This document shows, piece by piece, positions 1 through 64,000 of a stretch of 64,000 nucleotides of DNA. A program made the translations under genes and the position numbers. The notes under the pieces were generated by a model. That model had not been told where the DNA came from, made no database searches, and was given only the letters and a program-made list of their open reading frames with translations. How positions within the stretch are numbered: position 1 is the stretch's first letter; every line of letters begins with the position of its first letter. The stretch is from Takakia lepidozioides (Eukaryota > Plantae > Bryophyta): the NCBI GenBank assembly GCA_030704615.1, contig CM060732.1, positions 10,602,001 to 10,666,000 on the forward strand, given 5' to 3'.

Positions 1-600
1 TACTTCTATAGGATTTCTACAGTTCCCTCAAAACCAGTTCTTGCTGCTTTCTGTGCCTTGGCCTCCTATTCTTTCTTTTTTCTCTTCAAAGAACAAAGAG
101 TTGTTCATGTTTCAAACAAGGACTCCATCAGAGGAGTCCGAACTTCTAGTAAATTAACTCATCGGTCACTTGTCTGACATCTATACCGAATAAATCGATA
201 GTAAATTTTGTGCTACAGAGAGAGTCGTATATTCTCCATTTCAGAAAATAATACAGGTTGGACGACCAATAACCTTTCTCTTCAATGCCTCGAACATGCT
301 AGAATTGCAGCACGGGCGTCATGCAAACGCTCGTATCTCTCCCTGAGGATCCCAATTGGATAAGGTGGAGATGCATTGCATTGTTGATAACATCTTTCTG
401 AAGACCACTTATAAGTTTAAAAAACAATGTCTCCAAATTCCTTTAGCGCAAGACAAATAAGAGTCCACCATCGTGTGCAGGAATTGCTCAGAGTTTGGCC
501 ATAATCATGCTACCTCCCATTTGACGTCAAATTCAAATGCCTACGGTTAATATATGTGATGTTACCACAAACTTTGGAAAAGAGAGAACCGAACAAGCAC

Positions 601-719
601 CTGGCCACTCTGCGACTCCAAGGGATGACACGGTGTTGCTCTGTAGCTGAGTCTTCGCCGTAGGTGTCAAGTACACCACCACCTGTGGTTGCGCTTGCCT
701 CGTTGAACTGGGATTCCAT
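601..719 (-). CDS. NADP-ME: NADP-dependent malic enzyme, first conserved coding exon (gene continues left of the window)
   Basis: Translates MESQFNEASATTGGGVLDTYGEDSATEQHRVIPWSRRVA, matching the plant NADP-ME N-terminal motif GGVxDxYGEDxATExxxxxPWxxxVASG. It ends at the donor GCCAG|GTGCTT in phase 2, within the S of VASG. No downstream exon was recognised in 1-600. Confidence 0.8.
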
Positions 720-2185
720 GGTCAAAACTTTGTATCAAAGTTCAGTTCTGTCCAACGGCCAAAAAGCGCGATCTTGCCAGTCTCTATTGAGATTGACCTT
801 GAAACCTTTGATGTCAGTGAACCACTCCTGACGTACGTTCACTTAAAACTCCCAAGCTCCTACTAACAACAGGAGCGAAGTATCTGAATGTGATCCGGAA
901 CATAGAGCAGCTCTGGGAGCTTGCGTCGAAACTGTAAGCTGGTGAGGAGGGAGCGAATGTCCAGAATTCTCCCTCCATCTCCCTCTTAAAGACCACCCTA
1001 CGCAGTTACAGTGCATTGCGGACCCAAGCTGCGGCCTATCACAATTCTCAGAAAAGATAAGGCCCGTCATTAACATACACATGTGCTTCTGTTACCAGCT
1101 TGAATCCACAGGACATCTAAATATTCGAGTCACCCCAAGGCTGCATGCACAGCAATCTGAAGAGAGGGAGAGAGAGAGTGTGTGTGAGAGAGAATGCCAG
1201 AGCACAGTTCTCTTTTCTGCGTCGGGGGCCCACACTTCCAAACAAAATATTTGTCATGCCAGCAAGGACAGCATTGCGTGTACAATGGCATCTCAGAACT
1301 TGGAGTGTTTCCAGAGCGAGGTAGCGTGAGACAAAAGATGGAGCGCACGCCGTCCTCAGCCAAATCTCACCTCTTCTTCATCCTGCAGCATGCAACGTCC
1401 TCGCACCTGTTGGACCCCAAACTCGCACAATCCATCGCCGACATGTCTGTGCATCTTTTGGCCCCACACGCTTCTCGCCAAAAACGTTTTGTTCTCTCCA
1501 CGAGCGTGTAGAAAGTTCCACAAGTGCGACATCCACCACGTGTCTATGGCATTTCTCGCCATCTGTAAAGTACATGGGACACATGGGCCTCTGACACTTG
1601 CCTCTAAATCTGGCACTCCAAAAACATTTGTAGAATCTAAAACGATTCTACAGCATCCAATTCAGACGGAATCCAAAACTGAGATTCTCCAGGGTTAATT
1701 ACTAACTCCAAGAGCTTGGGTTGGTTTAGGGTTCTGGGTTCGGGGTTCGTCCATGCGCTCTGCTACGGAGGTGCAGAGAATGCGTCTGTCCTCAATGTGG
1801 TGTGCAGCGTTCGGTCTGGGCGCCTTGGGAATGTCTTTCTGATGTCTCCGACAGGTTCTTGCAGTTGTGAATTGATTGTGTACTCCGTGGGCGATTGGAT
1901 TGCACAGGTATGATCCAGCTGCCCTGTTTTGAGCAATTAGCCTCCCCTAGAAGATCTTTTGTTTTTCAGAAATTTGGAGATTCTGCACATGTGATGAGAG
2001 CCTAAGGTTGTCAAGGTTAACTGCTCTAACCTGATGTTCAAGCTTCTTGGAGAATGGATGTGCTTAGGGTAAGGCATCAAGGTTGGAATGCTGTAAATTT
2101 TTCCAGGTTTTTGTCGAGAGGTGTCCTGTTTGAATGCTTGTGGGCGATTGACGCTTCGGTGCTCCTTGCAAGCCTGGGAAAGCCC

Positions 2186-5100
2186 ATGGCTGGAGAAGGA
2201 GCGCAGCAGCCCGCTGTGACGTCTTCGTCTGCGTCTGCAGCGCAACAGCCCCCAACTTTGGCGTCGTCCTCGGTGGGAGCTTCCGGATTGGCGCCTGCAT
2301 TGTTAGGACCCATGTCTTCTGCTAGTGTGGGTGCATCGCAATCTGCTACTGGATCGCAGTTGCAGCAGCACATGAACTACCAGATGCAACAGTTCAACTC
2401 AAACCAGGTGAGGCCACAACAGGGGGGTCGTGGACAGTATGCACACAACCCGCAGATGCAGGTCCCCGGCTCGCAGCCCCTCACGCAAGGAATGGCCCCT
2501 TCCCAAACTGGTCCTAGCTCGCTTTCCCGAACGTCCTCGTCACAACGCCTTGTGCAGCATCAGCAGGGAACTGTCACTGGGGCTTCCAGACCCTTGGGTG
2601 GTGGCACACATTATAACCAGCAGTTTTCACCGGCTCACGTAGTGACCTCTCCAGGGACTTCCGGCCCTTCTATGCATCTGTTAAACCAGAGAGCAGGCCA
2701 GGTGCAGCAACAGCGACCAAGTGCAGCGTCACAGCAAAGCCAGGTCCGCCCGGGGCTATACAGCAGTGGACAGCAGCCACTGGTGCCTGGCCCTTATGCG
2801 CATCATCTGCAACCCCTCCCGAATTCAGGTCCCTCTAGGCCAGCTGCCCAAGGAACCGTGGGAACACCCTTGCAGCAGTACGGCGGATCGCAATCGATGT
2901 CTTTGTCGCAGCAACATCAAATTCAGGCATGCTACTTTTCTAACTATATCTTGTTCTTGCCTGGAGGTTAACCCTAAGAACATGACTTTCTTCCTTGTTG
3001 GCCTATAAACCTGAGTCGTGCTGGGTCATGACCATTGGACCTGAAGGGTTGGTAGGGTGTGCAGGGTAGATCGAAGCAGGCACCAGGGCAGGCACAACCC
3101 ACACACTTTCAGGCGGCTACAGTGCAGCAGGCCATGGGCGTGGGCAGGGCGGGAGCAGGTAGCCCTTCGCCCCAGCAGCAGCAGCAACAACAACAACAGC
3201 AACAGCAACAGTCACTGCCACAGCCACGCATGCAACAAAGCAACTCCACCAGACCCCAGCAGATGCTTGCATCTCCTACGGTACCTTCCCTGACCTTGAG
3301 ATTCATTCAAAATGTAATTATTTGCTATTGCGTGGAACTTTCTTTTTCTAGGTCCAAATGGTCCGTGGTGATGTCTATTTGGATCTGAAGATGTTCTTGC
3401 CAAGAGCAGATTGCAAACTGGGATTGGGGTTTTGCATGCAAAGTACTTATTCATTCTATTTGCAGTCTTCTCTCCCTTTGAGGCATGTGAGATTGTAGCT
3501 CGCAAGCCTTGGACACCCTAGGTTCCCCCTGGCTAGTTGCACCTGGGTGAAAAGCTTTTGCTACTGGTTGGCACTCAAATTGCTATTTTGGAGAGCTGCA
3601 GCTGTCTAGGGTGCCATCCGGTGCACAGGTGCAAGGCATGATGCCCACTACCCAGCCGCAGCCACAGGCCTGGCCGGCAAATCCCATGGCATATGGGCAG
3701 CACCAACCACACCAACAGCAGCGGCCTCAAGGCGGACCCAGCAACCAGCCTAGGCCTGGTACTCCAACCAACACCCAACTGAGCGCAGCTGCACCACCTG
3801 CCTCTGTCATGCCTGCAACTAGCAGCCAAGCGCCTGATGCCAGTGGGCACATTCTCGGCAAGCGCAGCATCCAGGAGCTTGTCTCTCAAGTATTGTCCAC
3901 ATCTTTCTTTCTTCCCCAATTTTGCTATGAATAATCCTAGTTTCTATGAAGGAAGCATTCAACAGATTGCCGAGTTGGTAGAGCACAAGGCCACCTTACA
4001 AGTGGTCGTGGGTTCAAACCCACATAGGTGTATGTTGGATATCAAGCATTATACCCAACCTAGCTATAGAAGGGGGGTCTTCGGTCAACTTTGAGGGTAC
4101 CTGAGGACTTTCGAGTCCTTGGGGGAGGTTTGGGGAACCGCTTTGCCCTGGTCATGGCCGTTAGAAGGTGTCCACCTTCCAAACGGAAGGCAGTAGTCCT
4201 TTGGGGTGAAGTGGCACCATAAGTTATGCCTGCTTCGGCAGTAGTCTTCCTCTCTCTCTCTTCTATTAATGAGGTTATTGAGATTGAGCACACATTACCA
4301 AAATCTAGGTGAGTGTACTTTCTCAGTGCTCCTGGATGCTAGACCACTGATGATGTTGCGTCCAGCTGCAACAGTGGCACGAGCCCAGAGTCTGGGCAAG
4401 CCCCTGTGCTTAAGGCCTTGATGCACATTTGCACTCTGCTCAACATAAGGGTACAGAGAACCTAATGGGTAATATAAGTCTAGACAAGGATAGGGGAAGA
4501 CGAGAGGTTACAATGGTTGAACTTTCCAAGGCTGCTTTACAGGTGGACCCACGTGAGCGGCTGGATCCTGATGTGGAAGATGTTCTGCTTGAAATTGCCG
4601 ATGACTTCATTGAAACGGTCTGTCTCCATGACTTCTGTCCAGGCCCTTATGCATAGAGCCCATTACAATGAAGAAGATGTCTTCATTTGTACAAAGATGC
4701 ATAGTGGTTCCTTGTGGAGTTTGAAGTTCCAGGCAATGATTTGTGTCCTTTTGTATGATGCAGGTTTCCTCCTTTGCTTGCTCCTTAGCAAAGCATCGCA
4801 AGTCTTCAGTGCTGGAAGCCAAGGATGTCCTGCTGCATCTGGGTCAGCCCCATGTTTCCTTTGCTAATGACGGTTAAATGAAGCAGTTATCCTGTGTGTC
4901 TTGTTGTCCCAAATTGGGTTCTACAATCTGTGAATGGATTGTAGAAGAGATGGAGCATTTGGGTGTAGTTTTGGGTGTTGCTCTGATTTTTAGAGAGTCT
5001 ACAGTGCGAATCTGAGTGCGTGAGCAACTTTTTAATCTTATGGAGTTCTTTATTTGGAAGGAACGTTGAGATTTCTTTGTCACAAAATGTGGGTATGCAT

Positions 5101-5909
5101 GTGGGTCTTTAATTGGACAGAGCGCAATTGGCACATCACAATTCCTGGATTTGGTGGTGAGGAGTATCGAGCGTATAAGAGACCGGTGAGGTCTTTCCTC
5201 CAGTTTTACACATATCATTAATCCCTGTTGCCATTAGATGTGATGAGCTCTTGTTATTGGATACCAAGCGACAGTTTATCTTGGGGGTGAGGATGTTGCT
5301 GAAATGCATTTGTGAAGTTAATACTTACAGCTTGCTGCATGGATACTTCTGGTTATTGTTTCTCTTACCTCTTTTTGGAGTGAAGGGTGATGCTTATTGC
5401 TTTGGTTGAGGGCGGAAGTCACAGATGAAGCCTGTCTGCCTGTTGGCACTGGCTAAGCATTGTTATGAATGTTCTTGTACAACAGGGTGGCAATTGACAT
5501 ACTGACTCAAGTGTTTGCTGGATGGATAAATGGATGCAGTCGGTTAGTGAGACTCACAAGCAGCGCCTTGCTTTGGTAATTTCTTTCTCCTCCATCATCC
5601 TCCTGTCATTTTCTTGTGTGGTGGGAGGAACAAGTGGGAAATGTTGGTGTAATAAGCCTTGGGAGAGAGAAAGGAATAGACTGACCGACAGGATATGTGC
5701 TTATTTGTGGCTTGCTCAACTTGCAGGTGAGGAAATCAGTGGCTGCGGGGCAGCCGAATATGGACACTAAAGGGTCCAGCACAGCGACAGGTGTACCTGT
5801 GAATGCAGGTGTAGTGTCGACCCCTAGCAAATCAGGGCTGACAACTATAGCGGCTGTATCAGCTTCTCCTCTGACATCACCAGGAATGCCAAGAATTCCG
5901 CGCGTCTAA
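2186..5909 (+). CDS. TAF12: TFIID/SAGA subunit TAF12 with a long Q/P-rich N-terminus. Exons 2186-2926, 3065-3280, 3602-3889, 4543-4617, 4764-4842, 5121-5185, 5540-5575, 5727-5909
   Basis: The spliced histone-fold domain reads [13 protein letters not shown]|[25 protein letters not shown]|[26 protein letters not shown]|[22 protein letters not shown]|[12 protein letters not shown]|VRKS. All junctions are phase-consistent with GT-AG ends, except the first intron, which is GC-AG. The N-terminal exons are less certain than the histone-fold exons. Confidence 0.92.
3173..3211 (+). repeat. CAG/CAA polyglutamine tract in TAF12 exon 2
   Basis: A mixed CAG/CAA run encodes [13 protein letters not shown]. 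Confidence 0.9.
3958..4262 (+). mobile_element. tRNA-derived SINE-like insertion in a TAF12 intron (family A)
   Basis: Pol III A-box-like TGCCGAGTTGGTAGAGC (~3968) and B-box GGTTCAAACC (4011-4020). The motif GTGTCCACCTTCCAAACGGAAGG (4168-4190) is shared with the copy at 56.7 kb. Boundaries are approximate. Confidence 0.6.
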
Positions 5910-6169
5910 GAGCGGATGCTTTGCATAGGTTATAAATTTGAGCAGCAGTGCTCAGTTGTGTTCATATCTGTAAAATAGTAAATTGTAATTGGACCTTCAC
6001 CAGACATGGAACTTTTGCTCCTATAGATGTGTAGCTTTTGCCATATCCACCCAGGTGATTGTGGGTCCAGATACTCCTATCTTGTCGAGTTTGGTCTTGC
6101 GGTTTGGGACATCTCACCGCTCCAAAACAAAACAAAACAAAATAAATGAGTCTCGCCTCATATATTGAT

Positions 6170-6401
6170 ACCATGTGTATAATCCTTGTTTTTGCCCATA
6201 ATACAGTATTGCATGGGTATTGGCTTTGTCAATACCAGCCTATGTAGGGTCTTGACGTAGGTATTGCAATTGTCAATACCAGGGGGTGCGGTTATTAACC
6301 CTAGTATTATAATAGCCAATACAAGCCTGGTCGGTTGTTTAATACCCTGGTTGATACCCTAGTCGATACCCAGCCAGGCCCTATATACCAGTCCAACACT
6401 G
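6170..6401. mobile_element. Truncated hAT-type MITE (right half only)
   Basis: Homologous to 7575-7836 and ends in the TIR ATACCAGTCCAACACTG. No left TIR was seen. Confidence 0.65.
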
Positions 6402-6611
6402 GTACATACCATTGCCTGTAGCAAGTCTGACGATGGAAGCTGATGGAAAGCTAACCATTGTTTTCCTGGATGAAGATTCCGGAGTTTGCAGATTCTTTAA
6501 GTCTCGTGCTTCTACAGGCTTGCTTTGTTGGAAAGGGCTTATCGTCCTCTTACATGGGACCCTTACTGTGAACTATCCGCTGGCGTTCAAAGGACAAATG
6601 CGCATTGGCAT

Positions 6612-6792
6612 CACAATCTATAGGGACAAACATCCAACACGTTTTCTGGATTTGGGCAGTACACGAGGTAAGTTGATGGATGCAGAATTCGAGGGTGCAG
6701 AGCACAATCTATACGGACAAACATCCAACACGTTTTCTGGATGTGGGCAGTACACGAGGTAAGTTGATGGATGCAGAATTCGAGGGTGCAGA
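6612..6792 (+). repeat. 91-bp tandem duplication (2 copies)
   Basis: CACAATCTATAGGGACAAACATCCAACACG...GAATTCGAGGGTGCAGAG starts at 6612 and again at 6703, with few differences. Confidence 0.9.
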
Positions 6793-7010
6793 GGAAGTAG
6801 AAGCAGCTGCAGGTGCAGAGCAACTGGAGCAATGCAGGTTCTCGAAGATACGGAAGAGCAATGGTCAAAGAAAGATAGGATTGCAGACTCAGGCTGGTTG
6901 TAGGCCAGGTTTACGTACTATGGAGCGGTCAGGGCCGGGCCATTCTGCCCCCTGACTGCCTGGCCGTGAATTTTGGCACCATCGCGTTATGGTCAGAGGT
7001 GGTTTTTTTC

Positions 7011-7836
7011 CAGTGTTGGGCGGGTATTACTTTTTCTAATACCAGCCGGGTCCGGGTATTGAAAAGAAATTATTTTGCAATACCAGCCGGTTCCATAGTA
7101 TTGAAAGATTCCCTTCATTTTAATACCCTCAGGTTCTCAATAGTAGTATGATTTTCGATTTGCGGATGGGTATCAATAGGGTGGGTATTCCAATCTAATA
7201 CCAGCCGGTTATCAACCCGGGTATAAATAATAAAAACCAAAAATAAAAATAACCACTAAATCATTAATATGTATTGAGTTTAAAAGATTTCAGTTGATTT
7301 CACAAATAAATTAATTATTATGTTGCAAAATTCAGTCTTTGCATTACATAATAACAACGTTGCAGATTTTAGTATCCAAATTGAAGCAAGCTTAGTTAAA
7401 AGAAGACTGATTGCAACCACATAAGCCATCCTACATGTGCTAAAAAAAATAAAGAATAGGGGGCGGCCCTGCCCTACATGTGGTAAGAAATGAAACATAG
7501 TGGCTGCCCTTGGGGCTGGACATGCCCTCTCGACATGTGCGCCCTCATTGTGCACCCAGCCAATTTCCTATTCATACCATGGTATAGTCCTTGTTTTTGC
7601 CCATGATACGGGTATGCACCCGGGTATTGCCTTGGCAATACCAGCCGGTCCGGTTATCAACCATAGTATTGGAATTGCCAATACCAGCCGGTCCGGTTAT
7701 CAACCATAGTATTGGAATTGCCAATACCAGCCGGTCCGTTATTAACCATAGTATTACAAAAGCCAATACCAGCCCGGTCGGTTATTCAATACCCTGGTTG
7801 ATACCCGGCCAGACCCTATATACCAGTCCAACACCG
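7011..7836. mobile_element. hAT-type MITE
   Basis: TIR CAGTGTTGG...CCAACACCG. Flanks G(T)7C and G(T)6C are consistent with an 8-bp TSD plus slippage. Contains internal ATACCAG-rich repeats, including a 43-bp tandem at 7638-7760. Confidence 0.75.
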
Positions 7837-8956
7837 GTTTTTTCCCATCAACTGCAGCAACTCCATCTCTGACGATGTCAGCATGGACCTGAACACAGAT
7901 GACCCTGGCATTATTGGGTTCCTGTTATCTTTCAGAGACAATTTCATGAATCACAAATGTTGAGGTTCGCCAAATTGCATGCAAGTAGAGGAAACGGAAG
8001 TAGATGAAACGCTATACTTGTCTCGCAAAAACAATTAAGTACCTGCCCGCTACAGAAACTGCCCGAAACATGGAGGACCCGAGCATTCTGCCAACTACTC
8101 ATGCAACCTACTCGGGCATTCTGCTACCCACTCGAGCATTCTGCTACCTACTCGAATATTCTGCTATTTAACGGAGGGGCAAAAATGGCAGAAAAATCAC
8201 CTCCTGACCATAACGTACTATGGAATGGGCCGCCACATGACATTGTGGCGGGTAAGGTGGTGGCGAGCCGGAGGGCGAGCTGCCGCCGAAACCGCCATAA
8301 TGGCATGTTGCGGCCCATTCCAGTACGTAAAGGATTGAGTCTGCCGCCCTCTCATTGGCCTGCCAGTCCTAATCAAACACATTATGCTAGTGCAACTGGC
8401 ATAATGTGCTAGTGGCTTGAGGCTTAGATTTCTGCTTTTTAATCCTCCTGGAAATACGCCATATTAGGCAGGCAACATCCTTTACGAGTTTAGACTCACG
8501 TGACTGCCAAGAACCTCATGCCACAAGACACCAACATGGACAGAATCAAAGCTTGCAAACATGTTTCCACCCTGTTGGAGCCAAATAGATCCTTTCTGAT
8601 GAGGAAGATCTTCTTGGGTGAGTTCCATATAGAAGACTGTTCATAAAAGGAGTACTAACTACCACATGTCACTTTCTTTAGTGCATTTCCAGCTACCCAG
8701 GCACCTATACTCTTGAAAGTTGTACACCGAAGATTTGTGGCACTGCTTCTGGGGTGGTGATATACTCAGCTGTTTCATTAGTGTCCCTTAATGGGCACTT
8801 AGTTTTACATGGACCTTCCAATTCAAAAGCCAACCCAGGAGGAATGTATCAACGTAAAATCATGAGAAGGCTCCACAAAAAAATCAAGGTTTCGTGCATG
8901 TCTTGCCAAAAGGATATCTGACTTATTTACTGCACACCTCAAAAGCTATAAAATGC

Positions 8957-11900
8957 TTAGTAGTCCCAGCCACTGAGAGCTGTACCCAACCTCGTCCTGA
9001 CATCCTTTGGCCAATTTAAGGTGTGCTGAGATGGCACAGCCTCAGACAGCACAGGAATGATGTCAGCCTTACGCACACGAGTAACGCAGGTCAGGGATCT
9101 GGGAGAGGTGTGAAGCAGGTGACCCAGGCCTACACGCTGTTCCCCTTGGCGTACCACAGTATCGACGCTTCTTAGACACACTTGCGCCAACCTATGCAGG
9201 ACAGAGCCACCACCATCATTAAACTCTTTCCTCATAGCTGATGTGCAACTTGCTCAAAAACACCCCAGAGAAATGTCCACACCACACCTCAAAACCAGAG
9301 CTCTAACAATCACAACAGCTGAGCAGTTCATTCCTGGTTTGCCTTTGGCACACAACTAGATGGAGATGGTGGAACCATAGTGACCATGGACATGGCAGCC
9401 ATGAGCACAGTGCCTGGCAGAGCTCCCAAGCTTTGAAATATGGGACACACACTCTACCATGGGAGAGCAGAAGCTTCGGCTATCACCAGACCAGCAGTGT
9501 GTTCCCGCTACTATTCCCTGATCACCCTTCAGAGCCAAGCTCCTCTAAGACTCAACTGTCAACAACCTCCAACCTTCAATGATAGTTCCAAGGAAATTTC
9601 AAGAGCATCTGAAACCACAGCATGGTCACTCAGTTGCTGTGTAAGGACAAGCCATCTACTTACTTGCTTAACTGGGCTTGCGCAGTGCTGCGCAAGCGCG
9701 CGAATGACATCATCCCCTTTAGAATGCATGACACACAGGCACAGCAGCAAGCTCTGTTAATTCCCTCCCAAATTCAGAGAATCCCCCAACCATCAAAAAC
9801 AGCTTCATCAAATGGCAAACATCTTGGCCGTAAAGAGAAAGAGGTAAAAAACGAAGGGAAACGGAGCATGCGACCCCTTCACCACTGTGATCAATAAGAC
9901 ACATGCACAGTCTGTGGGCAGGAACAAACACTTATCAGACACGCTCATCTCAACTCCAACTAGGATGCAGTTCCATGACAACACCAGTTTGCAACACAGT
10001 AAGATAGGATTACCCTTAAGCTTGACCAAGGCAAAGCTCACTGAGTTCAAGGTTCTTAAATTGCAGGCTCGACACAGATATCATGTCTGTCAGCTCCTTC
10101 AAAACTGGGTTGAAAACTTGTACCAGCTGACCAGAGCTAGACCTTTGGCCTCTAAATTTGATAACCGAATAATAAAGACCAGCAATGTTCATTTCTCCTC
10201 TTTCTTTTGCTTCACCTCATTGATAGTCACAAATATGCTGAATCATTGCAATTGTCGATGGCAATGTTGTTAATATTTCAATCTTCCATAGAAGTATGTG
10301 ACAAGATTTTTGAGCTTATGAGGGTTGAATTTTGCTCAAGGCCTGCCGAGTAATATAGGCATTGCAAGCCTCCAGAGGTTTTTTCTGAGAGACGAGATTC
10401 ACAATGTTGATGGCTAGCAAGAGGGGTGGTCTGATGTGAGTGGCTGCATGATATTTGCCTCACCATTACGTCAGAGCACTAAAGCAGCCTCCTTTCCCAA
10501 TAACTTCTGACAGATGCAAGCGCAGGAGATGGCCACGCTCGTGTTTTGACAAAGCAAGGTCTTCTGAAGCATCTACAAGTGCCAAGGAGGCCATGGGTCC
10601 AAAAGTTTCTGCATGGTCAACCATGGTAGACTTGCGTAGCGCTTGTATGAAAGTCTGCACGATGGCATGTAACTGTTCAATATTTGCTACTGATCCTCTA
10701 AGAAGCTCCAAAAATGGTTCATCCAACAGGCAGTTATCTCGCAACAAAGTGATTCCCTACTTCCACAGTTTGGACTCAAAACAAGCGTTCCTTCAACTTG
10801 TAACTTTGGCTCATACCAAGATACCCCATCAGAACCTGCAGGCCTCTACCTACAGGGTATTATTCTGAATTCAGTTTCAAGAAGAAGAAAATCAGCTCTA
10901 CTGAAGCACATGGCAGTACTCAGCAGACCAATCAAAGGCCCTTGCACGTATCCAAAACACCATTAGGTATGGCATCAGATGTGATGAAGAAGCCGTACCT
11001 GAAATGAGGACACGAATGACAGAGACTCCTGGTGACGTGAGTCCTTCTTTTCCATGCCTCGCAACTCCCGCAATTGTTGAGCTATTTCTTGAAGCAGCTT
11101 CATTTCTCCATTCTCTCGCCTCAGAGAATCAATGGTCTGCTTCATCAGGTGCCTATCAGCCTCCAGAGCCTTCAGCCTAAGGGTCAATTGCTCTACATCA
11201 TCTTCCACAGATATCCTGGAGGTGTTCCATCTGATAATGGAGGTTGACTGGAAGTCCCTACTCCCTGCACTCTGATACAAGTCCTCCCACTCTCTGCTAG
11301 TTCCAGAACCCCCAGCAGCCCCATACAAAGCTACCATTGCATCACTCCTTGCAGCTTCAGATTCCTGTTCCCTCATGGCCCTTGTATCAGCTTCCTCCAA
11401 CATCAATAGATCTGGCTTTCCTAGCCTATCTGAATTGGGCTCCTGTCTTTCCAAAGACACCCATCCCTCAGAGTTTCGTTCATCTTTAATGATAACTCCT
11501 GGAGAATCATAGGTTGCATGTTGTACTTCATAAACATCATGCACAAAGGAGGCTTCATCACGAGGATGCTCTGCAATTGACTCACCCTTACCCTTCAGTC
11601 TCGCATACGCTTCTATGTTTTCACCTGCGTTGCCATGGCCAAGCTCATCCCGGCCTTTGGCTTCCGTTGACGATGACGCATTTAAATTCGAATCATCCAT
11701 CTCGAACTCCACAAAGAGTTTTCTCCGCAGCGGATCCTCACCTGTTACCTCAGATGTCATCAATTCCGGTTTTCTTGACGTCTCTGAGCTCATGCCCCTC
11801 TCAGTCCTAGTCTCCGCTTTAGCCCTCGACTCTCCAGCACTTTTTGGCCTCCCAATTTGGACCTGCCCCTTTCCTCCCAGCTGTTTTTCAAATTTCCACA

Positions 11901-13326
11901 CATACTCTAACACCGAGAGCCTCTTCTCTTCCATGGTTCGATCTGCTGAATCTTCCGAGACCGCTGAATCCTTTTGCAAACCCTCACTAGCTACCCCCGA
12001 ATTATCACCAGAGCTCGACCTTCTGTCAAAACTAGTATCCTCTTTTTCCTCCCCTACTTTCTCTCCCTTCCTTATCACCGGCTTCCCAGTTCGCCTCCTT
12101 ATATTTCGTCCAATGTCCAGCTTAACTGATTTATCATCTCTCCTGCTCGGTTGTAACCTTACGTCCTCTCTATTCGGAACAGCTTCTTCTGCTTCACGCG
12201 GTGAAGAGGAGGATGTCCATTTCCAAATGAAATCCATTCCGGGTGAGCTGAGTGACTCCCCCGTCTCATTCCTAGACTGATCCGGAGGTATTGCTCTGAC
12301 AAACTGACCAACGTTCAAATTTTCTGCTTTGGCAATTCTTTCTGAATACCTGACATCTTCTTCACTCGCAATCCTTTCACTCTGGCCCCTCCAACCCTCA
12401 CTTGTAGAACATGAAAGATCCGAGCCGCTAAGTCGTATCTCATCAGCAGAGGGTCCACAAAGCAAAAGCATGTTGCTATCTGCTCTCTGACCCCGATCTA
12501 TCGCCTCAATCTGAGCATTATATAACCGTTGCCTGCAAACTTGAACCTCTTCTTGCAGTGCAAACTTTTCTTCCTCCCGGTTTGCAAGGATTTCCTTCAG
12601 CAGTTCAATCGCCTCTTGATCATACATGGTTTTCTCCTCTACCATTCGGTGAAACTGACGGGCTTCCATCTGCACAGCAGACTTCTCTTCTTGAAGGCGC
12701 GTGATCATCGCCATAGCTTCATTGGCAGCCGTTGCTGAAGCATTCCTCTCCTCCTCCAATTCAAGGTACAGGGCAGCCATCGTCTCACGTTCGGCTTGAA
12801 GAGCTTCTCTCAGCTCTCTGTCTCTGCTGCCATCGCTGCGCTTCCCTACTTGCAATGGGCTGCTATCTTCATCGACTGCTTCGTCTCCAGGCGTGCCATC
12901 GTCTTCCATAGGTAATTCAGAGGGTCCGTTTGGGCCCGTCCAACCCTTGCCGCTCTCCTCGAAGCAGGCCGTGGATAAGTCTGCGTGATTTTTCACCCGA
13001 ACCTTATTGAAAGACCCGTAGGAGGCTTGGTACTCACGGTTTACCTCCAACGGATCCAGATCAAAATAGTCAGGATTTCCGAAGACCAAACTGTCTCCCA
13101 ACACTTTCTCCCTACTTTGTAAGTTTCGCCTGTGATGGCATTCCCAGCAAGAGCAAGGGAGACAAAACCCAGAGATCCGAACGAAATTCGACGTGACAAG
13201 GGCAATCACAGCACTGATAAGCACTAGCAAGGCCAATACCGCATCTGCAAAAGCCTCAAATATCAAACACACCCTCCAAGAATCTGCCCCTATGTGTTGC
13301 TCTAGGCCTCTCCATGCCATCTCCAA
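8957..13326 (-). CDS. GTD-binding (DUF593/zein-binding) myosin-binding protein, MyoB family. Exons 13326-10999, 9716-9664, 9191-8957
   Basis: Has an N-terminal hydrophobic segment with LPCSC and the DUF593 core LREALQAERETMAALYLELEEERNASATAANEAMAMITRLQEEKSAVQMEARQF. The C-terminal coiled coil is LTLRLKALEADRHLMKQTIDSLRRENGEMKLLQEIAQQL. Splices CAG|GTACGG, AAAG|GGGATG (GMMSFARLRSTAQAQLS), AA|GTAAGT and CATAG|GTTGGCG are phase-consistent, ending with VGLGHLLHTSP. Confidence 0.88.
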
Positions 13327-14594
13327 GGTTTGCCCTTCCTACCCACAGTTCGTTTGAAGCATCGCCGGGTGCAAAGGCTTGGGAATTACCAGGGACCTCC
13401 GATAAGGATCCCGCAAATATTACCGGTCTAAGAATTCCTTCTCATACGCAGAAGTATGGAACCGAGCAGCTAAGAGCGCGAAATGGTAAGAAGGATTGAA
13501 CAGGAAACAAGAACCGAACCCCCAATCTCCAGCGCACAACAAGGGAAGTCCTACAAGGGCACTCTCAAACTTCACTGAGCGGGGAGGACGTAAGGCCGAT
13601 CATAGTCTCTCTTCTTTCACAACACGGATCCGCCCTCCCAAAACAAGCAACCGCCCTTTGAGTCAATCTCTCTGCATCCCACCACTCTGCAGATCCCATC
13701 CCTTCTCATCCCGAACCGCTCTCTAAAACCGAGAATGCCAATCCTTCTCTGAACCAACAACCGACCCAACTCACCACCATCCCCACTCTCCTCCTACACA
13801 CCCTCATCTGAAACCCCCATCTTAAGACTACTCAAACCCTCCCCTCCCCCAAACGCTGCCATATTTTCGTCGATTGAGCACAGGCAGAGACCGGAGGGTA
13901 TGACGAGACAGGCTGACTACCTCTCTACAAGAATCCAGGGAGCCTGATGAGTGTCGCTTATATCATCAGCCCAACGACCGCTTCCTCGCACGTGCCAATC
14001 CCCACCCAAATTTCAAATTTGGGCCTATCCACCTTATCCTTGTGGCCCACACTGCCAACCCCACCCTCGCTGCAGGCCGTTACGTCCACAGCGTGTGGGT
14101 GGATTCTTGTGGGGAATGTAAGTAGCCACTATTTTATGAAATCTGTAGAACGACACCACCCACATCCGACATCTCTGCCGAAGTTTTTCGCTGAAGGATT
14201 AGCGCACTAAACTTCCCCTGACTCACTCTACGACTTGTTGTTCAGAGTACCATAACAGAGTCGCCTTGTTGTCCATCTCTGGATTCGGTGAAGGAGGTGG
14301 CATGGTGTAAGTGGGGAGAATCAGCAGTGGAGGAGTGACAACGTCACAGCTGTTATTATAGGCTGAATCAGCGCCATTTTGCAGGCTCCACACTCCAGAG
14401 TCCATACCTGGTGGAGAGGCACACGCATCCATCTGTTATTATTACCACGCTAAAAGCATGTGTCCGCATCATCTAACAGCCTCATCTCTCTTGGAATGCT
14501 TTGTGCACCTTGGAATTCCGAGATATTGAGACTGTGTACCGCCCACGAGCTCCTTGGATACAAATGGGAGACCGGTCAAGCTGCGATTTAGACA

Positions 14595-14705
14595 AGTGAG
14601 CAAGAGAATGCCCATGGAGGGCCCAATGGCACATTTTGAAGGGTTGAACCCAGGATCACCCTGGTTATGGCACAAACTCCTGCGAAAGTGGAGGTGAGTC
14701 AAGCA
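14595..14705 (-). mobile_element. Degenerate tRNA-derived SINE fragment (family B)
   Basis: Shares GAGGGCCCAATGG...TTGAACCCAGGATCACC..GGTTATG with 49130-49240. B-box GGTTCAACCC is on the minus strand. Confidence 0.55.
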
Positions 14706-15055
14706 AGAGCTTTACATCAATCACACTGTTGACTCTGCTGTTTTCTCAAACAGTAGTAGTTACTAGTAGGCGCTTGGTAGTCACGGGAGCTCGCCGTTCA
14801 AGGCGGGCGGCTTGGTGTGGCCACCGCCTCATTGCTAGAATATCAAGTTCCACGGTGAGGCCCAGATAATTCCATCAATCACTGCAGGGATGTTCCCGTC
14901 CAGAGAACGTGGTGTGCAATGCAGTAGATTTATCAACGGTATAAACACAGGACGGGCACTCAGAGTCCAGAGAGTAAAGAGCATTCAAGAGCTCGGGGTT
15001 CAAGAAAAGCCCATCAGAAGCATTCAATCCAGTATTCGAGAGTGGTGCACTGGTG

Positions 15056-15673
15056 GCCCGAATGCCGCGATGAGATGCTGACTATTTATGTACTAGAGAA
15101 CGCGCCCCCTAGGGCGCATTATGGCTCCTAGTGAGTCACTAGGGCGAGCCCGGGATGCCGCGATGAGATGCTGAGTATTTATGTACTAGAGAACGCGCCC
15201 CCTAGGGCGCATTATGGCTCCTAGTGAGTCACTAGGGCGAGCCCGGGATGCCGCGATGAGATGCTGAGTATTTATGTACTAGAGAACGCGCCCCCTAGGG
15301 CGCATTATGGCTCCTAGTGAGTCACTAGGGCGAGCCCGGGATGCCGCGATGAGATGCTGAGTATTTATGTACTAGAGAACGCGCCCCCTAGGGCGCATTA
15401 TGGCTCCTAGTGAGTCACTAGGGCGAGCCCGGGATGCCGCGATGAGATGCTGAGTATTTATGTACTAGAGAACGCGCCCCCTAGGGCGCATTATGGCTCC
15501 TAGTGAGTCACTAGGGCGAGCCCGGGATGCCGCGATGAGATGCTGAGTATTTATGTACTAGAGAACGCGCCCCCTAGGGCGCATTATGGCTCCTAGTGAG
15601 TCACTAGGGCGAGCCCGGGAGGGCGAGACCTAGGGCGAAGTAGGAGCCATAATGCGCCCTAGGGGGCGCGTTC
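15056..15673. repeat. 93-bp tandem array (6 near-perfect copies) followed by an inverted partial copy; units resemble Helitron 3' ends
   Basis: Units start at ~15056, 15148, 15241, 15334, 15427 and 15520, with a partial unit at 15613. 15641-15673 is the reverse complement of GAACGCGCCCCCTAGGGCGCATTATGGCTCCTA. Each unit contains the palindrome CCTAGTGAGTCACTAGG. Confidence 0.92.
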
Positions 15674-16605
15674 CCTGGCGTAAAGAACTTTTGGGAGCAG
15701 ATTCTGCGAGGCCCTGATTGGCTGCAGGCCATAATGAGGCAAGTAAAGTCAAACTGCCGATTAGGAGAGTCAAACAGCCGATTAGGAACGCAGAAAGCGC
15801 CAGCGCCGTGGAGCGTCGATCTTCTGCATCCTAATTTGCCTCAAAAACGGCAGAATCTGCCCCCAAAATCCTTTACGAATCACGAACAAGCCCGTGCTTA
15901 TAATAGCTCCAATCGATGCCCTCAAAGTGTCATTCTCTAACAAAATCTCTGACTCTTTCCGTTTGCTGATACTAGTAACGTAATAATAAGGACTCATGAT
16001 CAATCTAGGTAGTTAGTACTAATCTCTGCTGGAAAACCTTATTATGTTGACAAAAGGTAAAGAAGCAGTACTTTATACATCGAATACGCCTGTCTGATCT
16101 TTATTAAATGAACTCTCAGTACAAGTAACGACTTTCCTATTTATAAAGTGTTATGTACTGACTCAACGAGTATCATAAAAGCTTTGACATAGTTTGCATA
16201 GTTTGCATAGCTGCGAGAGCAACGTCCAGACCAACCAACGGGGAGAACCGGCGCAGCCAGTTACATGCTAGCCGACTGATTTCCAGAATTTTCGAATGAA
16301 ATATGAAACCTCAGGAAATGGATCCGAGGGAAAAAATGGCCGAAGCGGAAATCAACTGGGTGCCCTACTTTTAGGAAGGATATTTGCCTTTCCATTTCAT
16401 TGCAGACAAGAAATCTGCCTTAGTTGGCAAGGCCTGGACGGATTCCGGCCCTTCTTATATTACAAAAAACGGAAATGGCCGTTGAAGTCCACCACATGGC
16501 GGAAATCCAACGTGCCAGGCCGGGTTACATCAGAGGAAGGTCGTTTAGGTGAAAAAATATTGAACTCAAGAGGGCGCCCGTGGGCAAACCCTACTAAGTC
16601 TGGAC

Positions 16606-17112
16606 CAGTGTTGGACTGGTATATAGGTGAAGGACTGGTATATAATATTGGTATATGCACTGGTATTACATACCTGACTAGTCTGGTATTATTTGGGAGA
16701 GTACTTGGTCATATACCAGACCAGGCTGGTATAGGTTTTTTCATACCAGCCACAATACCAGCACTCCCCCACCTTCTTCCTAATTTATTCTGGTATGTAT
16801 ACTGAAGTAATTTATGTGTACATCTGCCTATATATTTGTACTTAAGTATATTTATTTCTTTATGTATATTTTATTTGTTTTCACTTGATACTTGCCATTT
16901 GATACATTTGTAACTCAAGATGGCTTTGGAATGATACCATAGTTGATATCTCATACCAGCTGGTATTGTGGTCATGATACTCATATTCATACCAGTATGT
17001 GGAAAAAAATACATCCACCATTATATAGACCAGACTGGTATGAAAGTTTTGTGATGCGTCTGGTACTAGGACCAGTTTGGTATGTAAAAAACTTGATACC
17101 AGTCCAACACTG
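16606..17112. mobile_element. hAT-type MITE
   Basis: TIR CAGTGTTGGACTGGTAT...ATACCAGTCCAACACTG with a perfect 8-bp TSD GTCTGGAC. Confidence 0.92.
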
Positions 17113-17360
17113 GTCTGGACATTGCTCTCGCAGCCCCCAGCCCCACGCTTGCTTGCACTCCCTACCTGCTATCACAGCTCACCTATCCACGCGAGTTCAA
17201 TCCATGTGGTTTGAGGGCATTGACAGGTCCAACTTCTATAAGGATACAATGTTCTTCACTTGTTTGAATTGCTTAAAACTGGTTGTGATTATTTATTATT
17301 TATTTATTTATTTTACTTATTGTTGTGCATTTGACACGTGTTGTCAACCGGTTGATATTT

Positions 17361-17765
17361 ATAAGGAAGATAATAGGCTTAATATAAGAACTTAATGCGA
17401 GTGCGTCAGGACGGTCCAGCCCTGACACCCCGTACCGCCGGCTCTCCGCCTCCAACAGCCATCAAAAGGCAGCCGACTGGGCTCGGTCAATCCCTCCCCA
17501 GCCCCGCTCTCATCCCATCGGCATCGTCGCCCCCAGCGCGTCGTCGTTCTGCGACACCAATCCGCCGCTTCCACTAGTCCGCCAGTTCTCTGTAACCCTG
17601 CACGTCAGCCCCTGTGACCCCCGCCCCGGGTGTAACCCTCGCCCCCAGGTAACCCTCTGTAACTCCGCCGAGTGTAACTCCGCCGAGTGTAACCCTCACC
17701 ACCATGTAACCCTCTGTAACCCATGTAACCCTATGTAGAGTGCCACCGTAGAGTGTCCCCCTCAC
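17361..17765 (+). repeat. Left arm of a long inverted repeat (partner at 36317-36683)
   Basis: AGGAAGATAATAG..AATATAAGAACTTAATGCGAG...CCCTGCACGTCAGCCCCTG...AGAGTGTCCCC is found reverse-complemented, with substitutions, at 36317-36683. Confidence 0.9.
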
Positions 17766-19990
17766 CCCTATGTAACCCTCTGTAATCCACGTAACCCATA
17801 TAACCCGCTGTAACCCATGTAATCCTCTGTGACCCCTCTGTAATCCATGTAACCCATATAACCTGCTGCAACCCTATGTGACCCTCTACAACCCTCTGTC
17901 ACCCTCTATGACCCATGTAATCCTCTGTCACCCTCTGTGACTCTCTGTACCCCTCTGTATCCCATGTAACCCTCTGTAACTCCGCCGAGTGTAACCCTCA
18001 TCACCATATAACCCTATGTAACCCATGTAACCCATATAACCTGCTGTAACCCTCTGAAACCCTCTGTAATCCATGTAATCCATGTAACCCTCTATAACAC
18101 CGTAGAGTGTAACCCGAGTCGCCCCTATGTAATCCTCACTCCATGTAACCCTCTGAAAACCTCTGTAGCCCTCTGTAACCCTCTGTAACCCATGTAACCC
18201 TTTGTAACACTGCAGAGTGTCACCCTCACCCCCTATGTAACCCTCACTCCATGTAACCCTCTATAACACTTTGTAACCCATGTAACCCTCTGTGACCCTC
18301 TGTAACCCTCACCACCATGTAACCCTCTGTAACCCATGTAACCCTTTGTGACACCACAGAGTGTCACCCTCACTCCATGTAACCCTCTGTAACCCTTTGT
18401 AACCCATGTAACCCTCTGTGACCCTCTTTAACCTTCACCAGGTGTAATCCTCACCACCATGTAACCCTCTGTAACACCGCAGAGTGTCACCCTCACCCCT
18501 ATGTAACCGTCACTCCATGTAATCCTATGTAACCATTTGTAACCCATGTAACCCTCTGTGACCCTCTGTAACCCATGTAACCCTCTGTAACACCGCAGAG
18601 TGTCACCCTCACCTCTATGTAACCCTCACTCCATGTAACCCTCTGTAACCCTTGTAACCCTCTGTAACACCACAGAATGTCACCCTCACCCCTATGTAAC
18701 CCTCACTCCATGTAACCCTCTGTAATCCATGTAACCCCATGACCCTTTGTGACCATGTAACCCTCTGTTACTCCGCGGGGTGTAACCCTCACTCCATGTT
18801 ATCCCGCATCATGTAACCCTCTCATTATGTGATCCCATGTGACCCCCACCATATGTAATACTCACCCCAATGTAACCCTCTGTAATTCCGCCGGGTGTAA
18901 CCCTCGCCATATGTAACCCATGTAACCCTCACCCCTATGTAACCCTATAATCGTCACCATATATAATCAATGTAACCCTCAACGTCGTGTAACCCGTTTC
19001 CCTTGTAACCTTCTCTCATTGTAACCCCGTATAATGTAACCCTCCCATTATGTAATCCCAAGTACCCCCATCATATGTAACCCGCATCGTGTAATCCCAA
19101 TGCAAGCTCGTATCATGTAACCCCCTTTAACTCCGCCGGGTATAACCCTCACCCTCATGTAACCCTCTGTAGGTCCGCCGAGTGTAAACCTCACCCCAAG
19201 TAACCATCTGTAACCCTCTGTACCACATGTAATCCTAAGTAACTCATGTACCCCCAATAACTCCGCCGGGTGTAACTCTCAACCCTATGTAACCCTCTGT
19301 AACCCTTTGTAACCCTTTGTAACCCCTCTATAACCCCCTGTAACTCCGCCGCATGTTACCCTCACCCCCATGTAACCCTTTGTAAGTCCGCCGAGTGTAA
19401 CCCTCACCCCAAGTAACCCTTTGTAACCCTTTGTACCCCATGTAACCCTAAGTAACTCATGTACCCCTTGGAACTCCGCCGGGTGTAACCCTCAACCTTA
19501 TATAATCCTATGTAACCCCCTGTAACTCCGCCGGGTGTAATCCTCACCCCATGTAACCCTCTGTAAGTTAGCCGAGTGTAACCCTCATCCCATGCAACCC
19601 TCTGTAACCCTCTGTACCCCATTCAACCCTCTGTAACTCCGCCGATTGTAACCCTCACCACCATGTAACCCCGCATCATGTAACCCGCTGTAACCTTTTG
19701 TAACCCCATGTAACCCTCTGTAACCCATATAACCCTCTATACCCCATGTAAGGGATGTAATCCCATGTAACCCTCCGAACCCCATGTAACCCTTTGTGTC
19801 CTTTGTTATAACACCATGTAATCCTCCGTACCCAATGTAACCCTCTGTAAGTCCGCCTGGTGTAACCATCATTCCATGTAACCCCGCATTATGTAACCCG
19901 CTTCATATGTAACTCTAGTGTAACTCCATTATCCTTGTAACCCACGCCCATGTAATCCCCTGCACGTCAGCCCCTGCAACTCCGCCTCGT
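17590..19990 (+). repeat. Degenerate TGTAACCC-based subterminal satellite (~2.4 kb)
   Basis: Dense runs of TGTAACCC(T/A) variants interspersed with ACTCCGCCG and GAGTGTCACCCTC. The opposite orientation (GGGTTACA) appears at 20540-20850. Confidence 0.92.
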
Positions 19991-20151
19991 GTACATCATA
20001 CACGTGTAAACTATCCGACGGCCGAATGGAGGTTGAAATGGAGGCTGAAACCCTAATTTGCTCTCTCCATCCATTTTTCAGATTCCTAACTCGCTCGTTT
20101 TTTTGCTTTGGGGCATCAGCTTTCTGCAATTCCCGTGGCGCCCAATCGGCT

Positions 20152-20460
20152 TCACACATCAATGCGACAGATTTGTAGTTCATTCAGTTCAGTATCATCC
20201 TCCCAGCAACATGCAAGACAACGCTTTCCGCGCAGCGATCCGACAAATCTATTACTACGGTTTTCTCTGCGATTGATACGGTTGTCTTTATCCTTTTTCT
20301 TTCTCAATGTCATTCTTGTTGTTTTGTCACCATCCCCGATGGCTATGGTATTCCTGAGATCCGCATTAGGAAAGGGTTTTGTTTCTTTCAGTCTAGCCAT
20401 GCAAGCAGCCGCTCATTTGACGAGGTGCCCATTCACTCTCATCTCGTGTATATTTTGTTC
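20152..20460 (-). pseudogene. Degenerate inverted paralog of the zinc-finger ORF at 21173
   Basis: AACMARLKETKPFPNADLRNTIAIGD aligns with AACMVRPKETKPFPDAELKHAMAVEN of the + strand ORF. There is an in-frame stop just upstream. Confidence 0.7.
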
Positions 20461-21172
20461 ACACACCAGCCGGGGCAACCTACTCATACGGTGTTTTCTT
20501 TCTCAATACATGGTGGCTTGGTAGACGGTTTAATAATGGAGGTTTAGATGGGGTTTACATGTTTGATGGGTTACATGGATGTTGCGCTCGCGAAGCCACA
20601 TAGGCTAAGGTTACATGGGTGGGACATTACATTGACCATGTTTACTTGGAGGTTGCATACTAATGGTTTGATATGACAGGGTTACATGGATGTTGTGTTC
20701 AGGAGTCACATAGACTAGGGGTACGTGAGGTTGTGATGAAGGGTTATATTATATGTGGGTACATGACGGAGGGTTACACTCGACGTGTCTCGCATGCGGG
20801 TAACGGCCGGTTTGTCGCGCTCACAAGTTTAGGGTTACGGGTTACACCCCGCTATTCCGAGTGATACCGGGATTGCAACTCATACACGTGGGAGTCAGTG
20901 CGGATGTAATTGATTGCAAGCCGCCGGATTTTAATGAACCGTCGTCTTTCGCTTAACCGATGTGCCTTACAGGTGACATCTAGCTAGCTTCATTCTTTGT
21001 TCTTTGATCATTGTTCAGTTTTTCCCTTCTTGCAACCCTTTCCTATTCTTCATGCACTCCCTGCTGTGTGTGCTCCCTGTTGTGCGTTCTTCGGAATTCT
21101 CTTGGTCTTGTCTTGTCTTGTCTTGCTGTTGCTCTTCTCTTCTCTTCTCTTCTGTCAACTTTTTCTTTTGCC

Positions 21173-24100
21173 ATGGCTGATTGTTATCTGTTCCCTGGAG
21201 AGGCTACTGTTCCATTTTATCACTTGAAGAGGGATGGCGAACAAGTTCGCTTCTGGTACATTGAGCATGAGCATGCTACAATGATCGCGTACTGCTACAC
21301 TAGGTGTAGAGAGGCCAAGGTGGAGGGAGCAAAGGGCCGGCCTAAGTTCAAATGTCCTTACTGTGGGGAAGTAAAGGCAGATAAGAGCAGATTGAATTGG
21401 CATATTGTCGATGGAACGGCCGCATGTATGGTCAGACCAAAAGAAACAAAACCGTTTCCTGATGCGGAGCTCAAGCATGCCATGGCTGTTGAAAATGTGG
21501 TGAATTCTGTTCCAACTTCTTCTGTTGATGCATATCATGCATAGATTCTGCAAAATAGGGTGGCTTTGGGTGGGATTACAGATCCTATTGAAGTGCCTGC
21601 TGTTGTACCTTCTTCGGCTACTTCTGCTACATAGGTTCCATCTTCTAGTGCTCCTGCTATTTCTGTCCCTGGTCCTTTTGTTCAGCAGGTTGAGACAAGC
21701 GGCGATTGAGCCCACCTTTACCTGTCCCTAATGCAAAGAAAATCAACATTGGAAACCGGGGAAACCGAAGCTCAAGGTTCATCTTGCGAAAACGAACTCC
21801 AGGCTCAATCCTTCTGCTAACGCATGGCCTTATTCCTCAGTTCCCATTTCCGAATGTCAATGAGAAGGGGTTTTGGCCGGCATTCCAAGAATTTGTTGCG
21901 CGAGGCGAGGGCGCAGTCCATGCGACAGCTGCAAAATCAAGTTGGGTTCTATCGACGGACAATCAAGTTGGATTCCCTGCCATTTTTTGTTTTTCAAATT
22001 TCGGGCTGTTGTCTATCCGTGTAACCCTTTGTGTAACCCAGAGTGTAACCCACCTACAGAGGACCCATTTTTTAAATCCCTATGGTGTGTAACCCACCTC
22101 TGTGTAACCCTTGTTTCAATCCATGTGTTGTGTAACCCACCTGCCTTGTACACCCTTATACATAAATCTGTCTGCTGTGTAGCCCACCTTCTTTGTAACC
22201 TTTTTTCATGTGTAACCCCTCGTGCTGTAACCCTTTTCTTTGGTGTAACCCCTCACGTTGTATTGCGCAGGGAGCTCGACATCATCTTAGAAGCGATGAT
22301 ATGGACAGTGTTGTTGCTGCCCACAAGACGTTTACAGCCCAGCCGGATCATGGTCTGTTAATGATAGAGGAATTGAATCGGGTGAAGGAGTATTTGGAGA
22401 GCATTGGGCATCCTGACATGCCAAAGCAGAAAAAGAAAAAAAGTGGGAGACTTACACGAGTCCATCAAGAGAGCCAAGCCTCATATGATGATGACACGAT
22501 GGACGAACCAGCTGTTGGCAATACTGACCTTGACAATGCCAAAACTTCAAATCCTCTTGTCATCACTATTACTGTAGATGGAATCGAAGGTTTGGTTGTT
22601 CCAGATCCATTGGAATTCACTCGCGGTTTCGCGGAAGGATTGATCAGCCAAATGGAGAATCTCACCAAACCGCACATTGGACCGCCACCACTCCTTTTGA
22701 GAATTCTGGCCCACAACAATGTAAGAAATCATGGCAGGTCAGTTTCCCAAACACATCCCAGGTTGGGGTTCATGACTGATATTCTAGAAAGTGCTCTTAC
22801 GGCCTCAAAGGTGAAGGACCTGGTCGATGAGTATTACGGCTTTAGTCTGATGTACTTTACACAACCTGGTGACGGAATCGCGACCTTGGATTCTGAGCTC
22901 GAGGACTTAAGATCGAGTTTGAGTACAGAAGAGTGGGGTGGTAGGTCAGTTAAGATCAACGGAGCTATACAGTTTTGCAAGGCAAGCCGTCGTCGCGCCG
23001 CCCATCACTTTGCGATCCATCAGAAAGAATCGTTTATCCAACTTTGGTATTGTGGCCTCTTCAACGAATCACCAACAGAAATGGACTTCAATGCACGTTT
23101 GGGCATCCAGTATATGAGAGACCTTGGGGTCTGTAGTGCCTTGATATCTCTGTAAGTGTTACTCCATCCACTGTCACCCCTCTCGTCCTGTAACCCTCTT
23201 TGTGTGTATTCCTGTAATCAGTGTAACCCTCGCTATGTGGAACCCTGTACTCAGTGTAACCCTCGTTGTGTATAACCATGTAATCAGTGTAACCCTCGGA
23301 GTATGTAACCCTGTAATCAGTGTACCCCTAATGTTACGCCTCGTTGTGTTACCCTAGATGTGTTACCCTCTCGTTGTGTAACTCACTAGTGTAACCCAGG
23401 TAGTGTAACCCATTGCAAACTATTGTCTCTAACAGGGTGGTGTAACCCACATCGTGTAATCCGAACCACTGTCTTGTCCTAGTCAGTGTAACCCTTACAT
23501 AGTGTAACCCTTGCACTTTCAAAAACCTCGTTCCACGACTAAAAACCTTTGTCTTTTCCCCGATGCAGATGAGTCCGAGCTCATGACCAATCAAGTCGCC
23601 AATGCGTTCAAAAAACTTTTTGAGGCTCAACGTGAGCTTCACGTTGTGTATGGGGCCCCTCCACAACGCGATACAGGGGGCGCGCAGACGAGTGATGGGC
23701 CCTCTGTGTTACAGGCTGTGGAAATGGAGGATGAGGAGATGGTTGAACCTCATCTTCATTCAATTTCCGCCCCGCAAAGCGACGATGTACATGACGAGGA
23801 CATCATTCCAAGTCAATCTGCCGTTGTATCTTTGTCGCAGGTTGGTGAATTGTATTCAACCCAGCTGCACTTAGGGGTGAACCTAGCACCTATTGCGGGA
23901 TTTGCCCGTGAATTCTGATACTGATACTGAAGATGATACATCAAGATGGAACACCCAAGTGCGAACCTCTTTGTCCGCAGCCCCAGTCATTTCTTTTGGA
24001 GATCTTAATCGAAGAACCACAGAACCAGCTCCACTCATTCCTTTCCTCGAACCGGGGACCCACTTGACCCAGAGTCTGTGTATGACTTTGAATCTGGAGA

Positions 24101-25400
24101 TGCTGAGTTGAACCCTCCATGCAGCAATGTAAGTATTTGTGAGGATAATGTGGTCAACCTCTCTCAGAATGACACTGTTTGAATGATGCAGACCGAAGAT
24201 CCAAGTCATTTGGCGCCACAACATGTCACATTGGAGGAGGTGGTCAGTATTGAGGGTGACATTGTCCGGGGGATTGAGCAGACAGACAGTCACCCAGCCT
24301 TCGTGGGTCACATTGATGCGGAGGGTGACACTGCAAAGGGAGGAGGCCCTGAAACCGAGGGTTACACTACACCTGAGGGTGACACTACGCAGAGAGGAGC
24401 AACAGGGAAGGAGGGTTACACTGCACCTCAGGGTGACACTGCGGATACCGGTGTGGCTGACACTGCCGTGAGGGACGTTGCCGTGGGTGACACACCATTG
24501 CCCGTGAACACTGCAACTTCCGTTGAGAGTGACAGTGACATGGGTTACATTGGTAGGGGTGACACCCCACAACCAACCCACATGGCAGATGTCCGTGAGT
24601 GTAACACTGCCATGGATGACACTCCACTGCCACTAGTCGTGGAGGGTGACACTCCTTTGCCACGGCCACTAGTCGCGACAGATGACGCTCTTCCGCTAGT
24701 CAACATGGTCTTGGAGGATGACAGTGCGGAGAAGGGCGACACAGTCAAGGATGACATTGAGGAGGTTGATGCAGAGAAGAGTGACATCAACATGGGTGAC
24801 ACGTGGAAGGGTGTCACCGAGGAGGTTGTCATTTGGAAGGGTGACACAGAGCCGGGTCACACTAAGAAGCGTTTCACTGTGGAGAGTCACGAAGAAAGGA
24901 TGTTGCAGAGCATCGTGACACCGAGAAGAGTGACACTGCCAAGGGTGACACTCATAAGGTTGTTACTCAGCAGGGTGACACTGGGAAGAAACCCGATGAG
25001 AAGGGTGACACTGCAAAGAGTGACACTGATAAAGCGGCCAAAGAGAAGGGTGACACTGAAAAGAGTGACACTGAGAAGGTAGCCGAAGAGAAGGGTGACA
25101 CTGAGAAGCGTGACTCTGACAAGGGGTCTGAACAGAAGGGTGACACTGACAAGGGCAGCACCGAGGAGGTGAGTGGTGACACTTCTGCCCTTGGTCAGTC
25201 ACCTCCCTAGCACGTCTCAGACGAGGGAGTGTAGTCATCAGCACTTGCAGCAAACTCAGAACAAGGCACCTCTAGCCCAGAAATTCCCCATATCGGCGGC
25301 ATTGTCAACCCTGGGGTTGCAGAGAATCCCAGGAGGTCAAAATGGCCGCCTGCTCAAAGAAAGCGGTTGGCTGAACCCCCTAGCGCTGACAAGTTTTCAG
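21173..25400 (+). pseudogene. Decayed, apparently spliced TE-associated gene of unknown family: N-terminal zinc-finger-like motif, central globular region, C-terminal acidic EGDT repeats
   Basis: ATG at 21173 and the motif KFKCPYCGEVKADKSRLNWH. Several premature stops. Candidate junctions GCAG|GGAGCT (22271), CTCT|GTAAGT (~23151) and GCAG|ATGAGT (23569) flank TGTAACCC-rich intron-like stretches. 24183-25140 encodes EGDT/EGYT/KGDT repeats. Confidence 0.5.
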
Positions 25401-26189
25401 CCCACTAAGCTAGTAAGGAAGTGCCCAGTATACGACTTTTGTGTCACACATTAGTGGAAAAATAAACCAACACCAACTTTCACATCCCTCATCCCATTAG
25501 AGCTTTGCCAACTTCACTGCCTCCCTGGAATCCCCCCCCCCTGTGAAAAAGCAAGTATAAAGCAAATTCCCAGAGACATGTTTACCAGTGATATATGTCT
25601 CGCTGATAGTCGTTGAGAAACAAGGCTCTTAAGCTTTGCCCACAAACTCAACATCAAATATGAGTGTTGAATTGGGGGGGTATGACACACAACCTTGCAA
25701 TCCAACAACTTCTCACGGTTTAGAAAAGACCTTTCAAAAATGAAGAGATGGAAGAGATTGAAAGGGAACTATGTGGTTCAGGGCTGGATTAAATGGGGCA
25801 GCTTGGATGGGCCTTGGGTTGCTGCCTACAGTGAAACAGAGAATATGGCATGCTACTGGAGGCATATCAATCGCATATCAATCCTCCTTGTCCACAACTG
25901 ACAACCCTCTAGAGCTGGCACCAGCAACAATCCATATTTTTCATCTAGGCCATCATCATTGCCAAAGTAAATTTGCCCCTACCTCTCTTGACATAAGATG
26001 CCTCTATTCTCACTGTGGAATTAGAATGGGAGAACCATGCATTGGTATGAACAGACTCTTACATGGCAAAAACCCTCGACAAACGGGGAGAGAGGAGAAG
26101 AGAATGGAGGTACCGCCGCCCTCGGCAGTTGGTGGTTTTTTGGGGAAATGACATAGTGAATGCCTATAATTACTTATAGGGCCTCCCTC

Positions 26190-26441
26190 CTATGACAACC
26201 ATGCTGGGCATCCTGCGATCATTGCATTCCAAGACACCACATCTTGTTCGGCCATATCATCGAACACTCCCTTGTCATCCTTGATGCTACCACATTCAAA
26301 ATACATGTCCATCCAGGTAGAGTTTAGAACAAATCCCTCTCGTACTATTCCCATTTTGAGGCTGTCCAATTTCAGGGCTACCAAGCTCGCACATTCATTG
26401 CAAACGCAACCAATTGTGACCTTGTCCGGCTTCAGCATCAC
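26190..26441 (-). pseudogene. PLS-class pentatricopeptide repeat (PPR) gene fragment
   Basis: PDKVT...LNSTWMDMYFECGSIKDDKGVFDDMAEQDVVSWNAMIAG matches the plant PLS PPR consensus NALVDMYAKCGSIEDARRVFDxMxERDVVSWNAMIAG. The fragment is isolated and degenerate. Confidence 0.8.
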
Positions 26442-28314
26442 TAAAAGAACTCGTTGTATAGTTGAATACCAATGTCATGAAGGGGGGAATGTATCAAATT
26501 GTACACTTGAAGACTGCAAACAGGGACGATGATTACAAGTCAATTCGAAGTCTGCAAACTGCATGACTCAATGAAGTATGCTACTTACTACTTCGTGATA
26601 TTTGCCCACGCCACTACATAGTGAAACTGCAAACTGTTTTGAGCTCTAGGTCCAATATTTTGCCAATATCAAATGGACACATGTTCACATATGACAAGTG
26701 CTTCGTTAAAGATAGATGGATGAGGTCATCCAATGGATACCCATTCATGTATATGCCTTAAGATGCCACATGTACTGATGTAATCATAGAAACAGAGATG
26801 TGAAACCTCTAGTAGTCATGTAGTCATAAGCTTATATGACATGTCATCAATGTGTGGTAGTGGTGTAGTCATTTAGTCATAAGCTTATGTGGCACGTGTC
26901 TGACGTGTAGTATTGCGTATGACTACTAGTTATATAAACCAAGCCTATGTTCTTGGTCAACATTGTTTGACCGCGGCTCCTACATTAGATTAAAATATAT
27001 TAAAATTCGCCCAACAATGGGTTTCATCATTTTGTAGTCACACATATAGTCATGATTACCAAGGTTTATATCACCCGTAGTCATAAAAACGTTAATCTTT
27101 AGTAGTGTGCTGCTGGACAACGTCAACCTCGGAGATCCCTGCACTTTTGCCTTTCGATTTGGTTCGCTGTTTTTTGGGTGCGACAAGAACAGGTACTTGC
27201 ACGACTGTTTGAACTCACCTCTCTAATGCTTTGCTTTTCCTGATATGCCATAGGCTTGCCATGACAGCTTGGTCAAGACGAAATAAATCTGTCTGCTTGT
27301 GGATATTGGATTGCAAGATTGCCACCACAAGTAAGCGATGTGTATGATATGGTATAATTGCAGATCTTCCACCACAACCAAGTGGTGTAAGTATTTTACT
27401 CGTGAAATAGCTTTGAACCACCAAAAACCTCCCATGTTGGTCACAGTCGACTGGAATTCTTTAATTTTGTTTTGTGGTTAGGGCAGGGTGAAGGCAGACT
27501 TGGGGTAGTATTGCTCATGAAGGGCACATCCATACATTGGTATGGAGGCTATGATGACAGCCATAGCCTGACATTGTAAGATTTTGGCAGAATTGCAGTA
27601 CAACAATGTGATAGCGGGTCATTTTCCTGGAGATGAGAGGAAAAAACTAGATAAGATTATGATTCAATTGCAAGCTAGAGAGGGGGTGGGGAGCAAGCCA
27701 ACTGATGTTCCACTGGGATGGTCTTACAGGTCTCTCAACAATCTGACCACTCAATGGCGACAACAGATGCGAGCGATTCAGAGTGGTAGAAGGGGTGAAG
27801 ATGCACAGGGCCAGGTTTGCAGGATATTGCTATGCATGCCATCCCGTCTACAACTCTACAAAGGGGCAAAGAATTGATAGGATCAAAGCGTGAATTGTAC
27901 CAATATCAGTCTGGATATTGCCCTGGCGTAGATGTATGCCAAATGTAGCAATATGTTGTTGTAGTTGAAGCTAGACAAAGGCCCAAGGATGTGGGTATGG
28001 GATTTTTTTGATATAGGGATATTACTGCAGGTTGCCAGCGATGAAATCAGTGCTAATAGTTGCACACTGGAAGATATTAGAAGAGTAGAATGGTGAAGTG
28101 CCAGACTGGGTCACTTCCCAACTTTTGGGTGCCAATGTTTTACAATCTGGATATGAATAAATGGCCCTACTAGTGGCCAATCCACTAGTGCTTGATCACA
28201 ATAGCTTATAGCATGGAGGAATTGTGAGCATATTTGAATATCAATGTTCATTGACAGTTGATACCCAAAAAAATGTGACTACATGGGGACAGAAGAGTAT
28301 ATTTATTTGGAATG

Positions 28315-29260
28315 ACCAGTGCCACTCCTGGTCCACCTTGGTCAGCTTGGTTAGAGCCTTTGCAATGGCACTAAATCCCTTAACAAACCGTCTATAATAG
28401 TTTGCTAACCCCATGAAAGCTCGAACTCGGCTCACATCCGTGGGGCGTGGAACCTGTGCAATGGACTCTACCTTAGTCTGCTGTACCCCCAATCTTCCAA
28501 GATATATCATGTGACCCAGATACTCAATCTGGTTGTGGAAAAACTTGCACTTTCCCGGATGTAACTTCAATCCGTGCGCCCTCAAGTGCTCAAATACCCC
28601 CTGAAGGTGTCTCTCATGCTCTTCCACCGTAGCACTAAAGATGATGATGTCATCTATGTAGCACCGAGCAAACTCCACCCCTGCTAGAATCCTATCCATG
28701 ACTCTCTGAAACTCTGCCGGAGCGTTCTTAAGCCCAAATAGTAAGAACCGCCACTGGTATAGGCAATCATTCCCGTGCTCATTGATCCCCCATAATGCCG
28801 TCTTTTGCTTATTCGCCTCCTTGATCGGCAACTGGTGATATCCGGATCGTAAATCCAACGTGCTAAAGACCTTGGCATGCCCAATGGCATCAAAGATCTC
28901 ATTTGGTGTTGGCATGGCATACCTATCGGACTTGGTCTGACGATTTACAGGCCGGTAATCACCGCACATACGTCTCTCCGTCCAATTACCAAAGACATCC
29001 TTCTTGGCTGGCATCACTGCGGCTGAAGCATACTCTCTCCCAGATAGCTCCACCAAACCAGCCTCCCAAAGGTCCTGAGTTCTCATCTGAATCAAGGACC
29101 TCTCCATGTCACTGTATCTATAGGGTTTCCGAAAGATTGGTGTGTCAGTAGCCAATTCAATGCGAATCTCTTGACCCTTCAGTGCTCCTAAGTCCTTCAA
29201 ACTGAAGGCAAAGCAGTTCCTGTAAGCCCTCAAGAACCGCCGTATACGTCGTCTCTCTCC
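28315..29260 (-). pseudogene. pol: Ty3/Gypsy reverse transcriptase (3'-truncated)
   Basis: RRMCGDYRPVN, VFSTLDLRSGYHQL, LFGLKNAPAEFQRVMD, CYIDDIIIFS, KCKFFHNQIEYLGH, VRAFMGLANYYRRFVKGFSAIA. Confidence 0.95.
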
Positions 29261-29669
29261 TCCGGTGACTATAGGTCTAACATCAGGCTCCCAGTTGTCC
29301 TCCGTGACTGCAACCTTGAGTCCAGCAGGCTTAGAGATAGAAGACGCGTCCCGTGGTTGCTATGCTGCAACTTCTTGAGCAGTGACCACTGCCTCTCTGT
29401 CAGTGACAATGTCTCATCTTGCCCCATCATCCCATCCTTGAGGACCTCCTCAATCCGAGAAGAATTCCCAACCTGATCCATCACCGCTGCCTTGGCTGCC
29501 AACTCCTTCTGAACCTCGAGCACCTCCCACGTGTGCCATGGATGCGGCGTGCACCTCGTGATCCTCACCTGCTTGCCCCCACTCGCTGCCTGTACCATCT
29601 CGGTAGGCAGGGAGACCATGAAGGGAAGTGTACTCCGTACTCTGCGCTGCTCAGCCATAGCCAAGCTGA

Positions 29670-30610
29670 TAATCTAGGTCAAGCAATTGAGATCCATTGC
29701 TTGCCCCAACACCTGACGACGTGATGCCTCAGAAAGAGATGACACCGCCGTGGTACCTGTGGTAAAACCCATTGCCCGTTTGCGCTCGTCAGCATTGGGC
29801 TCCACTAATTGTTGCAACTGGCTATCCCACAAGAGGCCAGGTCCACCATCCCGAAAAGCATGGGATCCTGGGAAACTGAGCAGTGTAGGTAATGCTGCTC
29901 GTGGTTGACACACCCTGTTGACCACTGCCAAAGACAAACGGTCATCGTGTCTCACACATTGAGACTGCCTCCCTTTGTCCAAAATGCTATCCACTGTGAG
30001 GTGTGCTGGCCGCTGCACCCCATCAAATGTACGCTTGAGCAGTGCGGGTTGCATCAAGTTAGTCCACCATAGCCGTGGACGATGAGCCCATGACCCCACT
30101 GCAGCTGCATCCAGCAACACTGCCGACCCAAGCCACGACCGGACATGATGCACACTGGCCATCACCCTGGCCCGAGAATCACCCATCAGTGGCACATTCT
30201 CTAAGATGTATGCTGGAGATACAGCTTGATGAAGCTGCAAGTGGTGCAAAATCCGCACCATCTCCCAAAACAGACCCGTCCTCGAGTCTCGCAATCCATT
30301 GCCATGCCTGGCTGATGAATGCCCTTGGCAGGGCCAACTTGCCACTACCAGATCAATGGAGCCAACCCGCTCCAAATCTTGCGCCCCCAGCAATGAAATG
30401 TCTGCTGGCAAGGCTTGTTGGTATCCACGAACTGCAGACACTGGCAACAAATCAGGGTACTGCTGTACCAACTGAGCAACATGGCGCAGTGAGACGCGTC
30501 GTGCAGTCTCATCCCTCTCCACATACAGGTAACGTCAAACTCGTACACCTGCCTGCAGTACTGCAGCCAATCCAGTGCTGATCCCGCCAAACAAGTCCAG
30601 AAGACATATG
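29670..30610 (-). pseudogene. DNMT3-like DNA (cytosine-5)-methyltransferase domain within pol
   Basis: Motif I ICLLDLFGGISTG; motif II YVERD; motif IV DLVVASWPCQGHS (catalytic PC); TGLFWEMVRIL; motif VI YILENV; motif VIII DAAAVGSWAHRPRLWWTNL; motif IX ERKRAMGF; motif X RRQVLGQAMD. Motifs are in canonical order. In-frame stops lie at 30535-30537 (TGA) and 29674-29676 (TAG). Confidence 0.93.
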
Positions 30611-30989
30611 CCTTCATCCGGGCACTGCCACACAAGAGGTGTGGTGTCCAATGGCGACAACTGAGGTGGTCCTGGTGCAATCACCGCACTCTCCTCTTCT
30701 CCTGACGGTACGAAGGCCTCTACCCAGGCTTGTTGTACCCGTCCATCAGCAGCCTGCTGCAAATCCTTGCTCGTACTCCATAATGGAGTGTGAGCAACCA
30801 TGGCAGGCAACTCCGCCGTACCATGCATGTCATCCTGCTCTGCTGGAGGTGGCACATCCTCTGCATGGGCATTGCCTTCCAGCAACTCTCCAGGCCAACT
30901 AACTGCAGCTGTAAAGGCGGCTAGTATTGGCATCTTGCCCCGCTGGGCAGCCGCAATACCCCCAATGAATGTCACAGGGAGCTGTGCAC

Positions 30990-31350
30990 GACGACCATCC
31001 CCTGACTGCCATCCAGGCCTGTAGGATGCTGACTCCTCCCAAAAGTCCAGGGTAAAGCCCATGGGATATAACACTACCCCATCAACAAGGACATTGTAAG
31101 AGACCGCGTCTGTCACAATGGCCTTGGCTCGCATCACTGAGCCATCTACATGATGATCTGGTTGTAGTCCAATGACCAACTCACGCCGTGTCATGCCCCG
31201 AGCCTGCTCTGATCCTCCTAGAGATGTATGTATCTGAAAAGGACAAGGCTCCATATCCGCCTCCATGAGGCCCAAACCTGCAATAGCAGCTCTGCCCAAC
31301 ATCAGTGGCTGAGCTCCTGAGTCCAACAAGACCCACAGTGGCCGGTACTT
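30990..31350 (-). pseudogene. Retropepsin-type aspartic protease domain
   Basis: WVLLDSGAQPLMLG active-site motif, followed by YNVLVDGVVLYPMGFTLDF, the typical C-terminal D/G-hydrophobic segment. Confidence 0.8.
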
Positions 31351-32269
31351 CTTGCCTGCCAGTCCACTCAAAGTGAAAATGCCTCCCTGGTTGTCTAACA
31401 AGACAACTCCAGGTGTCACCATGGCCCGCTCAAAGGTTGACCTAGCTGGCAGCTCCGTCAACCTGGCAGCTGCAGCTTGCCATGGCGCAGCCGTGGCAGT
31501 CTTGACCCTCAAATCCGAGGATCCCTCTGCCACTACACCTTCCAGTAACTCCGCAGAAGATGAAGTGACCTCCCCACTGTCGCAGAGTGTTGCTGCTAGT
31601 CTGAACACTGCAGCTGGTCTTACCCCCGGCATCGCAATCATGGTTGCCGAGAACAGTGGGGCTTGACACACAGAGGTGGCTGCCCCCAATAACACACTGG
31701 CTGCACTAGCCTTGGTAGCAGGTGTCAGTGTTGCACGTGTAGCTCTCCCCAATGGCATAGTAACCTCCGCCTCGGTAACAATCGGGCGAGAACTACGTGC
31801 CATGGATGGCGTCGACACTGTCTCCGCCAATGTGAATGACTGAGGAAGCCTCGCCTGACGGCTTGCCTCCCCATTCTGTGGATCCAATTCCACCTCTGCA
31901 CCTCGTGGCTCAGGAACTCGTGCTGCTCCTCGAGTCACGGCTGCAGCAGACTCCACCTGCACTAGTGGTAGTGCTGCTCCGCACATGAATCCCATGCCTT
32001 CCATATCTCCTCCCTTAGGAGCAGGAGGTGGACCATCCCGCCTGGGAGCCGGTACCACCTGAGCTGTAGCCATGGCAGCGAGCCTTTGCTCTAGCTGCTG
32101 AAGCCGGTTGGCCATGTCTTGATCAACACCCTGACCTCCGCGTCCTTGGCCATGTTGAGCTTGCCCTTGGCCTGCACCTCGTGCCCGACCACCTCGTCCT
32201 CTCTGGGCTGGTCCACCTCGCCCCCGGCCACTATTGTTCCCTTGGAAGTGGCCTGGGCGCAACTCAGGG

Positions 32270-33350
32270 TGCAAGTCATAACACTGGGCATCTCCATGCC
32301 CATACTTGCCACAATGCCCACACTGCTACTGTGCAGGCTGTGCTTGTGCCGGCCTTCTGCCACTCTCTGGGCAATCTCTCTTGACATAGGGTCCTCCAAA
32401 TGTCCAACATATCACCCCTGGTTGCTGTTGGCTTGCAAAAGATGCCACGGGCCTCTGCACCTGAGGTCCCATGTAAGCTCCATGGAACTTGGGTTGGGCA
32501 ACCTTGCCCCCCTGACCACGCTGTTGGGCAGTCCCTTGTACCTGTTGGCTGGCAGCTGCACCTCGTGCAGGCATGTCCTTGCCAAATCCAATGGTAACAA
32601 CTCGCTCCTCCACCATGTTGAGCTCAATCCGCTCAGCCAGCAGAAACACATCCGCTAATGTGGGTTGGGCTGCTTGTAACAGGGTTGCATCCCGCACCCT
32701 TCTCTTGAGCTCCTTGTCCAAAATTCCATACCAGAACTGGACTGCCTGAGCTTCAGTAACCCCTTGGGTCACACTTATCAAGCGCCTCATACGAGTGTAG
32801 GCCTCTCGCAAGCTCTCACTGGATTTGCGCTGGAAGTCTTGCAAACTTCGCAGCTTCTCTGTCCGTACACCTTGGTAGTTCTCCGCAACTCCTGGAAGAA
32901 CTCCACCACCGGGTTGAATCTAGGCACATGTGTTGTAATTGTGGCAGGAGGAGTAGTAGCACCTTTTGAACTGGTACCACCTGCAGAAGTGCCGCCACTA
33001 CTTGTTCCACTACTAGTGCTTGTAGTTGGAGATGTTTGTGTAGCTGCTGGTGTCACCGCTGCCCTTGTGCCTCTAGTGATTGAGACATAGTTAGGTGACC
33101 AATACTCTCGCCACTCCTCAATCTCCACCGCATGTCCCCGCCTAAATTCATGGTAATCATCCATGGGCGGCCCCTCAAGGTGCTGGAATAGCCCCTTCCA
33201 CGCCATAAAGGGCGTAAACAGTTGTGGATTGCGCATTTGCTGCAAATCACACCAACTGTCAAACTCTTGTATAAAGTCATCAAGCTCGATGGTGCCCACA
33301 GCTCCAGAGTACCTACGTGGCCCCTTGGTAGCTCCATACATCTCCTCCAT
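32270..33350 (-). pseudogene. gag: Gag of the DNMT-bearing Gypsy (frameshift near 32870, stop at 32326)
   Basis: ELDDFIQEFDSWCD...LFQHLEGPPMDDY and LQDFQRKSSESLREAYTRMRRL...QAVQFWYGILDKELKRRV are retrotransposon gag-like. Knuckles: CWTFGGPYVKRDC (degenerate) and CGHCGKYGHGDAQC (CCHC). Confidence 0.8.
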
Positions 33351-34307
33351 CGTGTCCCACAACAATGGCACGGAAATGACTTGCACCCTCGGCGAGAATC
33401 CTCCTGACTCCGAGTCTGAACCTTCCTCAAGAAGACACTGAAGGTGAAAGTGGCCTAAACCGCACACCTTGTCTTGTGTACCCACTAGTATCGCTGGTGC
33501 TTGTACCGGCACTCCCCTCAGCAGCTGGTGGCACCTCCGTGATGAAAACTCACAACCCAACCGGTTGTCAACCTGTCTCTAATCCCCACTTTCTACAAGG
33601 TAACCGGGTAAAGAACCTGTTGCGGCTACTGGTTCAAGCAGGAATAATAGGTTTCTAACGTAGACCTGTACCTGCACCTGCATCCACCGCAAGCACTCCT
33701 ATGGTCTGCTGGTCATCAACCCAGCCTCACCATAGAAGAAACACTGGTGGTCTTGCTGGTCATCACTCCAGCCTCACCACCGACACATACTCTAGGATTG
33801 GCCGGTGATCAAATCCGGACCAACCTCCTATGAAAACAAGCGCCCACACAAAGCTAACATGGCGCACAGTCAAGCATGCAGGTGTGGAGGGGATCCAAAC
33901 ACAAGGAAATCAAGACAACAACTCCCCCACACCAAAAACACTCCACAGTGTCGCTCCTGCAAGGACACCCCAGCCCAAACCCGGACTGACTCTTGCCTCC
34001 ACCTACGGAAAGGTTTTGGCCTACAGAGAGGGTGAAAGACTATGGAGAAGAGAAACTAAAGCAATTCCTAACCCCAGAATGCTCTCATCCCACCACTCTC
34101 CCTCCTGTCTCTATCCACTCGCTTGTATGGCCGTGGCAAGTATCCTTCAATATCCCTCAATCAATCCTTCAAGAGCTCTTCAACATTGTCCACCAAAGCT
34201 CCTCGAAGGGTCCTCCAAGGACCCCAAAGATCCTCCAAATATTCCTCCAAGGGCCTTCCAAACAATCCTCCAAAGGCCCTTAAATTTCACTAAGTCCTTT
34301 CACTATT

Positions 34308-34660
34308 GATACCTTAACAGAGGTATAGTCTGAGGTTGTTAGGGTCCCTTATGTTGATGATACCTTTACAGAGGTATAGTCTGAGGTTGTTAGGGTCCCT
34401 TATGTTGATGATACCTTTACAGAGGTATAGTCTGAAAATGAGGGTTCTGTTTGGTATACTAACAGAGGTATAGTCTGAGCTGATTAGGGTTCCACATATG
34501 GTGATACCTCAATAGAGGTATAGTAAAATGGACAAGCTCCTGTTTGGTATACTAACAGAGGTATAGTCTCACATTAGGGTTCACATATGGTGATACCTCA
34601 ACAGAGGTATAGTCAAAGGGACAAGCTCCTGTTTGGTATACTAACAGAGGTATAGTCTGA
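34308..34660. repeat. Tandem array of 8 units (43-51 bp) sharing the core ACAGAGGTATAGT
   Basis: Cores at ~34318, 34369, 34420, 34463, 34513, 34556, 34602 and 34645. The first two units are identical; the later ones alternate between two types. Confidence 0.85.
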
Positions 34661-36316
34661 GCATACACTACTAGGGTTTGTAATGAAGAGCTAGAATGCA
34701 AGTCCTTGACTTCTATGCTTCTACTCAAGCAAAAATATGGTCTCTAGGTGGTCATAAGAGGCATCTTCTTGCTCTCTTCCACCCCAATGTGCAACCAAGA
34801 GTGGTCCAACTCAACTTGCAAGTCATTGTCCACCAAATCAATCCCCTTCTAGTCCTTGGGATTTGATTGCAAACTACCATATCTCCATTGCCGAGCAATC
34901 ATGCATTTGTCTCCTCATCACTTGACAATTGCTCCAAATCAACACAAATTATCTCAATGTGTAGGAGCAATGCTTGTCACTTACAATAATGCTCCCAAGC
35001 AATCCGCCTTGGATCCCACTCTCACGCCATATGCCTCATTTGGGGTCTTGCACCAATCCATCATCCATGTGCTCCCCGTGGTCATTTGAATGCATGTTTC
35101 ATGACCTCTTGGCCTATGTGTTGCTCTCCTTCATCATAACATGAATCAACACCTCTCCACTTCACACACAAATGGATCTCAAAGGCCTTCACCTCTTGCT
35201 AGTTCAAGAGATCCCCTTCTCAAACTTGAACTTACAAACTCAAGCGAGCATGCTCCACACATGCACCACTTGCTTGGTCAACTATCCACCACAAAGCTCG
35301 CACTACCAAGAGCATGAATAGCCAAGTATTGCCTCCCCCTCTTGTCACATTACATAGTTAGGGTGAAGCTATGCATACATTGAATGATGATTTCCCTTCA
35401 AGGATTTCCCACCACATGTTCTCCAAGCCCTTCCAATGGCACCCTAAGCTTGGCTCCACAGCACCATGATTGGAAGATTTCTTCACATATATAGCTCCTT
35501 GGCTTCTCTTCCACAACATCCACACTTTGAACTTGCTTAACCCTAGCTTGATAGTAAAATGAGCACTAACAAGCCTTTAGTCACTCTCCACAAGCCATGG
35601 CGCACACCATCGACTCCATAATGCATACAAAGGATTCTCAAACCTTAGAATCCATGCTTCCACACACACAAGACTTCCTCCTTACAATCTTTGCAAAATC
35701 TTGTGACTCAAGAGCTTTCTTCTCAAGCTCTCCAACTCCTTGGTGCATGCAATACTCGAGCACCTTTCCTTGCAACCCCTTGCAAGCTTTGTGATACAAG
35801 AGCTAAATTCTCTTAGCTCTCAACCTCTTTAAAATACAAGTGCAAAACTAATCCTTACACTCCGCACTCACAAGCATAAGATCATCTTCTTGTAGTGATA
35901 AGAGATGAGAAATGAGAGAAGTAGAAGACAATGAAAGCTCTCAAAGCATGAAGCAATCATATGAAGAACAAGCCCTAGTCCTTCCAAGTGAAATCCACTC
36001 TATCATATAAACTAAGTCAAGCCAAGGGCACCTTTGCTAAAGGAATCCACCCTACAAAGCCCTCAACACACTCCCTCTCAATACCTAGAGCTATGGAGGT
36101 GAGAGAAGCTCATGGAGGCTCAACTACAAGAAGATGAGCCTCCTCAACACTCACAAGGGGAAAACCTATCTCCATGTCTCAAGTGAGGCTCGACACCTCA
36201 CTTGGCATGTGAGACCAAATGAAGTCCCAACACACAAAATATAAATATAAATATCTAAAATGTCCTAGTTAACTAGAAGTAGGTAATTCTAGATAACCAT
36301 GACTAAAACCATGACA
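34660..36316 (-). mobile_element. Highly degenerate LTR-retrotransposon-derived segment (possibly Copia-like, non-autonomous)
   Basis: Begins TGTCATGG on the minus strand exactly where the right inverted arm is cut off (36316/36317). Shows strong strand skew, no long ORF and a weak KTPNEAYG integrase-like remnant. Confidence 0.35.
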
Positions 36317-36683
36317 AGGGGGACACTCTGCGATGACACTCTAGAGAGGATTACATGGTGGTGAGGGTTCCACTTGGCGGAGTTACAGAGGGTTACATGG
36401 GGGTGAGGGTTACAGGGGCTGACATGCAGGGGGTTACAGGGAACTGACGGACTGGTGGAAGCGACGGATTGGTGTTGCAGAACGATGATGCAGGCGGCGA
36501 CGACATGCCGGGGGCGACGACGCCGATGGGATGAGAGCGGGGGTGGGGAGGGATTGACCGAGCCCAGCCGGCTGCCTTTCGATGGCTGCCGGAGGCGGAG
36601 AACCGACAGTACGGGGTGTCAGGGCTGGACCGTCTTGATGCGCTCGCATTAAGTTCTTATATTATTTCTATTATCTTCCTATT
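36317..36683 (-). repeat. Right arm of the long inverted repeat (partner at 17361-17765)
   Basis: Reverse complement of the left arm. The incidental ORFs at 17395 (+) and 36649 (-) are near-identical (MRxxQDGPALTPRTxGSPPP). Confidence 0.9.
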
Positions 36684-37208
36684 TATAAGGGCCGCATTTA
36701 TAGCTGAACACAAAATAAATCATTAGGAATATTACCGGTTGTAAAAAGTTATCTCGGAAATTGACCGGGTATAGTTAACACTAAGGGGCAGCAACCGACT
36801 GCCCAACCCACTTAGCCGATTGCTGTTGGGAATGAGCGGCTACTGGCTGGTTCAACTCAAATTATTTCCCGGACGTTGGTTTGCAAATTGCAATGTTGGG
36901 ATCGTACTACAAAGTCGTAAACACTGATAACAGAGTATTAAATTTGTTGAGAACCCTGATTGGCATCTGCAAAGCTTTGCTCTAAAAAATAATGATACTT
37001 GAAAGGACGAACTTACGAAGTCATAGTTGACAAGGGCTCACTTGATAGTTTTGAACTTTGAACCTGGTTATTGTTGTCTTTAGACGTGCTACAGGACTTG
37101 GGTCATGATGATAGCTGCAAACATGTCACTAGTCCTTAAGGTTTCCCCGAGGATTTAGGACGATACTTTTACATAACAGTTTCGCCCAATTTGGAAACAG
37201 AGGTCTAA

Positions 37209-37625
37209 GAGCATCCCCACCCTTCTCACTGAAATGGCCCTTCTATGCTTATTTTGAAGAGGTTGGTTCAGGACTCTCGAAAGGTATGTGAAGGGGTGGG
37301 CTGCTTGTAGCCACACCCTTGCCCCTCGTCGCCCCTGTATCCTATGTCCCTGCCTTGCTAGAGTTCCCAGCGACGTTCTCATACGCTCTGACACGCTTTT
37401 CATATGCTTCCCACACGCTTCCATGGTCGGGACGACTCGGTTGGGGATGGGTTCACGACGCTGAATATCGTGCACCGATTCAGTGAAAGAGAGGCGGTTC
37501 AATGTCCGCCCTTAACGACGTACACGGTAGCGAGGCAAGGGTGTGGTGCGTTTGGAGGCAAATTTGAACCTGTATACAAGAAGTATAGGTGCAGGGGTCC
37601 ATAGAGGCGTAGAGTGGGGATGCTC
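37209..37625. mobile_element. PIF/Harbinger (Tourist-like) MITE
   Basis: TIR GAGCATCCCCAC...GTGGGGATGCTC flanked by TAA on both sides. Confidence 0.88.
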
Positions 37626-37813
37626 TAAGAGCTCTAATTTTAGAGCTAGTTTGTGAAGGTCAAGCTGGCTCAGAATCAGAACTGACCACATCTGTGATCT
37701 GGAGGAGATTGTCATTAACTTACAAGCTAGTCCTAGGTGCAGCCAACTGTGCTCAAGATTGTCAATCTCACTTGGGCTAGATTCATGTTGCATCATGTTC
37801 CAGCGCGCAGTAA

Positions 37814-38310
37814 AAGCATCCCCACCCTTCTCACTGAAATGGCCCCTCTACGTCCGTTTTGAAGAAGTTGGTTCAGGACTCTCGTGTTAAGGGGTCGGCC
37901 GCTCGTAGCCACACCCTTGCCCCTCGTTACGCCCCTATATCCAATGTCCTTGCCTTGCTGGAGTTCCCAACGATGTTCTCATACGCCCTGACACGCTTCT
38001 CATACGCTTCTGACACGCTCTGACATATCCATGGTCGGGACGACTCGGTTGCGGGACAGGTTCAGGACGCTGAATATCGTGCACGGATACACTGAAAGAG
38101 AGGCGGTTCAGTGTTCGCCCTTAACGGCGTATACGGTAGCGGGGCAAGGGTGTGGTACGTTTGGAGGCAAATTTGAACCTGTATTTACGAGAAGTCCGGT
38201 GCAGGGGTCCATAGGGGTCATGATCCGGGAAACGCCATGCCAAAATGGCGTTGGAAATGGCATGGCGTACCTGCGTTGGGGGTGCTCTTAGGCATAGAGT
38301 GGGGATGCTC
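37814..38310. mobile_element. PIF/Harbinger MITE, second copy of the same family
   Basis: TAA|AAGCATCCCCAC...GTGGGGATGCTC|TTA. The body is similar to 37209-37575. An extra internal end, GTTGGGGGTGCTC|TTA, lies at ~38287. Confidence 0.82.
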
Positions 38311-38313
38311 TTA

Positions 38314-39100
38314 GAGCATCTCCAACAGTGTCCTGCCATCGGGCCCACCAAGCTGCTCATGGCGTGGAGTTTGGCTCATGGCGTAGAATTTGGCGGAAGG
38401 ACGTTCACCGGGGTCACACTAAATCCAGTGCCAAGGTGGGTTGGCCAATCTGCGGAAGCCACGTGGTGGCTCCAGGCTGCGCCACACCTACTATTCCTAT
38501 CCCCAAAAGCAAAAGCACGCGTTCTTCTGCGCGACGTGCACGCACCACATTTGCTCCCCAATGCTTGGGCGTGCACGTGCACGCTTGGCAGAGGTTTGGT
38601 GAGGTACGCCAAAGATGTAAAATATGGCGTACACCTACCCTTGGCATAGGTCCCTCCGCGCCAAATATAGTGTTTGGCGGGGTACGCTCTCATGCGGTGC
38701 AAGCCAAAATGCCCTACCAAATGCACTCTACCGGCCCGTTTGGCGGGGCTCCAAGATGGCGGAGGAATAAAAAAACCCCTGCTGTGCAAGCCTGGTGCCT
38801 CGCTACCTTGGCCTTGCTGGCAGGTTTGGGCCCGCCTTGCTGCGCTGAAGCCTGGCAGTAGGTACTTTGGCTATAGAGAGCATGGCAAAGTGGCGGATTA
38901 AGGAGGGTTGCAGACAAGTGTAGTTAGGAAAGGGATTCAAACATCTAGCGGGCCAAGTTTGGAGCCCGCCATATAAGCCCAAATATGGCGAGGCAAATGC
39001 CAATTTGAGCGGTCCCGCCACAAATTATTTACCGGTATTGCACCGTAGGGGTTTAGTTTGGGCCCCACCCTTCACGGCGGGATTAGATTGGCGCCGGCCC
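38314..39100. mobile_element. Third Harbinger-type element abutting the second (right end not found)
   Basis: Starts TTA|GAGCATCTCCAAC, the classic Tourist TIR. The body is GC-rich with TTTGGC/GCCAAA repeats. The end coordinate is a guess. Confidence 0.5.
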
Positions 39101-41145
39101 GATGTCTTTGCCGTGCTGTAGGAGATACTTACTAAAGTGTTTTTCGAACTCTACCTCTTCCCTTTGTCCATCTCACTTGGCTTCAGCGTGCAAATACCTT
39201 CTAAGAGTAATACATCGGTCGTTCTCAAACAATACAACTTTCAAGGAGGCTGCTAGTAAAATGTGTGGCCGTCTTTTAGAGAGAGATAAAAGATAAAGTA
39301 TTAGGGAAGGGTCATTCCCATGGCCTTGTAGTGTGATTTCATGTAACAAAAATTCTTGACTTAGAGCATAGAAGGGCCCTGTATCTGCAAATGTGGGGGG
39401 GTACTAACCAAGACTCTAAAGCTGTGAGGGTTGGAGTGTTGAAAACCCAGATTGCAAGGTTCACTGCAGGGATGAATAAGTTCACTTCATGGAAGAGTAA
39501 ATTCATACATGGATGAATAAGTTCACACATGTCGTCTTGCTTGTTGGACTTGGTTCGAGTGCGATCTGCCATAGCTCGACAAGCTATTGAGCTTGTTAGG
39601 TATACAGCGGGGCACCGATGAAGCTCAAGGGAAAGAGGGAGCGGTGCTGGCGGTTTCATAATGGATCGGTAATTGATGACAGAATGTTCTAAAAACAGCT
39701 GAGGACCTGTATTTTGTTTAAGGGCATACCAGGCTTATCCATAATGGTGGGAGAGAGTGCCTGAGAGTTATGAGGATGTAGTGAGGTTTATCTAGCAATG
39801 GGGGCGGCAAGAGCTGAAGGTTATGAGACCTGGAGGTGAACAATTGCTACTGGAGCAGCAGCAGCGGTGACGGCGTGAGCAATGGGGGCGGCAACGCTGA
39901 ATGTTATGAGGCGTGGCGGTGAGCAATTGCTACTGGAGCAGCAGCAGCGGTGACGGTATGAGCAAGGCGGTGGCCGCAGTGACGGACAGCTCGACAGCAT
40001 GGGGGAATGCAGACTGGGAAGATCTGCAGTAAGACATAGTATTTAGTCATTGTATGACAGGTGATTCTTCCTTCATTTTAGCTGTGACTTTGGACAAAAG
40101 ATTGGAGAAAGACTTGGCAATGGCCCCAGGAAAGACTTGAAAAATTGGGAAATGAAGCTGTGGCAGAGTCGATTTGTACCAAGATGAGCAGTGTCTGTGG
40201 GGTTTGGGTCCTTGAATGCACTATGCTGCAGCAGAGAGAGAGAACGAGAGATGTTGTGGTGAAGTGGGGGTTGGATTTGGCTTGAATTCTGTAAAGTAGG
40301 GCTTGCTGAACAATGACCTGCAATCTGAAGTGTTCTTTGTTTATTGGCTGATGCACGAACGTGATATGGTCTTTTTATGAAGAGTGCACCCCCCAGGATG
40401 GCAATAATGTCCAGATAATTCATGCTTGTCAACTCTCGACATCTCACTAACCTTGTTGTTGTGATGTTGACCTTGTGATGTGCCTGCAGGACATACACCA
40501 CACTGGCCAATGCAATCATCATCAACAGATAAGAACTGTCCTAGTGAACAACTGGGGAAAGATAAAATAGATAGGGAGGTCTACATTTGCTTTCTTTTCC
40601 GCCGCAGTAGGGGTAGGTCTGGTCTGTACTCTGGTCATGACTAGTTAAGCTAGGGAGTAACACAACTTGGGCTCTAGGCCATTTCTTTTGGTATCAGAGC
40701 TTTGCCTTTCCATGGCATTGTCTCTACTTTAGCTAGATAGAATTCTGACTGAAAACAGTCATGGCAGGAAGAGATCATACCTTTATACCTGATGGGCCTA
40801 GTATAGGAGACATCCTAATTTGTTTTACTAGAAGAGCTGTTGATGCATAGGCATAGCCACTGTTGTATTTCTTCAATCATTCGTGGAGATTGTATGATGG
40901 GGATCTCTGTCTTAGGGTGATCCATGCAGGGGGTAGAAGCAACATTGCTTTGTGGGTTAGAGAAGATGATAGATGGCAGAAGGTGAATACTATGGCTAGG
41001 GAAGTAACGTGGGGAGGAAGAGTGTGCGAAATGGGCTGTGGGAATGGTATCGAGGACAACATTAGGCAAGGTCTTAGCTTAATTAGAAGTTAGAAAGTAG
41101 AACCATAGTTGAAATTGCTTAGATAGGACGTTAGAATCGTGAAAC

Positions 41146-41667
41146 TATGACAAGTCCAAAGGTTATCAGTGCACCCTTTGCTGGTTGAGAGAGTGAGGAT
41201 GTTAATGACTGGGTAAGCGTATCCAGATGGAAGGAGATGTGCAGGATCTCACTCCTGATAAAATGTTTAAAGTAGCACGGTTGAACTTGAGGGGGAAGGC
41301 AGATGAATGGTACAGAAAACAGAATCCTAAACCAGACAACTGGCCTGATTTTCAGGTAGCGATTACAGCTAAGTTTGGTGTCATAGATATGGCAGAAGCT
41401 AAGCTGAAAATGGATGCTATCAAACAAGAGAATAGCCTGCAGAGGGTGCAGCCCTACTTTGATAGGCTGAACCGACTATTTATCAGAGGGGGAATCTCAG
41501 ACCTAGAGCAAAGAAAAAGGTTTGCTGGAGGGCTGAGACCTGAAATTGCTCGTGTAATGCTTGGGAGACGTTTTACTTCTGTAGATGAGGCTGGAGACAG
41601 CCATAGAGATCGAGAGAGGTCTTTGCAAGCTAGGAGAAACCCCTTTGGAGCCATTGGAAGAACTTGA
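41146..41667 (+). pseudogene. gag: Retrotransposon gag (frameshifted)
   Basis: VARLNLRGKADEWY...WPDFQVAITAKF...KMDAIKQENSLQRVQPYFDRLNRL...RFAGGLRPEI is a retrotrans_gag pattern. Confidence 0.85.
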
Positions 41668-41703
41668 GGGACCAGTGACTCTGAAACAGATGAGCAGGAA
41701 GAA

Positions 41704-43275
41704 ATGGAAAGGAAGCTGCATGAGATGGAGTTGGATGAGCACTTGGATCAGATGGAGAGAACAATTGAGGCAGCCAACTCAGGGGAGGAGATCTTTGAAG
41801 ATCAAGGAATGCTGGAACTCTTGGAAGAAGAATCACCCTTGCAAATGGCTTCTGCAATCATCCAAGAAGCATACCAAAGTGCTTGGAATGGGGAGTTGGT
41901 GAATAATAATCTGGAAATTGAGGATGACTTCTATGATTGGAACCAGACTGTACTCCATGAGGAAAGACAGCGAATGGGAACCTTCCTGCACACTGTGGGT
42001 GGGGAACAGATTGCAGTAAGTGACGATGAAAGGAAGAATGACCGTTGGGCCAACCTTAAGACTAGGATCCGTATCAGTCCTGACCTGTCCAGCGAGCAAC
42101 GAGATCAGCTGGAAGGGCTACTCAAGGAGGATCAGGATTGCTTTGCCTTGAGCAAAGCAGACCTAGGTTACTGCAATGTTGTTGAACACGTCATAGATAC
42201 ACAAGGCTTTCCGCCCTGTTGCAGCCGTCCAAGCAGACTGTCTGAGTGGGAGGAAAATGAAGTGCAATCTCAGATAGAGTCCTTGATAGCACAAGAAAAA
42301 ATGAGGGAGAGTAGGTCTGAGTGGTCCTGTCCAGTTACTCTTCCCCCGAAAAAGGATGGGTCTAAAAGGTTCTGTGGGGACTTCAGGCCTGTCAATCGCT
42401 TGACTCGAAGGGATTCATACCCCATGCCACTAATTCAGGACGTGCTGAACCAGTTGGGCAAGGCCAAGTGGTTCTCTGCCCTTGACTTGCAGAGCGGCTT
42501 CTGGCAAATCAAAATGGATGAGTCGGACATTAGCAAAACTGCAGTCATTACCAAGAAAGGGTTGTACGAATGGTTAGTAATGCCGTTTGGTTTGAAAAAC
42601 GCTACTGCAACATTCCAAAGGGCCATGAACACCATCCTCGCCGAGGAGATTAAGGACTGTGCGAAAGTGTTTGTAGATGATATTACAATTCACAGCATAG
42701 ACTGGTCCAGCCACAAGAGCCACATCAAGAGGGTGTTGAAGAAACTGAAACGTGCAAACCTGCGCCTCAATCCTAACAAATGTACCTTTGGCAACCTAGA
42801 GTTGGTCTTTCTAGGACATGTAGTGTCAGGGGATGGGGTGAAACCAGATCCAGGTAAGATTGCAGCGATTGAGAAGTTTCCTCTCCCAAGGAACCCAGTT
42901 GCTGTGAAGATTTATTTGGGGATGACAGGCTACTACAAGATATATGTGAAGGGGTTTGCTGGGGTGGCAGTACCTTTATTTGATCTCACGAAAAAGGATT
43001 TGAAGTTCCACTGGATTACAACGCAAGTACCATCCTATGGAAGGTGAGTGCTATGCTTTGGTTTGGGGAGTGCTTCATTTCAGGCAGTATCTTTATGGTG
43101 TTCATTATCCGCACGGATCATAAGCCACTTGAGTGGTTAGCCACAGTGAGTGATGCATACGGGAGAAGGGGGAGATGGATAATGATGCGAGCTCCAAGAC
43201 TTTGAATTCAAAATTATCCATAGACCAGGGGCTAGGCATTCTAACGTGGATGCATGGAGCAGGTACCCTGTTGGC
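41704..43275 (+). pseudogene. pol: Gypsy reverse transcriptase plus RNase H C-terminal remnant
   Basis: KKDGSKRFCGDFRPVN, FSALDLQSGFWQI, VMPFGLKNATATFQ, FVDDI, FLGHVVS. After a deletion comes QDFEFKIIHRPGARHSNVDAWSRYP. Confidence 0.92.
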
Positions 43276-45039
43276 CAAGCACAAGAGTCTGAGGAACTCG
43301 AGGTAAATACTGCAGCCCTCTATCATCCCAAGAGAGAAGGTAGAACTAGAGATGGAGCGTTTCTAGTTATGATAAGTTGGGAAGGAGGGTCTGCCATCAG
43401 CAGCTTGTATCAGTACAAGGCAGGAACAGCAACATTGAAACAGGTAGCACACAAGGAAGTAGGATACTTTGTAGATAGAGGGGAAGTAGCATGCAAGAAA
43501 GAGGAGTATTACATCTGTGTATGTGGGATATGGCACTTCAAGAAAGACTTTGGGGGGCAGCATTTCTCCTTACAAACAAACCTGGACCCATACTGGTGGT
43601 TGTTGTCACCACACCACATTGGAACTGACCTGCTCAGTGTCTTCTCATTTGAATTCATCACACTGAGTGCTAACAGCAGGTTTCTTGAGGGACCAGTGAG
43701 CACTTATACTAAGAGTAGTTTGAAGGGAAATCTGCAGCCTGGGCAAATGCCACCTATCAGTGCAAAAAGAGTAACATTTGCTGCACATGTACAGACTGGA
43801 GAGACTGATCATGAGAGTTCTTGGAAGGATGTGGGGTGTGGAGTGAAAGGTGATCATGGGTATTTCATGACTGTCTTGCTCAGCAGCTTCCTTCTCAGTG
43901 TATGTTCCTGACTCGTAGCAACAGACCCACACGTAAGGCAAGGGAAGAGGTGTTCAACAACGAAAAAAGGGAGAGCACTGCGCCAATGGAGAAACATCAG
44001 GTCTCTGAAGAGACAGATGATCTGCTGGGATACAAACCCAAATCAAGAGCTATTCTTGATCTGCTGGAGGATAAGGAAGGGTCTGCTGATGATGACCAGC
44101 AGGAGCATGAAACAGGGAAGTCTCATGGACAGAGCGAGGGTGAGAAAGGGTCTGCTGATGATGACCAGCAGGAGCGCCGTGTGGCCGTCTTTTAGAGAGA
44201 GAAAAGATAAAGTATTAGGGAAGGGTCGTTCCCATGGCCCTGTAGTGTGATTTCATGTAACAAAAATTCTTGACTTAGAGCAGAGAAGGGCCCTGTATCT
44301 GCAAATGTGGGGGGTAGTAACCAAGACTCTAAAGCTGTGAGGGTTGGAGTGTTGAAAACCCAGATTGCAAGGTTCACTGCAGGGAAGAGTAAATTCATAC
44401 ATGGATGAATAAGTTAACACATGTCGTCTTGCTTGTTGGACCTTCGAGTGCGATCTGCCATAGCTCGACAAGCTACTGAGCTTGTTAGGTATACAGCGGG
44501 GCACCGATGAAGCTCAAGGGAAAGAGGGAGCGGTGCTTGTGGTTTCATAAGGGATCGGTAATTGATGACAGAATGTTCTAAAAACAGCTGAGAACCTGTA
44601 TTTTGTTTAAGGGCATACCAGGCTTATCCATTATGGTGGGAGAGAGTGCCTGAGAGTTATGAGGATGTAGTGAGGTTTATCTAGCAATGGGGGCGGCAAG
44701 AGCTGAAGGTTATGAGACGTGGAGGTGAGCAATTGCTACTGGAGCAGCAGCAGCGGTGACGGTATGAGCAAGGCGGTGGTCGCAGTGACGGACAGCTCGA
44801 CAGCATGGGGGAATGCAGACTGGGAAGATCTGCAGTAAGACATAGTATTTAGTCATTGTATGACAGGTGATTCTTCCTTCTTTTTAGCTGTGACTTTGGA
44901 CAGAAGATAGGAGTTGGAGAAAGACTTGGCAATGGCCCCAGGAAAGACTTAAAAAATTGGGAAATGAAGTTGCAGAGTCGATTTGTACCAAGATGAGCAG
45001 TGTCTGTGCGGTTTGGGTCCTTGAATGCACTATGCTGCA

Positions 45040-45392
45040 TGTCCGTTGACACACAAAATGTAGGGTAGGATATATGGGGCTTCGAGGCGTAATATACGGA
45101 ACTCCCTGAAGGTGTAGTATGGACCGTAGTAGGGAAACAAGTCCACCATGCTGTTGCTCCCACGAGGAACCATAATATCATTGACCGTGAATAAACCCCG
45201 ACCCATAGCAGGGTCAGTAACGGCTCTCACAACATACCGTCTACCCCAATACTCGAACTCCACATTCTCTCGGATGGGAGTAGGAGGGTCGAGATGATTC
45301 CCCCAACAACGAGGCTGAACGGTCCTCAGTAACATAGTCCTATGCGCTTCCCATCGGAGGCGAGGATCCGGCTCAGGCCGCCCAAGCCCAAG
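45040..45392 (-). pseudogene. SET-domain-like coding fragment present only in the 3' LTR
   Basis: RYVVRAVTDPAMGRGLFTVNDI...LFPYYGPYYT resembles the SET N-terminal pattern GxGLFA...YxG. The segment is absent from the 5' LTR at the equivalent position (~40230). Confidence 0.55.
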
Positions 45393-46425
45393 GGGAGATG
45401 TTGTGGTGAAGTGGGGGTTGGATTTGGCTTGAATTCTGTAAAGTGGGGCTTGCTGAACAATGACCTGCAATCTGAAGTGTTCTTGGGAGGTTAGTCCAAG
45501 GGACCGAGTGATGCACACTTAGAGAGACAATAGCTGTGAATCATGGGGGGTAGGCTCAGCTCTGTCATTATGTTTGAAGTATAGAAAATTGTCCATTGTA
45601 GAAATAGGATTGTACTCACTGCAGGGTCTGAAGGCCATAGACCTAGGGTTTCTTGAGATGAATTGCTGCATTTTTACGGCCAGCAGGGTGCCTAAATGCA
45701 TTTGCATTTAGTTTGGGGTTGTAGCAACACATGGGCGGGTTTGGAAGATTGCACGCAATCTTGCTGTTGTAAGAAGAGAACAGAAGGCCTGGGAGAGGGA
45801 ATCTCAGATGGGTATGCCACATGGTGGCTGGGAATCTGTTATGTAAGAAAGAGGTAAAACCAAGAGAAGACCTGCAAGGGCTTGGAGCAATTAATTATTT
45901 AAAAAGGGAAAGGGGGCAATTGTATGGCCATGACATTGTTTTGTACAGAGAGAGAATGACCAGATCATGGTATGGGGGTTGAATGGGCTTGGATGAACCT
46001 GTCTTGCATGTGAGGAAGAGAACATGGGTTGTGGGAGAGAGATTCTCAGCTGCAGGCATGGGGTTAGAAGGCAGGGATGCATTCGCAGTGAGGAAAGCAA
46101 CCAAAGATGCCAGCAGTGACCCCATGGAAAGAACAAACCAGACAAGAGAATGGTGGCCTGTTGTGAATACATTGGATGGTGGTTGTAAAATGTATGGCAA
46201 TAATGTCCAGATAATTCATGCTTGTCAACTCTCGACATGCCACTAACCTTGTTGCTGTGATGTTGACCTTGTGATGTGCCTGCAGGACATACACCACGCT
46301 GGCCAATGCAATCATCATCAACAGATAAGAACCGTCCTAGTGAACAACTGGGGAAAGATAAAATAGATAGGGAGGTCTACCTTTGCTTTCTCTTTCGCTG
46401 TAGTAGGGGTAGGTCTGGTCTGTAC

Positions 46426-47602
46426 CAGTGTTCGGAGGATACCCTTTTTCTGCCATTATACCCTGAGGGTAAAACCCAATAAGGGTATATGGATATACCC
46501 TACCCTGGAAATTTCAAAATACCCTTACCTTACCCTTGTCAGGGGTAATTATTTTTGTTATACCCTTAATGGATTATACCCTGGGGTTTGAAATTTCGAA
46601 GGATACCCTTACCCTGAGGGTAAATCTGTTCAATGGCCGGGTAATAGGGAAGGGTATAAAAATTTGATTACTAGGGGTTTAGGTTTAGGTGTGGTATTTG
46701 CTAGTAGAGAGGGCAAACACTAGCATTTTTTTTATTTTTTTTCCCCCTTCGTTGGTCTTCCTCTTCGCAGCTTGTGCTCCAAGACCAGTCCTTGCCACTC
46801 TCTCCTTGGAAAAAGCGTGTGCTTGTGGTGGTCCCCGCCACTGCCGATCTCTCTTTACTCGGTACCCACCATTCTCTTATCTATGGTGCAAAGCGACCTC
46901 ATTATGATCAAATGTGTTGTTTTGTTATTATATTTTAGGGCCATTAGAGGAGCATAAATGAGGGCTAAAATTTTGCTATTTGTAAGCCACATAAAAAATA
47001 AACAAATAAATAAATAAAAGGCATATCCCGTTAAATTCTATATAACGGGGATGTTATATAGTTGAAATGCTTCGTCTTGGTTAGGCCCTTTGGCAATTCC
47101 CTCCCCCCACCGAGGTTTTGGTTCTTAGTTAACTCCTGATTCCCCCCCCAACTCCCTACCAGTGCTGGGTGTTCCCCATGTGATACGCCTTTACGTCCCT
47201 TTAGGAGGTTATTTTTTTCTCCTCTCTGTTCTCATTTTGCCACTCCAATAAAGTTTTTATAGGGCCTCTGTCCCTTTTATAATAAAAAAAGCTTTATTCT
47301 AAGCAGTTAATAAAATTCACAAATAAAATTTAAAAAATTAATTTACCCTTTATAATTACCCTGGGATATCCTGAGGATATAAAAATGGTACCATTATCCT
47401 GCAATTACCCTTACCCTTATGGTATATGTGGCACCCAATACCCTTACCCTGAGGGTAAAATTTTACCAAAAATTTATATATACCCTTACCCGGAGGGTCA
47501 AAAAATATATTATACCCTTACCCTGAGGATAAGTTTGACCCCCAAAATCATGTATACCCTTACCCTGAGGGTAGAAAAAATCAATATACCCTCCCAACAC
47601 TG
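46426..47602. mobile_element. hAT-type MITE inserted in the 3' LTR
   Basis: TIR CAGTGTTCGGAGG...CCTCCCAACACTG with a perfect 8-bp TSD GTCTGTAC. The 5' LTR has a single GTCTGTAC (~40622). Subterminal TACCCT repeats are present. Confidence 0.92.
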
Positions 47603-47620
47603 GTCTGTACGACTAGTTAA

Positions 47621-48271
47621 CCCTTAAATGCCCAATGCCATAGTTTGACTTTTTCAGAAAACATGACCCCTTAAGTGAAAAAAAGGCCTAACTTTCAGAA
47701 AATTAACTTTTTAAGGAACTTGACCACACATTAGGTGCGTACCTTCCTCCTGCATCCACCTGCCGAATTTGAGGCCAATCAGCCCCAGATCCACAAAATG
47801 CCACCGTTGAATGTGGGCCCCATTATTGGGGCCCTTTTGAGAAACATATCCATTTTTGGTAATTTTTTAAAGATTTGAGCGACAGGATAAAATGGGATTG
47901 AGGGCGAAATTAGCAGGGTTTCATCCTCTTGAGATCCCTCATCCAACAAGCCAAAAAGTATCCAATTTGGCCAATGCATGTGATGTTGCCACTTGGTCAA
48001 ACCTGGGAAAATCCCATGTCTCTCTCCCTCTCTCACACACTTGTGATGAATGAACAACGAGAATTACCTTTATCAAATCGTGACCCCGTGCTTGCCTGAT
48101 GAGACCTCTTTGCAACTTGGCAGATCCGAGGCAATCGAGCAATGAATCTTGGTGTGCCAGGTGCCCAAGATCACTATATTTTTTTTTCACACAATTCCAC
48201 GGAGAATGCAAAAAGTTATTCAGATTTTTTTAAACCCAAAAGCCCGAAACGGGCTACTGGGCGTTTAAGGG
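47621..48271. mobile_element. piggyBac-like non-autonomous element (TTAA TSD)
   Basis: TTAA|CCCTTAAATGCCCAAT...ACTGGGCGTTTAAGGG|TTAA. The 5' LTR shows the empty site GACTAGTTAAGCTAGG (~40639-40654). Confidence 0.88.
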
Positions 48272-49129
48272 TTAAGCTAGGAAGTAACACAACTTGGGCT
48301 CTAGGCCATTTCTTTTCACGCTACATCCCTTCCTGAATTTGACAGCAGTGGCAACGAGGGCGGAGCCCGAGTTCCGGGTGCTCGAAAATTCAGGAAGGGC
48401 AGTGAGAACGACCCCTTCGTGAAGGTTCTCCCGCAAATGGGGGAACCTTCCAAAAGTGGAAGGTACTTCCTGCAATTCAGGGGAACCTTGGGGCCAGGGA
48501 GGTTCCTTGAATTACAAAGAAAAAACTTTTCCCAGCGATTTACGTATAGGGTAATGCCATGAGTGGAGGGCATTCCCGGATTTAAGGGCCTGACCCCAAG
48601 GGCGGTAGCCCGAGGGGAAGGCCCGAAAATTCGGGAGTGCCCGACAGGAGGGGCATTACACTGCGTAAGGAAATGGGATGATTTCCTTATCTTTTCATCC
48701 TTCCTTTATGCTTTCTCCCTGCCGGTAGCTTGCTGTGAAAAAATATCTTGGAGGTAAAGATAAAGAAATATCGCAGGTGTGCATTACACACTCGTGTAAT
48801 GCACTCATAATCGTGGGGCGGGCTCTTACGCTGGATAACGTGCAGAAATTTACAAAGAGAAATCAGCCCTAGTTCTTTATGTATAGTGTAATGCCATGCG
48901 TGGAGGGCATTACACTGCATAAAGCACGTACAATAAAAAGGCACAAAAAGGTACGACGGGCATTACACCCGAGTGTAATGCACCAGCCTCGCTGCCCAGT
49001 GCATTACAGGGGAGTGTAATGCCCCACCCTGGCGATGAATTCTGTTTTTTGACGGCACGATAAATACAAAGAAATAAAATGCAAAGTGCTTTATGTTTCT
49101 TGTGAATTTACAGAGCCTACTGCTCAACA

Positions 49130-49240
49130 CAGAGGCCATCGAGGGCCCAATGGAAGATGGCATATGTTGAAGGATTGAACCCAGGATCACCGAGGTTATG
49201 CACAGGCAAGGCACAAACACCCAACCACTGGGCTACCTGC
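49130..49240 (-). mobile_element. tRNA-derived SINE head (family B)
   Basis: On the minus strand, TAGCCCAGTGG (A box) and GGGTTCAATCC (B box). Homologous to 14595-14705. Confidence 0.6.
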
Positions 49241-52041
49241 TCGGAGAGAGAAAGGCAGAGAAAAACACTTCAGCCGCCCAGGAAAAACATTTACTTGTGA
49301 TTCACTTGGATGTAGGCGTGAAGCTGCAGGTAATATGGGCCATGTACAAGTCTTCCTCCATGGCCATCTGTTCGGACCTTCGTTACAACATCTCTATGTT
49401 ATTTTCTTCTCAACACCTCGTTTAATCATTCTGAGACTCCAGATGCATGGCTCCACAGCAATTTACATTCCAGTTGCTCAAAGTCTTTCTGTGCTAAATC
49501 CCTATTGTGGGACTGATAGTATTCTTAGCGAGCATCATTTCTAAGCAGATTGCTACCTCTTATAAAAGGAAGGAACAATTGGGCCTAGTCCACGCCTGGG
49601 AGCTGCATCTGTGGGGCACTTGAAGTATAATGCTCCCCCTACCTGACTTCCGTTCAGCAGCCCCTACCTTAGCCAGGTACTTGGCCCCTCGCCACGATCT
49701 GCGAGTACGAGCTCTCCCTGGGATCATATGGTAGACCACCAAACGTGGATATCAAAAGATTTTGGCTTCCTGCTTGTCCTCATGCTGGATGCCCACGAAT
49801 GTTTTCAAAATTCGATCGTCTACAGTGAATGAGGTTGTATTAAATCCCACCACACATAGAAAATTTTGCAGCAGATGGATGGTTTTTCCCAGGAAGCCAT
49901 GCTTCGAGAAGACTGAATAGCTCTCACTGATCAATTCTTGATGTTGTGTGCCATCGTGTTGCTTGTCGCTTCAGTCTGCAGCTGACCTGTTGATGAAACG
50001 AACAAACATGTATATAGGATGTTTGCGGATCGTGGGGAGAGTGACCTTTGCCTGCATGCAACTCAATCAATTTAATGTACAATCTACATTGAAGGTGTTC
50101 CATTCAAGTGCCGTACAAGTTGCCTGAATTTCTTGCAATCTTTAATTAGATCATAGTGGACACTGGAGATGAGATTAATTTTCTAACTTTTAGCGCTCAG
50201 GTCTATGTATTCCTTGAGGAGAAGTTATTAATGAGCTGTTACGACTTCAATCAAGCTGGGAGTCTGGAGGTTCTCCTCGGAAGCACGACTCACTTAATAC
50301 GCTGGAGCTCATCGCATTAATTAGCCAACGGATGGGCATCTCAACAGGAGCCCAAATGAGCAGAGCATCACATGTGCGCATGCCTTGGTCAATCGCATTC
50401 CGCAACTCTTAGCTGCATTGTTGATGTATCTGATTCAACCAGTATTTGAATGAGGCAACATATGAAGATCCAAGGAGGAGAAGCCAATATCAGATCATAC
50501 AAAAACTTAGACAAACATGTGAGTCTAGCCTTTTACTTGCACCTATTCCATATGCCTGCCAGTCTCTGGTTTACTTCTTCGAAGTTATATGATCCATTTG
50601 ACACCAAATAGTATGGTCTAGTCCTCCTGTACTGAGCTCGATACTGTTTGGAAACCCAATGTTCAGGCACCTGCAGTTGCTTCACCCTTAAGCAGAGAAG
50701 TACTTGTTTTGTGAATAGTAGTACTTAGCCTGGTACGATGATGAAGAAGACCCCTAGTACCAGAAAGCACACCTCTTTCCAGGAAATCGTAAACTTTACA
50801 GTCACGATGAACTTACAGAAGTCCGCATCTTTTCCATGCACCTTGCAGGTAGCGGTAGGGGTGTACGTTTGGCCACTATAGCTGAAAGTTTCCTAGATCC
50901 CACGACTCTTCTTTTCGGATTTTCCAAATCTTTATGATAACCGCTCTTGTCAACCTCGGTGCAATTCTTGGACTTGCGACTCTGCACGCACCAAAATTAT
51001 TGTACAAAAGCAACTTGGGTATGAATAGGTGGACATATTCACGCTTTTAAAAAGAAACTAGACACAACAGCTAGAACTTCTCGTTCTAAATGAGGAGGCT
51101 ACCAAGTTATGCACCTCAAAAGAATTCGGCCATGTGGATCCGCAACCCTCACATGGAGAATGGGTCGAGTTGAATGACACTGGACTCGGTCTTACCATGT
51201 GCGCCCATCTTTGGACCAGTACAGGCTTCCTCAACCGGCAACCATTTGTCAATTACTTCGCTGAATCTCGCTATGAAGAAGAGATCAGTCATATGCATTG
51301 TTCAACAATGCTAGGGGCAAAGGCTGTAAATACTGTTTACAACTAAGTTGCTCAAATTTCCTCTCGGAACTAGTTGCATATTTCAAGAAGAAGTACTCGA
51401 TCTATCGATGGTACGGTAGTTAGAGGGTGTTTTTACTTCACTCTATTCCAAATGTGAAAGATGACTAGGTCAACTATGGACCATGGTACAAAGGAGTAGC
51501 TAATTTTATACAACTTTACTTTCACGAGCAACATCGTTGCAGGAGCATCCGGGGAATGAGGATAGTGGTAATCGTATTCCTTGCCTTGAGCAGCTAAGCA
51601 GCCGTCTTCCCGCTAGTCCTTTGGGGTAAAGAGACCCCCCCTTTGGGACACCATAACTTATGCTTCCTTGGGCATACTTTCTTTTTTCTCCTGCTCATGT
51701 TACAAAGGGCAAAAACTAAGTTGTGTCTACTTTGCATAGGGCGGAAGTGGTCGTGACAGCTTCATCTGGCCTCCCAGCTCTTTCTAACCCACCAGTTTCT
51801 TTCTCGTTGATCCCTTTTTGGCTCTCTCGTGGAGAGAGACTTTGCGGAGACATGCAAGTCAATGGAGAAAATGTGGTCAAAGTACCTTACACCGTGTCAA
51901 GGCGCTGATTGGTCTGTTGTACTGAGTCATGCTCCCTAGTCTAACCTTCCTCTTATGTTATGCCAAAGCAAAGCAAAGCTTTACATTTTTTTTTCTTTAT
52001 GGGGTTTTATTTCTCCACTGAGAGATAGAGGTTCTTGTTAA

Positions 52042-52814
52042 CCCTCAAGTTCCCAAGCCCTTTTTTGACTTTTTACCAATTTTGGGTATCCAGCTGCAGT
52101 AAATTGCCCCTAGAAACCTACCAAAAATCATCCAGAGATTCCAACCTTATAGCAGTGGGCCCAGCTCATTTATGCATGACATACCAAAAAATGAGCCAAG
52201 TCCACCCTGAAAATTGTGAGATTATACCGTTGGCCCCGGACCTCAAACATCAGGTCCCAAAGAAAAAGTGAGAAAAAAATTGGTTTGACCACATTAAAAC
52301 CTAGCTTTATCCAATTTTGCTTGCCCCAAGACCCACCATTTCCAAATCAATAGTGGAGTGGCTATGACCCACTAAATTGAAGGTCCAACTGATTTTTTCA
52401 CCTATGCTTGCTTTGTATGCAATTACATAGGGGTAGAAATCTCAAAATTGACAAGAGAAAATGTGCCTCCAAATGAAGTACTTTTATTTTTACAAATTTT
52501 TTAAAAGCCAATGGTGGATGTGTGTATGTAATGCTCACACACCACAAGTTTTCCAAAATTGCCTTTGGAGTGCAATCTGTTTTGGGCTAGTTTACCTGCC
52601 ACGTCAGCGATCAACAAGCCCTTTTGAGGCCCAAAACATAAATGAGAGATCTAAGATTTTGTTTTTTTTTTAATTTTGTTTTTTCATCATACTCAAGACA
52701 AATCCCTTGTCATTAAAGCTTCAGGAGTGGGCCCCATCAGATTAGATTTGCGAAAAATTAGGTGGAACTGCAAATTCAAAGTGACCCGATTCAGGTCGCT
52801 TGGGAACTTAAGGG
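52042..52814. mobile_element. piggyBac-like non-autonomous element (TTAA TSD), second subfamily
   Basis: TTAA|CCCTCAAGTTCCCAAGC...GCTTGGGAACTTAAGGG|TTAA; the TIRs match at 16 of 17 positions. Confidence 0.88.
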
Positions 52815-53719
52815 TTAACTCTTGTGCAGTCACCTCATTTCGGTTTTTTTATAAAGCTTTGCAAGTGACCAGATTGGTATGGAGAGGTCCAATACTTACA
52901 TGAGGAACCTACTATGGTGGTACCCTTGGACAGGAGAATATTTGAATACCCGAGCCAAAGCCAAAACCAATATCATAGAGGCCGCTCTATTTGGGGACCC
53001 TTTTGGAATCATTAAATATATGCAGGTCGCCAGGTCCAGCAAGCTTAATGACAATATTATTCATTTCATTCAGGCTTCATCCAATTTTTCAAGAATTATG
53101 CACCTAGGGTATTTTTTTCATTAAATTAGGTGGGCCATGTCAAGATTCACTTACAGTTGACATTCTCTTTGGCAAGTCATAATTATGGTTAACCATAACT
53201 CTCTACCAAGCCATAGTCATGGCTAGTGGTAAATATTTTTAATAAGTCTCAAACTTTGTTTTTATTATTATTTTATTTTCCAAACTTGACGTTTAAGAGT
53301 TACCATATTGTTACCTTTTGTTTTCAAAGTTCATCTTTTTAAGTGCAGATTATTCCCATATTTCGTCTACTCCCATGGCAGAATTTTAAAATATTCGTTC
53401 TCAAAAAACGCTTACCCAACAAGTTGAATGCAACTTGCGTGGGAACCTAGCCCCTAAGGTTGCTGGGGTAAGGTCGCTGTCAAATCCCCACTTCCATCTC
53501 CCCTCTCCCCACGGGTTGTATTATAGATTAGACCATTAAAAGATTGCAAGTGGTGTGATGGTTGGTGCAATGAGTAATAATGACGGGGTTTGGATTTCAA
53601 TTCTTCACAGGTGTGGCATGTTGGACGATGAAATAGATTACAAGAAAAAGATGACACCACCCAAAACAAGCATAAATTATGGTGTCAATCTCATCCCAAA
53701 ATAATTCTAATCCTACATC

Positions 53720-54045
53720 AGCGCTCCGCTCCCCTGTTCCCACTCCCAGCTCCCCTCCTCATTCCCTTGTCCCCTATGGAGTAGGCCTGCTCCTCTGTCC
53801 CCTGTCCCTGCTCCCTTCCTCATTCCCTAGTCCCCTATGGATCAGGCTCCATGTTCTTGGTGCCCGCTCCGGAGCGAGGAGGGGAGCGGGTCCAGGAACA
53901 GGGCAGCAGGTCCCGCTCCACAGGGCGAGGAGGCATCCCACTATTGAGTGGGGCTGCTCCCCTCCTCACTCCTTGGGGAGCAGGAACAAGGGAGCATGAT
54001 TGGGAACAGGGTCCTAAAGGTGGGGAACAGAAGGTGTGGAGCACT
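53720..54045. repeat. Foldback/MITE-like segment with a C-rich left half and a G-rich right half
   Basis: GCTCC..CCCCTGTTCCCA..TCCCTTGTCCCC on the left is mirrored by GGGGAGCAGGAACAAGGGAGC..TGGGAACAGGG..GGAGC on the right. Confidence 0.5.
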
Positions 54046-56654
54046 CCCACCTTCTCAATGTGGGGAATCAATGTGGGAGGAGATTTGACTGGCAGCCTGC
54101 ATAGTCTTCAAGTGGTAAGTGAAAAATGTAATACCAAAACAACACTTGTCCAAATCTTGGTCCATATTTACCTATTACAATAATAACATCATAGGGACCA
54201 AAGTTCATATGTGAGAGGGAGCAAAGACCTCTTAAGACAAGAACAAAGCGCAGCGTGTGTCATGTATTTGGCCATAGGGAGCGAGAATGTTCGTATCCCA
54301 GCAACAAGATGAAGGAGATCGTACGTAGTTGTTGCTAACATGGTGGAATCCATTAAGATAAGTGATGCCTCTGCTGCCATTGCATTTCAGAGCATTGAGG
54401 AATAGAATCAAGAAGAAAGACAGGTGTCAATAAGGGGCCCAGGTTTGAAGGGGGGTATGAGGATTAGTGAGTGGTCCAGGAATTAAAAAATAGGTGATAC
54501 ACCATTACTTGAATTAGTAACCATCATGTAGGGGGGTAAGAAAAAACAAGGCATGAAGTCGACAGCTATTAAATGGGGGAGGGTTCAGGCTGCAAATTGG
54601 GTAAGAAGGTGTGGCATGCCGGTTTCCAGGGCTCACACGTGTCACAGGGCAACCTTCTAGAAGGGTCTCACTGCCTTGAGAGGGTATATAAACGAGAGCC
54701 CTAGTACTTACTAAGTTACCACTTACTAGTTAATAAGTGGTGGGCTCTGCAGGCGCAGGGCCCCAAAAAAAAAACATAAACACGAACCATAGGTATATTA
54801 ATTCAACACAATAAGCTGAATAAGCCCCCAAAACAATGATGACACACTGACAGTAGTGAGAACAGTGCTGATGTTGATGATACGATAAAGATCATCCATA
54901 TAAGCAACGCTGATGTAGGTGTGTACAAAGCACGTCAATTGGAGGTAAAGTATATGATGAAGATGATATATCCTAGTACTCAGATAGCGCTACATCCAAG
55001 CACATGACTAATAAGTTGTAGTGGTTCAAAAATCTTAAGCAGATGGAATCTCATCGATGGGGTGTACAAGTTGCCATTGACGTTACAGCAGTATGGGCAA
55101 GAGGGATGAGAGATATCGATATCCTGACTCTAGAAGGAAGTGAATGGAGAATGGGAACAATACATGATGTACCCGACCTCAAGAAGACTCTCAAGTTTAA
55201 GACCACCAAAAAAACCTAAAATAAGGTGTATCACTTTCCACCGCCTTCATCGTTCCCACTTGACTTCTTGACTTGGTGTATCACTTGCAGACTGTAACTA
55301 ACTGCCAAGATCATTGAAACATATATATACATATTTTTTTTTTTCCATGCTTGGTCCAAGGGGGTATCCTAGACCAAGTATTGGTCTTCCAAGCCACTTA
55401 GTGGTCATTAGACCAACAATCTCCAGGCCCATAACCAATGCCACCTAGATGCCATCATTGTCATTCCTTATTTGGTCCGTAGCCTAAAGCCAATATGACC
55501 GAGAAAATGCCCGTGACCAATAGAATTAGTGCATTTTGAGTTTGTATGTATTTGGCTACATATGCCATGATCTATTGACAAAATTATTTGGACAATCAAC
55601 CAACTCAAAGCCTAAGAAATATCAAAAAAAGAAATTGAAAAAGAAATTTAAGAAATTTTGCTCACATCACGAACTGTAGAGCTAGAACTGCGTCAAAGGA
55701 TGAGATGATCATCATCTGCAGGTTTCAGCGTTGGGAGTGCGTTCTTTGAAATTTGACAATACTAGGTTTAGAACGATTGAGATTGGGTAGCATTTGTACA
55801 TGCTCATGCCACTCTGAGTGTGCTCCGGTGAGCAAAGCTGGAATATTTTATTAGATACTATGGCAAAACGAATTGTGCTTGCGCTAGACAAAAATTCGTT
55901 TTCTCTTGGACACAGCTAAGGCCAAAATACTGAAGTTTTGCGGGCGTGGGGGATATTTATTTATTTTTCTATTTTCCTAACCTGTATAGACAGATCCAAA
56001 ATTACCGTGATTATCTCGGATTATTAAGTTTCACTCGAGAAATCCGAGGGTTTCCTTATCATATTAGAATTTTTTGGTATTTTTTGATATGTCTCACAAC
56101 ACTATGAGGGTTTTTATAATTATATTTATCATATAAATTATAAATATATTTATAACTGAACCTATTTGCGAGTAAAGTGGACCTCATTTCTGTCTTATAT
56201 TCTATTTCCACAAAAAAACATTAGGACCTATTACAGTGTTTTTGTGCTTAAGCCTCCGTTTTTCTATGCTCACAGATGTTCTCATGCTTTCCCAGTAAGA
56301 TAACCTCACCCAATTCCAACACCCCACCTAAAACCGTCACCTGTAAAAGCTCCCCATTTCAACATCAAAGCGTTGCAAATCTGTCATATCACGACGTCCT
56401 ATTTTCACGCAGAACACATGTTTAGACACCATTGGATAAAAACTCATAGATGGATGACGTGAATGGGTGAGCCTGCTGATGTGAATAGGCAAGCCTACTA
56501 ACATGAATAGGCGAGTCTATTTCTAACTAGGTAAAAATTCATAACTAATTTGTGACTACTCCAAAAATCAAGAAACAACTTGGGATGGGTTCCAAATTAC
56601 ATTGCCCATACAGGATAAATAATGCCTTATAAGAAAAACAAAAAATTTCTTTAA

Positions 56655-56785
56655 GGAGTATTGAGTGTCTTCCGTTGGATGGTGGACACTTTTTATAACA
56701 TCCGACACGTGGTTTGAATCCACAATTTGAACCCACAACCAATAGTGAAGCAGTGTGTGCCCTTGCCACCTAGGCTGAATGTTGG
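56655..56785 (-). mobile_element. tRNA-derived SINE-like element (family A, internally shorter)
   Basis: On the minus strand, CAGCCTAGGTGG (A-box-like), GTGGGTTCAAA (B-box-like, partly duplicated) and GTGTCCACCATCCAACGGAAGAC, shared with 4168-4190. Confidence 0.55.
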
Positions 56786-56864
56786 TTGTCTACATTATTC
56801 ATTCTAGATGCAATACCAAGAACCAGTGACATGATTGACTTATGATTTATTAGTTGGTTCTAAC

Positions 56865-57787
56865 CAGTGTTGGACTGGTATCATATTTTGAACACACCAG
56901 GCTAGTACTGGTATATAGGCCGGCCAATTGTGATACCAGGGAGGTACTGGTATTGGCAAAAATCTGAGATTTTCATACCATGGTGGTATCAATAATACCT
57001 GATAGGTGTGGTGTTTTACACTGTTGGGCAGTTATTTGAATTTCTCTCTAATACCCGGCTGTTACCTATCTGGTTATATATATATATATGACCGGTGGAG
57101 GTGAAAAAATGAGATAAAAGGTCCAGTTAGGAACCGGCGAAGGTCACGCATTCAAATAACCGAGCAAAAAACCTCTTAAAGAACCGCCCAATACCCGCGG
57201 TTATTTGATGAAAACCGCCCGTTATTTGAGGTTTTTGTAAGTAACCGTAACCGCTGAGGTTATATTTAGCCATAAAAAATTTAATAACCGCAACCGCGAT
57301 TAATAGTTTCCGAAAATTCGAAACAACCGGAACCGCCGGTTATGAAAAAAATCAATTAACCGCCCAACACTGGTGTTTTACGGGTATCAATAGCAAGAGT
57401 TTTTTGAAATTGATACTAGGGTATTATCAATACTGGTCTGGTATCAAAAAGACTCATGATATGTTAAATTTTGAAGGTCCACATATAAATGTGTACAAGC
57501 ATGCTTCTCATTGATTGTATTCCTCAAGGTATTCCTCAAGTTCCTCAAAGTATTGATACCAGGTTTACCTCACAAAAATGGATCTGGTACTGGTATCAGG
57601 TACCAAATTTTCAACCACCTACCAGACTGGCAGGGTATTGTCCATAGTATTAGGAAGCAGATACCAGGCCAATACGGGTATATGCTAGGTAGTGGCCTGA
57701 GGTGATACCAGACTGGTCTGGTACTTCATACCAGTATACATACCAGTATTGATACCAGTTTCTTATCGGTATACGAGTCCAACACTG
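56865..57787. mobile_element. hAT-type MITE hosting a nested MITE
   Basis: TIR CAGTGTTGGACT...AGTCCAACACTG with TSD GTTCTAAC/GTTCCAAC (7 of 8 match). Confidence 0.88.
57019..57372. mobile_element. Nested hAT-type MITE (AACCG subterminal repeats)
   Basis: CACTGTTGGGCAGTTA...TAACCGCCCAACACTG with a perfect 8-bp TSD GTGTTTTA. Confidence 0.88.
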
Positions 57788-57899
57788 GTTCCAACCAACC
57801 TTCTTTTTTTCATTTTTGCATAGGCGGCTACAAAGGAATTACTTCCCACCTACCCCACCTCCTACCACAAAAAGTTTCACCAAAATCCAACTGCCAGAT

Positions 57900-58966
57900 C
57901 TGAAGATTTTAAAGTGTAGAGTGGGGACAAAAAAAATCTCCACTAAGAACTAGGTGCCAAAAAAAGCAGTTTTTTTCTCGTATTTGGGCATTTTTAATTT
58001 TTTCTGTTTGAGAGTCTCAAGAATGTTGTTCCATACCTGATAACACACATTCTCATAAAATTTCAGTTTTTTCTGAAATGTTCTCAAGTGGGCTCCTTTG
58101 TAGTGACAAATGGGGGGGGGTCAAAATATGCCATTTTCTTTGGGCAGGCCAAAATCTCTTTTCCTAAAATTATACAAAAAAATTCAGCCGGTCAATCCCT
58201 AATCCCTCCGGTTGAAATGTCATGGGCTTCCATACAAAGTCCCTGAAAAACTTTGAGGCCAATCAGCCAATGCACCGCATCCTTAGGTTCCCTGCCCAAG
58301 ACTTCAAATGGCACACCTTTGGTGTAGCCTGCAGGCCTATGATATTTGGAGCCGTAGCCCAGAAGGGGGGGGGGGGGGGGGCTTGGGAGCTCCTCTGGCT
58401 ACCCGGCCCCCCTTTCATGGGGGGCCACTCCACCCGCAACCCTATCTATCAAACCCCCTGGGTTTGGCCCACCCGAGATTTTCTCGAGCCGCGAGCTCTG
58501 CCGCCAATCGCGGCTGCACTCCCTCCAGTCCGCCCTGCTATGAGCCCATCGTGTTGGCTGGAGCAGTCATCTCCGTCGATCTCAGGTTAGGGTGCAGGCC
58601 TGGGAATATCCAGACCTGCGCAGGCCGCCATACCCACCGGGCAATCAATGGGTTGGGGGAAGCATGCTGCCCATCCCTTTATGGGGTATCATTCATTCAC
58701 CCTAACCTGACCGCAGTTGCCATGTCAGCAACTTGGGCAGGTTAGGGGTGCCAAAATGGCCTCAAAAGCTGAGTTGGCCCCCTTCCAATTGATCGAGATC
58801 CCTACCCCTTCAGGCATTGACCAATTGGCCAATGCCATATGAAGGAGTACCCGATTATCTGTCGATTGAGCCAAAAAAAAAAGGCCAATCAACCTTAACC
58901 ACAGGAAGTTATGGCTGGTTAAAGAAACCTAACCAACCCAAAAGGGGTCGGTTTGACACTTAAGGG
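57900..58966. mobile_element. Truncated piggyBac-like element (right end only)
   Basis: Ends GACACTTAAGGG|TTAA and shares TTTGAGGCCAATCAGCC and CCAATT(T)GGCCAATGC with 47621-48271. The left end was not found, so the start is approximate. Confidence 0.55.
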
Positions 58967-59641
58967 TTAAGTGAAAAAACAGAGTTGCAGGCACCATAGC
59001 CCACTGAAAACATGCATTCTGGCACTAACTAGACGAGTCCAGAAAATGGAAGTCAGCCACCATAGCCTAGGTGGATCAAATCCATATGGCCTATCTAAAT
59101 CCTGCTCCCTTTAAGGCCCAAACATATAATCGCATACCTGGCGACATTTCCACGGCAGGGTGCGATGTAAGAAGGCGACACCAAGGAGAATGGGGGACGG
59201 GGCACGGTGGCAACGGCCTGCCCATCCAACCCGTAAAACCCTGGAGATCGAACGTCCGTTCTCGCTGCAGGTGGCGAGGTCGCGGAGCTCGCTGGCGCGA
59301 TGGGTTCAAGGGAACTCAGTTCCCAGGCAATCATCGTGCTTTTTGGCCAGGGAGCCCATATTTTCTGTTTTTGTTTTTTCTTGGTTTGTCCGGGCCCCTG
59401 ATTTCGATTTTTGGTGCTTTTAGTCGCCTAAAAAGGACACAGGACCAAAATGCCTAGCAGCCTAGGCACTTCATCCTTGGGCGTAGTATAATGATGTTTT
59501 CCAATAGGTTTGTTGTTGTTCTACTTTGTCCTTGGGCCTACCTATGTGGACGTTACTAGGTTCCTGTCTCTTGAGGTCCCACTCTCTTTCTTTTCTTGTT
59601 TCACTGTCCCATAAGCTTTATGAGGGCGTTGTAAAGTATCA

Positions 59642-62104
59642 TCACATTTCTTTTTTGCTTGAGTTATGCTCTATAAACGCTGTGGAATTTGTCGTTACAC
59701 AGCAAGCACTCAAACCTAATGAATTTTCGAATTGGTCACCGAGCATGGTTTTGGCACTCACCTCTTGCACTTTAGTGGCATCCAAGGCGGTTTTCTCCAG
59801 AAAATTCAACTGTTGCTCGTATGGGGCCTCAGAATTTTGCTGAGTATCCAAAGAACGGTCAAGCTTTTGTTGCTCCTGGTAGCCTTGTGCCAAATACAGA
59901 TCTCTTTCTACAATATCTTGAGTCTCGAGCCTCGCAAAGCTCACAAACCTTGACTTCCGCGCACTTTCTTCTAGCTTAAATTTCCGTTCCTCCTCGCTCA
60001 TTCCTTCAAGGCCTTCGAAACTTTCCACTGCACGCTTTTTCTTTTCTATGGAAATGCCTTTCCCTCTGTCCAACAAACAAAATGCTGCCTGAATTTTCCT
60101 TCCAGAAGCTTGCTCAAGGTGCAGCAAGTGCTGCATTGAAGCTGCTGTTGTCTCTTGCATGGCTACCCTCGCAACCGAGATATCATTAAGAACTTTCTGT
60201 TGTTCGGCAACTGTTTTGAGCGCCTCGCTCTGAGTACAAATAATACCCTCCATCTTCTCCAGTTTTGATTTCATGGCACTTACTTCATGTTTTGATGTGG
60301 CCTGTTCCCTTCTTAAACATGAGTTAGAACGTTAAAACCTTACATTTTTCACATCGAGCCAGTTCATTGAATCAGAAACTGAGACTGAGATAGAAAAAGC
60401 TGGAAGAAACTGATTCATTCCTGCACAAGTGTAGAGCTTACCTGGAATTGTCTCACGTCAGACCTCAGGGCTTCCATGCTCAAAACAACCTCTGCCTTCA
60501 AAGCTTCCATTGCAGATAATATTGCCTCAACTTCACTCTTCAACCCGTCAAATGCAGCGGCCATTGCAACTTGTAACTGCTTTTCACCTTCCTTTTCTGC
60601 CTGTACTTTGAAGCAGTTACTAGTGTATCAAAGCCCGACCACATAAAAACCAGTCGAAGAGAATTTGAGAGTTTTCGACTTCAGGCAAGCTGATCCTTTG
60701 GACCTTTCACTGACGACTGACTGTCCAATTGATAGATCCATAGCTATGGACCAAGCCAATTGTTCATGGATTACAAGCTTGTGCATCAAGTTACTGAAAC
60801 CTAGTACGATACACAGGCATATAGATTGTACATTTAATCACGCTTTTTCAAATGCTGCCAGAGATTGAAAGCAAAGTTAGCTGATTCCAATCATGTATAA
60901 AGGTCCGCAAGCTACATTTGCTCCTCGTTTTCTCTGATACCGGTGACTCAACTAATCACCCGTGGAGTTCATCAGAAAACAATGGAACTCGTGCTGGCCT
61001 TAAGGTCAAACTCTTTACAGTAGAAATCTAAGAGTCATCACAACTGTGACAGTGAAAAGATAATTCTAGCTCTAACCAGTGGTGGTTCATGCCATGGACA
61101 GAAAACAAATAGGCCCTCGGAGCATAGGCCTACCTTGAGCTTGATATTCTCTTGAAGAGTTTGATGCAAATGGACTTCGATAGCTGATAACCTTGTCTTC
61201 GCATCCTCGAGCTCTTTCTGAACTGTGTCCCTCTCTTTTTTAAGAGCCGAAGGTGTCTCTTTTACCGTAAGCAGAAGCTCCTCACTCAAGGCAGCTAGGG
61301 ATGATTCGTGACATTGATGTTCTTTTTCAACCTGTGTCAGTAGTGGGTGGCATTTAGCACTATTAAAGGAATTACCATAAACTAGCCACAAAATTGACCA
61401 ACCATTCATGTCAACTGTTCAACACATGAAGATGCTAGTTAGGATATGAACATTGAACTAACTCTAGTACAGTCTCTTTCGAGCATATTTAAAAAATCAC
61501 CTTCACCTGACCACCTGGCATCGAGCCTTTATTCAAATGCTTGAAGTCCAGAAAGTGAAACAGTCAAATTCAGTTGGATATTGCTGTATACAAAGCTGTA
61601 GCTTCAAGCGGCCAGATAGTGTGGTACATATTTGGCTCTCTGGATCTACACTACACAAACATGCACTGCGCTGGTACGAGGAGAACCAAGTACTCCTTTT
61701 GAACATCCTTCATTGCACAACACAAGTGCCGTAGAATCTTAGTTCAAGTTCGGTGTGAAGTACCTGGTATATCTTCTCTGTTTCCATTTCTAAAAGCTGT
61801 TTCTTTAGTTTAGCAATGTCAGCATCCTTTTGAGCAATTTCTCCTTCAAGTCCCTCCATACTTTCCAGTGCTTTCACACACATATCTTTCCATGTGTTTC
61901 TCTCCTCAATCACAGCTTGTTTTTCTCTGTTTTCCCATTCCAACTCATCTTGCAGAAGCTCGAGCTTGTTGTCCATTATGTCCTGAATAGGGGAGGTAAT
62001 GTTTGCGAAATGTAGATCGTTAGATTATACTCTGGTTTCAGTTGCTTCAAAGCTTTGACCTCTACTCTGGAGCTGGGATCCAGCTGGGAGCGAATCGATG
62101 ACAT
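59642..62104 (-). CDS. Uncharacterised coiled-coil protein. Exons 62104-62060 (tentative), 61982-61764, 61331-61134, 60600-60442, 60301-59642
   Basis: Four E/K/L/Q-rich exons are joined by canonical GT-AG introns, all in phase 0 (exon lengths 219, 198 and 159 bp), with no internal stops. No family was recognised. Confidence 0.7.
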
Positions 62105-64000
62105 TTGGAAAAAGAAGGGAAAAATGATATGAATCGAATTTGCAATGCCGCTCCTCACATCCAAATTTTTGCAGGGATTTGATAGAATAGGTAGATCTTG
62201 GTAGTCGGTAGATCCCTCCTGTTGATCTCGAACTCTGTCCTATCTTATCTATGAAGTTTGGTATGACTATTGCTCTAAATTACGTGTACGCAATATCGTT
62301 GCTAATCTTACGATCTCTTATCAAATTAAGACATCAATTGAGTACAATGACTAACCTGCTGGCCAATTGTGTGAAATGCTTTCGTTGGAAGACTCAATTG
62401 AAGAAGGATGTCCGACCACCCCGTCAATCTCGATCCAAACAATATCCCTCTATAGAAAGTTCTCGTGTGAGCATACCACAATTTTCTTCACATTGGCAGC
62501 GTTTCTCTGAATTTGGCCGTCGTTCCGGGTTCCCTGAATTCCCACTTCCTTGGTCTTTTCCTTTTTACAAGTAGTCTATCTTCCAATGCAAAACAAAGAC
62601 ACGTGAAAACCAAATATATACAGAGAGTGAGAGTGAGGAAGCCACTGCTTACTTGAAGACACTGAGGGAGGAGATGGTAGCCATGAAATGCGAGACAGCC
62701 AGTAAAGAGCAAGTTAGTTATAACAAACAAATGATAACCAAATTTGGCGAACTTTCTCATACCAACCGTAGAATTTGGATACTGATTAATTAGTCGAGGT
62801 TTTGGCGAAGATCCAGGGCTTGTTGATTTTGCGCGGGAAGAAACAGTGGATGGAATCTACCTAAATATTTTGTGTATTGTGGCTGATCAATACAGTTCGG
62901 AGTGAGCATTCAAGGCATGCCGTTACTGCGATCTTGAAGCCTGGCTCCTATTGTGCAGCTGCAGGATCCGGCGACAGACTCCTGCGAGGATTGCTGCTGT
63001 TGCTGCTGTAGCTAGATCAGCATTACGCTGCTGCAATGGCTCCCAAAAAATTGAGCAATAAGGAAAAGAAAGCTCTAAAACAACAGGAAAAAGGCACTTC
63101 CCAACTACCCTTGGTTGTTTCGGGTCCACGGTGCAAAAACAGCTTTCTCGATCCTTTCCCCTCTTTAGGGCTTAGGTAATATGAATGAGGACAATAGTTG
63201 AGGTACTGGGGAGGGGCCCTAAGTCTGCATGTCTTTCTGCAAGTAGTATCTACGGGGGACGAGGCCCTTTGTTTACAAAGAGACTTTCTTCAGCAGTCGG
63301 TCAGGTCCGCGCCTGCAGAGTCCTTAATGTCACAGTTGTCTTCCAAGAGACAGAGGTAGGGGAGGGAGCAAGGCTTTGGCTCGCATAATGTGTGACACAG
63401 GTAACCTGTTGTGCAGCACAATTTGCGGAGATTGATCGCAGATTGGAGCAAGGTACATCTTTTGTGAACCGTTAGAAATTGGTGCGATCTATTTCCCTGT
63501 TTCGAGAGCTATTGCACTGTCGACTTTCAATTGTTTGTGCCTCCTTAAAGCTTGACTGCTCCGTCATCGACGTAGTCTCCAATCAACAATGGTGGGAACT
63601 GGGTGTAGAACGGCGGCAGAAGGAGACAGAAGAAATTGCAAGGCGCAAGCTGGCAAAAAAGCTTGCCTATGAAGCAGAGCAAGGCTGAAGGCCGAGAGGG
63701 AACGCCTGGCCGCCGAAACTGAGATGATGCGCACCTTCCTCGATTGGCGCGGCGCCTCCTTGGCTCAGCTTCAAGCCGAATCCCTCAGTGTGGCCAATGT
63801 ATGCACAAAACACTCCATCCCTGCCTTTCGAGTACCGGAAAAGAAAATTGTCATTGTGAGGTTGCAATAGACTCTGGATGGTAGAGGTCACCACCTCACG
63901 TCATATGGCCTCTCAAGAGAAATTTGATACTCACTGCATTTCCAAATGTCGAACCTTCCCTTGGTTTCGTTCATCCACAAGCTCAACACCGAGTGGCAGT

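Follow-up and report, generated by a model that had tools for sequence, protein, structure and literature searches.

A Ty3/gypsy family of land plants with a DNMT3-type methyltransferase, apparently at the end of its Gag-protease frame and before a candidate readthrough stop

Retrotransposons carrying the enzyme used to silence them were earlier known from dinoflagellates and one charophyte, and a locus in the 64,000-nucleotide stretch of DNA analysed here (the window) raises the question of whether such elements also persist in land plants and how they would produce their methyltransferase (MTase). The initial annotation had proposed that a Gypsy family encoding a DNMT3-like MTase of its own, placed between protease and reverse transcriptase (RT), persists in land plants, and our analysis supports this. 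The window element belongs to a highly repeated Ty3/gypsy family with the order gag-protease-MTase-RT (Table 1); the copy itself is decayed, truncated at its 3' end and dead. The single minus-strand frame described earlier, from gag through CCHC knuckles and the LLDSGAQ protease to a full-length MTase, was borne out at 32919-29269 with three internal stops (32328, 30537 and 29676), but it had missed the N-terminal half of gag, which lies at 33350-32880 in another frame and thus implies a second frameshift. Copies differ there by one base in length, at 32880, in the best-supported rows of host-run contigs. Pfam searches agreed with the proposed domains, matching PF00145 (E 2.8e-11) and, on the ORF at 29359-28244, RVT_1 (PF00078, E 1.3e-29); matches to gag and protease were weak (E 0.04-0.06), and a profile built from relative(s) and the window copy delimited protease and MTase. 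From the C-terminal half of gag to 29431, Marchantia Mp4g09160 is 53% identical to the window over 1165 residues.

Table 1. Features of the retroelement copy and its surroundings in the window.
Feature	Position	Strand	Basis
Upstream tandem arrays, 51-, 89- and 43-nt units; membership in element uncertain	34307..34662	.	Repeats; intermediate depth
5' leader of element; outer limit/LTR not delimited	33351..34273	-	Depth high to about 34273; 29-nt stretch 93% identical to L012 leader
gag, N-terminal half, other frame; frameshift near 32880	32877..33350	-	59% identity to Mp4g09160 residues 1-148 (Marchantia)
gag, C-terminal half	32590..32877	-	PF03732, weak (E 0.044)
Two CCHC zinc knuckles, first decayed; stop 32328-32326 between	32281..32409	-	Translation; other copies differ at 32327
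Aspartic protease, LLDSGAQ	31000..31344	-	Pfam, weak (E 0.04-0.06); profile of relative and window copy
DNMT3-like C5 cytosine MTase domain, canonical order; stop 30537-30535 inside, stop 29676-29674 directly behind	29677..30618	-	Pfam, profile, AlphaFold, Foldseek
Linker closing ORF1, with frameshift of window copy	29363..29673	-	Similar tails of 88-94 residues behind motif X (9 bryophyte-clade relatives measured)
TAG CAA CCA, amber stop and CARYYA hexamer, in frame with RT	29354..29362	-	Junction comparison
ORF2: RT leader and reverse transcriptase (YIDD), open up to truncation point	28316..29359	-	PF00078 (E 1.3e-29); RT tree
3' truncation; RNase H, integrase, PHD and 3' LTR missing from window copy	28315..28316	.	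Run-on contigs; RH-IN-PHD in L001 and L012

At 28316, 41 contigs of run X1 and one of run X9 continue into different sequence and depth drops several hundred-fold. The Ty3/gypsy order GAG-PR-RT-RH-INT is seen as gag-PR-RT in the window, with RNase H (RH) and integrase (IN) further on in two related loci, L001 and L012, which carry RH-IN-PHD with the PHD at the C terminus. No paired repeat was present around the element, whose 3' end is missing, among 20 of the 38 direct repeat families, nor were LTR, primer-binding site or target-site duplication found in the window and L012. The ends of the L012 contig are identical over 127 nt, so that its termini are collapsed.

The resemblance of the MTase to DNMT3 was likewise confirmed, as was its canonical, non-permuted motif order (FGG, PCQ, ENV, HRPR, LGQAMD). 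Its best solved relatives are DNMT3A/B, recovered with E 1e-11 by single-sequence search and with E 1e-25 by profile search (DRM, 3e-16; DNMT2, 1e-9; bacterial M.HhaI, 8e-10). An AlphaFold model of the domain (pLDDT 92.4, pTM 0.91) found as best Foldseek match the DNMT3A-DNA complex 6f57 (E 3e-19, TM 0.72/0.80), all 32 rows shown being DNMT3A/B/C entries. By sequence and predicted fold the enzyme is thus of DNMT3 type. The window MTase has the catalytic Cys, Glu and RxR, with a stop between motifs I and IV. In five of six pairs of MTases, dN (0.24-0.55) was far below dS (1.8-3.0, near saturation), giving dN/dS of about 0.08-0.30; in the sixth, L001 versus L003, it was about 0.7. CpG values in the element (0.33-0.62) are no sign of self-methylation, since an MTase-less gypsy element (0.28) and a host gene (0.62) are equally depleted.

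The MTase is a fixed part of the family, covered in host runs as deeply as RT and gag, which answers the earlier concern of a one-off capture. Summed depth in run X1, which is not a copy number and serves only to show a repeat family, was 9.1e5-1.05e6 for MTase bins and 8.2-8.7e5 for RT bins, compared to about 2.2e3 for the adjoining flank. MTase and RT are also covered by a 5009-nt contig from a second organism. Contigs from one run, tentatively taken as RNA, match parts of the element, which is not informative about expression. Relatives 65-73% identical occur in Marchantia, Calypogeia, Riccia and Sphagnum among the matches listed, and Klebsormidium and Closterium elements have the same order as the window element. 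Another retroelement domain was present in the same chain in 205 of 375 proteins examined, 49 of which have the MTase after the protease or before RT; in chlorophyte relatives it sits between RNase H and integrase. Five Marchantia proteins (Mp4g09160, MpVg00370, MpVg00540, Mp5g06330 and Mp5g06860) correspond to unbroken gag-PR-MTase ORFs, 1278-1281 residues long, with the same tail. The window RT groups with those of Marchantia, L001, L004 and L005 (SH-aLRT 97). Its MTase groups with liverwort and moss sequences at 100/100 support in an LG+G4 tree, which is unrooted, leaves out host DNMT3 and includes about a third of the proteins of the RH-MTase-IN order; the Klebsormidium MTase lies outside the RH-MTase-IN group in this unrooted tree, its place among the other rows not being settled.

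How RT is reached from the MTase frame bears on how much MTase would be made. It had been proposed that RT follows after one frameshift, which our comparison did not support: the RT frame is preceded by an in-frame stop with a readthrough signal, and the frameshift upstream looks like damage to the window copy. Among the best-supported rows, three of four runs have contigs that differ in length by one base at 29394. The conserved TAG CAA CCA at 29362-29354, which opens the RT frame, had gone unmentioned in the initial annotation. In all seven junctions compared (window copy, L001, L003, L004, L005, L009 and L012) the RT frame opens with a stop codon at the same place, although L004/L005 and L001/L003 are related pairs, leaving about five lineages. 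The hexamer behind the stop is CARYYA in five of the seven and CAACCC in two (L001 and L003). TAG precedes CARYYA at four of its five junctions, TAA being the stop in L003 and L005. The window TAG CAA CCA corresponds to the type I (TMV-like) context, an in-frame UAG followed by CARYYA. Only 6 of 1,820 stop triplets in these stretches are followed by CARYYA, five of them at the junctions, which leaves a background of 1 in 1,815 other stops. In L012, which is unbroken, ORF1 is followed by one TAG CAA TCA and then a 1047-residue RT-RH-IN-PHD frame, this being the sole stop from gag to integrase. Seven single folds, run without a shuffle control, showed no common RNA structure downstream of the stop. 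Five of the ten metagenome loci do not enter the junction count: L006, L007, L008 and L010, whose MTases are of phage or bacterial type, and L002, which duplicates L001 and ends before the junction; a scan of viral contigs gave one locus, a phage MTase.

The stop at all seven junctions, and its being the only one in L012, indicate from sequence that the MTase ends ORF1 (Gag-PR-MTase) in the bryophyte clade and that RT-RNase H-integrase-PHD is likely produced by readthrough of the type known from tobacco mosaic virus (TMV). The ORF1/RT junction in Marchantia is placed from protein ends only and hence is putative. In Closterium and some further relatives MTase and RT are fused in one ORF, so part of the group does without the stop. 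The CARYYA type I signal was defined for the TMV UAG, and CAR YYA readthrough in plants reached 6-10% in stable lines and 32% in transient assays (PMC2754532).

On balance, we favour the view that the window holds a dead copy of a Ty3/gypsy family, likely of moss, whose ORF1 would encode Gag, protease and a DNMT3-type MTase, whose RT frame would be reached by UAG-CARYYA readthrough, and whose MTase would be packaged at Gag level and methylate new DNA. The earlier proposal that the MTase is packaged with Pol finds no support in that form, as it lies in ORF1 with Gag and protease and a stop precedes RT. It would instead be synthesised at Gag level as the end of Gag-PR-MTase, and the conserved leaky-stop signal suggests that bulk production of the enzyme along with the particle protein is likely. 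By analogy with TMV, readthrough at a few to about 30 percent would yield RT-RNase H-integrase-PHD. The protease may then free the MTase inside the particle, where it could methylate the element's cDNA, probably at CG if it resembles SymbioDIRS-Dnmt3, and the element might gain protection of its cDNA or a pre-set chromatin state at insertion.

The target could be a different one. Instead of particle cDNA, the MTase may modify RNA or the chromosomes, where integrated copies of the element, competing elements or the site of insertion would be its substrate. We regard this as unlikely but worth keeping in mind: synthesis at Gag level would presumably far exceed the need of one cDNA, a PHD finger, which reads chromatin, is present in the element too, and host-side and RNA roles are listed as open by de Mendoza et al. 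(PMC5890265). The fold match, on the other hand, is to DNMT3-DNA complexes, with DNMT2 far weaker. Proteins fused to Gag are generally expected to be packaged in retroelements, and the fusion of the MTase to Gag predicts the same here.

ORF2 expression might also differ, through splicing or reinitiation behind the stop, with the MTase still in the Gag-level product. A separate GAG-PROT ORF has been described for some plant LTR groups, and in L001 and L003 an ATG lies two codons behind the stop and the last base of the hexamer is missed, which fits reinitiation as well. But CARYYA is kept, with no ATG at that place, in the window copy, L004, L005, L009 and L012, and in L003 and L012 the stop is in frame with both ORFs, making this route rather improbable and readthrough the better account of the junctions.

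Retention of the domain as a non-catalytic DNA-binding or structural module is a still poorer account. The Klebsormidium enzyme was without activity in yeast (PMC5890265), and ECQ replaces PCQ in 12 of 48 relatives with the window order and in 95 of 155 with the other. Against this, motif I is kept in 224 of 228 full-length domains and P/E-C-Q in 197 of 228, 22 aligned sequences all share the motif VI Glu and the first motif VIII Arg, and the bryophyte clade has PCQ. Finally, a one-off host-gene capture, nested insertion, chimeric contig or algal contamination, suggested by the lack of a bridge between the 28316 junction and the flank among the contigs listed, is already largely refuted and barely credible given the same domain order in many independent relatives, the well-supported bryophyte MTase clade, the coverage of element and flanks alike in runs X1 and X5, and a host gene nearby (10978-13338) whose full length matches moss proteins.

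More speculatively, and with considerable doubt, a single DNMT3-carrying, PHD-tipped Gypsy lineage may have persisted across green plants since before the chlorophyte/streptophyte split, its MTase relocating between two slots, one separating RNase H from integrase and one closing Gag-protease. The bryophyte readthrough stop would then load particles at Gag level so that new copies arrive methylated, and young Marchantia copies would represent a transposon-encoded de novo pathway that may write on the host genome when silencing lapses. The uninterrupted Marchantia polymorpha ORFs, filed as hypothetical genes, are in a tractable model with methylation mutants, so that self-methylation is directly testable in a land plant, and the readthrough layout predicts a measurable MTase:RT ratio. 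Annotation would benefit too: the Marchantia models might be taken for host DNMTs, and gene calling loses or mis-splices ORF2.

Among known systems, the closest is KnitGypsy-Dnmt3 of Klebsormidium nitens (de Mendoza et al. 2018, PMC5890265), likewise a Gypsy-type element with an intronless, non-permuted DNMT3-like domain in its coding region, and this kind of element is now extended to land plants. That paper places the MTase in the Pol ORF, whereas in the window family it appears to end ORF1 before a CARYYA stop; the K. nitens protein GAQ93235.1, however, shows the window order CCHC-protease-MTase at 38% identity and extends 21 residues beyond motif X, so the 'Pol ORF' wording may cover the same layout. 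DIRS-like repeats are reported for KnitGypsy-Dnmt3 (PMC5890265); full termini are absent from the window copy, L001 and L012, and such an arrangement is thus not visible in them. The C-terminal PHD of L001 and L012 is unlike the description given there of KnitGypsy-Dnmt3, whose failure to methylate in yeast its authors considered inconclusive. SymbioDIRS-Dnmt3 of Symbiodinium also carries DNMT3 on a retroelement, but of the DIRS class with a tyrosine recombinase and by separate capture; two SymbioDIRS DNMT3s gave de novo CG methylation in yeast and are the sole retroelement-borne enzymes for which that study demonstrated it (PMC5890265). EpiLTRs/DAM-LTRs are LTR elements with DNA methyltransferases and a chromatin reader, but the C5 enzyme they encode branches as sister to DNMT4 and is accompanied by a DAM domain and a chromodomain, and DAM-LTRs are reported absent from streptophytes (bioRxiv 10.64898/2026.05.21.726589). 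The moss host gene PpDNMT3b (PMC6453930), by its description, likewise has a non-permuted DNMT3 catalytic domain, and the text of a plant LTR survey of REXdb lineages mentions neither methyltransferase, methylase nor PHD. New here, as read from sequence, are the stop with CARYYA at the ORF1/RT junction and the apparent position of the MTase at the end of the Gag-protease ORF. TMV similarly has an in-frame stop with the type I hexamer before its polymerase frame (PMC2754532). Tca2 and VdLTRE5 have a leaky stop too, but between gag and pol and described without CARYYA (PMC3441728), whereas in the window family the stop lies between MTase and RT and is accompanied by the hexamer.

The long minus-strand frame running from gag and its knuckles through the protease to a DNMT3-like C5 cytosine methyltransferase (MTase), broken by three stops, which the initial annotation had read in the window, was confirmed by translation at the extent listed below. 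The reverse transcriptase (RT) had been placed behind one frameshift; a shift is indeed present in the linker, but it looks specific to this copy and is accompanied by a second one within gag. With three stops, two frameshifts, and RNase H, integrase and the 3′ end absent, the window copy is dead. Both the element and its flanks were covered by sequencing runs X1 and X5, and among the contigs listed none bridged the junction at 28316. Nearby, the host GTD-binding gene has moss proteins as its best named matches (34–38% over 97–98% of its length), compared with only 13–22% of its length matched by liverwort proteins, which makes a moss the likely host. A second gypsy element, without the MTase, has flanking direct repeats ~4.9 kb apart and 97% alike, likely its LTRs; no protease was detected in it, and one in-frame TGA, not followed by CARYYA (the TMV-type readthrough hexamer), lies between its two ORFs.

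Features of the methyltransferase-carrying element and its surroundings in the window
Feature	Position	Strand	Remarks
Gag, first half	from 33350	minus	frame differs from main one
Main frame	32919-29269	minus	gag second half, two knuckles, protease, complete C5 MTase domain; 3 internal stops
RT frame	29359 to cut at 28316	minus	
Host GTD-binding gene (myosin-binding, PF04576)	10978-13338	minus	15 kb from element
MTase-less gypsy element	39280-44913		gag 41209-41664, RT 41668-43044
Tandem array	14964-15707		93-nt units; inner copies 99% alike
Degenerate 10-nt satellite	17364-19910		
Inverted block related to satellite	36317-36680		17-19 kb off (183 nt, 90%)
ORFs without Pfam match	22199-25210		five-residue GDT-type repeat run at 24183-25210

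Summed contig depth in run X1, which indicates a repeat family and not copy number, was 4e5–1e6 over 28203–34273 against ~2e3 in the adjoining flank, and MTase bins were as deep as RT bins; the element therefore belongs to a repeat family that retains the MTase. In a second organism, one contig extends across both MTase and RT, shows 92 differences, and continues beyond the cut of the window copy. Searching a protein library gave 225 matches at E <1e-30, and among the matches listed the close named relatives were from Marchantia polymorpha (73% identity), M. paleacea (71%), Calypogeia (67%), and Sphagnum and Riccia (65%), the distant ones from Scenedesmus (45%), Haematococcus (39%), Klebsormidium (38%) and Closterium (37%). 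The MTase follows the protease or precedes RT in 49 of the 375 proteins examined and stands alone in 170, mostly short. In unrooted trees, built for the MTase without host DNMT3, the window MTase and bryophyte sequences form a 100/100 clade of 12, and the window RT groups with Marchantia RTs. The proposal of an MTase-carrying Gypsy family persisting in embryophytes was thus borne out, and the MTase is a regular part of the family, not an acquisition of this one copy. The land-plant branch of DNMT3-carrying Gypsy elements is a real feature. The V sex chromosome of Marchantia carries several members of the Mp4g09160 cluster (MpVg00370, 00480, 00540, 00690).

The MTase motifs (I, IV, VI, VIII and X) stand in canonical order, as initially annotated, and the likeness to DNMT3 held: DNMT3A/B are the closest solved sequences, and a confident structure prediction (pLDDT 92.4) was best matched by DNMT3-DNA complexes (TM 0.72, E 3e-19). 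Pairwise dN/dS of ~0.08–0.30 in five of six pairs and ~0.7 in the other, with dS near saturation, indicates at the sequence level that the MTase is under constraint.

A second domain order, RT-RNaseH-MTase-integrase-PHD, is whole in 86 and compatible in 156 of the 375 proteins (P0460 and P0133 from Haematococcus, P0023 and P0503 from Scenedesmus, and many further relatives). A 100/98 branch separates its MTases from the others in the MTase tree, and a branch with SH-aLRT 99 does so for its RTs in the RT tree. Because these trees are unrooted and without host DNMT3, one capture followed by relocation and two captures are both compatible with them, and both histories may be entertained. ECQ replaces PCQ in motif IV in 95/155 second-order and 12/48 first-order proteins. 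P0142 from Cymbomonas tetramitiformis combines an MTase and an integrase with a motif resembling a protease; no RT was detected between these parts, and the protein carries a provisional second-order label in the MTase tree.

Bryophyte-clade Gag-PR-MTase proteins end 88–94 residues past motif X (nine proteins with the motif located), and those of a sister metagenome clade 98–143 residues past it. At all seven junctions read in DNA (the window, metagenome loci L001, L003, L004, L005 and L009, and the further locus L012), the stop between the MTase-ending ORF1 and the RT frame is in frame with the RT leader (five TAG, two TAA) and is followed by CARYYA in five and CAACCC in two. These stretches contain 1,820 stop triplets, and CARYYA follows only 6 of them, five being the junctions. 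The unbroken L012 has ORF1, a single TAG CAA TCA, and then 1047 residues of RT-RH-IN-PHD. The window linker is frameshifted; contigs listed from three of four runs differ there by one base in length, at 29394, and the shift therefore looks copy-specific. L001 carries two insertions of another repeat (2438–3077 and 4811–5457), one inside the MTase-RT linker. L012 (1–9285), a eukaryotic-type element, sits in a record titled as a cyanobacterium genome, and bacterial MAGs are given as the source of P0174 and P0478, all likely through binning contamination. UAG CAR YYA is the TMV readthrough signal, for which readthrough was measured in plants at 6–10% in stable lines and 32% in transient assays (PMC2754532). 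Against readthrough count the descent of the seven junctions from ~5 lineages, an ATG just behind the stop in two, fusion of MTase and RT in one ORF in Closterium and some other relatives, and a junction sample that took in no Marchantia DNA. On balance, the conserved stop context makes a readthrough layout likely, and the MTase, initially annotated as packaged with Pol, would instead close a Gag-level product. CpG depletion, considered as a sign of self-methylation, does not set the element apart.

In the accessible portions of the literature, including 10.1101/363937, PMC3441728, PMC2754532, PMC6453930 and PMC6317226, and with many subscription papers outside the search, we found no bryophyte description of such elements or of the readthrough site; nor did searches aimed at other questions meet any mention of chlorophyte Gypsy-DNMT3 elements. 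Such elements are placed in 'streptophytes' by a paper of 2025 and a preprint of 2026 (bioRxiv 10.64898/2026.05.21.726589), whose available text does not name land plants and whose supplements may hold bryophyte sequences. KnitGypsy-Dnmt3 is described from Klebsormidium only in the available text of de Mendoza et al. (2018; PMC5890265), three supplementary files of which make no mention of Marchantia. In the bryophyte elements, most ribosomes would yield Gag-PR-MTase and a minority would continue into RT-RH-IN-PHD, and the protease may release the MTase inside the particle. By analogy with the SymbioDIRS enzymes of Symbiodinium, for which methylation activity has been published, the released enzyme might methylate cDNA there, in line with the proposal of de Mendoza et al.; in that study the Klebsormidium enzyme itself showed no activity in yeast (PMC5890265).
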